The notes under the pieces: model-generated | Database searches by the model: none | The model's input: only the letters and a program-made list of their open reading frames with translations | Told to the model about the DNA's origin: nothing | Program-made: the position numbers and the translations under genes | In this document: piece after piece, positions 1 to 47,317 of the stretch | Numbering within the stretch: position 1 is the stretch's first letter | How the letters are laid out: every line of letters starts with the position of its first letter | NCBI GenBank assembly: GCA_035694565.1 | Contig: DASSFK010000071.1 | Coordinates: 1-47,317, forward strand | Source: Sphingomicrobium sp. | Lineage (GTDB): Bacteria > Pseudomonadota > Alphaproteobacteria > Sphingomonadales > Sphingomonadaceae | Direction: 5' to 3' | DNA: 47,317 nt

Positions 1-1
1 C

Positions 2-355
2 GCGGGCGCGGTAGTGTGTGTGCTGGCCGCGCTGCTGGGCCCAGCGCCGGTTGCACTGATCGCTTTCCCGCTCTGCGGTTTCGCGCTTTCGGTGATGTGG
101 TCCATCATTTTCGCATTGGCCCTAAACTCGGTGGCCGAGCATCACGGTTCTTTCACCGGCATTCTATGCACCGGCATTTTGGGCGGAGCACTGGTGCCAT
201 TGGCGATCGGCTGGCTGGGAGACAATATCGGCCTACGCGGCGCGATGTTCCTGATCCTTTTGCTTCTGGCTTACATCATTTCGATCAGCTTCTGGGCGCG
301 GCCGCTAACCAGGAACGAAACCGTCTGGAATCGCGAGGCGGCCAAAACCGCGTGA
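2..355 (+). CDS. MFS transporter, FucP/GluP-like sugar permease, C-terminal part (5'-truncated by window)
   Basis: Frame is open to the window edge; four hydrophobic helices; SVMWSIIFALAL...GILCTGILGGALVP resembles the FucP-family C-terminus. Confidence 0.75.
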   Translation, partial: AGAVVCVLAALLGPAPVALIAFPLCGFALSVMWSIIFALALNSVAEHHGSFTGILCTGILGGALVPLAIGWLGDNIGLRGAMFLILLLLAYIISISFWARPLTRNETVWNREAAKTA

Positions 356-363
356 GCTGCCTC

Positions 364-393
364 AATGGCAGCTCCGGGCGGAAAGCCGACATT
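364..393 (+). repeat. 30-bp imperfect palindrome (REP-like), copy R1
   Basis: AATGGCAGCT-CCGGGCGGAA-AGCCGACATT; arms are complementary with 2 mismatches; related to copies at 1271 and 2158. Confidence 0.65.
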
Positions 394-483
394 GGCGTCG
401 CGCATTCGTGCCTCGCCAACGCAACTTGCGTTTACAATTTCAATGCCTGATTTGGGAATTGCCGTCACAGGAGAGCAGTTCAA

Positions 484-1242
484 ATGACCTATCGGGCCAT
501 CCTTGCAACTTCGACATTGATTGTGGCCTTGCTCGCCTGCAGCAAGCAGGAAGAAGGTCGTGCGGCGGCCCCCGCCAGCGATGCCGTCAAGATCACGCAG
601 GCCAAGCCACCCGCCGGAGGCACTTGGTCAGATGTGGTCAATGAGACCACAGCGGGCGGCTTCGTGATGGGCAATCCTAATGCGAAGGTGAAGCTCCTGG
701 AGATAGCCTCGCTTTCATGCCCTCATTGCAAGAAATTCGAGGATGAGGGCGCCCCTGCGCTCGTTGAAAAATACGTCAAGTCTGGCCAAGTCAGCTGGGA
801 GTTTCGCCCCTACCTGATTCACGGTGCAATCGACATGGCTGCCAATCTTGTGGTCCGCTGCAACGGAGCGAGGCAGTTCTTCCCCTTGGTTCAATCCCTC
901 TACAAAGATCAGGCCACCCTATTGAGCAAGGCTGAGACGGCTCCGCAGGAAAAAATCGCGCAGCTTGAGGCGATGCCAAAAGAGCAAATGTTCGTCGGAA
1001 TGGCGGGCATCCTGGGGTTGCAAGACTGGGCCGCCATCCGCGGTGTCCAGCATGCGAAAAGCGACAAGTGCTTGAGTGATTCCAGCATGATTGATCAGCA
1101 AGTCCAGATAAGCAGCGACGTGTCAGCTCAATACCCAGAGTTCACCGGTACTCCGGCGTTCGTGATCAATGGCACGATGCTTCCCAAGGGCGTTACGAGC
1201 TGGGATAAACTTGAGCCGGCACTCGTCGAAGCCCTGAAGTGA
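484..1242 (+). CDS. DsbA-family thioredoxin-fold lipoprotein
   Basis: Lipobox LLAC; MGNPNAKVKLLE; CPHC active site; cis-Pro loop GTPAFVING. Confidence 0.9.
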   Translation: MTYRAILATSTLIVALLACSKQEEGRAAAPASDAVKITQAKPPAGGTWSDVVNETTAGGFVMGNPNAKVKLLEIASLSCPHCKKFEDEGAPALVEKYVKSGQVSWEFRPYLIHGAIDMAANLVVRCNGARQFFPLVQSLYKDQATLLSKAETAPQEKIAQLEAMPKEQMFVGMAGILGLQDWAAIRGVQHAKSDKCLSDSSMIDQQVQISSDVSAQYPEFTGTPAFVINGTMLPKGVTSWDKLEPALVEALK

Positions 1243-1270
1243 CTGAAGGGGAGGGTGCCTAGACGCCCCT

Positions 1271-1298
1271 GATGTCCGCGATGGGTCGAAGCGGTCTT
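1271..1298 (+). repeat. REP-like imperfect palindrome, copy R2
   Basis: GATGTCCGCGATGGGTCGAAGCGGTCTT aligns with R1 and R3. Confidence 0.6.
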
Positions 1299-1364
1299 GA
1301 GCTGCTATTGTCTGCTCTGGGTGGGGCAGACCTATGCGGCGTCCCCTGGCGTCCGCAATCGGGT

Positions 1365-2057
1365 CTAAGACCCAGCCTTCAGGCAGGATTCGGTAGGGTG
1401 CCATGCATTATAGGGCGTGCCGAGCGGCTGCCCGGTTGGATGGATTATAAGAACCAGGGCGCGCCTGATGCCTTTTCCCGTCCCGTAGAGAGCCATCGGA
1501 ATGCCACCGCGCACCATCATGCTCTCTCCCGCCTCGACGCGGATCTTTCCCTCCGGAGTTTCGAGGCACTGTTCACCTTCCAAAACTACCCAGGCCTCGG
1601 GCCCTGGATGGGTGTGAACCCTGCTCCGCATCCCGGGAGTGAACATTGCCTCCATGAAAGAAGCCGTCTGAGGCAGCGATGACAGGGTCTGCATTGGACC
1701 AACGGTCGCGACATGGCGCCCGCCCCGGGCCATCCATCGCTTGTCGGCTACGGCCTCGAGCCAAACTCGGCCGTAGGCTTCGATTATTCGACTGTGTCGG
1801 TCTCCTGCCTTCTGCGCCAAATCAACCGACGCAAATTCATAGACGTGCCAGTAGAGTGGTGTGCCTGGGGAGGTCGAAATTGGAACGCTTCCGAGTTCCC
1901 AGCATCCCGGTTGGCCCTGATGCCCATTTACCGGAATGCACGCCACGTGGTGCGGCTCCGGGTGTTCCTGCATCGTCGGCGGGGCCGCCGAGAGAATGCC
2001 CGCGGAAACGATGGCGAGCGCTGCGGATACTGCAGAGAAAGGCGCTACTACCATCAT
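1365..2057 (-). CDS. Secreted cupin-domain protein
   Basis: Signal-like N-terminus from the ATG at 2057; cupin motif HTHPGPEAWVVLEGE; second motif GESMMVRGGIPM. Confidence 0.8.
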   Translation of the reverse strand: MMVVAPFSAVSAALAIVSAGILSAAPPTMQEHPEPHHVACIPVNGHQGQPGCWELGSVPISTSPGTPLYWHVYEFASVDLAQKAGDRHSRIIEAYGRVWLEAVADKRWMARGGRHVATVGPMQTLSSLPQTASFMEAMFTPGMRSRVHTHPGPEAWVVLEGEQCLETPEGKIRVEAGESMMVRGGIPMALYGTGKGIRRALVLIIHPTGQPLGTPYNAWHPTESCLKAGS

Positions 2058-2157
2058 GTTCCTCCCGCGTGGCAAGCGGGAGCATTGCACTCTCAGTCAT
2101 CGATGCTTGCGAGCAGCGCCTGGCGATGATGCGGCGGCCGTACCAGACCGCGCGCGC

Positions 2158-2187
2158 AATGTCTGTAATGGGTGGGAAGCGGACATT
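2158..2187 (+). repeat. REP-like imperfect palindrome, copy R3
   Basis: AATGTCTGTAATGGGTGGGAAGCGGACATT; terminal AATGTC/GACATT inverted repeat. Confidence 0.65.
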
Positions 2188-2282
2188 GACGATAGAGGCA
2201 GGCCGTCTAGCGACGCGCCATGCGGTGCGCCGTACCTATGTACCCTTTCCGACCGAAGGTAATCTGAAACCGTGCTCGAGCA

Positions 2283-3353
2283 TCAGCGGCAGGCCACCGC
2301 GACTTTCGACGACGGCCAGATCGAGTTGAGAATAGCCGCCAACCGCGCACCTCCGATGATCACCTGCCTCGCCTGCACAGAGCGCCGGTCTGCGTTGTAT
2401 TGTGGCTTGTCGATAAACTCGACGTCCCAGCGGCCGGAAGCCGTGGCGTCCGGCCTAAAGCGCATGCCGTTGTAAGCGGCGCGCGCAGCAAGGATGGTTT
2501 CGCTCGCCCATACTTCCGGCGGATCCACCGTCGGATTGGGAAGCGGCGCGATCAGGCAGCCACTCTTGATGGCATTCGCGCTCGGCGTCGATCCAATGCT
2601 CGAGGAAACCGTGTCCCAGGCATGATGAAGATTATCGCTCTCCTCGCCGGGCGAGAGGAGGAGGTAGTTCCCGCCGTGCATCTCGACGCCGGAATCATCC
2701 GTCTCCAGCCCCGCGGTATCCAGGTAGATAGCGCCGACGTGGAGCGGTTGATGAAGGTCGCCGACGAGATGGGCGAGAAGCAGCAATGCTTCCCGCTTCG
2801 TGGCAAGGGCAAAGGGCGCGGGAATGTCGCACGTCTGCGATGGCTTGCACTTCAGGCGCGCGACCGCCGCCCGAATGCCATGCACGACGTCATTGTCGGA
2901 AGTGCCAATGTAAGTCGGCTTATAGTCGGAATGAATGTGCACGTTGACGTCGGCGAAATGGAAGCTCTGGTGACATTTGAGCGGACGGCCGCCGTAAAGG
3001 CAGTTCGTCCAGTTCCTCTCCGCATAAGCAATCATCTTTTCCTGCTCGGCCGCGCTCTCGAATGCGACGCAAACCTGCGGCGTGTATCGATCATGCTCAT
3101 AGGAAAATTCCCCGGTCGAACTTCGATCGACGCTCCGAACGCAGTCGGGCCAGACCGCCGCCGCGCCAAGGCTCACATTCGGTCCGAGAATCTGCCGCAC
3201 ACGATTGCGCGCATTCGGGTTGAGCAGGAGCCAAGCGAGATTACCGACATACTGGTGGCCGGGCGAACCCCACGCCACGGCGGGACTGGAGGGCGCAAGA
3301 ACAACTGCAAACGCCGCGGCGGCCCGCATGATTCGGCCCTGTAGAAATTTCAT
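2283..3353 (-). CDS. Secreted S1/P1 family nuclease
   Basis: Signal peptide ending AVA then mature WGSPGH; AAVWPD, HFAD, HLVGDLHQPLH, GGN and NLHHAWD are the S1/P1 Zn-ligand motifs; RBS GGGGG upstream of 3353. Confidence 0.9.
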   Translation of the reverse strand: MKFLQGRIMRAAAAFAVVLAPSSPAVAWGSPGHQYVGNLAWLLLNPNARNRVRQILGPNVSLGAAAVWPDCVRSVDRSSTGEFSYEHDRYTPQVCVAFESAAEQEKMIAYAERNWTNCLYGGRPLKCHQSFHFADVNVHIHSDYKPTYIGTSDNDVVHGIRAAVARLKCKPSQTCDIPAPFALATKREALLLLAHLVGDLHQPLHVGAIYLDTAGLETDDSGVEMHGGNYLLLSPGEESDNLHHAWDTVSSSIGSTPSANAIKSGCLIAPLPNPTVDPPEVWASETILAARAAYNGMRFRPDATASGRWDVEFIDKPQYNADRRSVQARQVIIGGARLAAILNSIWPSSKVAVACR

Positions 3354-3389
3354 TTGTGCCCCCTTTCGACCTGCCGGACCGAGCGCGGA

Positions 3390-4817
3390 TCAACCCTCCC
3401 GTGCGTAAAGCTGTGCGATGTAGGCCCGGTCACTTTGTGAGAGTTCATTCCCCGCAACGAAGCTCTTGCCGTTCCTGAGAACCCGCGGCGGCAGCGGGAA
3501 GCTCATCACCGAGTTAAAATCGACGGGTCTCGAGCCTGGATAAGCTGCGGTATCGAAGAACATCTTGCTGATCTGGTCGCCGCTCATGTGCATCGTCCCT
3601 TGAAAGTAAGCCATGAGCGCGTCCCGGTTATAATATTGCTGAGCCTGGGGGTTTTGGAACTCATGCACGAGACCGAGCGAATGACCGATCTCATGGAGGA
3701 AGGCCGTCCTCGCCCAGGCGTCTCCGATTGGATGGCCAAGCCAGATTGTCGGCTCGTCGGGCAGGCGCTGCTGCGCATTGCGTCCGACGTAGGACCAGCT
3801 GGCTCCATCATTGGCGAATTTCGCCCGGATGTCGGAGTCCCCGGACCGAACGTAGCTGACGTGGAGGTTAGCGTATTTGAGCCACTCCCCCATTGACTCC
3901 TCGAACAGCTGCCTTTCCGCGGGCCCACCATTCAAAAACCTGACCCGAATGGTTGAGCCGGCCGGCCAGAGGGCGGCATTCGCGCCAGGCTGAAGTGCAC
4001 GGCCTTCCTCGAAACCGAGCTTGCGCAAGGTTGGTGACGGACTGCTCTCACCTACGTTCCTCAAGTCGAAGCTTGCTATTGCGATGCCGACCACCAGTGG
4101 CTGCTTCGTCTGCATCCTCGTGCTCGAAACGAAGGTGCCGCCGCTTTCTATGACTGCCTCTTTGCCCTTGTGGCCGAACATCCGTTGGAGACTTGCAGCG
4201 AATCCGGTCTGACCTTCCCTTCGAAAGCGATACTCGAAGCTCGTGGGGCGCAGGATGCGGGTGATCACGGTCCTGTTTGGGTCGCGTAGCGCCGCGGCCA
4301 GATCCGCCTGTCCCGCGACGGCCTGCTGCAACGAAGCCAAGGGCGCCTCAAGGATCATTATGTCCTTCATCACCAGTTCGAAACTCTGGACGCCCTTCGC
4401 ACGCGCTTCCGCGCCGATGCGCGCCGGGAGGGCACCCGAACGAAGTCCGGCGTCGATCGTATCGGTGATTGTCACGTCGTAGGGGCCGGTCTCCTGAAAG
4501 AGTCCGCCGGCGGAGGGGCCCAGAACTCTCGCCGACCGCTCATAGAGCATGACGTCACCCGAACGCGGCGCATCGGGCGCCGCGGCCGGCCATTGAACGA
4601 TATCGCCCGGAAGAAAGCCGCCGCGCGCAGGAACGAGGAAGATGAAATTCTGCTTCTCGACCCAGTCCTGGAGCGTTTTGGTTTCATTGCGAGGCCAGAA
4701 ATAGCCAGCGAGAAGCAGGATGAGGGCGGCACCAGCCGCAGCCAATGCGATCCAAATACCCTTGCTCCGCCCAAATCGGGCGGAGCGCCTTGCGCCCCGG
4801 CTGCGCGCAACGGTCAT
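3390..4817 (-). CDS. TM-anchored protein: putative gasdermin-like domain plus C-terminal metzincin (M12/astacin-like) Zn-metalloprotease
   Basis: ATG at 4817 overlaps the upstream stop (ATGA); basic N-terminus then TM helix IWIALAAAGAALILLLAGYFW; protease motifs LWPAGSTIRVRF, SDIR, SWSYVG, HEIGHSLGLVHEFQ and Met-turn SVMSF. The protease call is strong; the gasdermin call is pattern-based. Confidence 0.8.
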   Translation of the reverse strand: MTVARSRGARRSARFGRSKGIWIALAAAGAALILLLAGYFWPRNETKTLQDWVEKQNFIFLVPARGGFLPGDIVQWPAAAPDAPRSGDVMLYERSARVLGPSAGGLFQETGPYDVTITDTIDAGLRSGALPARIGAEARAKGVQSFELVMKDIMILEAPLASLQQAVAGQADLAAALRDPNRTVITRILRPTSFEYRFRREGQTGFAASLQRMFGHKGKEAVIESGGTFVSSTRMQTKQPLVVGIAIASFDLRNVGESSPSPTLRKLGFEEGRALQPGANAALWPAGSTIRVRFLNGGPAERQLFEESMGEWLKYANLHVSYVRSGDSDIRAKFANDGASWSYVGRNAQQRLPDEPTIWLGHPIGDAWARTAFLHEIGHSLGLVHEFQNPQAQQYYNRDALMAYFQGTMHMSGDQISKMFFDTAAYPGSRPVDFNSVMSFPLPPRVLRNGKSFVAGNELSQSDRAYIAQLYAREG

Positions 4818-6145
4818 GCCGTCATGGCCATCGCGACAACTTTCCCGCAAGCAGGCGTCGCGACATTGTTGTGCGCGTCAACGCCGTTGGCCGCGACGAC
4901 GAAAGTATCCGCGAGGACGAGGTTGACCTTACCTTTTTCAAAGGCGAGCGCCGCGGGGTCTGCCCTGACGGTCGCTCCCGCAGGCAGACCCTGAGGCCCG
5001 TTTGCTCCCATGGCCCCGAATGGGTCGTCGGCGCCGCCGATCGATTTGCTGGTGTCACCCGACAGGCGCGATGCGAGGGGATAGGCGATGGTGCACGCCT
5101 TGTCGTTATGCGTGTGCGTATAGACGATCGCTCCGCGCGGTTTGCCCAGTGCGCTCGCGAACACTGCATTCCCGCCCGTCAGCGCATTGTGCGAATACGC
5201 GCCCTGCAGGAGCGTGAGGCTCTGGAATTCGAGATTTGGTGGCACTGCGAGGTTCGCGGCCGCGGACGTGACCAGCCGCGCTCCGAAGCTGTGGCCGACC
5301 AGATGAAGTTTCAGTGTTCGTGGCGGGCGAAGCGCGCCAAGCACCTGTGCCAGGCAACGACCCACGAGGCCCGCCCTCTTCTTCATCGTGTAGTAGGTCA
5401 GCTTGTTGAGTGCCCACAGGACACCACTGCGGGTCCCCTGAAACGTCGCGAGAACGACGTTACCAAGACCTTTGGCGCCGCCGGTGCCGGCCGGCACATC
5501 AAACACTGGCGGCATGGCAAGCGCGTTGATCGCGTCGTCGGCCCCGAACAGGGTTTTGGTGCCCTTGAAATTCTCACGGTCCTCGAGAAGCTCCGAGTCC
5601 TCGGTCTCCTCGTCGACCCCCAGATGCTCCCTGGCTGTTTTGAAAAAGTCGAATGCCGCCTGATCTCCTCCGCCCGCGTCAAGCGCCCGTGCCGCCGCCT
5701 TGATGGCCTCAGCCGCATCCGGTCCGACGAACCCGTCGAGCAAAGCGAGCTTCTCCTGGAAGCTATTCTCACCGATGTCGCCAATTGAAGGGTCGTCGCC
5801 GACCGACTTGGTACCGCCGCCGCTTTGCGGACGAACTTCGGTCGCCTCGGCGCCATCGTAGTCGGCGTCATACTCCTTGGCCGGCCAGAGCACGCCGACG
5901 ACCACGAATTCTTCCGGCTTGGCGCCCCCTTGCGCGAGCGTCTGCAGGGCATTCGTCCAAAGACCGGTGTAGAGATCGGCCGCATTGCGCTCGTCGTTGT
6001 TCCAGCCATGAGAGATGACGACAAGGTGGCGCACCTTGTCTCCGGCGATGGCGTCGGCGAGGCGCTTGGCGGCACTTGGATCGTGCAGGGCCCCCGCTTC
6101 ATCGAAGTGGAGCCACAGGAATGGTGAACCGGCGATTGCATCCAT
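4814..6145 (-). CDS. Alpha/beta-fold hydrolase (esterase/lipase-like)
   Basis: Oxyanion motif SHGWNN; nucleophile elbow GHSFG; candidate acid in HNDKA and His in DAHNN; RBS GAGGA. Confidence 0.8.
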   Translation of the reverse strand: MDAIAGSPFLWLHFDEAGALHDPSAAKRLADAIAGDKVRHLVVISHGWNNDERNAADLYTGLWTNALQTLAQGGAKPEEFVVVGVLWPAKEYDADYDGAEATEVRPQSGGGTKSVGDDPSIGDIGENSFQEKLALLDGFVGPDAAEAIKAAARALDAGGGDQAAFDFFKTAREHLGVDEETEDSELLEDRENFKGTKTLFGADDAINALAMPPVFDVPAGTGGAKGLGNVVLATFQGTRSGVLWALNKLTYYTMKKRAGLVGRCLAQVLGALRPPRTLKLHLVGHSFGARLVTSAAANLAVPPNLEFQSLTLLQGAYSHNALTGGNAVFASALGKPRGAIVYTHTHNDKACTIAYPLASRLSGDTSKSIGGADDPFGAMGANGPQGLPAGATVRADPAALAFEKGKVNLVLADTFVVAANGVDAHNNVATPACGKVVAMAMTA

Positions 6146-6154
6146 GGATTCCTC

Positions 6155-7765
6155 CTAGACGGACTGGAGTGCGCGCATCAGGTCGATGAGGCCGGCACCC
6201 TGGAATTCGGGGCGCCGTCCCAGGTCGGTGGCGCTCTTCGTGAAGATCTCCTTCACCCGCATCGGGTCGCCCCGGAATTCGCGGCGCACGGAAAGGAAGG
6301 CCGCGATGCAGCCCGAGACATGGGGCGCGGCCATGCTCGTTCCCGAATCTTCGCGATAGGGCGCCTCTCCAGGGTTCGCGGGGTCCATTTGGGCCGCGGA
6401 CACGATCCGCTCGCCCGGTGCCACCAGATCGGGCTTCATCCGGCCGTCCGACGTCGGGCCTTTTGACGAGAAATATGAGATCCCAAATCCGTGTGGAGAA
6501 TCGCGATGCGTCGAGCCGACGGTGATCGCGAGATTTGAATTTCCGGGATCGTTGATTGTCGCGAGATGCGCCGCGCGCTCGACTTCCCGACTAAGCGTCT
6601 GAACCGTGCCGTAGCCCCCGTTGCCGGCAGCGACGACAACGATGACGCCGTTCCGCACAAGACGATCGACCTCCTGGCACAGGGGGCTTCGGCCCGCCGC
6701 AAACCAGCGGGCGTCGAACGTGTACCCGAGGCTGAGATTGAGGCCGTGGATGCGCACGTTCGCGCCATAGTCGTTCGCCTTGTGGATGTAGCCAATTGCC
6801 GCCAGCAGCAGGGCGACGTCTCCTCCGCTGCTCGACTGCAGGACCTTGAGGCTGAGAAGTTTGCACTTGGGTGCCATGCCCGTGATCGTCGCGCGCGTGT
6901 CGTTGGTCTCGACGTTGACCTGAATGTCGGAGACGCGGACGTTCTGCTTGATCACGATCCTCAGCGCATCAGCCTTGCAGGTCTCTCCAGCGATGATCCC
7001 GGCGACATGAGTGCCGTGACCATCGGTATCGACGAGCGGCTGCGGAAGCGGGTCGCTGAAATCGTGATGCTCGAGGCCATTGGGTAACTCGAGCGTTTTG
7101 TTGGTCAAGAAGTGGGGATGTGTCCCGTCGATACCCGTGTCTGCAACGGCCCATACGATACCTTCACCCGCCGCTTCGAAGGCGACCCTTGCAGCGTCGC
7201 ATTTTACGGTTCTGACCGATTCAAAGACGTTCCGGTTCAGCGAATGGTTGAGCCAGATTTTGTGGACGAGCGGTACCGGCGCAGCACATTCATCTTGCGC
7301 CTGATTCCCGCTGCTACGCGGCGCATCGGCATCCTTGGGTGCCGGAAGGGTGACTGTTGCCTGGGACAGCCGCAGAATGGTTTCGTAGCCTAGGCAGCCG
7401 AACACGTAATAGTCGGTCCAAACCGAGTTGCCGTCGTCGACTTTGTCGTCAGTTGCGAACAGGTGGAGCTCGGCGAGCATCTCCCGAAATGCTGAAGTCA
7501 TGGTTCGCTCAAGAGCAGCGTGCGCGTTCTTTGTTGGAGTCGTCCGGGTATCGTTCAGGAAGATGTGGAGGATGAAGTCACGAGCCTGGCGTGCCCCAAG
7601 CGGGAAGCCCGCGTTGGCCTCGATGATCACCGGGAACTTGCCGAGGGCACCCGTCTTCTTCTTGAGCTTCGCCCGCTCTTTCGCGATTTCGGCGAGGAGA
7701 TCTCCAGCGAGCCGCGTCCTCGCAAGGTCCTCGCGAAGTTCATCGGGCGTCGGTTCGTCAGCCAT
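6155..7765 (-). CDS. S8 family serine peptidase (subtilase) with long N-terminal pro-region, no signal peptide
   Basis: Triad VADTGID / HGTHVAG / GTSMAAP; oxyanion AAGNGG; KPDLVAPG; GGAG RBS before the ATG at 7765. Confidence 0.95.
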   Translation of the reverse strand: MADEPTPDELREDLARTRLAGDLLAEIAKERAKLKKKTGALGKFPVIIEANAGFPLGARQARDFILHIFLNDTRTTPTKNAHAALERTMTSAFREMLAELHLFATDDKVDDGNSVWTDYYVFGCLGYETILRLSQATVTLPAPKDADAPRSSGNQAQDECAAPVPLVHKIWLNHSLNRNVFESVRTVKCDAARVAFEAAGEGIVWAVADTGIDGTHPHFLTNKTLELPNGLEHHDFSDPLPQPLVDTDGHGTHVAGIIAGETCKADALRIVIKQNVRVSDIQVNVETNDTRATITGMAPKCKLLSLKVLQSSSGGDVALLLAAIGYIHKANDYGANVRIHGLNLSLGYTFDARWFAAGRSPLCQEVDRLVRNGVIVVVAAGNGGYGTVQTLSREVERAAHLATINDPGNSNLAITVGSTHRDSPHGFGISYFSSKGPTSDGRMKPDLVAPGERIVSAAQMDPANPGEAPYREDSGTSMAAPHVSGCIAAFLSVRREFRGDPMRVKEIFTKSATDLGRRPEFQGAGLIDLMRALQSV

Positions 7766-7795
7766 CGTCGTTCTCCGCAACGAAACAAGGCGTGG

Positions 7796-8884
7796 TCATT
7801 TGGGCCGGATCACGTCGCTTGAGATGTTCTTGAGCACAGCCTCGAGGTCAGCCTTGAGCGCGCCTGTGTCAGTCCCCGCGGCGGCGCCATCGATCTGCGC
7901 TTTGAGCTCGAGCGCCTTGTCCCGATATTTCAGGTCGGACACGAGCTCGACTCCGGTCATGATCGTGTCGATCGTCGCCTGCGCGCCATCCTTCATCTGG
8001 AAGAAGCGCTGGAGAACCGAAGCGCTCGCAACGGTCGGCTTGAACTTCTCCAGTCCCTGCCGGGGCTTTCCATCGATGCTGATGACGACATAGGGCGCGT
8101 CGCCGTCATAAACGCGTCCAGCGGCATCAATCAGCCCTCGTTGCGGGTCGTACTTGAAGGCCGACGCGTCGAAATCGTCCTCGGTGATGATGCGGAATTC
8201 CGCCTCGGCTACCGGAATGCCCGGCACATCGAAGTCGATGGATCGCGTGACGCTGAATGCAGGCCGGCCGTCGAACAAGGCTTCCCCGAGTCCTCCGGCA
8301 AGCTTCACTACGCCAGCAGCGCCCATGAGATAGCCGGCCGCCGGGAGGAGTATCGGCAGACCCGAAAGGTTCGTGAACGCGCTCGACACCTTATCGAAGA
8401 GCTCGCCCGGGAAATTGTCGACGGCGAACTCGACAGTCACGATCTGGGAGTCCGTTAGGACGGCGGGCGAATAGGAGATGAGGGCTGTGCCTTCCGCAAA
8501 GGCACTGGGCATGCCCACGCGCGAATGCGATTGTTTCCCCTGGGCGATGAAATTGAGCGCACGCGCTGAAGCGCTGAATACATCGTAGTTCTTGACGCCG
8601 GACACGACCGCGATGTCCTTGCTGCCGCCGCCGAGAAGTCCCTTCTTCGGGAAGCGCCCGGTGTAGACGTCGCGAAGCATGACTGTAAGCGGAAGGCCGC
8701 GTCCGATGGGGGTGAAGGCGACAGGTGCGCCCGCCGCGGTGTCCCCCACAGAAAGGGCCTTGCCGCCGCTGAACTCGATTGTCGCTGGTCGATCGCTTTC
8801 TGGAGCCGCATTGAACTCGGTGGCCCGCAAGCGATACTCGGACTCGCTGACGACATGTTCGTCGAGCACTCGGTAGATACCCAT
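7796..8884 (-). CDS. Hypothetical protein (beta-rich core, Gly/Ala hydrophobic hairpin, C-terminal helical segment)
   Basis: Strong RBS GAGGAGG before the ATG at 8884; coding-like codon usage; in operon; no family recognised. Confidence 0.75.
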   Translation of the reverse strand: MGIYRVLDEHVVSESEYRLRATEFNAAPESDRPATIEFSGGKALSVGDTAAGAPVAFTPIGRGLPLTVMLRDVYTGRFPKKGLLGGGSKDIAVVSGVKNYDVFSASARALNFIAQGKQSHSRVGMPSAFAEGTALISYSPAVLTDSQIVTVEFAVDNFPGELFDKVSSAFTNLSGLPILLPAAGYLMGAAGVVKLAGGLGEALFDGRPAFSVTRSIDFDVPGIPVAEAEFRIITEDDFDASAFKYDPQRGLIDAAGRVYDGDAPYVVISIDGKPRQGLEKFKPTVASASVLQRFFQMKDGAQATIDTIMTGVELVSDLKYRDKALELKAQIDGAAAGTDTGALKADLEAVLKNISSDVIRPK

Positions 8885-8975
8885 TCGTTGCCTCCTCAGA
8901 CCAGGGTCGGCTTTCCACTCACTTCGTTGCCCTTCGCTCAAGCCACTCCGCTCACCCCTCTGACGCGTGCGCGCA

Positions 8976-11252
8976 TCAGCGGAGCAGCTGCAGCAATGTC
9001 TCTTCGTCTAGCGAACCCGCTTCAGGAGGCCGTCCGACCGTCGACGCAATCGCCTTGTTCTTGGTGAGGCCCTTGATGACCTCCGGCAGGTCGTCGGCTA
9101 CGAATGGTCCCTGGGGCACACCGGCCTTGTTGGGCCGCCATGCCGCGATCGCCTCCGGAAACTCGATCAGATGCTCGGCGAGCTGCGGCCACCGCAGCGC
9201 CAGCATCGCCCAGCGCGCACGGGCTTCGGACGCCACCATCCGCCCTTCGATGAACCCGCGCGCCTGCGCGATGGCGACATCGTTGACGAGGCGTTTCATC
9301 GCCCTTGGATTGGCCTCGACGAGGCCGAGCAGCCTCCGCAGCCGGCTTTCGGTCACCGCCTGTGCAGCGGGCGTCGTGATCTGGATTGCCGCTTCCTCGC
9401 GAAACGCCCGGCGCCTCGCCTCATCGGTTTCCGGCACGCTGTCGACGGCAGCCTTTAATTGCGCTTCTGTTTGAAGGTTCGAAAGGGCGCTTCGAGCTTC
9501 GTTCCGGATGTCGTCATTGACGACAGCAGGTCCGCCGCCGCCACCGAGCGTAAGCCTATCGAGGAACTGGCCTTTGATCTCCTCGGTGAGCTTGGGCATG
9601 CCCGCGGAGATCTGGAACATCTTTTCGAGGAAGAGATAGCCGAGCGGCCGTCCGGGCTCGCCGATCTGGGAAGTGAAATCAGCGTAGCGCTTTTCGAACG
9701 CAGCGCAGATCCACTTTCGATCGGCGGCAGCGACGTAGGTGACTGGCTTGCCCTTGAACAGGATCTGGATGCCCTCGAGCAGATCGACGACGACGTCGGC
9801 ATCGCAGCGGTCGAGGTCGTCGATGATGATGACGAGGGGCTCGGCGACCGCATCGACCACGGCATCAAAGAGCCTGACCACCGGCGCCATCGCGTCCGCC
9901 TTGAGCTCCGAATAGGCCTGGGCGGCCCGGCTCGACCCGAACATCAAGGAACGCCCATAGGCGTAGATGGCCGCCGAAGCCGTCGCCACTGCGGCGACGA
10001 TCTTCACTGCGGTGTCGATCGATGTCCGGTCGCTTCCGATCTCGAGAATGACAAGCCCGAACACTGCCGCGATGATCACGAGCGGGAGGATGTCAGCGCG
10101 CAACCGCCACCACCACCACCGCAGCCTCAGGCGCCATTTTGCGCGGGACGTAAGCGGCCGATCCTTGTCCTGGAGGACCGACGAATAGATTGTACGAAGG
10201 AAGGGCCACCAAGGCGGGCGCCGCTTGTTGTGCGCCCAGGCGTTGAACCAGATCACCCGCATGGGCTTGCCCGTCCCCTCTGCTTTCTCGAGATGCTTTT
10301 CGAGAAAGTTGAGCACCGAGGATTTGCCCGAACCCCAGCGGCCATGGATATGGAGCATGAAGGCGGGGCTATCGGCAGACTCTGCTCCCGCCTCCTCGCG
10401 CAGTTGACGAATGCGCTCGGCGAGAACTCTCGCAAAGGGCTCGCGCTCGAGGAGGTCTCGGACAGCGGGAACGTCCGTCTGGGTGCGATAATGGTCGTCC
10501 GGTTCCGGAGATGGCTGAGCCTTGTCGACTATGGGTTTGTCAGGCGTCTCTCGCGGGGTCGTCTTCGGCGGCACGGGCGTGACCGTGGTCTCGGCGTCGC
10601 CAAAGCCGTCGGCCTCGGCGAGAAGACGCTTCCACTCGTCCGACCGCTCGCCTCGCTCTGGTCGCTGCAGCGTGTAGTCGACGATGATTTTGCGAAGCTC
10701 GGCGAGGTCTGCAGGCGTCGGCGTCGTCTTGAGCGGCGTGAACGCACTTCCAGTATCCTTGCTCAGGACGAAGAGGAAATGACGAAGATCCACGACATCC
10801 CGGCCGACCGTCGCCCGAGCGATCTCTTGCGCCTCCTGCATCACCTCGCGGACCGACCCTGAGGCGACAAGCTGCCGGCCCGAGGCAAGCTCCTTTCGGA
10901 TTTCGGCGCCATTGTCCTGACGACCGAGCACTTCCTCGATGGCCGGGTCCAGGCGCCGTGCCCATTGCGCGACCCAGCTCGACGAATTGTGCTCTTTAGG
11001 AGCGGAGAGACCGAGTTCGAGAATGCCCATCGTCAGCGCCCTGCGGCTGAGGAGTGGCCCGCGCTCATGGACGTGGGCGTAGCGCGAGCCACGCTGGATC
11101 GATTCGACGAGGGCGGATGCGTTCGGGTTCACGACCGAGCGCAGGAAATCGTCGACCTCGTCCCCCAGCCCGCCGCTCCTCGGCAACGGGGGCTCTTCGC
11201 GTGGAAGCGAGTATGCACGCGTGCCGCTCGGGGCTCCGCTTCTCGCGCTCAT
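8976..11252 (-). CDS. KAP-family P-loop NTPase with N-terminal ClpN-like region
   Basis: DLLEREPFA; Walker A GRWGSGKS; FNAW; two inserted TM helices; Walker B IIIDDLDRC; FLEKMFQ; NPRAMKRLVN. N-terminal SVREVMQEAQEIARATVGRDVVDLRHFLFVL resembles a Clp repeat. Confidence 0.9.
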   Translation of the reverse strand: MSARSGAPSGTRAYSLPREEPPLPRSGGLGDEVDDFLRSVVNPNASALVESIQRGSRYAHVHERGPLLSRRALTMGILELGLSAPKEHNSSSWVAQWARRLDPAIEEVLGRQDNGAEIRKELASGRQLVASGSVREVMQEAQEIARATVGRDVVDLRHFLFVLSKDTGSAFTPLKTTPTPADLAELRKIIVDYTLQRPERGERSDEWKRLLAEADGFGDAETTVTPVPPKTTPRETPDKPIVDKAQPSPEPDDHYRTQTDVPAVRDLLEREPFARVLAERIRQLREEAGAESADSPAFMLHIHGRWGSGKSSVLNFLEKHLEKAEGTGKPMRVIWFNAWAHNKRRPPWWPFLRTIYSSVLQDKDRPLTSRAKWRLRLRWWWWRLRADILPLVIIAAVFGLVILEIGSDRTSIDTAVKIVAAVATASAAIYAYGRSLMFGSSRAAQAYSELKADAMAPVVRLFDAVVDAVAEPLVIIIDDLDRCDADVVVDLLEGIQILFKGKPVTYVAAADRKWICAAFEKRYADFTSQIGEPGRPLGYLFLEKMFQISAGMPKLTEEIKGQFLDRLTLGGGGGPAVVNDDIRNEARSALSNLQTEAQLKAAVDSVPETDEARRRAFREEAAIQITTPAAQAVTESRLRRLLGLVEANPRAMKRLVNDVAIAQARGFIEGRMVASEARARWAMLALRWPQLAEHLIEFPEAIAAWRPNKAGVPQGPFVADDLPEVIKGLTKNKAIASTVGRPPEAGSLDEETLLQLLR

Positions 11253-11261
11253 AGCCGCACA

Positions 11262-12809
11262 CTACCCATTGGCTGCCGCCGCACGCTTCGCGAGCAGACG
11301 CATCAGCGCTTCGAAGCGAGACTCCACCAAGGCCAGCCCGAGCTCGCCGCCATTGATCGCCCGGCGGTCGTCGCGAAGCCCAGGCGTTGCTGCAAATCGG
11401 TCGAGCTTGTGGCTCTTCCAAAACCAGCCCGCGCCCGCGCACCCGCCCTCCTTGGTCCGGAGGTAGTTGGGCACGTCGTCGACCGGGATTCCGATCTCGT
11501 CGGCGAGCCCCTGGCAATTGGCACGACCGGTCAATTGCTTGGGGCCGTAGCCGCGAAACTTCCAGCCATCGCCGGGCTTGGTATTGCCGAGATTCTTGCG
11601 GCCCCACTCCCCGCCGTAGAGAATGTTGGCGATCTCTTCCTGCCGTTCCTTCGAGAGCGGCGCTTCACCGCGCTTGCGCCCGAGGCGCCGCGCTTCGGCT
11701 TCGCTGATGCGATGCCTGCCGAAGTTCTTGAGCAGCCCTTCGACACTGTAGTTGAGGCTTTCGGTCAAGCGCGTAAGTCCCGCCGATTCGACCGCGATAT
11801 TGGCAAGGAAGCTGCAGAGTTCGCGGTCCGTGTCGATCCCGAACCTGCGGCAGGCGGCCTGCATCGAACCAATCCACTGCTCGAGCTCGGAGGCAGTGTT
11901 CTCGGGGAAAGCAGTGCGCAGGAATTCGAGGTCAATCTGCGCTAGCCACGGGTTATCGCTTGCCTTCGCGCCTGGCTTGGCGGCTGCTCCCGCCGCTGCC
12001 GCGGCCGCCTTCACCAGCGCGGCCTGCGCCGGAGCGTCCGGCTCATCGTCCATCGCGCCCCAGGTGATCGGTCCGACGATCCCGTCGGGCACGAGATCGT
12101 GCGCTCGCTGCCAGGCCCGAAGACGCGCCTCGGTGCGCGGCCCGAAGATCCCGTCCTCCGTCAGGCCCAGAACGTGCTGGAGTAATTTCACCTCGTCCGA
12201 GCGGCTGCCGCGACGAAGTGTCGGGCGGCCTCCGGGATCTCCAGCGGGGATAGGTGGCGGCGGCGATCTTCCGAGAAGGACCTCGGCGACCTGCGCACGG
12301 AATGCGGCCATGTCAAAGGTGGGATCGACCTTGCGACCGAGCGGAAGCGCATATTCCTTGTGCCCGCAGCACATGTTCGCCGAGGCGCCAATGTGGGCGA
12401 GGATCGCTGCGACGCCCCGCCGATACGCCTCAAGCTGAACTTCTGGCCACGCGTCGAGCGGCTCGCCGCTATTCTCCGCCTCTATTCCGACAAAACTTGA
12501 GTTGCCGGTCCGGATTCCCTGCCACTCGCCACGCCCCGCGTGATTGGCCCGACCTGCGGCGACGACATAATAGGTTCCATCGCGGCCAAGCCCGAGATTG
12601 CACAGAGGACCGATGAGGCCTGCGCGCCCTCGGATGAGAACGTCGAGCGTCGGCATGTTGCCGCCCTGGCGGGTCGCCGTGTGGTGACACATGACGCCTC
12701 GAACCCGGCCCATTTCGGCGCGGCCGCGCGTCCGCCAGTCGTGTGTTTCCGCAACCTTGAGCCCCGCTTGCTGCAGCACGTCCGAAAGCCAGACCAGCGC
12801 GTAGGTCAT
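11262..12809 (-). CDS. Modular peptidoglycan hydrolase: Amidase_2 + PG-binding domain + GH19 lysozyme/chitinase-like domain
   Basis: Amidase motifs VMCHHTA, ANHAG, NSSFVGIE, GHKE..KVDP; PG-binding LRRGS..LQ..DGIFGPRT..DGIVGPITW; GH19 motifs FLANIAVES, ESLNYS, GDGWKFRGYGPKQLTG, AINGG. Confidence 0.9.
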   Translation of the reverse strand: MTYALVWLSDVLQQAGLKVAETHDWRTRGRAEMGRVRGVMCHHTATRQGGNMPTLDVLIRGRAGLIGPLCNLGLGRDGTYYVVAAGRANHAGRGEWQGIRTGNSSFVGIEAENSGEPLDAWPEVQLEAYRRGVAAILAHIGASANMCCGHKEYALPLGRKVDPTFDMAAFRAQVAEVLLGRSPPPPIPAGDPGGRPTLRRGSRSDEVKLLQHVLGLTEDGIFGPRTEARLRAWQRAHDLVPDGIVGPITWGAMDDEPDAPAQAALVKAAAAAAGAAAKPGAKASDNPWLAQIDLEFLRTAFPENTASELEQWIGSMQAACRRFGIDTDRELCSFLANIAVESAGLTRLTESLNYSVEGLLKNFGRHRISEAEARRLGRKRGEAPLSKERQEEIANILYGGEWGRKNLGNTKPGDGWKFRGYGPKQLTGRANCQGLADEIGIPVDDVPNYLRTKEGGCAGAGWFWKSHKLDRFAATPGLRDDRRAINGGELGLALVESRFEALMRLLAKRAAAANG

Positions 12810-13909
12810 GGTCGGGCGACCCCCGATTCAACGCCTCCTGAGGCGCGCGGGAGGTCCTCGTCCGCAGTCACTTCCGAATCCTCGAGCGCGGCCTCGGAAG
12901 GGCAGCCGTCTTCTTCACCGTCGTCAGCCAGAGGCCCGTTCTCATCGGCGTCCGCCACTTCCGGGCCGGCGCCTTTCTGGGTTGGCATGATCGGTGGGGG
13001 CACGCCCAGGGGCGGTGTATCAGCCCGCCTGACGATGGGCTGCTCGCCCGTGCGCACGTCGGCTTTGGCGAGAAGGTCGGGAACAAGCCGTTCCGCGAAA
13101 CCGGCGATGAAGCTCACGACGAGGATATGGATGCGCGCATATTCGTCGATCGACGTGTCGCCCAGATGGAATCGAACGAACCCCGAGAGGAGGAGCGCGA
13201 TCATGACCACGCCACCGATCGCCCCGACGACGACGCGCAGGACGGCGTCCATCAGGTTCGCTGTCCGATAGAGATCGGTGAGGATGGTTCGCCCGCGGAT
13301 ACCGAGGGCAATCGAGAAGAACGCGCCAATCGCGCCGGCGGCGAAGCCGTGCCAGAGATCGACGGCGTGCTCGACGCAGAAGACGCGATCGGCCGTGCTC
13401 TGGCATGGCCCTGCGGCATCCAGCAGCATGGCCAGAGCAGCGAAGATGCCGATCGCGATAACAGTCGCAAACGCGGCCATCAGATATTCAAAGCGCGACC
13501 AGCCGACCCGTTCGTTGAGGATGTCCTGCTTGACCTGTTCGAGAAGAACACCGGCGCCGGCCAGGTCGCCCTCGAGCGCAACATGGAGAGCATCGGCTAC
13601 ACGGCGATCATAGCGCTCGGCTTTGCTTCGCAGCTTCTTGCCGTTGTGGATCCTGAACAGGAGGAAGCGCTTTGAATCCGGTGCAGAGCGCCAGCCGTCG
13701 ATCAGGCCGGCGATCTCGCCGCGGATCGGAGCAAGCTGGCTGATTGCCTTGCGCTGCGGGTTGGAGCTGGCCGTCTCGTCGGCAAACTGGACGAGCACGC
13801 GCTGGGCCGTCCTGTAGACCGCGAATTCGGGAGGCTTGCGCGCGTAGATGCAGACGATTGTTGCGCCAAGCGCGTCCGATCCGTCGACCGCCAGATCGGC
13901 AATGTTCAC
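12806..13909 (-). CDS. Hypothetical membrane protein (soluble N-domain, 4 TM helices, acidic tail)
   Basis: Four hydrophobic segments including AGAIGAFFSI and FIAGFAERLVP; stop overlaps the amidase ATG; GTG start at 13909 chosen, 13993 also possible. Confidence 0.75.
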   Translation of the reverse strand: MNIADLAVDGSDALGATIVCIYARKPPEFAVYRTAQRVLVQFADETASSNPQRKAISQLAPIRGEIAGLIDGWRSAPDSKRFLLFRIHNGKKLRSKAERYDRRVADALHVALEGDLAGAGVLLEQVKQDILNERVGWSRFEYLMAAFATVIAIGIFAALAMLLDAAGPCQSTADRVFCVEHAVDLWHGFAAGAIGAFFSIALGIRGRTILTDLYRTANLMDAVLRVVVGAIGGVVMIALLLSGFVRFHLGDTSIDEYARIHILVVSFIAGFAERLVPDLLAKADVRTGEQPIVRRADTPPLGVPPPIMPTQKGAGPEVADADENGPLADDGEEDGCPSEAALEDSEVTADEDLPRASGGVESGVARP

Positions 13910-14137
13910 GCGACCCTGCCCGTAAGACGCGCGCGAACGAATGGGATAACAAGCCTTTCCATGCCCAGAGTTCCCCCGAGCAAGATTCGGCAACCGGCAG
14001 TCTACGCCTTGTATAATTTTACTTCAACGGATTGCTGTACCGGGGCAAGCACGACGCCGATGCGCCGGGCCAGCTTTGGGGGACGCATTAGGTTGCCGCA
14101 CGGGCAAGGTAAGGGTCCCAACAAAATCCTAGAAATC

Positions 14138-14156
14138 TGGCGCGCCCGACATGAAT
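14138..14156. repeat. att site: degenerate duplicate of the tRNA-Arg 3' end
   Basis: TGGCGCGCCCG is identical to 45819-45829; 16/19 match over the extended stretch. Confidence 0.75.
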
Positions 14157-14204
14157 ATGATGGGCACTCAGCCCATTGGGAAATTTCCGTACCCCTATCC
14201 AAAT

Positions 14205-14340
14205 AATGTCCGCTTTGCGCCCATGCGCGTTGTTCCGAGCCTAAGCGCTTTCGACCTAGAACAGACCTCTCGATGTCGGCCAAAAAATCAACTTAACTTA
14301 GCTGGTATCCCTTAATCGGGCTTCCGCCCACCATCGCATT
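14205..14340 (-). repeat. Cluster of degenerate REP-like palindromes (R4-R7), opposite orientation to R1-R3
   Basis: Reverse complements: AACAACGCGCATGGGCGCAAAGCGGACATT (14205-14234), GAGGTCTGTTCTAGGTCGAAAGCGCTTAGG (14240-14269), AATGCGATGGTGGGCGGAAGCCCGATT (14314-14340); half copy at 14272-14280. Confidence 0.5.
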
Positions 14341-15020
14341 TAGCTGACTTTCGCATGGGCAGCGATGGCGGCCCGCCTGCGAACGTGCAGCTTCTCAAGG
14401 ATGTTATGGACGTGATTTTTCACGGTGGCCGGACCTATTCGCAAGTCGAGCGCAATTTCCTTATTGGATAACCCTTTGGAGATCAGGGAAGCGACTTCCA
14501 ATTCACGGGAAGTAAGTGACGAAATTCCCTTCAACGAACGAGACCTGGTGGCGAGAGATGCCAGACGCTCGCACAGGATTGCACTGACCTTAGGCGAGCA
14601 GCGAAACTCTCCGTTGAGCGCCCCGACCACAGCTTGGACCAGCGTATCAATTGAGCTGCTTTCATCAACAAAAGCGGCAATTCCTGCCTCTGCGCAGGCG
14701 ACAATGTGAGCATCGGATCCACAAACACCGAAGCCCACAAGTACCGAGTTTTCGTGGCTCTGCTTGATCTGTCGGGCAAGTGAAAGCCCATCTTCGTTCG
14801 AAGCATCCAATATGATTGCGTCCGGAGCATTGCTGACAACTTCCACCTCAGCGTGGACTGGCTCTGTGCTGGCTACAACTTGTAGCCGGCCATCAGTCGA
14901 AAGGCTGGAAGCTAGCCCTTGCCGGTACAGGAGAACCGGACTGATCAGCATCACCCGGGCCAACGGCAAGGATCGACTTTCCGCGTGACCATTCAGAATG
15001 GCGGGTTCGATATCAGCCAT
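14340..15020 (-). CDS. NarL/LuxR-family transcriptional regulator (atypical receiver + LuxR HTH)
   Basis: LTSRELEVASLISKGLSNKEIA..L.I...TVKNHVHNILEKL HTH; REC-like N-domain; GGAGG RBS before the ATG at 15020. Confidence 0.9.
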   Translation of the reverse strand: MADIEPAILNGHAESRSLPLARVMLISPVLLYRQGLASSLSTDGRLQVVASTEPVHAEVEVVSNAPDAIILDASNEDGLSLARQIKQSHENSVLVGFGVCGSDAHIVACAEAGIAAFVDESSSIDTLVQAVVGALNGEFRCSPKVSAILCERLASLATRSRSLKGISSLTSRELEVASLISKGLSNKEIALDLRIGPATVKNHVHNILEKLHVRRRAAIAAHAKVS

Positions 15021-15371
15021 CGGCACCTCCGAACGTCAGGAGAACGGAATTTCTGTTGGCGCACGATCGGCACTTCGGGCTTGCCTATGACTTTTTAACG
15101 TGGATTAGGAATTTTGGAAATAGCCGACTGGTCAGTACCTCTGGCCATCTCGTTCGATCCACATTCACCCGGTCAAGCGGCCCAGTCCATTGGGCACAGT
15201 CTTTGGGGATTGGCAGTCTAAAGGAATGAAACGCTTTGGCTAGCAGCCGCGCCACGGCCAGTCTGGCTGGTCGTTAGGCGCCCTACCAAATGATGGTCGC
15301 GGATTACCCGATTGGCCGATGGTCAGCCTTCGTCTCGAGGCGCAAAATTCACGCACGAGAGGAACTGTGCT
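15021..15371. promoter_or_regulatory. Divergent promoter region between the regulator and the eCIS operon
   Basis: 351-bp lower-GC intergenic region between divergent genes; recurring motif TASCCGAYTGGYC. Confidence 0.5.
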
Positions 15372-16970
15372 ATGGCCACCGCCGTAAGCTATCCCGGTGT
15401 GTATGTCGAAGAGATCCCGAGCGGCGTCCGCACCATTACCGGTGTGGCTACTTCCATCACTGCCTTTTTGGGTCGGGCAGCCAAGGGCCCAGTTGGTGAA
15501 ACGGTCTTCATCAATAGTTTCGGCGATTTCGAACGACAATTCGGTCCGCTAACTGCTGACTGTCCGCTGGCTTACGCAGTTCGCGATTTCTACCTCAACG
15601 GCGGCAGCCAGGCGATCATCGTCCGCGTATTCAAGGCCGATGGTGCAGGCGGCGACAAGCCGGCCGGCATCAAGATGACAAATCTGGAGCTTTCGGCTGC
15701 GTCGCCCGGCGGTTGGGGCAACATGCTGCGCGTTAGGGTCGACAACAAAGTCTCTGAGGACGTGGCCAATCGTTACGGATTGGCCAAAGCCGACCTGTTC
15801 AACCTCACGGTCCGCGACACAAAGACAGAAGCGACCGAGACATTTTTGAACCTCACCGCCAAGGAAAGCCCTCGGCGCGTCGATCGCGTGCTCAACACGG
15901 AATCGGCGCTAGTTCGAGTGGCGGAAGGATTCACGCTGACCGATGTCCCCCCTCCCCATGGAGATGCGGGCGCAGGAAAGACGATTTGGGATGATGATAC
16001 AGCGTCCTCGAAGGTCGCGAACGCTGATAAAGGCAAGGACAGCGCGGGACTGGATCGGGGAGCCTACCAAGGTGACACCGCCAAGCAGACAGGTGGACTG
16101 CAGGCACTGCTCAAGACTGACCTTTTCAACCTCCTTTGCATCCCGGGGGATGTGCGCGGTGCGACCCTGCCCAAGGAGGTCTATCAGGATGCGATTGACG
16201 TTTGCGTAAAGCGGCGGGCCATGCTGATCGTTGATCCGCCGGCCGAATGGAAGAGCGCCAACCAGATCGCCAAGGACAGCGCCAAGGCATTGACGGACCT
16301 TGGGCTTTCCGGGCCAGCGGCCCGTAACGCCGCAATCTTCTTCCCCCGGCTTATCGAGTCCGACCCAAAGCTCGACGGTGCGCTCGACGAATTCCCGCCA
16401 TCCGGCGCCGTCGCCGGCCTCTTCGCTCGAACGGATGCAACCCGCGGGGTCTGGAAGGCGCCAGCCGGGGTCGATGCGGCCCTCGCCGGGGTGCAAGCCC
16501 TGTCGGTGACCCTGACGGACGAGGAGAATGGTCAGCTCAACCCGTTAGGCGTCAATTGCCTTCGCGCCTTTCCGATCGTCGGTCGCATTTCCTGGGGCTC
16601 CCGAACGATGCGCGGCGCGGACCTGCTAGCCGACGAATATAAATATGTCCCTGTTCGCCGGCTTGCCCTCTACATCGAGGAAAGCCTGTTCCGCGGCCTC
16701 AAGTGGGTGGTGTTCGAGCCCAATGATGAGCCGCTTTGGGCTCAAATCCGGCTCAATGTGGGCGCCTTCATGAATGGCCTTTTCCGCCAGGGCGCGTTTC
16801 AGGGCATGAGCCCGCGCGATGCCTATTTCGTCAAATGCGACAGGGAGACCACGACCCAGAACGACATAAACCTGGGCATCGTCAATGTCGTGGTCGGCTT
16901 CGCGCCGCTGAAGCCTGCTGAGTTCGTCATCATCAAGCTGCAGCAGATGGCCGGGCAGATCTCGATCTGA
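15372..16970 (+). CDS. eCIS contractile tail sheath protein (Afp2/3/4-like)
   Basis: YPGVYVEEIPSG; RGVWKAPAG; LNPLGVNCLR; YVPVRRL; VFEPNDEPLW; GFAPLKPAEFV. Confidence 0.95.
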   Translation: MATAVSYPGVYVEEIPSGVRTITGVATSITAFLGRAAKGPVGETVFINSFGDFERQFGPLTADCPLAYAVRDFYLNGGSQAIIVRVFKADGAGGDKPAGIKMTNLELSAASPGGWGNMLRVRVDNKVSEDVANRYGLAKADLFNLTVRDTKTEATETFLNLTAKESPRRVDRVLNTESALVRVAEGFTLTDVPPPHGDAGAGKTIWDDDTASSKVANADKGKDSAGLDRGAYQGDTAKQTGGLQALLKTDLFNLLCIPGDVRGATLPKEVYQDAIDVCVKRRAMLIVDPPAEWKSANQIAKDSAKALTDLGLSGPAARNAAIFFPRLIESDPKLDGALDEFPPSGAVAGLFARTDATRGVWKAPAGVDAALAGVQALSVTLTDEENGQLNPLGVNCLRAFPIVGRISWGSRTMRGADLLADEYKYVPVRRLALYIEESLFRGLKWVVFEPNDEPLWAQIRLNVGAFMNGLFRQGAFQGMSPRDAYFVKCDRETTTQNDINLGIVNVVVGFAPLKPAEFVIIKLQQMAGQISI

Positions 16971-17007
16971 CGCCGACTAGAAGGACAGATTCAAGGAGGA
17001 AGCGATC

Positions 17008-17532
17008 GTGGCCCAGTTCACCGTCAATGCCGAGCGCTTCGATCCCTACAAAAACTTCAAGTTCCGTGTGAACTGGGACGGCAGATATGTTGCCGGGGTC
17101 AGCAAGGTAAGCGCGCTCAAACGAACCACCGAAGTCGTTAAACATCGCGATGGCGGGGATCCAAGCAGCAGTCGTAAGTCGCCGGGCCGCACCGAGTTCG
17201 AAGCGATCACCCTAGAGCGAGGCGTCACCCACGACAAAGAATTCGAACAATGGGCAAACAAGGTATGGAGCCTGGGCGCCGGGCTGGGCGGGGAAGTATC
17301 CCTCAAGGACTTCCGGAAGAACATCCTGATCGAGGTCTATAACGAGGCCGGCCAACTCGCCATGACCTATAAGGTGTTGCGCGCTTGGGTCTCTGAATTT
17401 CAGGCGCTGCCAGATCTCGACGCTAACGCAAATGCGGTAGCGATCCAGCATCTCAAGCTTGAGAATGAAGGCTGGATCCGTGACGTCGAAGTCGCGGAGC
17501 CAGCCGAGCCGACCTTTACCATCCCCGCCTAA
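17008..17532 (+). CDS. eCIS tail tube protein (T4 gp19-like, Afp1/5-like)
   Basis: DPYKNFKFRV; KSPGRTEFEAITLERGVT; LDANANAVAIQHLKLENEG; AAGGAGG RBS; GTG start. Confidence 0.95.
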   Translation: MAQFTVNAERFDPYKNFKFRVNWDGRYVAGVSKVSALKRTTEVVKHRDGGDPSSSRKSPGRTEFEAITLERGVTHDKEFEQWANKVWSLGAGLGGEVSLKDFRKNILIEVYNEAGQLAMTYKVLRAWVSEFQALPDLDANANAVAIQHLKLENEGWIRDVEVAEPAEPTFTIPA

Positions 17533-17560
17533 TCTGGGTGGTGCTGGGCTGGAGGAACGC

Positions 17561-18289
17561 ATGACTCCCCTTGGCGCGTTCGAGTTACTCGATGTTTGGG
17601 AGGAGGGACGGGCGCAAAGCCCGGTGCGTCGAGCCCTTTTGCTGTTGAAAGCGGCCTGGCCCGAATATGACAGCAACGGATGGGGGAAGCTATCCATCGG
17701 AATGCGCGATCAATGGCTGGTTGCGCTCCGCACCCGAATGTTCGGCACCCACTTCGAACTGCTTGCTGATTGTCCCGCCTGCGGAGCAGCGCTCGAGACC
17801 GGTTTTCACGCCAGCGACTTGCCGTGCTTGCAGCCGCGCGCTGAAAGCTACGAATTATCCTGGGACGGATTGCACGTCGCCTACCGCCTTCCGACCAGCG
17901 ACGACCTTATCGATGTTCTTGAGACCAACGAAATCGCCGCACCGGACCAAGCCATTCTTGCACGTTGCGTCCAGGCAGTCAGGCAAAATCGGCGTAAGTA
18001 TACTGGGCACAAGCTAAGTGCCGAACTGCGCGAGCACATCGAGCAAGCAATGGCAGAGCAAGACATCGCGGCGCAGATCGATGTGGGCCTTGTGTGCCAG
18101 GCCTGCGGCCACTCGTTTGAGCGAAGGTTCGACATCGTCGATCATCTCTGGGGTGAGATTGGCGATTGGGCCGAGCGCATCCTTGCCGACGTGCACCTGC
18201 TGGCTGGCGCCTATGGGTGGAGCGAAGAGGTAGTACTCAATCTAAGTCCCGCTCGGCGCCAACATTACATCGAACTGCTGGCGGCATGA
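17561..18289 (+). CDS. eCIS-associated baseplate-hub/tail chaperone-like protein with two CxxC pairs
   Basis: CPAC and CQAC; YRLPTSDDL; C-terminal VHLLAGAYGWSEEVVLNLSPARRQHYIEL; position after the tube gene; GGAGG RBS. Confidence 0.75.
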   Translation: MTPLGAFELLDVWEEGRAQSPVRRALLLLKAAWPEYDSNGWGKLSIGMRDQWLVALRTRMFGTHFELLADCPACGAALETGFHASDLPCLQPRAESYELSWDGLHVAYRLPTSDDLIDVLETNEIAAPDQAILARCVQAVRQNRRKYTGHKLSAELREHIEQAMAEQDIAAQIDVGLVCQACGHSFERRFDIVDHLWGEIGDWAERILADVHLLAGAYGWSEEVVLNLSPARRQHYIELLAA

Positions 18290-19260
18290 GTAGGAACGAA
18301 CCTGGCTTCCTTGCCGAGCTCGTCAGTCGTGCGCGCCATTCCGGGGCTGCAGAGACAGCCAATAACTTCGCCTCCCCGGCCGAGCCTGATCAGACCCAAA
18401 TGTTCCGCCGCCGCCGGCTCTCCCTGTTTGAGCCCGTGTCTCCATGGCGCGGCGGCTTTGTGATGGATATTGAACGAGAGGCGCAGTCAACGCCGGTTCC
18501 GGACCCCGCTCCTGCACCACGCCATCTCGATGTGGCGACGGCGCCGAAACCCCGGCCGCGCCAGATCCGGCAAAAGGACGGGCATGACCAAATCCCGTCC
18601 AAGATCGCTGACGCCCGTCCGACAGCTCAATTGCACTCTGACATCAAGGCCGGACCGGAAGCAGTTGCAGCCAATTCGACCATTCCGCAGTCCCCGCTTG
18701 CGCCGTCGCGCCCGCTTCGTATCCAATCGGACTCGCGTGGCCAGAGAGCAATCCCTCAGGCACCGCCGCCGGAACCGGAATTTCACCCTGCTGCTCCGCT
18801 GGAAGCTGCTCCGCCGCGCTCAAGGCGGCCGACGCGCGAATCCGACTGGAGGTCTTCAATCCGCGACTCTCGCGAGATTGCGAGGGACGGGCAAGAGCGC
18901 GATTCCGCTGCTTTCGCCAAATTGCAAAGGCCACTCTCGGAGGCAGCCGGCACAACAAAGGACCCTCCTCCTAAAGCGCCCACCATACCAAATTTGACCG
19001 CCCTTCCCGCTGCGCCGCCGCCCAGGGGGTCAGTGGCTCCATTAGTTGACGCGCTAACTCGCGTCCGCGCAGCCTTGCCAGTCGCAACACCGGCTTCGAC
19101 ACAATCTCCCGCGCCTCCACCGCCGGTTCAAATCAGCATTGGGCGCGTCGAAGTTCGTGCGCAGCCAGCTCCGTCTCCGCCGGCGGGCACGGGCCAGCCG
19201 CGCGGGCCACGTGTCTCGCTTGACGATTATTTGCAGACTCGCGGGGAGGGGCGGCAATGA
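18286..19260 (+). CDS. Pro-rich, probably disordered eCIS-associated protein
   Basis: ATGA overlaps at both ends; C-terminal VQISIGRVEVRA...SLDDYL. Confidence 0.7.
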   Translation: MSRNEPGFLAELVSRARHSGAAETANNFASPAEPDQTQMFRRRRLSLFEPVSPWRGGFVMDIEREAQSTPVPDPAPAPRHLDVATAPKPRPRQIRQKDGHDQIPSKIADARPTAQLHSDIKAGPEAVAANSTIPQSPLAPSRPLRIQSDSRGQRAIPQAPPPEPEFHPAAPLEAAPPRSRRPTRESDWRSSIRDSREIARDGQERDSAAFAKLQRPLSEAAGTTKDPPPKAPTIPNLTALPAAPPPRGSVAPLVDALTRVRAALPVATPASTQSPAPPPPVQISIGRVEVRAQPAPSPPAGTGQPRGPRVSLDDYLQTRGEGRQ

Positions 19261-20573
19261 GCAGCGCCCTCGCAATTGCCGCGGTCACTGCTGCGTTGAA
19301 GGATATAATCAACAACGGCTTCGTCGATCACGACCTTTCGACGGTCGGAAATTTCACGGTCACCTCGCAGCCGCCGGACCGGATCACGACCGGAGCCACC
19401 GAGGCCAATCAATTGAACCTGTTCCTGTACCAGATTACGCCCAACCTGGGCTGGCGGAATGCCGACCTTCCGGCACGGGACCGAAGCGGCGTCCGCATCT
19501 CTAACCCGCCGCTGGCAGTGGATCTTCATTTCCTGCTCAGCGCCTACGGAGCTGAAGACCTCAACGCCGAGGTGCTGCTCGGCTTTGCCATGCAAATATT
19601 GCACGAGACTCCGGTTCTGGCACGCGAGCAGCTCCGCATTGCGCTTGGTTCGCCCGCGCCGATCGATGGTACGATTTTGCCAGGACCATTCGGAACGTTG
19701 TCAGCCCTCGACCTTGCCGACCAGGTTGAACTCATCAAGATCACACCGGAATTCCTTGGCGCTGAGGAGTTATCGAAGCTCTGGACGGCAATGCAGGCGC
19801 GCTACCGGCCGTCAATGAGCTATCTGGTGACGGTTGTGCTGATCCGCCGTGAGGGCGATGCTCGAATTGCGCCTCCCGTCCTGCAGCGCGGAGCCGATGA
19901 TCGCGGTCCTACAGCCATCGGCCTTCCACCAGCGCTGACGGCTGTTCGCAACATCGCGTCGCCTTTGCTGCCGGGCGCCCGGCTGGGTGACGATCTGGCC
20001 TTTTTGGGAAACAATTTGCTGCGGCCTGGGGTCATCACGGCATTGTTCGAGTGCCATCGGCTCGGCATCCGCAATGAGCTGCCTGCCGCACCGGGGCCTG
20101 TCTCGAACGAGCTTTTGGCACACCTTCCGGCGACTTCTGATGACGATGCGGCCATGGCCAATTGGGCGGCCGGTATTTATTCGGTAGCGCTTCGCGTGGC
20201 CGAACCCGACGTCCCGGCCTGGACGACCAATAGCATCCCGCTCGCGATTGCGCCGCGCATCGAATTTGCACCAGACTCGGTTGCAGTCGACACCGAATTC
20301 GATCTCACCGTCAGCTGTTCACCCCGCGTGCGGCCGCTGCAGGAGGCGGGAGTGAGGCTTATCGTCGGAACCACTGAGATACTGCCGAAACTGACGACCC
20401 AACCACCGGACACTGCCGAGCCGACTTCCCTTGTATTCAGCGTCCCGGGCCTTCCATCTGGGACCCACCTCATCAGATTGCGCGTGGACGGGATTGATAG
20501 TCTCCCCATTAAATTGAATGGCGTACCTCCCGAGATTGTCTTCGATCCCGGCCAGATGGTGACGGCGCAATGA
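19257..20573 (+). CDS. DUF4255 tail terminator/cap protein (Afp16/Pvc16-like) with C-terminal Ig-like extensions
   Basis: MSSALAIAAVTAALK; QLNLFLYQ; PPLAVDLHFLLSAY; ELSKLWTAMQARYRPSMSY. Confidence 0.9.
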   Translation: MSSALAIAAVTAALKDIINNGFVDHDLSTVGNFTVTSQPPDRITTGATEANQLNLFLYQITPNLGWRNADLPARDRSGVRISNPPLAVDLHFLLSAYGAEDLNAEVLLGFAMQILHETPVLAREQLRIALGSPAPIDGTILPGPFGTLSALDLADQVELIKITPEFLGAEELSKLWTAMQARYRPSMSYLVTVVLIRREGDARIAPPVLQRGADDRGPTAIGLPPALTAVRNIASPLLPGARLGDDLAFLGNNLLRPGVITALFECHRLGIRNELPAAPGPVSNELLAHLPATSDDDAAMANWAAGIYSVALRVAEPDVPAWTTNSIPLAIAPRIEFAPDSVAVDTEFDLTVSCSPRVRPLQEAGVRLIVGTTEILPKLTTQPPDTAEPTSLVFSVPGLPSGTHLIRLRVDGIDSLPIKLNGVPPEIVFDPGQMVTAQ

Positions 20574-22648
20574 GCCCGGCTGACCAGGACTGGATTGAGG
20601 CCAATAACCTCTATCTCAACCAATCGCTCAAATGGCTGCGCGCACGCCTGAAAAATCGTCTCGGTGTGCAAGCTCCCGTGATCGTGTCGACGCCTTCCGC
20701 GGAGGAAATTCCTGCCGCCCCTCGTCGATCGTGGTGGAGTTTCGGTTCTTCACCGGATGTACCGCCAGCGACCACTGCGCCGCTCGCCCTTGTCGACAGC
20801 ACGGTAGACGAGGAGTCTGCGGCTACCGATCGGACAGCGGCAGCAGAAATTAATCCGCCCCCGGCCTTGCTGGTGCTGGCTGAGCGGCTGGGTTTGACCG
20901 CGTTCGAGCGCGATACGCTTTTGCTTTGCGCTGCTTCAGAGCTAGAGCCAGCCATTGCCGCCCTGTTCACGCCGGGAGGAGCGACGGGCCAGTTTGCTGC
21001 GCCGACGTTCGCGCTTGCGCTTCATATCCTAGACAATCCGAGCTGGGACGCCCTCTCGCCTCATCGCCCTCTTCGCTATGCACGGTTGATCGAGGTGAAC
21101 CAAGGTGGCGCGACGCCTCTCACCATTGCGCCGCTGCGGGCGGACGAGCGTATCGTTCATTATCTCAAGGGCCTGAATTCGCTCGACGAACGCCTCACTG
21201 ATCTCCTCACGTTGGCAGGCGATACGGAAATTCCGCTGCTTGCTACCAGCCAGGAGGCCATTGCCGAAGATATTCTCATCCAGCTGAAAGCCACTGGCGG
21301 CGCGGCACAAATCCCGCTCGTCTCATTGATCGGCTCTGACGTCGGAAGCCAACTTGAAACGGCCCGTTATGTTGCCGGTAAACTTGGACGACGGCTCTAC
21401 CAGGTGGAAATCGACGCACTTCCCGGAGCTACTGAGCTCGAGGGCGTCGTTCGACTGTGGCAACGCGAGCGACTCCTTCTGCCGATAGCTCTTTTCGTGG
21501 ATGCGCATGAGCTAGCCGCCACGGGCGTAGACCGGGTGAGGGCCTTTCAGGCATTCGCCAGGCGCGACATTGGTCCGGCATTCATTGGCCTGCGCGAAGC
21601 GCCGGGCCGTGCTTTCGGCCATGCGGTCGGCTTCGAGGTGTCCAAGCCCACGGCACAGGAGCAGCATGCCGCCTGGGAAAAAGCCCTCGAGGTTGCAGAC
21701 GGAGGCTCCAGCGAGCGCCTTGCTGGCCACTTTGATCTGTCACTGCGAGACATTGCGACTGTGACTGGCTTCGCTACCGCCGCCAGTGGCGGGACACCCG
21801 ATGAGGACCAGCTCTGGTCTGCCGCGCGACGCCTCGTATTGCCCCGGTTGGACCAGCTGGCGGAGCGAATTGAGCCGCGTGCCACGTGGGACGACATCGT
21901 CCTAACCGACGAGGCAGCCCTGCTCATTCACCAGATCGCCGATCAGGCCAGGCATCGATACCGCGTCTACGAGGAATGGGGCTACGCTGCCCGAATGAAT
22001 CGGGGCCTCGGTATCAGCGCCCTATTCGCTGGCGAAAGCGGCACCGGCAAGACAATGGCCGCGGAAGTAATTGCCAACGAACTCAGGCTTGCCCTCTACA
22101 GAATCGACCTCTCCGGAGTCGTCAGCAAGTATATCGGCGAGACCGAGAAGAATCTGAGCCGCCTGTTCGACGCGGCCGAACAGGGCGGCGCCATCCTGCT
22201 CTTTGACGAGGCCGATGCCCTGTTCGGCAAGCGGAGCGAGGTCAAGGACAGCCACGACCGTTATGCCAACATCGAAATAAACTATCTGCTGCAGCGGACG
22301 GAATCCTTTCGCGGCATCGCCATCCTCGCGACGAACATGAAGAGCGCGCTTGATGCAGCGTTCATGCGGCGGCTCCGGTTCGTCGTGAACTTCCCCTATC
22401 CGGGACCGAGCGAGCGCGAACTCATGTGGCGCAAGACGCTGCCCGAAGCCGTTCCGCGAGAGGATCTCGACTATGCTCGCCTGGCGCGCTTCCACCTGTC
22501 AGGCGGAAACATTCACAGCGTAGCCCTAAATGCCGCCTTCATGGCCGCTTCGCGCGGCGTGCCAATGAACGAAAATCTGATCGTCGCTGCGCTTCGCAAC
22601 GAGCTCAAGAAGCTCGACAAGCCAGCCAATGAGGCGGCACTCCGATGA
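20570..22648 (+). CDS. eCIS AAA+ ATPase (Afp15/Pvc15-like)
   Basis: Walker A GESGTGKT; VVSKYIGETEKNL; Walker B LLFDEADALFGKRSEVKDSHDRYANIEINYLLQR. Confidence 0.95.
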   Translation: MSPADQDWIEANNLYLNQSLKWLRARLKNRLGVQAPVIVSTPSAEEIPAAPRRSWWSFGSSPDVPPATTAPLALVDSTVDEESAATDRTAAAEINPPPALLVLAERLGLTAFERDTLLLCAASELEPAIAALFTPGGATGQFAAPTFALALHILDNPSWDALSPHRPLRYARLIEVNQGGATPLTIAPLRADERIVHYLKGLNSLDERLTDLLTLAGDTEIPLLATSQEAIAEDILIQLKATGGAAQIPLVSLIGSDVGSQLETARYVAGKLGRRLYQVEIDALPGATELEGVVRLWQRERLLLPIALFVDAHELAATGVDRVRAFQAFARRDIGPAFIGLREAPGRAFGHAVGFEVSKPTAQEQHAAWEKALEVADGGSSERLAGHFDLSLRDIATVTGFATAASGGTPDEDQLWSAARRLVLPRLDQLAERIEPRATWDDIVLTDEAALLIHQIADQARHRYRVYEEWGYAARMNRGLGISALFAGESGTGKTMAAEVIANELRLALYRIDLSGVVSKYIGETEKNLSRLFDAAEQGGAILLFDEADALFGKRSEVKDSHDRYANIEINYLLQRTESFRGIAILATNMKSALDAAFMRRLRFVVNFPYPGPSERELMWRKTLPEAVPREDLDYARLARFHLSGGNIHSVALNAAFMAASRGVPMNENLIVAALRNELKKLDKPANEAALR

Positions 22649-22950
22649 TGGCTCGCCGGGGAATCCGCGGCCCGGCCGATGTCGAGACACTTCGCTCCGA
22701 CAGGCCAGTATCGATCAAAATCGATCGGCTGACTTTCGATGGCCTGACGCTGTCGGCGGGTGAGGCCCGGCGAGCTGGAGCCGCGCTGGAACTGGAACTG
22801 TCGCGGTTGGCAGTCGATGGCCACTGGCCTCACCAAGGAGTGGCAATCCCCTTGGCCAGGCCGCCCGTGTTGACAATTACGCCCGGGTCGCCGGAGCAGC
22901 TAGGCAGGCTCATCGCTCGCGCATTGTTCAAAACCGTGAGGGAAGCGTGA
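22645..22950 (+). CDS. Small eCIS-associated hypothetical protein
   Basis: Overlaps both neighbours; VSIKIDRLTFDG and EQLGRLIARALF. Confidence 0.7.
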   Translation: MMARRGIRGPADVETLRSDRPVSIKIDRLTFDGLTLSAGEARRAGAALELELSRLAVDGHWPHQGVAIPLARPPVLTITPGSPEQLGRLIARALFKTVREA

Positions 22951-25900
22951 GCCGGGTGCTCGCCGCGGCTGAACCGACCGCTGCTGAGGCGGTGTCGCGG
23001 CCGGCTCCCAAGAGAAGGCCTTCCGCAATCCGCGAGCCGGGGATGGAGACTTCGGCGCTGGCGATCGGCGCCTTTGCTGGGCTGCCCGCTGGGGCTGTCA
23101 GCGATCCCGACGGGCAGCGCGCCCTACTGACCGCGCTGTTGCTTGAGCAGCTCGCGCCCGCGCTCGGCCTCGATCCCACGCGCATCCGCATCCGCTGCGA
23201 TCCGGGCGCTGCCGCCCGGCTCGACGCGGCCGGCGCGCAGGGGCTGCAGGAAGGCTCGAACATCCTGCTGCACCCGGCCCGCTTCCGGCCGGAGACGAGC
23301 GGTGGTCGCGGCCTCCTCGCGCATGAGGCGGCCCATGCCGCCCAGCGTCTGCTTACCGGCCCGTCCGACGAAGCCGAGGCCGAGCGCGAGGCAGCAGCGA
23401 TTGCCGAGGCGGTCATCGAGAACCGCCGCCCTGATCGGCCGGTGGTGCCGCTGCGGACGCTGCGCGCCGCCGCCGACGCCGGCCAGGTCGCCGCCGCACC
23501 CGATCCGAAGCAGGTCCTGGTCAGCCGCCAGCGCGAACTAGCGGTGATCCGCAAGGCGCTGTCGGGCTGGTGGGTCTCGGACGGGGATGTCTTCCGCGTG
23601 CTGGCAATCCTCGAGGCCGTGCCCCACGCGGTGATCGAGCCGCTGCTCAACAACCTTTCCGAAAAGGAGCGCTACTGGCTCGCCGACAACATCAACCCGC
23701 CGCACGTCTATCGCAACCGCCGCACCGCACTCGCCTGCTACCAGCGCACCCTGACCGACGCCCGGCTGCGCGACGCGATCGACCTCAAGGTGATGCGCGC
23801 CTTGCCGCTATTCGGCATGACGACCGAGGAGCAGGAGACCGCCGCCTGGATTCTCGAGCATCTGTCCCACGCCCAGCGCGAGGAGCTGCTGGCGTCGGAC
23901 AACGGCGCCGCGATCGCCCACATCATGGGGGCGCCGCTGCCATCGGCTGAAGAGCTGCAGCGCATCCGCGACGAGTCGAAGAAGGCCGCTAAGGCGGAAG
24001 CTGAGCTGCATGACAAGCAGGTCGCGGCGGACGCCCAGTCGGGCATTCCCGAAACTCAGGCCGCGCTCGACATGATCAAGACGCTGCTGGGCGACAAGGC
24101 CAACGCCGGCACGGCGCGACGGGCACTCGAGGTGATCGGCGAGGGGGGCGTCGAGACGGCACGCTTCCAATATCTCGCCGACCAGCTCGATGAAGCGGGC
24201 TTGATCGACAAGCTGGTCAAGTTGCTCCCGGTCAAAACGCTGTTCGACACCACGCACGGCGCTACCCTGTTCGCGCTGGTCCGCTCGCGCCTGCCGATCA
24301 AGAACGAGGAGTTGATCGAAAGCCAGCTCAGCTATCACATCACCAGCTGGGCGATCCGCGACGACGAGGCGCTCTATGCCTACAAGTTGATCAAATCGCT
24401 GCCGCTCTCGGCGCAGCACAAGTTCCGGCTGCGCGACGGCGGCAAATGGTACCTGCGGCTGCTCGAGAATTTGCCGACTGATCCCTCGAGCCAGCGCGGC
24501 TATCCCGGGCTCGAGATCCGCAAGGCCGAAACCCAGGCGGAGATCGAGGAGCTCCGCAAGGCCGGCGCAAAGCAGATCGACGAGAAGGAGCTGCTCTACA
24601 ACGCCTCCGAACTGCAGGAAAAGCGGCTCGAGGATGTCGGTGCCACGACGGTGCTGAACGACATCCTGGCGGCGTTCAGGGAAGCGGAAAAGGGCATCTA
24701 CCGCGATCATGAAGCGAGGGGCATGTATGTCCTGTTAGCGGGGGTCGGCAGCTCGGTCCTGACGGCGAAGGCCGACAAGCCGGCCGACCGGTTGCTGCGC
24801 GAGGCCGTCGTCCACGAGCTCGACCGGCTCGGCCACATCGACAGGCTGTTCGACAACCTGCCCGATTCCTTCCTGTTCAACGAAGAGAACCGGATCACCA
24901 CCGTCCAGATCATGATGGCGCGCGACCCGTCACGCGCGCGGGCGCACGCTCGTGAGCTCGTCTCGACCGGCTTCACCGACTGGATGGTCAAGGACGGTGA
25001 GGCCTGGCTCGCCTATCAGTGCGTTAAGGCGCTGCCGCCCGACGAGCGCGAGGCGTTCATCGCCGAGGAGCCCGACGCCTGGAAGCGCATCCTCGGCGAG
25101 ATGAGTGAGAGCCAGCGCCAGGCGAGCGACCTCAACCTCTATGTCGGCGATAAGGCGGGCACCGACCGCGCCTCGGTGCTCGGCCAGCTGGCCGAGGCGC
25201 AGACCTGGACCGAGGACAACAGCGGCATCGTCACCAACCTGGTGCGGATGGCGATCTCAATGACCGAGCACCGCTTCGCCTTCGCCCAGTCGGAGAAGTT
25301 CCTGGCCTACGCGAAAGGCCCCAAGCTCGCCGCGGTGGTCGAGAAATTCCGGCTCTACCACAAGGTCGAGCGGCCCCATTACGAGCCAACCCTGCTCAAG
25401 GGCACGCACTGGTACGAGGAGGGCGTGTTCGCAACGCTGCGCCAAGTCTGGGGCGGGCTTGTCACCGTGGTACGCACCGACCTCCTGCTGGTCGAAGGCG
25501 GCATCGGCATCCGCACCGACGTGCGCGACGTCCAGGGCATGATGGGCGGCAACCTGTTCGGCGCGCGGGTGGCCGATCCCGCCAAGCGCGACGCCGACCA
25601 GCCGCTGCCACATCCCGAGGCCAACAAGCTCTCGCTGATCATCCGGCCGTTCGACAAGAGCGCCGAGCTCCGCCTGCCCGAGCTCGAGCTCGAATCCTCC
25701 AACATCCAGATGGGCGGCAGCACCCTCCAGTTCAGCCGCCTGATGCTGCGCGGGCTGCAGCTCGAAGCGGCCTTTGCCACCGACCAACGGGACCAGCCGG
25801 TGCGGGCCTCGGCCGAGGTCGCCTCGGTCCAGGTCGACGACCTGCTCATCTCCAAATCCTCCAGCATGCTGGCGATCGGCCGGCTGTTCGTCGGCGCGCT

Positions 25901-28900
25901 GCGCGCGGCGGTGGCGACGGTCGATGCGATCACCCGCCCGTCGGGCTCGGAGAAGCAATTCGCCGTGCCGTTCTTGCTGATCGTGCCGCACCTGATCGGC
26001 ATGCTCGCTGTCGCCGCGCTGCCGTACTACATCTACAAGAAGATTGCCGGCGCGCTCGCTCAGGGGCTCGACAAGGGGATCACCGACGAGCTCCTGGACG
26101 ACGTCGCCAGGCACGCCAAGGCGATCAGCTTCACGCTCGGCAGCCTCGACGTCGACAATCTGTCGACCAGCGGCGGCCAGCATGTCGGCCATGCCGGCCT
26201 GCGCGACTTCTCGGTCCAGGTCGGGCTCAATCGTTCGGCGCGGCTGCGCGCGGAACGCGCCTCGATCCAGGCGCGGCTCACGGCTCTCGAGGACAAGCCC
26301 GAATCGAAGGCGAAGCGCGAAGCGCTCAATGGCCGGCTCGCCGAGATCGACAAGGAGCTCAACGACGTCGCGGCCGGCGAGCGCGAATATATCGCGATCA
26401 TGAACCAACTGCGCGCGGGGGGCCTCTCGCCCGAGCGCCAGAAGGCCTTGCAGGGACGGCTCGACGCGCTCCATTTCGAGGACGAAGGCAAGGTCTTCAT
26501 CGACATCGGCGCGATCGAGACCTCAGGACTCCAGGGCCAGATCACGGCCAAGGAGCCGATCCGCATCGCCGGGATTCATGGCGAGGGCGGCAGCGCGTCG
26601 CTCAACCGGTTCCTCGCGTTGCCGACGGTCACCGACGCCGAGCTCAACCGCCGGTTCGTCGCCGGGGACCGGCCGCTCTCGCCGCTCGACGACGGGATGA
26701 GCGGCGACTTCCGGCTCGATATCGGCGACGTCCGCACCGGCGAGTTGCGGATCGGCGGCGGGTTGCGGACGGTCAAGGACATCGACGCCGAGATCGAGAA
26801 GCTCAAGCCGCGGCGCGAGCACGAGGCCATCAAGCCGCTCTACGAAAGCCTGCTGCTGCTGCGCCCCAAGGCCGAACGCTACGAGCGGACGGTTCAACAC
26901 GGGGTGTCGCGGCTCGACGCCGACCAGCTCGAGGAATTCCGGGCGTTGCGCCGCGACCTTGCCGCGCAGGCGAGCCTGATCGTCAAATCCATCGAAATCG
27001 TCGAGGCGAAGCTCGACGTCGATTTTGCCACCGGCGCGGTCGGCTTCGGCGCAGCTTCGATCAGGGTGAGCGGCATCGAAGTGCCGGCCACCGGCCTTGA
27101 GATGGACGAGGTGATCGTCCGCGGGCTCGGCCTGCGCGCGGTCCCCAAGGGCGGCATCCTCGGCATCGCCGACTGGCGCAAGAACCTTCGCGACCTCGGC
27201 GCCCAGGCGGATAGCGTCGAAGTCAGCGGCGCGCGCAGCCGCTATCATGGCCTGCTGTTCGAAAAGGCGACGTTGACCGGCCCCTATGCCCGCCTACGCA
27301 ACCGCGGGGACAAGATCGAGCTCGGCCTCAAGCGGTTCGGCGTCGAGAATATTGGGATCGCGCCGCGCATCGGACTGCTGCAGCAGAAGCTCGACGGGAT
27401 GCGCGCTCAGGCCCGGCAGGCGGGCACAGCCGAAAAGCCCAAGCTGGAAGCTTCGATCAGGCAGCTCGAGGGGATCATCAGCGGTCTGCAGCAGCTCGTC
27501 GATTCCCGCCTGGCCGCTTATGCCCAGCTGCAACGAGCGAAGACACCCGACGAGATCAAGGCCGCCAAGGACAAGGTCGCCGAGGCCGATGCCCAGATCG
27601 CCGTCGGCCTCGCCCAATATGGCGCGACCGAGGTCTCGCTCGACGAGTTTGGCGTCGCTGTTAGCGGCGCCGGCGACCTGTTGACGGATGTGCTCGACGG
27701 CGGCGTGGATCCGCTTGCCGTGCTGAAACGCGGCGGCGTGTCAGTCCAAGGTACCGGGCCGAACAAGCGGCTGTTCAAGAACTTCTCCGTCCACGGCGGC
27801 CAGATGTCAGCCGACGCGCCCATGAGCAAGGACAAGAGCATTTCGGGCGAAGTCGGCAGTTTCGAGATCGGCGAGACCAGGCTCGACGTGAACGCCCGGA
27901 TGGAGGGCCAGTCGATCGTCGTCGGCGTGCCCGATTTCAGTCTCGCCTCGCTGTCGATCGAAAGCTTCTTGTTCACCTCGGCCGAAGCCGGCGGCTCGCT
28001 GCAATTCTGGTCCGACGGCAAGAGCGGGATCGAAGGTATCAAGTTTGTCGGCGAAGTGCGGCTGGACCCCAAGGTCGAGAACCCGGCGGGACTCGCCGAT
28101 TATCGTCTCGCTCATCTCACGGTGAACTCGTTCCGGATCGATGCAATTCGCGCCAGCGGCCTTGGCCTCGCGATCCCGAACGAGAAGCTCGAGGTAACAA
28201 TCAAGTCGGGCGCGATCACCGGCATTTACGCGGAAGGGATGGACGTCGACCTGCCCGCCGATGCCAAGGCCGCGCCGATCGTTACCGGCAAGGCCGGCAT
28301 CGAGGCGATCGACGATGTCATCATCGGCAAGGCGGTAGCCGGCGCCTGGCAGGTGGACGGCGGCAAGATCCGCATGCGCAAGCTCGAGGCGGCTTTCCTC
28401 AAAGAGGGAGAGATCGAGGCCAGCCTCGGGTCGTTGAGTCTGCTTGGCTTCGGCGTGCGCGGCCCCGATGGTTGGGTGCGCTTCTCGCTCGCCGACATGG
28501 GCGCGAACCTCCATTACAAGAACGGAATCCTCGACGTCCGCGACTTCCACATCGGACGCTTCGAGGTTTCGGCGCTCCACTGGCGGGCCGGCGCCAAGGG
28601 CATGGTCGACGCCGACCAGCCGGTCGTGCTGTCCGACCTCAGGGTAAGCGCGCTGGCCGAGATCGCCAAGCCGGCTGCGGATGGCAAGAAGCCCGCCCAC
28701 CCGATCAGCCGGCTCATGATCCGGAAACTCCACGTCGGCGGTTTCGAGGCGAAGCACCTCAAGTATCAGGACGAGGACTATGTCGTCGAGATTGGCCGCG
28801 AGCAGTATCGCCAGCCGAAATATCTGCAGGGTTTCAAGGGGATCGAGCTCAAGAATCTCGATATCTGGGACCTGGAATGGAAGGAGGGCAAAGGCCTCAC

Positions 28901-30974
28901 CCAGGGCCAGGCCTCGCTCGAGTCATACGAGGGGTCGGCCGCGATCGAAGGCCTGAAGTCGAGTCTCAAGGTCGGTGCGGTGCTGCGCGGCGGCGGGATG
29001 AAGGCCGAGGTTAAGGGCGAGGGCGTCTTCTCGGTCGACATCGGCAAGGTCAAGGAGATGCGCGGCGACTACAGCGACGGCAAGCTCAGCACCCGGTTCG
29101 GCACGGGAGAGGTTACCGGTTCGGTAGTCGTCGGCCCGAATTTCATGGAGGCGCAGAACATCCTGATCAACGATCTCGCGCTCGCCGCAACCAGCTATAC
29201 CGATGGGCCGTTGAAGCTCGGCCTTAAGGCGCTTGTGATCGAAAAGGCGAGGATCGGCAGGGCCCGGCTGGACTACAAGGAGTCGCCCGATCCCGCGACG
29301 CCAGGTGCCAGGATCCTGACGAAGCTCACCATCTCGGACGTCGAGCTGCTTGACACCTTCGCGCGGACATTCCGCTACGAAGGCAGCAGCACGGTCAAGA
29401 CTGCCGACAACAAGGAAGTCACGGCCATGCAGGACATCAGGGCCGACGGTGCACGCATGAAGCGCCTCCAGCTTGGCACGATCGTCCACGATGCGGAGAG
29501 GGCGCAGACGATCCTGTCCGGTTTCAAGCTGGACGCTGGACCGAAAGCGGGGACCTACCAGCAGCCATTCACCATCCGCAACCTGTCAGCGGTCTTCGTC
29601 AGTGGCATCGGCGACAAACCGACCACCACCAAGCTGGTCACCGACGTAGAGGCGGGTCCGCTGGTGGCCGAGCGGATCGTATTCGAGAAGATCTTGCTCG
29701 GCAGCGCGCCAGGTCCCGATGGCAAGCCGGTCCCCGTGACGCGCACCAGCGTCGACGGCGAGTTCACGCTCAGTCGGCTCGGCCTCATCAACCCCAACCT
29801 CACGCTGACGGACACCAAGGGCGACACCTATTTCACCAGCCACGACCGCGGGAGCGTCGAAATTCTCGGCATGAAGCCCCGCTTCCTTTCGAACGGCACC
29901 ATGCTGCTGCCGATCGACGCGGTCGTCGCCAAGAATCTCAAGGTCAAGCACGGCAATATGGAAGTCGCGATCCCATTCGCCAGGATCAGCAAGATCGCTG
30001 TCGGACTTGAAGGGATGGGAACGAAGGAAGGCATCGATCTGCTCGGCGCACGGCTGGAGGAGATCAAGGTTGAGGGTCTGCACTTCACCCTCACCAAGGA
30101 GACGAAGGAGAAGCTCACCGCCGCCGAGCACGCGACCGCCGTCGCCGAATGGGAGAAGGAGATGAAAGCACGGGCGGCAAAGCCGCCGGCCCGGTTCATC
30201 GCCGAGCCCTTGTCCGGAGCCACCGGATCGGCCGAGGGCGAATTCTCCATTCCTTATTTCCCCGATGCCGATGTCGCCGTGGAACTCGATGACGGTGACG
30301 TCGACGTCGATGTCATGCATCCAGTCGCGCCGGGCCTCATGGCCATCATCAGCGGCCTGATTCCGGAACCGAACCTTCGCAAGCTGGTCGAGAAAAAGAT
30401 AAACGATGCGCCCGGGCGCCCGGAACGCGTCAACGAGGCGATGTGGTATCTGAACCACCTCCGGCTCAAGGGCAAATTCAGTCTCGGCGCGGGCCGAATG
30501 GGCATGGACGAGGACCTCGACGGAATACTGGGCAACGGCGACTATTGGGCCGAGCTGACCCGAGTGCGCCCGAACCAGAATATGATCGAGCTGCTGGACT
30601 CGGTGATCGGCGAAGACCTCCAGCTGCGCGTTCCCGAAATCTACGCGGGCAAGGCCGGTTTCGCTGCGGGCCATACCAAATCCCGCAACAACCGGCCCGG
30701 CAAGCAGCGGCTCGGCACGACAGGTCCGATCAGCATCGTCGGAATTAACATCGGGGTGAGTGGCCTCGGCTCGTTCAATCTCCACCTCAGCATCTACGTC
30801 CGCAAGGGCGAGATCCAGGACGTCAAAATCGGCGAGGTCGAGTTCCTGGATCCCCAGAAATTGCTCACTCGCCCGCCGCCATCGGCAACCGACGTCGATC
30901 CGGCGGCCACAGCTACGCCGCCCAAGCCGGCGGCCACTACCAATCCCCAGCCCATTCCGGAGCCCGTCAAATGA
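22947..30974 (+). CDS. Giant (2675 aa) DUF4157 (eCIS core domain) protein with helical repeats and a long beta-rich region
   Basis: 8-kb ORF; N-terminal GRGLLAHEAAHAAQ...EAEAE DUF4157 signature; repeated W-x-x-x-D-x-E-A modules; alternating hydrophobic beta pattern over ~1700 aa. Confidence 0.85.
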   Translation: MSRVLAAAEPTAAEAVSRPAPKRRPSAIREPGMETSALAIGAFAGLPAGAVSDPDGQRALLTALLLEQLAPALGLDPTRIRIRCDPGAAARLDAAGAQGLQEGSNILLHPARFRPETSGGRGLLAHEAAHAAQRLLTGPSDEAEAEREAAAIAEAVIENRRPDRPVVPLRTLRAAADAGQVAAAPDPKQVLVSRQRELAVIRKALSGWWVSDGDVFRVLAILEAVPHAVIEPLLNNLSEKERYWLADNINPPHVYRNRRTALACYQRTLTDARLRDAIDLKVMRALPLFGMTTEEQETAAWILEHLSHAQREELLASDNGAAIAHIMGAPLPSAEELQRIRDESKKAAKAEAELHDKQVAADAQSGIPETQAALDMIKTLLGDKANAGTARRALEVIGEGGVETARFQYLADQLDEAGLIDKLVKLLPVKTLFDTTHGATLFALVRSRLPIKNEELIESQLSYHITSWAIRDDEALYAYKLIKSLPLSAQHKFRLRDGGKWYLRLLENLPTDPSSQRGYPGLEIRKAETQAEIEELRKAGAKQIDEKELLYNASELQEKRLEDVGATTVLNDILAAFREAEKGIYRDHEARGMYVLLAGVGSSVLTAKADKPADRLLREAVVHELDRLGHIDRLFDNLPDSFLFNEENRITTVQIMMARDPSRARAHARELVSTGFTDWMVKDGEAWLAYQCVKALPPDEREAFIAEEPDAWKRILGEMSESQRQASDLNLYVGDKAGTDRASVLGQLAEAQTWTEDNSGIVTNLVRMAISMTEHRFAFAQSEKFLAYAKGPKLAAVVEKFRLYHKVERPHYEPTLLKGTHWYEEGVFATLRQVWGGLVTVVRTDLLLVEGGIGIRTDVRDVQGMMGGNLFGARVADPAKRDADQPLPHPEANKLSLIIRPFDKSAELRLPELELESSNIQMGGSTLQFSRLMLRGLQLEAAFATDQRDQPVRASAEVASVQVDDLLISKSSSMLAIGRLFVGALRAAVATVDAITRPSGSEKQFAVPFLLIVPHLIGMLAVAALPYYIYKKIAGALAQGLDKGITDELLDDVARHAKAISFTLGSLDVDNLSTSGGQHVGHAGLRDFSVQVGLNRSARLRAERASIQARLTALEDKPESKAKREALNGRLAEIDKELNDVAAGEREYIAIMNQLRAGGLSPERQKALQGRLDALHFEDEGKVFIDIGAIETSGLQGQITAKEPIRIAGIHGEGGSASLNRFLALPTVTDAELNRRFVAGDRPLSPLDDGMSGDFRLDIGDVRTGELRIGGGLRTVKDIDAEIEKLKPRREHEAIKPLYESLLLLRPKAERYERTVQHGVSRLDADQLEEFRALRRDLAAQASLIVKSIEIVEAKLDVDFATGAVGFGAASIRVSGIEVPATGLEMDEVIVRGLGLRAVPKGGILGIADWRKNLRDLGAQADSVEVSGARSRYHGLLFEKATLTGPYARLRNRGDKIELGLKRFGVENIGIAPRIGLLQQKLDGMRAQARQAGTAEKPKLEASIRQLEGIISGLQQLVDSRLAAYAQLQRAKTPDEIKAAKDKVAEADAQIAVGLAQYGATEVSLDEFGVAVSGAGDLLTDVLDGGVDPLAVLKRGGVSVQGTGPNKRLFKNFSVHGGQMSADAPMSKDKSISGEVGSFEIGETRLDVNARMEGQSIVVGVPDFSLASLSIESFLFTSAEAGGSLQFWSDGKSGIEGIKFVGEVRLDPKVENPAGLADYRLAHLTVNSFRIDAIRASGLGLAIPNEKLEVTIKSGAITGIYAEGMDVDLPADAKAAPIVTGKAGIEAIDDVIIGKAVAGAWQVDGGKIRMRKLEAAFLKEGEIEASLGSLSLLGFGVRGPDGWVRFSLADMGANLHYKNGILDVRDFHIGRFEVSALHWRAGAKGMVDADQPVVLSDLRVSALAEIAKPAADGKKPAHPISRLMIRKLHVGGFEAKHLKYQDEDYVVEIGREQYRQPKYLQGFKGIELKNLDIWDLEWKEGKGLTQGQASLESYEGSAAIEGLKSSLKVGAVLRGGGMKAEVKGEGVFSVDIGKVKEMRGDYSDGKLSTRFGTGEVTGSVVVGPNFMEAQNILINDLALAATSYTDGPLKLGLKALVIEKARIGRARLDYKESPDPATPGARILTKLTISDVELLDTFARTFRYEGSSTVKTADNKEVTAMQDIRADGARMKRLQLGTIVHDAERAQTILSGFKLDAGPKAGTYQQPFTIRNLSAVFVSGIGDKPTTTKLVTDVEAGPLVAERIVFEKILLGSAPGPDGKPVPVTRTSVDGEFTLSRLGLINPNLTLTDTKGDTYFTSHDRGSVEILGMKPRFLSNGTMLLPIDAVVAKNLKVKHGNMEVAIPFARISKIAVGLEGMGTKEGIDLLGARLEEIKVEGLHFTLTKETKEKLTAAEHATAVAEWEKEMKARAAKPPARFIAEPLSGATGSAEGEFSIPYFPDADVAVELDDGDVDVDVMHPVAPGLMAIISGLIPEPNLRKLVEKKINDAPGRPERVNEAMWYLNHLRLKGKFSLGAGRMGMDEDLDGILGNGDYWAELTRVRPNQNMIELLDSVIGEDLQLRVPEIYAGKAGFAAGHTKSRNNRPGKQRLGTTGPISIVGINIGVSGLGSFNLHLSIYVRKGEIQDVKIGEVEFLDPQKLLTRPPPSATDVDPAATATPPKPAATTNPQPIPEPVK

Positions 30975-31789
30975 GCCGTGCCCGCACCTCCGCCAGTCCG
31001 GAAGCCGCCAAGGGCGTGACGCAGTTCCCGTCAGTCCCTCTTCCGTCGGTCGACCGCGACTACTTCGAACGCCGCTTCGACGCCGATTTCACAAAGGTTC
31101 GCGTTCACACGGGGCCAGAGGCGGCGCTGCTGGCCGCGTCGATGGGAGCCAAGGCCTTCGCGACAGGAAACCATATCGTTTTTGGACCGGGCCGCTTCGC
31201 TCCAGGGACGACGCCGGGCAAGACCTTGCTGGCCCATGAGCTGGGCCATGTCGCGCAACAGCAGAGAGGTGCCGATGGCCACATCCAGGCGGCGGCGCCC
31301 GCAGAACAGCGGGCCAGAACGGCGGCCGCCACGGCGGCGCGCGGCGGCGACGTTTCCGAAGCAGCACTCGGCCAGTCCGGCCCCGGAGTGCAGTGCGACG
31401 AAGAGGAGAAACCGCCAGGAAGCGTGCTTCCACCGATGCCGCCTCTCAAGCTCAACGCCGATCCTATCGATTGGGGTCCGATCCGGGGCTCCTACTGGGC
31501 GCGCGGCCGGCCTTTGACGCTTCCCGACATTAAATCGGTCGAGGGGGAGTGGGCGCGAAGCTCGCAGCTGCTTGATACGCTTGGCATCAACGATCGCTTC
31601 AAGCTCAGCCTCCCGTTCATCGGCACGTGGACGAAGGACAGAATCCTCAATCTCGGCATTCAGAAGCAGGTCGAGGATCTCAACCAGCGCGAAAATCCGA
31701 GCGGATTTGATCGCATGAACCAGCGCTGGGAAGCCGAACATCCCGGATTCAAAACTCCCATCATCCCGCTCTTTGAAAAGAAATTCTGA
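30971..31789 (+). CDS. DUF4157 (eCIS core domain) protein with short unknown C-terminal domain
   Basis: FERRFDADFTKVRVHTG; AKAFATGNHIVFG; LLAHELGHVAQQ. Confidence 0.9.
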   Translation: MSRARTSASPEAAKGVTQFPSVPLPSVDRDYFERRFDADFTKVRVHTGPEAALLAASMGAKAFATGNHIVFGPGRFAPGTTPGKTLLAHELGHVAQQQRGADGHIQAAAPAEQRARTAAATAARGGDVSEAALGQSGPGVQCDEEEKPPGSVLPPMPPLKLNADPIDWGPIRGSYWARGRPLTLPDIKSVEGEWARSSQLLDTLGINDRFKLSLPFIGTWTKDRILNLGIQKQVEDLNQRENPSGFDRMNQRWEAEHPGFKTPIIPLFEKKF

Positions 31790-31817
31790 TGGCGCCCGCG
31801 ACACATGGAGCCGGTCG

Positions 31818-32441
31818 ATGAAACTGAACGGCGGAATCGTGCTGATCGACCCCGAAACCGCGGCGGCGCAGCGGATAATCGCCTTTGAGATCAATCCGGA
31901 CACGGTCACCCGCACCTTCCAGGTGCGCGGCGTCGCCGGCGAGGGTGGAGACCGGGCCGAGGGGCTGCGGCTCAAGGGGCCGCCGGTCGAGACGCTCAAG
32001 CTCGAGGTCCAGCTCGACGCGCTGATCGGCTCGGGCAACGCCACGATCGACGAAGTCGGGCTACATCCGCAGCTCGCCGCGCTCGAGCTGCTGGTTTACC
32101 CGGCGAGCACCGCGCTAGCGGCCGAGAACAGCAAGGCGGCCTCGGGCACGCTCGAGATTGCGCCGGCGATGGGACCTCTCCCCCTGCTGGTATGGGGTCC
32201 GAAGCGGATCGTGCCTGTACGGGTGACCGAGCTGTCGATCACCGAGGAGGAATTCGACGAGAACCTCAACCCGGTGCGGGCCAAGGTCAGCCTCGGCCTG
32301 CGCGTGCTCACGGTCGACGATCTCGGCTTCAGTGCCAAGGGCGGCAACCTGTTCATGACCCATCTCGTCGCGCGCGAGCAACTCGCCGGACGGGCACCGG
32401 CGGCGACCTTCGGCGCGCTCGGAATTGACGGCATCCCGTGA
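31818..32441 (+). CDS. CIS tube-initiator-like protein (Afp7 N-terminal-like)
   Basis: FEINPDTVTR; LLVWGPKRIVPVRVTELSITEEEFDENLNPVRAKVSLGLRVL. Confidence 0.8.
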   Translation: MKLNGGIVLIDPETAAAQRIIAFEINPDTVTRTFQVRGVAGEGGDRAEGLRLKGPPVETLKLEVQLDALIGSGNATIDEVGLHPQLAALELLVYPASTALAAENSKAASGTLEIAPAMGPLPLLVWGPKRIVPVRVTELSITEEEFDENLNPVRAKVSLGLRVLTVDDLGFSAKGGNLFMTHLVAREQLAGRAPAATFGALGIDGIP

Positions 32442-32454
32442 GGAAGGAAAGGCG

Positions 32455-32781
32455 ATGACGACCTACAATTTTCCGCCGACTAGCCGCTACTACGGCCTTC
32501 CGTTAGCGAACTTCGAGCCGGTCGAGGGCGACCCGGTGGTCTATCTGACCCGCCGCTTCGTGCCCGGATCGGACCGCTTCGCGACGACCGGCTGGCACAT
32601 CGTCACCGAAGGTGAGCGCATGGACATCGTCGCGGCGGGCGCACTGGGCGATGCCGAGGCGTTCTGGCGGATCTGCGACGCCAACGACGCCATGCGGCCC
32701 GACGACCTCACCGCCGAGATCGGCCGGCGGATCCGGCTGACCATGCCCGAGGGCCTGCCCGGTCCGGCGACGAACGGGTGA
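32455..32781 (+). CDS. LysM-like baseplate protein (Afp7 C-terminal-like)
   Basis: TSRY; HIVTEGERMDIVAAGALGDAEAFWRICDAN; AGGAAGG RBS. Confidence 0.85.
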   Translation: MTTYNFPPTSRYYGLPLANFEPVEGDPVVYLTRRFVPGSDRFATTGWHIVTEGERMDIVAAGALGDAEAFWRICDANDAMRPDDLTAEIGRRIRLTMPEGLPGPATNG

Positions 32782-32794
32782 CGGAGGCGGCCGC

Positions 32795-33916
32795 GTGCAG
32801 GGCATCGACCTCACCTTGCTGATCGGACCGGGCTTGCCGGTCCCGCCGCCCAAGGCGGTGATCGACGCGGTGAGCGCGATCGAGGTGACCAGCGGCAAGG
32901 ACACCAGCGGGTTCCAGATCACGTTCGCCGTCGGCAAGGATTCGTCGCTGCTCAACACGATGCTGCCGGCCGGCTACTTCGACCCGATCACCACGCGGGT
33001 GATCATCGTCGTCACCCTCGGCGGCTTTCCGCACGTGCTGATGGACGGGGTGGTCACCCAGCAGGAGCTGAACCCGAGCAGCGAGCCCGGCCAGTCGACG
33101 CTGACGGTCCGCGGCAGCGACCTGTCGGTGCTGATGGACATAGTCGAGGTCGTCACGCCGTTCCCGGCGATGAACGACACGGTCCAAGCCTATGCGGTGC
33201 TCGCGCCCTACATGGTGTTCGGCGTGGTCCCGATCGTCATTCCGGCCTTCATTCCCGAGATCAAGATACCCACCAAGAAGTCCGACACCCAGACCGGCAC
33301 GCATCTCCAGCATCTGAAGAAGCTCGCCAAGACCAACGGGTTCGTGTTCTACGTCGAGCCGGGGCCGCTGCCCGGGCAGAGCATCGCCTACATGGGCCCC
33401 AACATCCGCATCCCGGTCCCGCAGCCGGCGCTGTCGGTCAACATGGATGCGCACACCAATGTAGAGGAGCTCAGCTTCACCCTCGACGGGCTGGCGAAGG
33501 AGTCATTCCTTGTCACCATCTACGATCCGGTCAGCGGCAAGATCCTGATCCCGGTGCCGATCCCGAGCGTGAACATCTTCCAGCCGCCGCTCGGCGCAAG
33601 GCCAACCTTCCCCGCCAAGATGCTCCAGTTCCGCGACGGCGATTCCGATGTCCCGTTCACCGCGAAGAAAATCCTGGGGCGAATGCTGGTCGGGGCGGCG
33701 AACGCCATCACCGCCAGCGGCAGCCTCAACGTGCTGCGCTACGGCCACGTGTTGCGCTCGAAGGCAATGGTCGGCGTGCGCGGTGCGGGGCTCGCCTACG
33801 ACGGGCTCTATTACGTCGACAGCGTCACGCACAAGATCAAGGCCGGCGAGTTCAAGCAGAGCTTCAAGCTCAGCCGCGACGGCCTCATCTCGCTCACTCC
33901 GAAGGTACCGGTCTGA
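32795..33916 (+). CDS. Baseplate hub, GpD/gp27-like (Afp8 N-terminal-like)
   Basis: SGFQITF; LTVRGSDLSVLMD; NGFVFYVEPGP; VGVRGAGLAYDGLYYVDSVTHKI. Confidence 0.8.
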   Translation: MQGIDLTLLIGPGLPVPPPKAVIDAVSAIEVTSGKDTSGFQITFAVGKDSSLLNTMLPAGYFDPITTRVIIVVTLGGFPHVLMDGVVTQQELNPSSEPGQSTLTVRGSDLSVLMDIVEVVTPFPAMNDTVQAYAVLAPYMVFGVVPIVIPAFIPEIKIPTKKSDTQTGTHLQHLKKLAKTNGFVFYVEPGPLPGQSIAYMGPNIRIPVPQPALSVNMDAHTNVEELSFTLDGLAKESFLVTIYDPVSGKILIPVPIPSVNIFQPPLGARPTFPAKMLQFRDGDSDVPFTAKKILGRMLVGAANAITASGSLNVLRYGHVLRSKAMVGVRGAGLAYDGLYYVDSVTHKIKAGEFKQSFKLSRDGLISLTPKVPV

Positions 33917-34452
33917 TGGACGAAGCCCCCCACGATCATTGGCCGGGCCTCTACCGCGGCACGGTCACGATCAACGTCGACCCCGAGAAGCGCGGGCGGC
34001 TGCTGCTCAACGTTCCCAACGTGCTCGGTTACATCCCGACCACCTGGGCCGAACCGTGCGCGCCGCTCGCCGGGCCGACCGGCCCCGGCATGGGCGTGCA
34101 CCTGGTGCCGCCGCCTGGCGCCGGGGTGTGGGTGATGTTCGAGCGCGGCGACGTCAACCAGCCGGTCTGGCTCGGCTGCCGCTTCGACCTGCCGAGCGAC
34201 GTTCCGGTACTGGCCAATGCCGGGAACCCGCTTGATCCAAATATCGTCATCACCTCGCTGCTCCAGCACACGATCATGGTCAGCGACATGCCGCCGTCGC
34301 CGGCGACCGGCGGGATCATCCTGAAGAGCACGACCGGGGCGATGATCGTGGTGAACGATTCTGGGATCTACATTTCGAACGGCAAGGGCGCGTCGATCAC
34401 CATGGTCGGCCCGCTGATCGACATGAACATGGGCGCGATGACCATCAAGTGA
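33916..34452 (+). CDS. Spike protein, gp5/GpV OB-fold (Afp8 C-terminal-like)
   Basis: GLYRGTV..NVDPEKRGRL; WAEPC; PPPGAGVWVMFERGDVNQPVWLG. Confidence 0.9.
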   Translation: MDEAPHDHWPGLYRGTVTINVDPEKRGRLLLNVPNVLGYIPTTWAEPCAPLAGPTGPGMGVHLVPPPGAGVWVMFERGDVNQPVWLGCRFDLPSDVPVLANAGNPLDPNIVITSLLQHTIMVSDMPPSPATGGIILKSTTGAMIVVNDSGIYISNGKGASITMVGPLIDMNMGAMTIK

Positions 34453-34464
34453 GGAGCGACGGCG

Positions 34465-34809
34465 ATGCCGGGATTTATGCTGCACACGCTGGCCGACATG
34501 AAGTGCCTCCACCAGGCACCGGCGACGATCCCGCCCGCGCAGACCCGCGTGCTGGTCAGCGCCCAGCCGGCGGCGACGATGGCAAGCCAGATCACCGTCG
34601 CCGGCTGCCCGTTCACCACCCCCGAGCCCAAGCCGCAGCCGTGCCTGATCGTCAAATGGTCGATGCCGACCACGCGGGTGCTGATCATGGGCCAGCCGGT
34701 GATGGTGCAGGCGGCGCCGGGGCCCGGCGCCGGCGTCGGCATGAGCGGGCCCATCCCCAACGGCCCGCCGGTGCTCGGCAAGTTCCAGATGCGCGTATTC
34801 GCGATGTAA
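34465..34809 (+). CDS. PAAR-like spike tip protein (Afp10-like)
   Basis: CLH...VAGCPF...PQPC...W...TRV Cys/His pattern; located directly after the spike gene. Confidence 0.75.
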   Translation: MPGFMLHTLADMKCLHQAPATIPPAQTRVLVSAQPAATMASQITVAGCPFTTPEPKPQPCLIVKWSMPTTRVLIMGQPVMVQAAPGPGAGVGMSGPIPNGPPVLGKFQMRVFAM

Positions 34810-34825
34810 CCGCGAGGAGATCGGC

Positions 34826-35182
34826 ATGCAGATCGACTATCCCTACGGCATCGGCAGGCGCGGTCGGACCGCGACCACGGATTACGACGAACATGTCCGC
34901 GACATGATCGAGCAGCTGATCTTCACCAGCCACGGCGAGCGGGTGAACCGGCCCGATTTCGGCAGCGGCGCGCGCCAGCTGGTGTTTGCGCCGAACAGCC
35001 CCGAGCTCGCCGCCACGGTCGAGTTCACGCTGCAGGCGGCGCTGCAGCAGTGGCTCGGCGACGTGATCGAGATCGGCGAGCTCAGTGTCACCGCCGACGA
35101 CAGCCGGCTAACGATCGACCTTCATTATCTGGTGCGCGCGACGGGTGTGATGGTGCGGACCGCCGTCGAGCGGCCGAACTGA
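34826..35182 (+). CDS. GPW/gp25 baseplate wedge protein (Afp9-like)
   Basis: IEQLIFTSHGERVNRPDFGSG. Confidence 0.9.
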   Translation: MQIDYPYGIGRRGRTATTDYDEHVRDMIEQLIFTSHGERVNRPDFGSGARQLVFAPNSPELAATVEFTLQAALQQWLGDVIEIGELSVTADDSRLTIDLHYLVRATGVMVRTAVERPN

Positions 35183-35196
35183 GGAGGGAGGACGGG

Positions 35197-37668
35197 ATGG
35201 TGCTCACATGCTCCACCGATTTGCGCCGGCACGCGGTGCGGCGCTTCGCCGGGCGCAACGGCCTAGACTATCTCGAGGTCGGGCCGGACCAGCAGACGCT
35301 CCACGTCTACCTGCTCGGCAAGCTGCCAGAGGCGCTGGCGCAGGACAGCGCTGACCTGCCGCGGCATTTCCGGATCGACGGCGGCGACGTCATCTCCGGC
35401 ATCAAGGTCCTCGACGTCGACCCGGTCGTCGATTCCGACCCGGAAGTCGACGACGTCCTTGTGCTCCGGCTCGACCGGCGCGGCGATTTCTCGACCTACA
35501 CGCTGCGCCTGGTCGACGTCGACGACGTCGACCCGCACTACGCGTCGCTCGATTTCTCGTTCAAGGTCGACTGCCCTTCGGACGTCGACTGCCGCCCCGA
35601 CTGTGATTGCCCGCCGGCCTCGCTCGACGAGCCGCGGCTCAACTACCTGGCCAAAGACTATGCGAGCTTCCGCCAACTGCTGTTCGACCGCATGGCGCTG
35701 CTCGTGCCCGACTGGACCGAGCGCCATGTCCCGGACGTCGGCGTCACCCTGGTCGAGTTGCTCGCTTATGTCGGCGACTACCTGAGCTATCACCAGGACG
35801 CGGTCGCGACTGAAGCCTATCTCGGCACGGCGCGGCAGCGCATCTCGGTGCGGCGGCATGCTCGGCTGGTTGACTATCGGGTGCACGAGGGCTGCAACGC
35901 GCGGGCCTGGGTGCATGTCGGGGTGTCGACCGATCCGCCGCCTTTGCCGGACGACAAGGTTGCGTTCGTCACCGGGCTCGATCCGTCGCTGGGGCCTGCC
36001 GAGAAGCCAATCGCCGAAGCCACGCTCGCCGGGGTCGCCCCCTCCGCGTTCAGTTGGTTCGAGCCGGCCGAGCCGCTGCGGCTGCGTGAGGCGCACAACA
36101 GGATCGAGATCTACAGATGGGGGCAACGCGAATGCTGCCTCGAAATAGGCTCGACCCGGGCCACCCTGGTCGACGCATGGACCGGTGACGACGACGGCCG
36201 CGCGCTCGATCTCGAGGTCGGCGACGCGCTGCTGTTCGAGGAGGTGAAGGGCGCGCGAACCGGCGTCGACGCTGACTTCGATCCCTCAAAGCGCTGGGTC
36301 GTTCGCCTGACCCGGGTCGAGCGGACCGAGGATCCGCTCTACCTCCATTCCGATGGCGAGGTGGAGCGGCCAACCGCCCTCGTCGACGTGGAATGGTCCG
36401 CGGCTGACGCCTTGCCGTTTGCGCTTTGCCTTTCCGCGATCGGCGAAGCGCCCGACTGCCCGGTCCTCGATGGGGTGACGGTGGCGCGGGGCAACATCGT
36501 CCTCGTCGATCATGGTCGCACCGTCGGTGAGCCGCTGCCGCCAGTGCCCGAACGGATCGACAGCGCCTGCTGCGAATGCGCCGGACAGCCGGCCGAGATC
36601 GCGCGCCGGGCTGGCCACTACCGGCCGCGCCTGGCCGGGGTGCCGCTGGTCCATCGCGTCGAGCCCGACACTGGTCCGGCGAGCAAGGCGCTCGTGCAGG
36701 ACCCGCGCTGCGCGCTCCCGGCCGTGGTGCTCGAAGGGGAAGACGGATCGGCCTGGTGGCCGGCTCCCGACTTGGTCGGCGCTGGCGGCGACGACCGCCA
36801 GTTCGTCGCCGAGATCGACAACGACCAGGTCACCTGGCTGCGCTTCGGCGACGGGTGGCTCGGCCGCGAACCCGATCCTGGCGTCGCGCTCGCCGCCCGC
36901 TACCGCGTCGGCGGCGGTCGCGACGGCAACGTAGGGGCCGAGGCGATTTGTCGGATCGTCCTCGACGACAAGCTCAAGGTTGGCGGCGTTGACTTCACCG
37001 TGCGCAATCCGATCGCGGCCGCGGGCGGCACCGATCCGGAACCCCTGGCCCAGGCCAAGCTGCACGCGCCGGGCGCCTTCCGTCGTCGCCAACGGCGCGC
37101 GATCACCGCCGACGATTATGCCGAGGCCGCGCGGCATCATCCCGACCTGCAGCGGGCAGCCGCCCGCTTGGTCTGGACCGGTGGCTGGTGGGAAGCAGTG
37201 GTAGCGATCGACCCTCTCGGCCGCGAGAGCGCCGATCCGGCGCTCGTCGCCGAGCTCGAGCGGCGACTCGAGGCCTATCGCCGCATCGGTCACGACCTAC
37301 GGGTCTGCGCCGCCGCTTATGTGCCGATCGAACTCAAGGTCGAGATCTGCGCGCTACCCGAGCATGACCGCGGCCAGGTCCGCAAGGCGGTCGAAAAGAA
37401 ACTGGTCGGCGCAGATGGCTGGTTCCAGCCCGACCGGCTGAGCTTCGGGGGTGGCGTGTTCGTCAGCCGGATCGTGGCCGAGGTGGTGGCCGTGCCTGGG
37501 GTCGAATGCGCGACGGTAACCGTGCTCAACCGGCGGTTCCAGCATCCCAACGGGGAGCTCGAGGCAGGCGTGCTGCCGCTAGAGGCGCACGAGATCGCGC
37601 AGCTCGCCAATGATCCCAATCATCCCGAGCGCGGCCAGCTGGAGCTGGTCGTGGGCGGCGGACGCTAG
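35197..37668 (+). CDS. Baseplate J-like protein (Afp11-like)
   Basis: NYLAKDYASFRQ; PDVGVTLVELLAY; EAYLGTARQR; LRFGDG; GGTDPE; RAITADDY. Confidence 0.9.
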   Translation: MVLTCSTDLRRHAVRRFAGRNGLDYLEVGPDQQTLHVYLLGKLPEALAQDSADLPRHFRIDGGDVISGIKVLDVDPVVDSDPEVDDVLVLRLDRRGDFSTYTLRLVDVDDVDPHYASLDFSFKVDCPSDVDCRPDCDCPPASLDEPRLNYLAKDYASFRQLLFDRMALLVPDWTERHVPDVGVTLVELLAYVGDYLSYHQDAVATEAYLGTARQRISVRRHARLVDYRVHEGCNARAWVHVGVSTDPPPLPDDKVAFVTGLDPSLGPAEKPIAEATLAGVAPSAFSWFEPAEPLRLREAHNRIEIYRWGQRECCLEIGSTRATLVDAWTGDDDGRALDLEVGDALLFEEVKGARTGVDADFDPSKRWVVRLTRVERTEDPLYLHSDGEVERPTALVDVEWSAADALPFALCLSAIGEAPDCPVLDGVTVARGNIVLVDHGRTVGEPLPPVPERIDSACCECAGQPAEIARRAGHYRPRLAGVPLVHRVEPDTGPASKALVQDPRCALPAVVLEGEDGSAWWPAPDLVGAGGDDRQFVAEIDNDQVTWLRFGDGWLGREPDPGVALAARYRVGGGRDGNVGAEAICRIVLDDKLKVGGVDFTVRNPIAAAGGTDPEPLAQAKLHAPGAFRRRQRRAITADDYAEAARHHPDLQRAAARLVWTGGWWEAVVAIDPLGRESADPALVAELERRLEAYRRIGHDLRVCAAAYVPIELKVEICALPEHDRGQVRKAVEKKLVGADGWFQPDRLSFGGGVFVSRIVAEVVAVPGVECATVTVLNRRFQHPNGELEAGVLPLEAHEIAQLANDPNHPERGQLELVVGGGR

Positions 37669-37678
37669 GAGACGAAAG

Positions 37679-40600
37679 GTGGCATGCACTTCATGTGGTA
37701 GCGACCGGCCCTGCGGATGCTGCGAAGGCGTCGCGGTGCTGACTCCGGTCGATCATGCCAATCGCGCCGCGTTGCCAGCGATCGCCTGGCGAGCGGGCAC
37801 CCATGGCCAGTTCGTGGCGACGATGAAGGCGCGCCTCGCCGCCGTCACGATCGACGCCACCGGGCCCGACGGCAATCCGCTCGATCCGCCGGTCAAGTTG
37901 CGGCCGCTCAAGGACCTCACCACCCGCGACAGTGGTGACTTCTCAATTGCCTTGCTCGACGGCTTTGCGAGCCTCGGCGACCTTCTCTGCTTCTACGAGG
38001 AGCGGATTGCGAACGAAGGCTATCTGCGCACCGCGACCGAGCGGCGTTCGATCCTCGAGCTCGCCAGTCTGGTCGGATACAAGCTGCGGCCCGGCGTCGC
38101 CTCGGGCGTCCATCTCGCTTTCGCCGTCGACCAAAACCAGGTCGATCCGGTGACGATCGAAGCCGGCGCCCGCGCCCAGAGCCTTCCCGGGCCGGGTGAG
38201 ACGCCGCAGAGCTTCGAGACCTCCGAAGACCTGCTCGCCCGGCGCGAGTGGAACGACCTGGCTCCGCGCAGACTTAGGCCGCAAAAAATTACGCTGAGCA
38301 CCGTGCTGGCGATCGACAGCGTGCATGTCGTCAGCCGCGCCACCAACCTGCGCCCCGGCGACCCGCTGCTGTTCGTGTTCGACCATCCGCTCCAGCGCGG
38401 GGCTCGGCGGATCGTCGCCGCGACCGACGAAGGCGAGGATCCCAAAACCACGATCGTTCGCCTGGTGCCGGTGGCGCCAGCGCTCGCGGCGGCCGTGCCG
38501 GTGCTGCTCCGCTTCGCCGATTCCGCCGGCGAATTCCGCGAAGGCGAGGTCGGCGGCGACCAGCGCACCGTGCTGTGGGGTGACCGGCTGCTGCAGTACG
38601 CGCTGATGGAGCAATCCGGCACGCCGGCCGACTGGGCGGACGAGATGCGAAACATGGCGGACGTGCCGCTGTCGCCTGAGCTCGAGCCGCTGATCGCCGA
38701 TCTCAAGGAGGACATCGCCGAGGCGGTCGACGCGGCCGGCCAGCCGGGCGGTCCGGCAACAACCGATCCGAGCCGTTTCGTCGATGCGCTGCTCAAGCCC
38801 CGCATCCCGCAGGTCGCGTCGTCAGCGCAGCTACGGCGCAGCCTGGCCGGGACATTCCACGCCGGCGCCGATCCGGCGCCGCAGCTACTCCTCAACCTCG
38901 CTCCGCAGCTGCGCGACGGCTACTACGCCGCGTGGGCGAACGCCAATGTCGCGACCAGCGCCACCCAACTGGTCGGCGTCTTCGCGCTGCGGGTGAGCGC
39001 GGTGCCCTTCGGCGCCAATGCCGGCAAGGAGCCGCGCATCAATCGCGACTTCGATTTCGCTACCTACAGCCAGTGGGAGGACTGGGACCCTTCCGCCGAC
39101 GAGACCGATAACGCGATATGGCTCGATCAGGCCTATCCGGCCATCGTCACCGACGGCTACGCGGTCGTCGAACGGTTCGATCGCTTTCCCATGGGAAATG
39201 ACTTCGCTGGCGCGCATCTTTACCGGGTCGTCACCGCGGAGACGCGCCAGCGCGCGGCTTACGGCCTCACCGGCAAGAGCACGCGGATCATCCTTGACCG
39301 GGATTGGTGGTCCGCGCCGGCCATGGCGGATCTGAGGTCGACCAGCGTGATGGCGGCCAGCGAGAAGCTGGAGCTGGCCGAGGAGCCCGTGCCGGGCGAC
39401 GTCGGTGGCAACACAGTCGAGCTCGGGGCTCTTTACAAGGAGCTGAAATCCGGCCGCTTCGTCATCGTGAGCGGCGAGCGCAGCGACATCGAAGGCGTGA
39501 CCGGCGTCAGGACGAGCGAGTTGATGGTGCTGGCCAACGTGGTTCATGGCTACGATCTCGACCGACCGGGTGACAAGACCCACACCACCCTGACCTTTGC
39601 CACCGGGACCGCCCATCGCTACAAACGAGAGAGCGTGGTCATCTACGGCAACGTGGTGCGCGCCACGCATGGCGAGACGAGAAACGAGCTGCTCGGCAGC
39701 GGCGATGGAGCGGCGGCACTGCAGAGCTTCACGCTCAAGCAACCGCCGCTGACTTTCACATCGGTCCCGACCGCGGAAGGCGCCGAGACGACCCTCGCCG
39801 TCTATGTCGACGACGTCGCCTGGAAGGAGAGCCAGTCGCTCGAACGGCTCGGCCCCAAGGACCGCGGCTTCGTCACCGCGACCGACGATGCCGACAAGAC
39901 GACGGTCACCTTCGGCGACGGCGCTGCCGGTGCGCGGCTGCCGACCGGAGTCCAGAACGTGCGTGCCGTCTATCGCAGCGGCATCGGCGCGCCGGGCAAT
40001 GTCCGCGCCGAGCAGATCAGCCTGCTGCAGACCCGGCCGCTCGGGGTCACCGCGGTGATCAACCCCCTGCGCGCATCGGGCGGCGCCGACCGGGAGTCGC
40101 GCGACCTGGCCCGTGAAAACGCGCCACTCTCGGTCGCGACCCTCGACCGGATTGTGTCAGTGGCCGATTACGCCGCCTTCACCCGCCGCTTTGCCGGCAT
40201 CGCCAAGGCGGTGGCGCGGGCGACAACTGATGGCCGGCGGCACCTGGTCCACATCACTGTCGCCGGCGTCGACGATGCGCCGATCGATCCCGATTCGGAC
40301 CTCTACCGCAACCTTACCGTCGCGCTCCGCCGGCTCGGAGATCCCGCGCTGCCGCTGGCGGTCGAGCCGCGCGAGCTCAGGTTGCTCGTGCTGACGGCCA
40401 ATATCCGGATCTTGCCCGACTATCTGTGGGACAAGGTGTCGGCCAAGGTGCGCGCGACCCTGCTTGACCGGTTCGGCTTCCATCGCCGCCAGCTCGGCCA
40501 GCCCGCGCGGCTGGCCCAGATCATCGCCGCGATCCATTCGGTGAAAGGCGTCGCCTATGTCGACGTCGACACGTTCGGCGCCATCCCCGAAAAAGTGTCC

Positions 40601-40843
40601 GACAAAGGCGAGCGGCGGCTGGTGACCCAGGACGAAATTCTCGCCCGGGTCGCCAATATGGCGGCGCGTTTGTCCGATCCGGATACCAGCTCCGCGCACG
40701 GCCTGACCGCCGGCGCCTCGCGCACGATCGCCGACGTGATGGCGTGGCCCGGCGGATTCGACCGCGGCCACCTGCGTCCGGCCGAGCTCGCCATGTTCAC
40801 GCCCGCGGTTCCCGACACCCTGATCCTGAACGAGGTCCCATGA
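37679..40843 (+). CDS. Second baseplate J-like protein (Afp12-like)
   Basis: LTTRDSGD; FYEERIANEGYLRTATERRS; VTFGDG..GARLPTG; GGADRE; DRIVSVADY; Cys-rich N-terminus; GTG start. Confidence 0.9.
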   Translation: MACTSCGSDRPCGCCEGVAVLTPVDHANRAALPAIAWRAGTHGQFVATMKARLAAVTIDATGPDGNPLDPPVKLRPLKDLTTRDSGDFSIALLDGFASLGDLLCFYEERIANEGYLRTATERRSILELASLVGYKLRPGVASGVHLAFAVDQNQVDPVTIEAGARAQSLPGPGETPQSFETSEDLLARREWNDLAPRRLRPQKITLSTVLAIDSVHVVSRATNLRPGDPLLFVFDHPLQRGARRIVAATDEGEDPKTTIVRLVPVAPALAAAVPVLLRFADSAGEFREGEVGGDQRTVLWGDRLLQYALMEQSGTPADWADEMRNMADVPLSPELEPLIADLKEDIAEAVDAAGQPGGPATTDPSRFVDALLKPRIPQVASSAQLRRSLAGTFHAGADPAPQLLLNLAPQLRDGYYAAWANANVATSATQLVGVFALRVSAVPFGANAGKEPRINRDFDFATYSQWEDWDPSADETDNAIWLDQAYPAIVTDGYAVVERFDRFPMGNDFAGAHLYRVVTAETRQRAAYGLTGKSTRIILDRDWWSAPAMADLRSTSVMAASEKLELAEEPVPGDVGGNTVELGALYKELKSGRFVIVSGERSDIEGVTGVRTSELMVLANVVHGYDLDRPGDKTHTTLTFATGTAHRYKRESVVIYGNVVRATHGETRNELLGSGDGAAALQSFTLKQPPLTFTSVPTAEGAETTLAVYVDDVAWKESQSLERLGPKDRGFVTATDDADKTTVTFGDGAAGARLPTGVQNVRAVYRSGIGAPGNVRAEQISLLQTRPLGVTAVINPLRASGGADRESRDLARENAPLSVATLDRIVSVADYAAFTRRFAGIAKAVARATTDGRRHLVHITVAGVDDAPIDPDSDLYRNLTVALRRLGDPALPLAVEPRELRLLVLTANIRILPDYLWDKVSAKVRATLLDRFGFHRRQLGQPARLAQIIAAIHSVKGVAYVDVDTFGAIPEKVSDKGERRLVTQDEILARVANMAARLSDPDTSSAHGLTAGASRTIADVMAWPGGFDRGHLRPAELAMFTPAVPDTLILNEVP

Positions 40844-43047
40844 ACGCCATCCCAGACGAAGCGGCCCGGGCCGACCGCCTCTACCAGCTGATCCCGGCCA
40901 TCCATCGCATCCGCGACGCCGAGCGCGGCTATCCGCTGAAAGCACTGCTGGCGGTGATCGCCGAGCAGGTGAACGTCGTCGAGGACGACATCTACCAGCT
41001 CTACGATAACTGGTTCATCGAGACCGCCGAGGACTGGGCGGTGCCCTATATCGGCGACCTGCTCGGCTATGTGCCGCCACCTGGATCGGGGCTGCCGCCC
41101 GACAAGCCGGGAAGCGCGCTGCCGCCGGTCCTGGTGCCGCGCCGCGAGATCGCCAATACCATCCGCATGCGACGCGCCAAGGGCACGCTCGCGTTGCTCG
41201 AGGAACTCGCCTTCGACGTCGCCGGCTGGCCGGGCCGGGCGGTCGAATATTTCAAGCTGCTCAACCGCACCCAGCATCTCGGTCACCTCTGGCCGGCCCG
41301 CCACAGCCTGGCGGACTTGCGTGATGGCGACGCGCTCGACCGGCTCGGCGGGCCGTTCGCCGGAATCGCGCGCTGCGTCGACACCCGGCGGCTGACCTCG
41401 CCGCTGACCCCGGGGCGGCATGGCATCCCGGCGGTCGCCCTGTTCGTGTGGCGGCTGCGCAGCTTCTCGGTCACCGACACGCCGGCTCAGTGCATCGAGG
41501 AGGCCGGGCCGCATTGCTTCACCTTCTCGATCCTCGGCCAGGACGCGCCCCTGTTCGTTGCTCCCGCGCCCGAGCCGGACCCAAGCCACATCGCTGGCGA
41601 GCTGAATCGGCCGGGGCGGATCAGGCGCCGCGCCTTCGACCGGCGGCCCGGCGACTATTACGGGCAGAGCTTGTCAATCGACACCGACGGCTGGGCCGGC
41701 CATGGCGGCGACGGCCCGGTCCCGCTCGAGCAGATCATTCCGGTGGACCTTAGCGGCTGGACCTATCTTCCGGCCAAGGGGCGCATCGCGGTCGACCCGG
41801 TGCTGGGCCGCATCGCGTTCCCGCCGGGCCAGCTGCCCAAGAAGGGGGTCAGGGTCCGCTACCACTATGGCTTCCCCGGCGAGATCGGCGGCGGCGAATA
41901 TCCGCGGCCGCTGCTTGAGGCCTCGGCCGAGGCCCGCCTCTATACCGTCGCGGAGAGCGGTGGCGCCGACTTCCGCCGGATCGGCGAGGCGCTCGCTCGG
42001 TGGCAGAAGGACAATCCCAAACATGCGGTGATCGAGATCCGCGACAGCGGCGTCTATGTCGAGCCCGTCCGGATCGAGCTGGCCGAGGGTCAAACGCTGC
42101 AGCTGCGCGCCGCGTCACGGCGGCGGCCGGTGATCCGGCTGATCGATTGGCAGGCCGACCTGCCCGATGCCTTGCTCGTTACGCTGGGACGGGCCAGCCG
42201 GATCGCCTTCGACGGCCTGCTCGTCACCGGCCGGCCGATCCGGATCGAGGGCGTCCCCGACCCGGAGGAAAGCGATGAGGCCGATGCCGACCGGACCTGC
42301 CTGTCGCGGGTCGACATCCGCCACTGCACGCTGGTGCCGGGGTGGGGGATCGACTGCGACTGCGCGCCCAGGCGGCCGGCCGAGGCCAGCCTCGAGCTGA
42401 CCAACGTCCGCGCCGGAGTTCGGATCGCGCATTCGATCCTCGGCACGATCCAGGTGCGTGAGGATCAGGTGAAGCGCGACCCGATCCCGATCACGATCAG
42501 CGACTGCATCGTCGACGCCACCGGCGAGGAGCGCCAGGCGATTGGCGCGCCGGGCAATGGCATCGCCCATGCCGTGCTCACCGTGCGCGATTCCACCGTC
42601 TTCGGCATCGTCGAGGTCCATGCGATGAAACTGGGCGAGAACAGCCTGTTTACCGCCTGCGTCCATGTCGCGCGGCGGCAGATCGGTTGCCTGCGCTACA
42701 GCTACGTTCCGAGCGGCTGCCGCACGCCGCGCCGCTACCGCTGCCAGCCCGACGGCGTCGTCGCCGCGGTGAAGGCGCGTAAGCTAGAGCACGAAGCGGA
42801 GGCGCTCGCGATCGAGGGCGAGCTCATCCGGGTCCGGCCCCAGTTTACGTCACGGCGCTACGGCAACCCGGCCTATGCCCAGCTGGGGCCCGACTGCGCC
42901 GACGAAATCGTCCGCGGCGCCGATGACGAATCCGAGATGGGGGTGTGGCACGACCTCTATCAGCCGCAGCGCCGGGCGGCGCTGTCGGCGCGCATAAGCG
43001 AGTGCACACCGGCCGGCATGGATGCCGGGATCATTTTCGCCAACTAA
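40840..43047 (+). CDS. Tail protein I (gp7)-like baseplate protein with C-terminal beta-helix-like region
   Basis: LYQLIPAIHRIRD; LYDNWFIET; RREIANTIRMRRAKGT; VDPVLGRIAF; GADDESEMG; TPAGM. Confidence 0.8.
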   Translation: MNAIPDEAARADRLYQLIPAIHRIRDAERGYPLKALLAVIAEQVNVVEDDIYQLYDNWFIETAEDWAVPYIGDLLGYVPPPGSGLPPDKPGSALPPVLVPRREIANTIRMRRAKGTLALLEELAFDVAGWPGRAVEYFKLLNRTQHLGHLWPARHSLADLRDGDALDRLGGPFAGIARCVDTRRLTSPLTPGRHGIPAVALFVWRLRSFSVTDTPAQCIEEAGPHCFTFSILGQDAPLFVAPAPEPDPSHIAGELNRPGRIRRRAFDRRPGDYYGQSLSIDTDGWAGHGGDGPVPLEQIIPVDLSGWTYLPAKGRIAVDPVLGRIAFPPGQLPKKGVRVRYHYGFPGEIGGGEYPRPLLEASAEARLYTVAESGGADFRRIGEALARWQKDNPKHAVIEIRDSGVYVEPVRIELAEGQTLQLRAASRRRPVIRLIDWQADLPDALLVTLGRASRIAFDGLLVTGRPIRIEGVPDPEESDEADADRTCLSRVDIRHCTLVPGWGIDCDCAPRRPAEASLELTNVRAGVRIAHSILGTIQVREDQVKRDPIPITISDCIVDATGEERQAIGAPGNGIAHAVLTVRDSTVFGIVEVHAMKLGENSLFTACVHVARRQIGCLRYSYVPSGCRTPRRYRCQPDGVVAAVKARKLEHEAEALAIEGELIRVRPQFTSRRYGNPAYAQLGPDCADEIVRGADDESEMGVWHDLYQPQRRAALSARISECTPAGMDAGIIFAN

Positions 43048-43064
43048 GCGAAGGAGCAGCCGAG

Positions 43065-44687
43065 ATGAAGGGCGACTTCAGCAAATTCGACTTCGAGAGC
43101 GCCGCCCACTATGCGGCGGTCCTGTTCCAGCAGGGGCGGGTCAGCCTCGATTCCGACTTCAACGACGCCACCGCGATCGTGCTGCGGCAGCTGCGACTTC
43201 TCACCCGCGACCTGTACGGCGCGGCCGGCGGGCCCGCTGACGGCAGCGGCTTCGCGCTGGGTGTGCAGCAGGACGAGAACGATTGGCGGCTGACCATCGG
43301 CGCCGGTCATTACTATGTCGACGGCATCCTGTGCGAGAATCGGCAGGCACGCCACTATTCCGATCAGCCCTACTATGTGCCCGTGCCGGCCGACGCGTCG
43401 GGCGAGGGCGGCGATCCGCTGCTGCGCTGGCTCGACGAGCCCGAAGAGGACGACCGCTTCTGGGTCTATCTCGACGTGTGGGAGCGTCACATCAGCTGGA
43501 TCGAGGACGATCGCATCCGTGAGCCCGCGCTTGGCGGTTCCGATACGTGCACCCGCGTCCAGATCGTCTGGCAGGTGAAGGCGCTGCTTTGGGACGACGC
43601 GTGGGATCAGGACGGCCAGGACGACAGCATGCGCTGCGCCTCGCCGCTGGGCTCGCTGCCGGCGAGCACCGGCCTGATGGCGGCGCGGGTCGATCCCGGC
43701 GCGATCGTCGAGGATCCCTGCTCGATCGCCCCCGAGGCGCGCTTTCGCGGCAGCGAGAACCAGCTTTACCGGATCGAGATCCACCGTGGCGGAGACGGCA
43801 GCCAGGCGACGTTCAAATGGTCGCGCGACAACGGCAGCGTGGTCTCGCGCTGGCTCGGCATCAACGGCAATGCGCTGATCGTCAGCCCGGCGCGGGGCTT
43901 CCGCGCCGGCGCGTGGGTGGAGGTGTCGCACGAGGCGCTTGACCTCGCCGGCTTGCCCGGCGAGCTGGTCCGGGTGGTCGCGGTCGAGGGCGACCTGCTG
44001 ACGGTCGAGGCCCTGCCGGGCATCGCATGGCAACCGAACCTGACCAATCCCAGCGTGCGCTTATGGGATCAGAAGGGCAACGACGACATGCCGCTCGAAG
44101 ACGGCGCGCTGCCGGTGGTCGAATCTGCGACCGGGCCGGCCGCCGAGTGGATCGAGATCGGCGACGGCATTCAGGTCCGCTTCGAGCCCGGCGGCCATTA
44201 CCGGCCGGGCGACTATTGGACGATCCGCGGCAGTGCCGCCACCGGCGGGATCGACTGGCCGATTGGCGCTGGAGACGACCCGAAGGAGCGGGCGCCGCAG
44301 GGCATCGAACATCATTACGCGCCTCTCGGCATCTTGGCAGTGAATAACGGTGAGGTCAGCCTGACCTCCTGCCGGCGCTGCCTCGAGCTACCCATCGTGG
44401 CTTGCCGCGATGTTGCGCCGGCCGTTGCCCCGCCACCACCTCCGCCACCACCTCCGCCGCCCGGCCCAGCACCGGTAGCCGAGCCGGCGCCAGCTCCCGT
44501 CCCGGCCACTCCTGCGCCCGGTCGCAGCCCCGCGACTCCGCCGCGGCCACCGCGGACGCGCCCAGAGGCGGTGCAACCTCAGCCGCCTGTCCCACGCCCT
44601 GAAGAGGTCGTGCGGGAACCAGTCAGGCCGGCACGAACGACGAGACGCACTACTCCGCGTCCACCGAGCCGGCGTCCGGATGGATAA
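43065..44687 (+). CDS. DUF6519-like eCIS fibre/appendage protein with Pro-rich tail
   Basis: MKGDFS; QQGRVSLDSDFN; GHYYVDGILCEN; YLDVWER; ENQLYRIEIH; FKWSRDNGSV; DGIQVRF..G.YRPGDYW; GIEHHYAPL. Confidence 0.85.
   Translation: MKGDFSKFDFESAAHYAAVLFQQGRVSLDSDFNDATAIVLRQLRLLTRDLYGAAGGPADGSGFALGVQQDENDWRLTIGAGHYYVDGILCENRQARHYSDQPYYVPVPADASGEGGDPLLRWLDEPEEDDRFWVYLDVWERHISWIEDDRIREPALGGSDTCTRVQIVWQVKALLWDDAWDQDGQDDSMRCASPLGSLPASTGLMAARVDPGAIVEDPCSIAPEARFRGSENQLYRIEIHRGGDGSQATFKWSRDNGSVVSRWLGINGNALIVSPARGFRAGAWVEVSHEALDLAGLPGELVRVVAVEGDLLTVEALPGIAWQPNLTNPSVRLWDQKGNDDMPLEDGALPVVESATGPAAEWIEIGDGIQVRFEPGGHYRPGDYWTIRGSAATGGIDWPIGAGDDPKERAPQGIEHHYAPLGILAVNNGEVSLTSCRRCLELPIVACRDVAPAVAPPPPPPPPPPPGPAPVAEPAPAPVPATPAPGRSPATPPRPPRTRPEAVQPQPPVPRPEEVVREPVRPARTTRRTTPRPPSRRPDG
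44430..44462 (+). repeat. Polyproline-encoding low-complexity tract
   Basis: CCGCCACCACCT twice then CCGCCGCCC, encoding 11 consecutive Pro. Confidence 0.85.
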
Positions 44688-45860
44688 TTCGGATGGGATA
44701 GCGAAGGTCGGCTGCTTCCCCACTATCGGGGAGCGCCGCGGCGACAAGGACAAGAAGGTTCTCGCTGTGGACGAGATGGAAGTGCCGATCATTCGGAAGA
44801 TCTTCTCGCTCTACCTGGAGGGAGACGGCTCTTCAGGACCGATGGGCATCAAGAAGATCGTCTCCTGGCTCAACCGCAGGAATTACACCTATCGCGGCAA
44901 GCCCTTCCATGTCTCAAACGTCGACGTGGTGCTTCGGCGTACGACCTACATGGGCGCGCATTACTTTAATCAAAAAGACTCACGCACCGGCGAACGTCGT
45001 CCACGCGAAGAGTGGGTGCCCATCGCGGTGCCTGCGATCATCGACGAAGAGAGCTTCCAGACAGTCCAGGCTCGGCTGGGACAGCGAAATCCGAGGCAGA
45101 CACCTGCGCGAGTTGTCTCCGGGCCGACGCTCCTGATCGGCATTGCGCGGTGCGGCTGCGCGAGCTGTGGCGGCGCCATGACCATCCGGACAGGCAAGTC
45201 CGGTCAGTACCGCTATTATGCCTGCTCGAGGCGAGCCACGCGTGGCGAGACGGCCTGCATTGGTCGTTCCATTCGGATGGAGAAGCTCGACAAGATTGTC
45301 CTCGTTGCGCTGGAGGAGCGAGTACTGGCACCCGAGCGGCTTGCCGAACTTCTCACGGCATTTCTGGAGAAGAGCGACGAGTCTGACCAGCGCAGGCGTG
45401 AGGAGCTGGCGCTGCTCCGTGGCGCCAGGACCAACAGCGAGGGTGCCCTGAACCGGCTTTATGAATTTGTGGAGTCAGGCCTGGCGTCGCCGGGCGAAGT
45501 GATTTCGCGGAGCGACTGACCCATCATCGGCAGCGCATCGCCGCGCTCACCACTGACATCGCCGCGCTGGAGCGGCAGCTCGCCTCGAGTCAGCGCCGCA
45601 TTACGCCCGATGTGATTGGCCGATTCGGCAAGCTGCTTAGAGATGGTCTTCGGGCGGACAACCCAGCTCTGCGCCAAGCCTACACACGCCTACTCATCGA
45701 CGAGGTGACTGTCGAAACCGACCGGGTTCAGATCCGAGGCTCGCGGAAAGCTTTGGAGAGGGCCGTCATAGCTACCGCCGCGAACGGCGCGGCGAAAGTG
45801 CCCAGTTCTGCACGGGAGTGGCGCGCCCGGCAGGATTCGAACCTGCGACCCCAAGCTTAG
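44680..45860 (+). pseudogene. Large serine recombinase (integrase) remnant, lacking the catalytic N-domain and frameshifted
   Basis: Recombinase domain (IRKIF..Y...MGIKKIV..LN), Zn ribbon CASCGG..YRYYAC and coiled coil are present, resolvase domain is absent; frameshift near 45496-45500 continues as DFAERL...VPSSAREWRARQDSN into the tRNA antisense strand. Confidence 0.9.
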
Positions 45861-45895
45861 AAGGCTCGTGCTCTGTCCAACTGAGCTACGGGCGC
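45819..45895 (-). tRNA. tRNA-Arg (anticodon TCT)
   Basis: GCGCCCGTAGCTCAGTTGGACAGAGCACGAGCCTTCTAAGCTTGGGGTCGCAGGTTCGAATCCTGCCGGGCGCGCCA folds as a cloverleaf with GTTCGAATC T-loop and encoded CCA. Confidence 0.97.
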
Positions 45896-46000
45896 GCGAA
45901 GCCCTAGTCCTAGCTGCATTGTTCCGGTTGAAAAACCACTAGTGCGAACGCATCCGTTGCGCTTAGCTGTTGGCCAGCCAATTCAGTAGCGGGGACGGGG

Positions 46001-46570
46001 ATGCTCAAGAAGCTTATGTTCGGTGCGGTCATGCTGGCCGTCTTGCTTCCGGCCCAGTCGCAGGCTCAGGAGCAGCCCTCGACCGAGCTGGTTCTCTATC
46101 CCAAGGGACATTTCAAAGGCGGCGGCTATTCGATCGCGGGTGCTTCGCAGTCGATGCGTGTCTTTACCGTGAGGAGCGTGAAGATCCCCGAAGGCCAGTC
46201 CTGGGAGCTCTGCAGCGGCAACACGTTCACCGGGTGCAAGGAATTCAGCAAATCCGACGAGGCGATGGTGTTCAACGTGCGCTCCGTTCGGCCGGTCGCT
46301 CCGAAAATCACGACGGTCGGCGCCTCGGTCGGGGCCGTGGTGACCGGTCCGAACCCATCCCTCAGGGGCATGGCGTCCGAATATTTCGTTGCGCCCGACG
46401 ATCGCGGTGCCCGAATCGAAGTGCCGGAAGGGACTGCAGAAGCGATGTCGCAGCGGGCCGAGAACTTCTGCCGGGCGCGGGGATGGCGGACTGCTGCTTA
46501 CGCTCGACTGCAGACGCTTGAGAACCGGACTTTCCTTGCCGATGTGCTGTGCTCGGACACGAGGAACTGA
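46001..46570 (+). CDS. Secreted beta/gamma-crystallin domain protein
   Basis: Signal peptide ending AQA; LVLYPKGHFKG..RSVKI...WELCSGNTFTG..VRSVRPV Greek-key pattern. Confidence 0.75.
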   Translation: MLKKLMFGAVMLAVLLPAQSQAQEQPSTELVLYPKGHFKGGGYSIAGASQSMRVFTVRSVKIPEGQSWELCSGNTFTGCKEFSKSDEAMVFNVRSVRPVAPKITTVGASVGAVVTGPNPSLRGMASEYFVAPDDRGARIEVPEGTAEAMSQRAENFCRARGWRTAAYARLQTLENRTFLADVLCSDTRN

Positions 46571-46662
46571 CGACTGCTATTGATTAAGCGAGGCTGATAG
46601 GTAGGAACTCCGCTGGGACTGCGTTCCCTTTGCTAGTCAGTCAGTTGAAGGGATCTCATTCA

Positions 46663-46896
46663 ATGTCCGTCCTCATGGCACTTTTGCTCGCGGCTACTCC
46701 GAATGCTGCATCGGCTGCCGACCCGGCGCAGGCGAAGCCGCGCAAGAAGTGTGAATATGTCAGCGAGGTCGGAAGCAATCGCCCGCGCCGCGTTTGCACG
46801 GTCGTCCTGCCGAAGGCTCCGGAAGAGCAGGCCAAGACCGACGCTGCCCGGCCGGCCGGCGATCACACCGAGCACAAGGCGGGCGCGGAGGACTAA
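46663..46896 (+). CDS. Small secreted hypothetical protein
   Basis: Signal-like N-terminus; KKCE...GS...RRVC two-Cys motif common in small secreted alphaproteobacterial proteins. Confidence 0.65.
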   Translation: MSVLMALLLAATPNAASAADPAQAKPRKKCEYVSEVGSNRPRRVCTVVLPKAPEEQAKTDAARPAGDHTEHKAGAED

Positions 46897-46912
46897 GTCT
46901 TTCCCCCCGCTT

Positions 46913-46939
46913 CTCGACGAGGGCGGAGCGCTCGTCGAG
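46913..46939. terminator. Hairpin downstream of the small secreted protein gene
   Basis: CTCGACGAG...CTCGTCGAG perfect 9-bp stem; no clear U-tract. Confidence 0.35.
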
Positions 46940-47219
46940 GATCATTAGTTAGATGGGTGTTGCTGCTCGGTCGCCCGAGAAAGTGGCTCTACCGGGTCAC
47001 GCATAACTCATGTTAGCCGCAAACCCGGGCAATTCGATTTAAGTCCTGCAGCGCGGAGCCCGCCGCGAAGCGACGCGCGGGAGACTTCGCTTGTAGCGTA
47101 CCGAGAAGCGGTCCGGTCGAACGACAAGTACTCACCTATGACCGGCCGCTTCTTTTCGCCGAGAAATGGCGGAGCAGCGGACTTGCTGACAACCGCTTGC
47201 GCTCCTAGAGCCGCCGCCC

Positions 47220-47317
47220 ATGCACCAGTTCGAGCTCACCGAGGACCAGCTCCAGATCCAGGAGATGGCGCGCAAGTTCACTGCGGACGCGATTACGCCC
47301 AACGCGGCCGAGTGGGA
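47220..47317 (+). CDS. Acyl-CoA dehydrogenase, N-terminal fragment (3'-truncated by window)
   Basis: MHQFELTEDQLQIQEMARKFTADAITPNAAEW is a typical ACAD N-terminus. Confidence 0.85.
   Translation, partial: MHQFELTEDQLQIQEMARKFTADAITPNAAEW

What the first reader, a model, noticed from the sequence alone, without database searches (positions are those of the whole stretch)
2283..13909. Eight-gene protease/NTPase/pore-former operon: candidate undescribed conflict or defence system
Seen: eight co-oriented genes with gaps of 91 bp or less, two joined by ATGA overlaps. Order: 4TM protein, amidase-PGBD-GH19, ClpN-KAP NTPase, hairpin protein, subtilase, alpha/beta hydrolase, gasdermin-like/metalloprotease, S1/P1 nuclease. 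Established: KAP NTPases include phage-exclusion proteins (PifA), and bacterial gasdermins are encoded beside activating proteases, including subtilases. Inference: a sensor-to-protease cascade that releases membrane-, lipid-, wall- and nucleic-acid-destroying effectors. I do not recognise this combination as a named system.
Basis: partly seen in the sequence, partly recalled or inferred. Interest (0 to 1): 0.85.

Follow-up and report, generated by a model that had tools for sequence, protein, structure and literature searches.

The report
Membrane-anchored gasdermin fused to its protease
The eight genes are a patchwork of small modules found separately in other bacteria, but one encodes a rare protein with a predicted gasdermin (pore-forming) fold, a predicted membrane anchor and a fused protease, likely a one-gene cell-suicide switch that would act from the periplasmic side.

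Summary
The eight co-oriented genes, gaps and overlaps are real, and the domain calls mostly hold. The single-cascade reading is not supported: none of 43 related loci holds more than two of the eight genes. The run splits into separate units: 4TM→amidase, subtilase→α/β-hydrolase, a stand-alone KAP NTPase, a C2-like protein, an exported S1/P1 nuclease and gene 7. They sit in a tRNA-Arg-linked island beside an eCIS.

Gene 7 is the find. Its N-domain is predicted to have the gasdermin fold (Foldseek top 8 hits all bacterial gasdermins; Z 10.4; weak PADLOC bGSDM hits in 5 of 9 homologues). It keeps amphipathic finger hairpins and self-associates head-to-tail in a model (0.62; best control 0.06). 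It belongs to a rare family in which one N-terminal TM helix stands where the palmitoylated cysteine usually is and a protease is fused in cis (myroilysin-like M12A in 9, caspase-like in 2).

Most likely it is a membrane-tethered, periplasm-facing gasdermin released by cleavage; topology, cleavage, killing and trigger are untested. Gasdermin–protease fusions were noted before; the anchored form was not found in five literature searches. New variant of a known kind.

The parts
3390..4817 (-). g7 (475 aa): basic N-tail, single TM helix, gasdermin-fold domain, myroilysin-like M12A zinc protease; the main finding
4704..4760 (-). g7 predicted TM anchor (res 20-38), 7 K/R before it; no Cys anywhere in the N-domain
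   Evidence: a single TM in 12 of 12 family sequences
3996..4682 (-). g7 gasdermin-fold domain (res 46-274), with two amphipathic finger hairpins, a variable loop (about res 251-263) and a tail ending in conserved Arg273
3390..3977 (-). g7 M12A domain, HEIGHSLGLVH zinc motif and SVM Met-turn
   Evidence: myroilysin 5zjk E 7e-23
4814..6145 (-). g6 alpha/beta hydrolase (GHSFG), conserved partner of g5; helical insert flanked by Gly-rich linkers
6155..7765 (-). g5 subtilase without export signal, intact triad
7796..8884 (-). g4 (362 aa): predicted C2-like sandwich with hydrophobic hairpin insert; unannotated family, near various proteases, once fused to astacin
8976..11252 (-). g3 KAP-family NTPase (Walker A GRWGSGKS, Walker B IIIDDLD), weak ClpN-like N-terminus
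11262..12809 (-). g2 amidase-PG-binding-endolysin-like peptidoglycan hydrolase, no export signal
12806..13909 (-). g1 multi-TM protein, usually beside a peptidoglycan hydrolase
2283..3353 (-). g8 S1/P1 nuclease with signal-peptide-like N-terminus
14340..15026 (-). NarL/LuxR response regulator between the run and the eCIS (context)
15312..44687 (+). divergent eCIS cluster: sheath, tube, Pvc16, AAA, eCIS-core proteins, baseplate, DUF6519 (context)
44680..45895 (.). serine-recombinase fragment (+) and tRNA-Arg (-, 45819-45895): likely island end (context)

Best explanation
The eight genes are a collection of separately travelling modules, and gene 7 is likely a one-gene cell-death switch: a predicted gasdermin domain with a predicted membrane anchor, predicted to face the periplasm, fused to a zinc protease that would cut it free to form pores in the cell's own inner membrane. 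Shown: the modules occur apart elsewhere; g7 and 10 full-length relatives share TM + gasdermin-like domain + C-terminal protease; catalytic motifs are intact. Predicted: the fold, the amphipathic fingers and head-to-tail self-association. Inferred: (1) N-in/C-out topology; (2) the TM helix does the membrane-targeting job of the missing palmitoyl-cysteine; (3) the tail after the variable loop inhibits the gasdermin, and the Arg-x10-Trp-Pro junction is the protease's maturation site; (4) cleavage in the loop removes tail plus protease and allows oligomerisation and insertion; (5) the trigger is most likely an envelope breach by phage, predator or injection system that clusters or matures the protease. 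The g5-g6 pair is most likely a separate cytoplasmic protease-activated hydrolase module, and g1-g2 a separate wall-lysis module.
For: Fold: AF2 model pLDDT 79. Foldseek ranks 1-8 are all bacterial gasdermin chains, best E 1.9e-6. VIA ranks 1-14 are all gasdermins, best 7n50 Z 10.4, rmsd 4.3 A, 180 residues. The Atlas's own model of homologue P0059 matches a PF26164 Bact_GSDM cluster at TM 0.57. PADLOC bGSDM hits 5 of 9 homologues, best E 4.9e-7. Fingers: beta-amphipathic moment 0.33-0.55 in four strand segments, reached by 7-43 of 5000 shuffles, against 1280 and 3978 for two control helices. Self-association: four copies of model residues 7-212 score 0.62, best of 3 controls 0.06; the mark was reached by 20 of 30 solved pairs and 1 of 23 single chains; runs agree in at least 71% of contacts; partner pLDDT at least 61; two different faces meet head-to-tail. 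The pass may come from likeness to solved gasdermin pores, and the calibration holds only roughly here. Architecture: a single TM 10-15 residues before helix 1 in 12 of 12 sequences, with more K/R before than after in 10 of 12. HExxHxxGxxH is intact in 9 of 9 M12A sequences and Arg-x10-WP in 8 of 8 full-length ones; caspase His/Cys motifs in 2 of 2. Both caspase fusions carry Leu-Gly in the loop, the dipeptide cut in Runella bGSDM. Modularity.
Against: No activity, expression or cleavage data. Identity to solved gasdermins is only 9-14%, and Foldseek TM-scores are 0.37-0.53 with high rmsd. The window's own domain has no Pfam, PADLOC or PDB sequence hit to gasdermins. Topology rests on hydropathy and charge counts over unequal windows (up to 20 residues before, 15 after), not on a topology predictor; 2 of 12 are ties. 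The loop sequence is not conserved among M12A fusions, so no cut site is identified. Only two other g7 loci could be read, one 3.4 kb. tblastn missed one known g1 homologue (L053), so distant partners may be missed, and 15 of 43 loci are under 19 kb. g6 and g7 overlap by ATGA, which hints at coupling that this reading does not explain.
Confidence: 0.55

Rival explanations
1. One integrated cascade: the KAP NTPase senses infection, activates the subtilase, and the subtilase licenses g4, g6, g7 and the other effectors.
For: Tight junctions with two ATGA overlaps. No excess of terminator-like sites in the run (7 found, 11.9 expected). g5's best PADLOC model is 'subtilase' PDLC03014, E 8.5e-57. 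Subtilisin-like proteases activate fungal gasdermins (PMC13475620 passages). One g4 homologue has an S8 next to it (L003).
Against: 0 of 43 related loci hold more than two of the eight genes. g3 has a stand-alone paralogue and no plasmid match. The g5-g6 pair sits alone among housekeeping genes in L031. The L003 S8 is only 30% identical to g5. g5 lacks an export signal whereas g7 and g8 have N-terminal anchor or signal segments.
Confidence: 0.12
2. The run is an accessory of the neighbouring eCIS: g1-g2 act as a holin/endolysin-like release cassette and other genes are cargo or processing factors.
For: Divergent adjacency with a LuxR regulator between. g2 carries a phage-endolysin-like domain and no export signal. 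The closest g1-g2 pair found (L049; 51% and 67%) lies divergent to three eCIS-core genes and a T6SS.
Against: No sheath, tube, AAA or baseplate match to this eCIS in any of the other loci. 3 of 4 other g1-g2 loci have no injection genes in the stretch read. A T6SS needs no lysis (established knowledge). TM-anchored or signal-bearing g7 and g8 are unlikely tube cargo (inference). No g1 relative was found in viral contigs.
Confidence: 0.13
3. g7's gasdermin-fold domain is not a periplasm-side suicide pore: it faces the cytoplasm like ordinary bGSDMs, or is a non-lytic pro-domain or tether of an exported protease, or is shed outward against competitors like pyroptolysins.
For: Low identity to gasdermins and no palmitoyl-Cys. 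The M12A fusions lack myroilysin's cysteine switch (0 Cys), so another latency device is needed. The fold has been repurposed as an outward toxin (pyroptolysin preprint). Caspase-like proteases are usually cytoplasmic (recalled).
Against: Finger amphipathicity is conserved. The head-to-tail model passed. Two unrelated protease classes were fused to the same domain, which fits substrate logic better than pro-domain logic. The anchors end in aromatic and charged residues without an obvious signal-peptidase motif, read by eye.
Confidence: 0.2

Closest known systems
Bacterial gasdermins (bGSDM; Johnson et al., 10.1101/2021.06.07.447441; PDB 7n50-7n52, 8sl0)
   Same: Predicted fold, finger hairpins, exposed loop before a short tail, dedicated protease, Leu-Gly loop motif in the caspase-fused members.
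   Different: N-terminal TM anchor, no palmitoyl-Cys, protease fused in cis rather than encoded next door, zinc M12A protease (not among the classes in the passages read), predicted periplasmic side.
Gasdermin-protease fusions noted in AlphaFold DB clusters (Barrio-Hernandez et al., PMC10584675; example A0A2C5ZLK3)
   Same: Gasdermin domain fused to a protease in one chain.
   Different: No TM anchor, M12A partner or topology is described in the passages read; whether their clusters include this family was not checked.
Pyroptolysins (10.64898/2026.10.05.756811) and the bGSDM-LysM fusion (PMC13475620)
   Same: Gasdermin fold with a large fused C-terminal domain.
   Different: Their C-domain is a CDC-like Ig or LysM-like domain, not a protease; pyroptolysins are soluble sterol-targeting toxins.
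Myroilysin (M12A; PDB 5zjk, 5gwd, 5czw)
   Same: Catalytic domain, E 7e-23, zinc motif and Met-turn.
   Different: No cysteine-switch propeptide; preceded by a gasdermin domain and TM anchor.
Protease + alpha/beta-hydrolase zymogen module (Evans et al., PMC12642450)
   Same: g5-g6: conserved protease-hydrolase gene pair; hydrolase has an insert flanked by Gly-rich linkers.
   Different: The protease is a subtilase, not a caspase; no sensor domain recognised on g5; homology to LcHydrolase not tested.
PifA / QatA KAP NTPases
   Same: KAP domain; PADLOC QatA E 5e-22, PifA E 8e-16.
   Different: Far below the NCBIfam QatA cut-off (86.6 against 600 bits); no Qat partner among the 10 genes scanned.

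Membership tests
bacterial gasdermin (bGSDM) | gasdermin fold | tested here: met
   (predicted models; weak profile hits in 5 of 9 homologues, none in the window's own domain)
bacterial gasdermin (bGSDM) | amphipathic finger hairpins able to form membrane strands | tested here: met
   segments were chosen after seeing the profile
bacterial gasdermin (bGSDM) | short inhibitory C-terminal peptide after an exposed cleavage loop | tested here: inconclusive
   The aligned range runs to 7n50 residue 249 and 7n52 residue 261, into their tail region; the loop is variable; the chain continues into a protease
bacterial gasdermin (bGSDM) | N-terminal palmitoylated cysteine (most members) | tested here: not met
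   No Cys in g7's first 300 residues; a Cys near the anchor in only 1 of 11 full-length family members
bacterial gasdermin (bGSDM) | soluble stand-alone protein until cleaved | tested here: not met
   TM anchor in 12 of 12 and cis protease; so it is filed as a gasdermin-fold variant, not a canonical bGSDM
bacterial gasdermin (bGSDM) | dedicated protease genetically linked | tested here: met
   fused in cis, catalytic motifs intact
bacterial gasdermin (bGSDM) | cleavage-dependent pores and cell death | not testable with these tools
   Only a self-association model, which may reflect solved pores
M12A / myroilysin | HExxHxxGxxH and Met-turn | tested here: met
M12A / myroilysin | cysteine-switch propeptide (myroilysin) | tested here: not met
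   0 Cys in 9 of 9 sequences; feature from PMC9629494 passages
protease + alpha/beta-hydrolase module (g5-g6) | conserved adjacency with intact catalytic residues | tested here: met
   18 of 22 plasmid records with g5 have g6 directly downstream, 14 of them Rhizobium; also G796
protease + alpha/beta-hydrolase module (g5-g6) | homology to the characterised LcHydrolase family | not tested
   sequence not fetched
protease + alpha/beta-hydrolase module (g5-g6) | two-site cleavage activates toxicity | not testable with these tools
   Only candidate linkers seen, A-x-G/F-L-G in 5 of 5
Qat / PifA defence systems | family score and partner genes | tested here: not met
   86.6 against 600 bits; no Qat partners among the 10 genes scanned
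named multi-gene defence system (PADLOC 2.0) | full gene set of one system | tested here: not met
   Only g3 and g5 of the eight hit any model
one conserved eight-gene system | genes co-occur in other genomes | tested here: not met
   0 of 43 loci with more than two of eight
eCIS lysis cassette (g1-g2) | linkage to eCIS structural genes | tested here: inconclusive
   1 of 4 other pairs near injection genes, and that is a T6SS with eCIS-core genes

The most novel reading that the evidence does not exclude
A new gasdermin class pre-installed in the inner membrane by a TM anchor, facing the periplasm, carrying its own zinc (or caspase-like) protease, that kills the cell by inserting from the outer leaflet when the envelope is breached: one-gene, envelope-triggered bacterial pyroptosis, opposite in topology to described suicide gasdermins.
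Probability: 0.33. Interest if true: 0.85.

Novelty: new variant of a known kind. Interest (0 to 1): 0.62.

Why it matters
The pyroptolysin preprint describes immune gasdermins as acting from within cells, typically on the inner leaflet, and most bGSDMs use a palmitoylated cysteine and a separate caspase, trypsin or subtilase. A TM-tethered gasdermin with a cis metalloprotease would add a new activating protease class, a new membrane-targeting device and possibly a new sensing compartment, in a single 1.4-kb gene that is easy to test. The family mostly escapes Pfam and PADLOC and is annotated as 'astacin' where named, so it is missed in defence surveys. The locus also yields two more testable modules (subtilase-hydrolase; the C2-like g4 family), and it warns that tight operon-like packing in islands need not mean one system.

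Tried and rejected
Eight-gene block elsewhere: not found. g7 N-domain in relatives: 0 of 400 genomes of the order and 0 of 401 genomes of the genus of G418 (a set with no known positive); not found in those searched. g4: 0 of 40 relatives. g6: 1 of 400 in the class. g1: 6 of 400 in the order. g8: 5 of 100 in the genus, only one full-length. Sequence searches for a gasdermin with the window's own domain gave nothing. A second gasdermin in G000: only E 0.08 with controls also ringing, and none with the family profile. g4 fold: Foldseek had no hit at E 0.001 and VIA's best Z was 7.0 (otoferlin C2A, rmsd 3.0, 117 residues), so C2-like is a lead only. g6 profile against PDB: nothing under E 0.2. 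No sigma-70 promoter signal above chance. No att repeat for the island; one 11-bp match at chance level. No RNA holder listed. Runs X2-X4 gave only short scattered pieces and none of the listed pieces bridges genes usefully. The motif printout has an offset bug and was not used; its rank correlation of g5 and g6 identities (0.66, 10 non-independent pairs) is not counted as evidence. Three look-ups of earlier findings returned nothing. Tat export was considered and rejected by eye: no conserved twin-arginine motif.
Full report
OBSERVATION. Eight minus-strand ORFs span 2283-13909 with junctions of -4, 9, 91, 30, 9, -4 and 36 bp. A single Logan contig of run X1, which may be the source sample, covers 2062-16000 with one differing letter. 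Pfam and PDB confirm amidase + PG-binding (g2, plus an endolysin-like domain), KAP (g3), S8 (g5), a weak alpha/beta hydrolase (g6), M12A (g7, myroilysin E 7e-23) and S1/P1 (g8). g1 and g4 have no family. Only g3 and g5 hit PADLOC, and g3 is far below the NCBIfam QatA cut-off. Upstream lie a LuxR regulator and a divergent eCIS cluster. The far end has a serine-recombinase fragment and a tRNA-Arg, with no att repeat found. The flanking dsbA is in 36 of 40 genus genomes, while the run's genes are rare in relatives. An acquired island is therefore likely.

IS IT ONE SYSTEM? I anchored on six of the genes and read the surroundings: 26 g4 loci, 5 g5-g6 loci, 9 g1 loci, 2 g7 loci and 1 g8 locus. Of these 43, 28 are at least 19 kb long. 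By tblastn at E 1e-5 or 1e-4, none holds more than two of the eight genes. tblastn missed one known g1 homologue, so distant partners may be missed.

Two pairs recur. S8-hydrolase: 18 of 22 plasmid records with a strong g5 match have g6 directly downstream; 14 are Rhizobium, the rest Sinorhizobium, Burkholderia and two Rhodococcus. G796 has the pair too. In L031 the pair sits among transporter and thiamine genes. 4TM-amidase: adjacent in 4 of 9 other g1 loci, with other peptidoglycan hydrolases within about 2 kb in two more. g3 has a 54% stand-alone paralogue on G000:C129. g4 homologues have a protease gene (S8, trypsin, caspase, C25 or papain) nearby in 6 of 26 loci (107 of 180 candidate ORFs scanned), and one is fused to astacin (P0030). 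So the run draws on a pool of protease- and lysis-type modules but is not a conserved unit.

GENE 7. The N-domain has 11 relatives at E 0.001 among 1.84 billion representatives, plus P0059 and L038; L039 encodes P0064. Counting g7, nine full-length members carry an M12A domain and two (P0065, P0069) a caspase-like domain instead. An AF2 model on 10 sequences (pLDDT 79) retrieves only bacterial gasdermin chains in Foldseek ranks 1-8 (best E 1.9e-6, TM 0.37-0.53). VIA returns only gasdermins in ranks 1-14 (7n50 Z 10.4, rmsd 4.3, 180 residues), with cytolysins next at Z 5.6. The Atlas's separate model of P0059 matches a Bact_GSDM cluster (TM 0.57), though its first row was a TamB cluster. PADLOC bGSDM hits 5 of 9 homologues weakly and not the window's own domain.

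Both finger regions keep strand-type amphipathicity, including stretches modelled as helices (segments picked after viewing the profile). Four copies of the domain without its tail score 0.62 against a best control of 0.06. That mark was reached by 20 of 30 solved pairs and 1 of 23 single chains; contacts agree in at least 71%, partner pLDDT is at least 61, and the interface is head-to-tail. Solved gasdermin pores exist, so the pass may be from memory, and the calibration held two copies only.

Differences from bGSDM: all 12 sequences examined have one hydrophobic helix 10-15 residues before helix 1, with more basic residues before it in 10 of 12, and g7 has no cysteine. That suggests an uncleaved N-in anchor with gasdermin and protease in the periplasm; this is inference, as no topology predictor was run. 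The database gene call P0058 starts inside the helix, but the homologues and the ATGA overlap favour the 4817 start. The structural alignment reaches the tail region of 7n50 and 7n52. The loop before it varies, and in both caspase fusions it holds Leu-Gly, the dipeptide cut in Runella bGSDM. All 8 full-length M12A fusions tested have Arg exactly 11 residues before the Trp-Pro that starts the catalytic domain, and none has a cysteine, so myroilysin's cysteine switch is absent. The one long outside locus, L038, places the gene among a TM-NTPase, a peptidase-like gene (read by eye) paired with an MBL hydrolase (PADLOC LmuA E 5e-23) and another M12A; none of the window's other seven genes is there.

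MECHANISM. Most likely g7 sits latent in the inner membrane. An envelope insult matures or clusters the protease; cleavage in the loop removes tail and protease; the tethered gasdermin domains oligomerise and insert, killing the cell. Shown: architecture and motifs. Predicted: fold and self-association. Inferred: topology, cut site, killing and trigger. g5-g6 most likely works like the protease/hydrolase zymogen module of Evans et al.: triad motifs are invariant, and an insert ends in A-x-G/F-L-G in 5 of 5, which fits subtilisin preference as I recall it. g1-g2 is most likely a wall-lysis pair. It may serve the eCIS: the closest pair lies by T6SS and eCIS-core genes, but three others do not. 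g4 is a C2-like lead with a hydrophobic hairpin (Z 7.0 only) in a wide unannotated family.

LITERATURE SEEN. PMC12642450: parts 1-2 of 7 and passages. 10.64898/2026.10.05.756811: part 1 of 8. Passages only: 10.1101/2021.06.07.447441 (82, 89), PMC10584675, 10.1101/2023.05.28.542683 (85), PMC13475620, PMC8195603, PMC13434031, PMC9629494. Search listings only. Gasdermin-protease fusions are noted in PMC10584675. A TM-anchored or M12A-fused gasdermin was not found in searches. The library lacks most subscription papers, and I read no supplements (bioRxiv ones are closed); gasdermin lists there could contain this family.

VERDICT. Observation confirmed; eight-gene cascade unlikely (0.12); composite island with a new gasdermin variant most likely (0.55). 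Novelty: new variant of a known kind. Interest 0.62; 0.85 if the periplasm-side suicide mechanism holds (probability 0.33).

Noticed in passing
window 15312-44687 (+): Complete-looking eCIS cluster in a genome whose closest named homologues are sphingomonads, with a 2675-aa eCIS-core (PF13699) protein at 22947-30974 that has no other Pfam domain.
   Followed up: partly
window 44680-45895: Serine recombinase with only the Recombinase and zinc-ribbon domains and an early stop, running into the 3' end of a tRNA-Arg(TCT); looks like a decayed island integrase.
   Followed up: partly
G000:C129:9051-11291 (L075): Stand-alone 54% paralogue of the KAP NTPase g3, with a weak Clp_N match (E 0.004).
   Followed up: partly
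window 7796-8884; L002-L027; P0030: The g4 family (C2-like sandwich plus Gly-rich hydrophobic hairpin, variable N-terminal loop) has no Pfam family, many Atlas clusters, and neighbours or fusions with five protease classes: a candidate protease-activated membrane effector.
   Followed up: partly
P0065, P0069: TM-gasdermin-caspase fusions; P0069 adds a long C-terminal region that looks like a beta-propeller by eye, which would be sensor, protease and pore in one chain.
   Followed up: partly
L038:12472-18042: Metallopeptidase-like gene overlapping an MBL hydrolase (PADLOC LmuA E 5e-23), followed by a second M12A; possibly a metalloprotease-MBL module outside the three protease clades in PMC12642450.
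   Followed up: no
L034, L035, L017, L011, L032: Haem peroxidase with cytochrome P450, DUF1353, DUF2272 and DUF3616 genes recur beside different modules of this run, suggesting a shared island gene pool.
   Followed up: no
L049:3433-7833 and L055: Three tandem eCIS-core genes (one with a GNAT domain) next to a T6SS and VgrG, divergent from a g1-g2 pair.
   Followed up: partly
window 484-1242: dsbA is followed by a second dsbA in 6 of 11 relative loci examined but not here, suggesting the island's left edge lies just after it.
   Followed up: partly

What the first reader, a model, noticed from the sequence alone, without database searches (positions are those of the whole stretch)
3390..4817. 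Gasdermin-like domain with an N-terminal membrane anchor fused directly to a Zn-metalloprotease
Seen: between the TM helix and the HExxHxxGxxH protease lies a ~205-aa domain (~4056-4679) with TLQDWVEKQNFIFLVPARGGFLPGDIV, GVQSFELVMKD, RTVITRILRPTSFEYRF and QPLVVGIAIASF. These match, in order and approximate spacing, bacterial gasdermin segments as I recall them from the Bradyrhizobium bGSDM (GINLILPPRDNIAPGDLII, FVVTKVWRA, LIFGLTL); this is recalled, not database-checked. Known bGSDMs are ~260-aa cytosolic proteins, often with a lipidated N-terminal Cys, and a short inhibitory C-tail cut by a separate protease. Here there is no such Cys, a signal anchor predicts periplasmic exposure, and a metzincin replaces the tail after a flexible linker (VGESSPSPTLRKLGFEEGRAL). 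Inference: a self-cleaving or subtilase-activated extracytoplasmic gasdermin-like pore former.
Basis: partly seen in the sequence, partly recalled or inferred. Interest (0 to 1): 0.9.

Follow-up and report, generated by a model that had tools for sequence, protein, structure and literature searches.

The report
Membrane-anchored gasdermin carrying its own protease
A soil bacterium encodes one protein that joins a predicted membrane anchor, a domain with the predicted fold of the pore-forming cell-death proteins called gasdermins, and a zinc-protease domain; relatives carry either this protease or a caspase-like one, so it is likely an all-in-one, self-triggering pore former that would act from the outer face of the inner membrane, a layout our literature searches did not find described.

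Summary
Confirmed. The gene at 3390-4817 (-) encodes 475 aa: a basic tail, one transmembrane helix (20-42), a gasdermin-fold domain (49-~270) and a myroilysin-like zinc protease (284-475). Gasdermin assignment: a family profile matches only Runella gasdermin in the PDB (E 0.006). An AlphaFold model (pLDDT 77) matches bacterial gasdermins best (Z 11.6, rmsd 4.0 A, 189 aligned). The ESM Atlas model agrees (TM 0.69). All four predicted membrane strands keep conserved beta-type amphipathicity. It belongs to a small, rare family: 11 of 11 full-length members have the anchor 8-14 residues before the domain; 9 carry the metalloprotease and 2 a caspase-like protease. The charge bias favours a periplasm-facing domain (9 of 11). 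The neighbouring subtilase is probably not the activator: it has no export signal and travels with the adjacent hydrolase in rhizobial plasmids without this gene. A conserved ~20-residue segment remains between the two domains. Best reading: a pre-anchored gasdermin zymogen cut in cis. Pore formation, cut site, topology and trigger are untested. New variant of a known kind; interest 0.8.

The parts
3390..4817 (-). Whole gene, P0001, 475 aa: TM anchor - gasdermin-fold domain - myroilysin-like M12 metalloprotease
   Evidence: the same architecture in 9 full-length proteins including this one
4761..4817 (-). Basic N-terminal tail (aa 1-19; 7 K/R and no D/E in the 15 residues before the helix), predicted cytoplasmic
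   Evidence: positive-inside rule (established knowledge); topology inferred
4692..4760 (-). Single transmembrane helix / signal anchor (aa 20-42), where bacterial gasdermins carry a palmitoylated Cys
   Evidence: Kyte-Doolittle 2.26; present in 11 of 11 full-length members, 19-26 aa long
4068..4673 (-). Gasdermin-fold core (aa 49-250)
   Evidence: profile match to Runella gasdermin; AlphaFold pLDDT 76.8; Foldseek and VIA; ESM Atlas TM 0.69
4374..4481 (-). Predicted membrane hairpin 1 (aa 113-148); two helices in the monomer model but conserved every-second-residue hydrophobicity; length 31-32 in 10 of 11 members
   Evidence: column-shuffle p 0.0006 and 0.012
4110..4238 (-). Predicted membrane hairpin 2 (aa 194-236); amphipathic strands with a tip of variable length (Y196-P240 span 31-46 aa across the family)
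   Evidence: p 0.001 and 0.0006; the tip has low pLDDT
4032..4067 (-). Variable Gly/Ser/Pro-rich loop (aa 251-262), candidate cut site B
   Evidence: 14% mean identity; Leu-Gly in 2 of 2 caspase fusions and 0 of 11 metalloprotease-type rows
3969..4031 (-). Conserved strand-helix segment (aa 263-283) at the position of the gasdermin C-terminal end/inhibitory peptide and of the protease pro-segment; candidate cut site A at L275|Q276 (3995-3990)
   Evidence: 44% mean identity; R273 and Q276 in 11 of 11 metalloprotease-type rows and 0 of 2 caspase fusions; structural range ends; mature myroilysin start maps to 276
3393..3968 (-). Myroilysin-like (M12A astacin family) zinc metalloprotease domain (aa 284-475)
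   Evidence: Pfam Astacin E 8.5e-6; myroilysin 5zjk E 1.4e-23
3660..3695 (-). Zinc motif HEIGHSLGLVH plus the astacin family-specific Glu386
   Evidence: sequence; present in 10 of 10 metalloprotease-type rows that reach it
3498..3512 (-). Met-turn SVMSF (M438)
   Evidence: M438 invariant in alignment A5

Best explanation
The protein is a gasdermin-fold domain fused to an intact-looking zinc-protease domain, predicted to be anchored in the inner membrane with both domains facing the periplasm, and it is likely a latent pore former that its own fused protease would cut free. Steps. (1) Shown: one hydrophobic helix ahead of the domain in every full-length member. Inferred: N-in/C-out insertion, with the helix doing the job of the palmitoyl chain of ordinary bacterial gasdermins, so the protein is already on its target membrane. 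(2) Inferred: the conserved segment 263-283 links the two halves in a latent state, capping the gasdermin and keeping the protease from having its mature N-terminus. (3) Inferred: an envelope signal, or a first nick by another periplasmic protease, starts cleavage, most likely near L275|Q276 and possibly also in loop 251-262; the freed protease then cuts neighbouring copies. (4) Inferred from the fold and the conserved amphipathic strands: the tethered gasdermin domains oligomerise, insert two beta-hairpins each into the inner membrane from outside, and kill the cell. The likely role is suicide-type defence.
For: Fold. Hairpins: all four predicted strands show beta periodicity against column shuffles (p 0.0006-0.012), including a segment modelled as a helix (132-140, p 0.03); 3 of 3 control helices do not (p 0.27-0.61). 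The profile alignment to Runella gasdermin is colinear through both hairpins, with short tip deletions. Anchor in 11 of 11 members, 8-14 aa before the first helix; charge difference favours N-in in 9 of 11, neutral in 2, against in none. All 11 full-length members carry a C-terminal protease domain with its catalytic motifs, of two unrelated classes: M12 in 9, caspase C14 with His-Gly and DACR motifs in 2. Loop 251-262 has Leu-Gly only in the caspase fusions; Leu-Gly is the P1-P1' pair needed by the Runella caspase-like protease (10.1101/2021.06.07.447441). Astacin-family enzymes need maturation so that the new N-terminus binds the family-specific Glu (PMC9629494). That Glu is kept in 10 of 10 rows, and the mature start maps to the invariant Q276, within about 4 residues of the position equivalent to the Vitiosangium pore-domain end. 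The gasdermin core is about as conserved as the protease (40% versus 47%).
Against: No experiment, and no oligomer prediction could be run. Topology rests on charge counts, not on a dedicated predictor; 2 members are neutral and 1 is only +1. Hairpin 2 varies from 31 to 46 residues and is marginal for spanning a bilayer in P0011. The model is unreliable at the hairpin-2 tip and at 279-288 (pLDDT<50), and structural ranges give only end points, so the tail mapping is weak. No zinc-blocking Cys or FEGDI Asp-switch motif is present, so latency of the protease is not explained; D278 is conserved in 10 of 11 rows but is Gly in this copy. The two candidate cut sites disagree. The two caspase fusions are related to each other (32% identity), so they are not independent. 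Z 11.6 with rmsd 4.0 and 12% identity is a distant match, and a shared fold does not show function. Neighbourhoods of the relatives could not be read, so the defence role rests on this one locus.
Confidence: 0.45

Rival explanations
1. Tethered pro-toxin for export: the anchor is cut off (by signal peptidase or by the fused protease at the 8-14 residue stalk), and the gasdermin domain makes pores in other cells, like CDC-like antibacterial toxins or the predicted cytolysin-like bGSDM-Ig proteins.
For: Myroilysin-type proteases are secreted enzymes (PMC9629494 and PMC9848320; passages and listing). bGSDM-like domains fused to Ig-like domains are proposed to target non-self membranes (10.1101/2023.04.20.537723). 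CDCLs are protease-activated antibacterial pore formers (PMC11952106). ESM Atlas look-alikes include a 'putative Lipoprotein' cluster. P0004 has a Cys right after the helix.
Against: The helix often ends in aromatic residues and shows no consistent signal-peptidase motif by inspection; 0 of 11 have a canonical lipobox. The stalk is short and unconserved. There is no receptor-binding domain in the 9 metalloprotease fusions, and no obvious immunity gene beside it.
Confidence: 0.17
2. A gasdermin fold reused without pore formation: a membrane-anchored periplasmic protease whose gasdermin domain serves as spacer, scaffold or oligomerising regulator.
For: Variable hairpin 2; distant structural match (rmsd 4.0); the protease is slightly more conserved than the domain; no functional data.
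Against: Conserved beta-type amphipathicity in all four strands and near-constant length of hairpin 1; swap between unrelated proteases on the same gasdermin scaffold; Leu-Gly only in the caspase versions.
Confidence: 0.15
3. A pore former cut by another protease (the neighbouring subtilase, or a protease from a phage, predator or host envelope), with the fused protease acting as the inhibitory domain or as a second, released effector.
For: The subtilase is two genes upstream in the same run of genes. Subtilase-gasdermin pairs exist in fungi and in Gloeobacter (PMC13475620). Astacin zymogens need a first cut.
Against: The subtilase has no export signal and pairs with the hydrolase elsewhere without this family. 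The catalytic motifs of the fused proteases are kept in every member that reaches them. A foreign first cut followed by self-amplification stays compatible with the best explanation.
Confidence: 0.13
4. Holin-like lysis for release of the neighbouring contractile injection system: the pore lets the adjacent amidase/lysozyme-like protein reach the cell wall.
For: An eCIS cluster lies at about 15.3-44.7 kb on the opposite strand. An amidase/PG-binding gene without an evident signal sequence lies in the same run of genes.
Against: Seen in one locus only; relatives' neighbourhoods could not be read. The annotations of the subtilase-hydrolase loci L014 and L015 list no eCIS genes.
Confidence: 0.05
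5. Opposite topology: the anchor is N-out/C-in, so this is a cytoplasm-facing, pre-anchored gasdermin that otherwise works like known ones.
For: Known gasdermins attack from the cytosol (PMC13475620); charge bias is neutral in P0006 and P0013.
Against: A basic residue directly precedes the helix in 11 of 11 members, and the bias is N-in in 9 of 11. Astacin-family enzymes are described as extracellular (listing).
Confidence: 0.05

Closest known systems
Bacterial gasdermins (bGSDM) of Vitiosangium (PDB 7n51, 8sl0), Bradyrhizobium (7n50) and Runella (7n52, 9v2s); 10.1101/2021.06.07.447441, 10.1101/2023.04.20.537723, PMC13475620
   Same: Fold (Z 10.3-11.6, 182-189 residues aligned), weak profile match, two amphipathic hairpins, association with a protease
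   Different: Transmembrane helix instead of a palmitoylated Cys; predicted periplasmic instead of cytosolic; protease in the same polypeptide instead of a separate gene; metzincin, a class not found in the passages read; about 12% identity
Gloeobacter kilaueensis GKIL_3049, bGSDM fused to a LysM-like domain (PMC13475620, section read)
   Same: A bacterial gasdermin with an extra C-terminal domain, about 480 aa, next to a subtilisin-like protease gene
   Different: The fused domain is LysM-like, not a protease; no anchor described
Cytolysin-like bGSDM-like proteins fused to Ig-like beta-sandwich domains in Pseudomonas and Lysobacter (10.1101/2023.04.20.537723)
   Same: Predicted gasdermin domain plus a C-terminal domain
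   Different: Putative membrane-binding domain instead of a protease; described as lacking protease operons; no anchor mentioned in the passages read
Myroilysin (M12A, Myroides; PDB 5zjk, 5gwd, 5czw)
   Same: Whole catalytic domain aligns (E 1.4e-23): zinc motif, family-specific Glu, Met-turn
   Different: No Cys-switch pro-peptide; the gasdermin domain and segment 263-275 sit where the pro-peptide would be
CDC-like toxins (CDCL; PMC11952106, passages)
   Same: Protease-activated giant beta-barrel pore formers of Gram-negative bacteria; distant fold match (Z 5.0-6.1)
   Different: Two components, N-terminal activation loop, act on other cells; much weaker structural match than the gasdermins

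Membership tests
Gasdermin fold (superfamily) | Twisted central beta-sheet with alpha1 and the beta1-beta2 loop, superimposable on gasdermin N-domains | tested here: met
   Z 11.6, rmsd 4.0, 189 aligned to 7n51; first 14 of 48,161 chains are gasdermins or gasdermin-like; profile match E 0.006
Gasdermin fold (superfamily) | Two hairpins with alternating hydrophobic/polar residues able to span a membrane | tested here: met
   Sequence pattern in 4 of 4 strands, p<=0.012; hairpin 2 length varies 31-46 and is marginal in P0011
Gasdermin fold (superfamily) | Oligomerises into membrane pores | not testable with these tools
Canonical bGSDM | N-terminal palmitoylated Cys (common, not universal: the Gillisia protein lacks it) | tested here: not met
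   No Cys in P0001; P0004 and P0009 have a Cys just after the helix, not conserved
Canonical bGSDM | Soluble cytosolic protein of about 260-270 aa | tested here: not met
   448-873 aa with a transmembrane helix in 11 of 11
Canonical bGSDM | Short C-terminal inhibitory peptide across the sheet | tested here: inconclusive
   Segment 263-283 is conserved and structural alignments end on tail residues 253-264 of the inactive structures, but pLDDT is below 50 at 279-288
Canonical bGSDM | Activated by a separately encoded neighbouring protease | tested here: inconclusive
   A subtilase is nearby but has no export signal and has its own conserved partner; the protease here is fused; activation itself is untested
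Canonical bGSDM | Pfam PF26164 Bact_GSDM match | not testable with these tools
   Family not in the local library; the Atlas structural neighbour cluster is 85% PF26164
Canonical bGSDM | Anti-phage defence / cell death on activation | not testable with these tools
   Needs experiment
M12A astacin family, myroilysin type | HExxHxxGxxH followed by the family-specific Glu | tested here: met
   375-386; 10 of 10 rows that reach it
M12A astacin family, myroilysin type | Met-turn | tested here: met
   M438 invariant, aligned to the myroilysin Met-turn
M12A astacin family, myroilysin type | Pro-peptide with a Cys switch (myroilysin) or FEGDI Asp switch (animal astacins) | tested here: not met
   No Cys and no such motif in 251-283; features taken from PMC9629494
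M12A astacin family, myroilysin type | Proteolytic activity | not testable with these tools
   Needs experiment
Caspase-like C14 (relatives P0009, P0013) | His-Gly and Cys (DACR) catalytic dyad motifs | tested here: met
   Pfam Peptidase_C14 E 5e-7; both motifs aligned in both proteins

The most novel reading that the evidence does not exclude
A family of one-gene, outside-in pyroptosis devices. The gasdermin is held in the inner membrane by a transmembrane helix and faces the periplasm. It carries an exchangeable activating protease (astacin-like or caspase-like) in the same chain, and a single cut frees both the pore and the protease. It would let a bacterium kill itself in response to events in the periplasm, such as phage injection, predator entry or injected proteases, with no cytoplasmic sensor.
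Probability: 0.35. Interest if true: 0.93.

Novelty: new variant of a known kind. Interest (0 to 1): 0.8.

Why it matters
In the papers read here, gasdermins are soluble proteins that attack a membrane from the cytosol after a separate protease, or a partner protein, activates them. This family would break three of those patterns at once: it is an integral membrane protein, it faces outward, and it carries its activator in cis, with a metzincin or a caspase used interchangeably. It would show that a transmembrane helix can stand in for gasdermin palmitoylation, which bears directly on the question of what the lipid does in pore assembly. It would also extend bacterial cell-death defence to the periplasm and add a link between self-killing gasdermins and exported cytolysins. 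A cultured carrier exists (Sphingomonas sp. OV641, WP_093066945.1), and one gene with one catalytic mutant is enough for a first test.

Tried and rejected
Single-sequence searches of the middle domain gave no gasdermin match: Pfam, PDB sequences (two chance hits, E 0.71 and 1.2), PADLOC (one weak REase hit, E 0.059), NCBIfam, plasmids. The first AlphaFold job, on a 2-row alignment, was too poor to use (pLDDT 39.5); its Foldseek result (myroilysin first, Runella gasdermin E 5.6e-3) is not counted as evidence. Stand-alone forms: none at E<=10 among 7,998 scored candidates of 113-364 aa, none among the 2 hits (58-818 aa) or the 12 hits. These searches are limited, and the ESM Atlas lists look-alike clusters of 220-277 aa, so stand-alone relatives are not excluded. 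P0015 and P0016 (2 of the 12 hits) were dropped as repeat-driven chance matches. P0018, P0019 and P0020 are near-duplicates that were in the folding alignment but left out of counts. DNA around relatives was not obtained: pattern scans found no confirmed locus in metagenomes, species genomes or viral contigs. The first look in those searches is loose, so this means 'not found in those searched'. No RNA holder was listed, which says nothing on expression. A lipoprotein reading was rejected for the family (0 of 11 canonical lipoboxes). A conserved twin-arginine signal was considered and rejected by inspection. A tree of the gasdermin core left most forks unresolved and put P0013 on a long branch, so no order of events is claimed. 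Literature: searches (uninformative) gave no listing that describes a transmembrane-anchored or protease-fused gasdermin. Most subscription papers are not held, the Science version of Johnson et al. was not held, and bioRxiv supplements are closed, so published gasdermin tables that may list such proteins were not seen.
Full report
Observation. The window encodes an intact 475-aa protein at 3390-4817 on the minus strand (P0001). Its ATG overlaps the stop codon of the upstream alpha/beta-hydrolase gene, and its codon-position GC is like that of its neighbours. Gene callers start it at residue 1 or 25; all full-length relatives begin with a tail and helix like the longer form. The protein has no Cys and one strongly hydrophobic segment, 20-42. 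The C-terminal domain is a myroilysin-like astacin-family metzincin: Pfam Astacin E 8.5e-6, myroilysin 5zjk E 1.4e-23 over 193 residues, with HExxHxxGxxH, the family-specific Glu386 and the Met-turn. The window is a whole contig of a genome assembly that is 74% complete. A soil-metagenome contig covers 2200-9000 without differences but may be the source sample; short near-identical pieces occur in other soil studies.

The middle domain has a gasdermin fold. Single-sequence searches find no gasdermin. Three kinds of evidence agree once relatives are used. First, the ESM Atlas model of this protein aligns to a 'Gasdermin bGSDM family' cluster with TM 0.69 over 195 residues and to eukaryotic gasdermin clusters with TM 0.56-0.57; one row at TM 0.66 is labelled TamB. 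Second, a profile of 11 family rows matches only 2 of 177,635 PDB sequences at E<=10, both Runella gasdermin, at E 0.0062 and 0.0078. Third, AlphaFold2 on a 16-row alignment gives a model of residues 40-288 with pLDDT 76.8 and pTM 0.73. For this model 12 of 12 Foldseek matches at E<=0.001 are gasdermins, and the best structural alignments are to Vitiosangium 7n51 (Z 11.6, rmsd 4.0, 189 aligned), Bradyrhizobium 7n50 (10.6, 4.0, 182) and Runella 7n52 (10.3, 3.8, 186). In a search of 48,161 chains without Foldseek, the first 14 rows are gasdermins or gasdermin-like, rows 15-30 are other cytolysin/MACPF-type proteins, and unrelated folds begin at Z 3.3.

It is a small family with a fixed plan and an exchangeable protease. 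Searches returned P0004, 12 hits among 1.84 billion representatives, of which 10 are real relatives and 2 were dropped as chance, and P0021 from the isolate Sphingomonas sp. OV641. With P0001 there are 11 full-length members and 2 fragments. All 11 have a single helix of 19-26 residues, 8-14 residues before the first gasdermin helix. Nine end in the metalloprotease. Two (P0009, 619 aa; P0013, 873 aa) end in a caspase-like C14 domain with both catalytic motifs; P0013 has a further ~290 residues that look like beta-propeller repeats by eye. The family is rare: the gasdermin domain was found in none of 60 relatives, 400 genomes of the order or 400 of the phylum, apart from the window's own genome.

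Topology. A Lys or Arg directly precedes the helix in 11 of 11 members. The net charge of the 15 residues before the helix exceeds that of the 15 after in 9 of 11, equals it in 2 and is lower in none. By the positive-inside rule (established knowledge) the gasdermin and protease face the periplasm. There is no canonical lipobox in any of the 11, and no consistent signal-peptidase or twin-arginine motif by inspection. No dedicated predictor was available, so a cleaved signal is not excluded. In known bacterial gasdermins a palmitoylated Cys lies just before the first helix and is predicted to flip into the membrane on activation (10.1101/2023.04.20.537723); the helix here occupies that place in the chain.

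Pore-forming features. Averaged over 11 members, all four predicted membrane strands alternate hydrophobic and polar residues more than column shuffles do: 113-127 p 0.0006, 134-148 p 0.012, 194-210 p 0.001, 221-236 p 0.0006. Segment 132-140, which the model folds as a helix, also has beta periodicity (p 0.03). Three control helices show none (p 0.27-0.61). Helices that refold into membrane strands are how bacterial gasdermins make their fingers. Hairpin 1 is 31-32 residues in 10 of 11 members (38 in P0013). Against this, hairpin 2 spans 31-46 residues and is marginal in P0011. Parts of these strands are ordinary core strands in the monomer, so some alternation is expected from the fold alone.

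The junction. Only 251-262 is variable (14% mean pairwise identity among the 9 full-length metalloprotease fusions); 263-283 is conserved at 44%, against 40% for the gasdermin core and 47% for the protease. Matches to other metalloproteases in plasmids start only at residue 280 or later of P0021. Two cut sites are candidates. Site A is L275|Q276. Residue 6 of mature myroilysin aligns to A281, which puts the mature N-terminus at Q276 by ungapped extrapolation. R273 and Q276 are present in 11 of 11 metalloprotease-type rows and 0 of 2 caspase fusions. The pore-state Vitiosangium structure aligns up to residue 268 at its residue 233, and its pore domain was truncated at 237, which extrapolates to about 272. 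Alignments to the three inactive structures run on to residues 280-281 at tail residues 253, 260 and 264, but the model is unreliable there. Site B is the loop 251-262, which contains Leu-Gly in 2 of 2 caspase fusions and 0 of 11 metalloprotease-type rows; Leu-Gly is the pair that the Runella caspase-like protease needs (10.1101/2021.06.07.447441). The two caspase fusions are related (32% identity), so this is a hint. No Cys or FEGDI switch is present, so how the metalloprotease is kept latent is unexplained.

Neighbourhood. On the same strand lie a multi-pass membrane protein (12806-13993), an amidase/peptidoglycan-binding protein (11262-12809), a KAP NTPase resembling QatA (8976-11252), an unknown 381-aa protein (7796-8941), a subtilase (6155-7780), an alpha/beta-hydrolase-like protein (4814-6145), this gene, an S1/P1 nuclease and a cupin. 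A contractile injection system cluster follows on the other strand from 15.3 kb. The subtilase and the hydrolase have no N-terminal hydrophobic segment. They recur as an adjacent pair, at 53-55% and 42-44% identity, in a Rhizobium and a Sinorhizobium plasmid, the 2 of 20 hydrolase-matching records that I opened; neither 17-kb locus matches the family profile. Protease plus alpha/beta-hydrolase pairs are a described defence module (10.1101/2025.11.14.688446, passages; the case studied there has a caspase). The subtilase therefore most likely serves the hydrolase, in a different compartment. The locus looks like a patchwork of defence-type modules; that is an inference from one locus.

Mechanism. 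Most likely (0.45) this is a latent, pre-anchored gasdermin facing the periplasm that is cut by its own fused protease, probably after an outside trigger, and then forms pores in the inner membrane and kills the cell. Shown: architecture, predicted fold, catalytic motifs, amphipathic strands, protease exchange. Inferred: topology, latency, cut site, self-cleavage, pore formation, role in defence. Rivals: shed toxin against other cells (0.17), non-pore scaffold for a periplasmic protease (0.15), activation only by another protease (0.13), lysis for eCIS release (0.05), cytoplasm-facing topology (0.05). My estimates for the separate steps are about 0.97 for the fold, 0.8 for periplasmic orientation and 0.65 for pore formation.

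Comparison with what is known. It has the fold of a bacterial gasdermin and is predicted to work like one, but it fails two tested features of canonical bGSDMs (lipidated Cys; soluble ~265-aa protein), so I do not file it as one. Fused bacterial gasdermins have precedents, a LysM-like fusion in Gloeobacter (PMC13475620) and predicted Ig-like fusions, but neither has an anchor or a protease in the text read. What I saw of each paper: 10.1101/2021.06.07.447441, passages and parts 1-2 of 3 of the main text; 10.1101/2023.04.20.537723, passages, section 5 and part 1 of section 6; PMC13475620, abstract, passages and section 6; passages only for PMC9629494, PMC11952106, 10.1101/2025.11.14.688446 (46), 10.1101/2025.09.30.679545 (43), PMC7159879, PMC10989679, PMC13631336 and 10.1101/2023.05.28.542683 (129); listing only for PMC9848320. 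Nine searches gave no listing describing this architecture. No supplements were seen, and published gasdermin tables could contain such proteins. The scan's earlier notes held no look-alike by sequence or place and none that held all the words.

Verdict. This is a new variant of a known kind, interest 0.8. The boldest reading not excluded is a one-gene, outside-in pyroptosis device with a swappable activator (probability 0.35, interest 0.93).

Noticed in passing
window 4814-7780 (-); L014 6315-9329; L015 6303-9329: Subtilase plus alpha/beta-hydrolase-like protein form a conserved two-gene module with 9-nt spacing, recurring in Rhizobium and Sinorhizobium plasmids; it may be an S8 version of the protease-activated hydrolase defence modules.
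   Followed up: partly
window 15312-44687 (+): Extracellular contractile injection system cluster: sheath, tube, Pvc16, AAA ATPase, baseplate, spike and DUF6519 genes, followed by a serine recombinase at 44680-45519.
   Followed up: partly
window 22947-30974 (+): Giant 2675-aa protein with an N-terminal eCIS-core (DUF4157-type) domain and no other Pfam match; possible large cargo or structural protein of unknown function.
   Followed up: no
window 7796-8941 (-); L013 10007-11071: Unknown 381-aa protein with no Pfam match. Its only plasmid relative (44%, Caulobacter rhizosphaerae) sits between two serine/trypsin-like protease genes and an AAA ATPase; not found in 100 genomes of the genus. Candidate protease-associated effector.
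   Followed up: partly
window 8976-11252 (-): KAP-family NTPase (QatA/PifA-like) with two hydrophobic segments and an unassigned ~260-aa N-terminal region that looks like a Clp N-terminal repeat by eye.
   Followed up: no
window 11262-12809 (-): Amidase_2 plus peptidoglycan-binding domain plus a C-terminal region resembling a family-19 lysozyme by eye (unchecked), with no evident export signal; its start overlaps the end of a multi-pass membrane protein gene at 12806-13993.
   Followed up: no
P0009 and P0013 (proteins, no locus): The same anchored gasdermin domain fused to a caspase-like protease; P0013 adds a ~290-aa probable beta-propeller that could be a periplasmic sensor. These may be the cleaner system for testing.
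   Followed up: partly
ESM Atlas clusters: Large unnamed clusters with gasdermin-like models or features (1177, 1084, 285 and 162 members, one auto-named 'putative Lipoprotein', one labelled TamB) and longer forms of 378-497 aa in Acidobacteriota, Planctomycetota and Pseudomonadota. Exported or fused gasdermin-like proteins may be far more common than this family.
   Followed up: no
window 4221-4223 region of the family alignment; P0001 residue 278 (3984-3986): Position 278 is Asp in 10 of 11 metalloprotease-type rows but Gly in this copy; meaning unknown.
   Followed up: no
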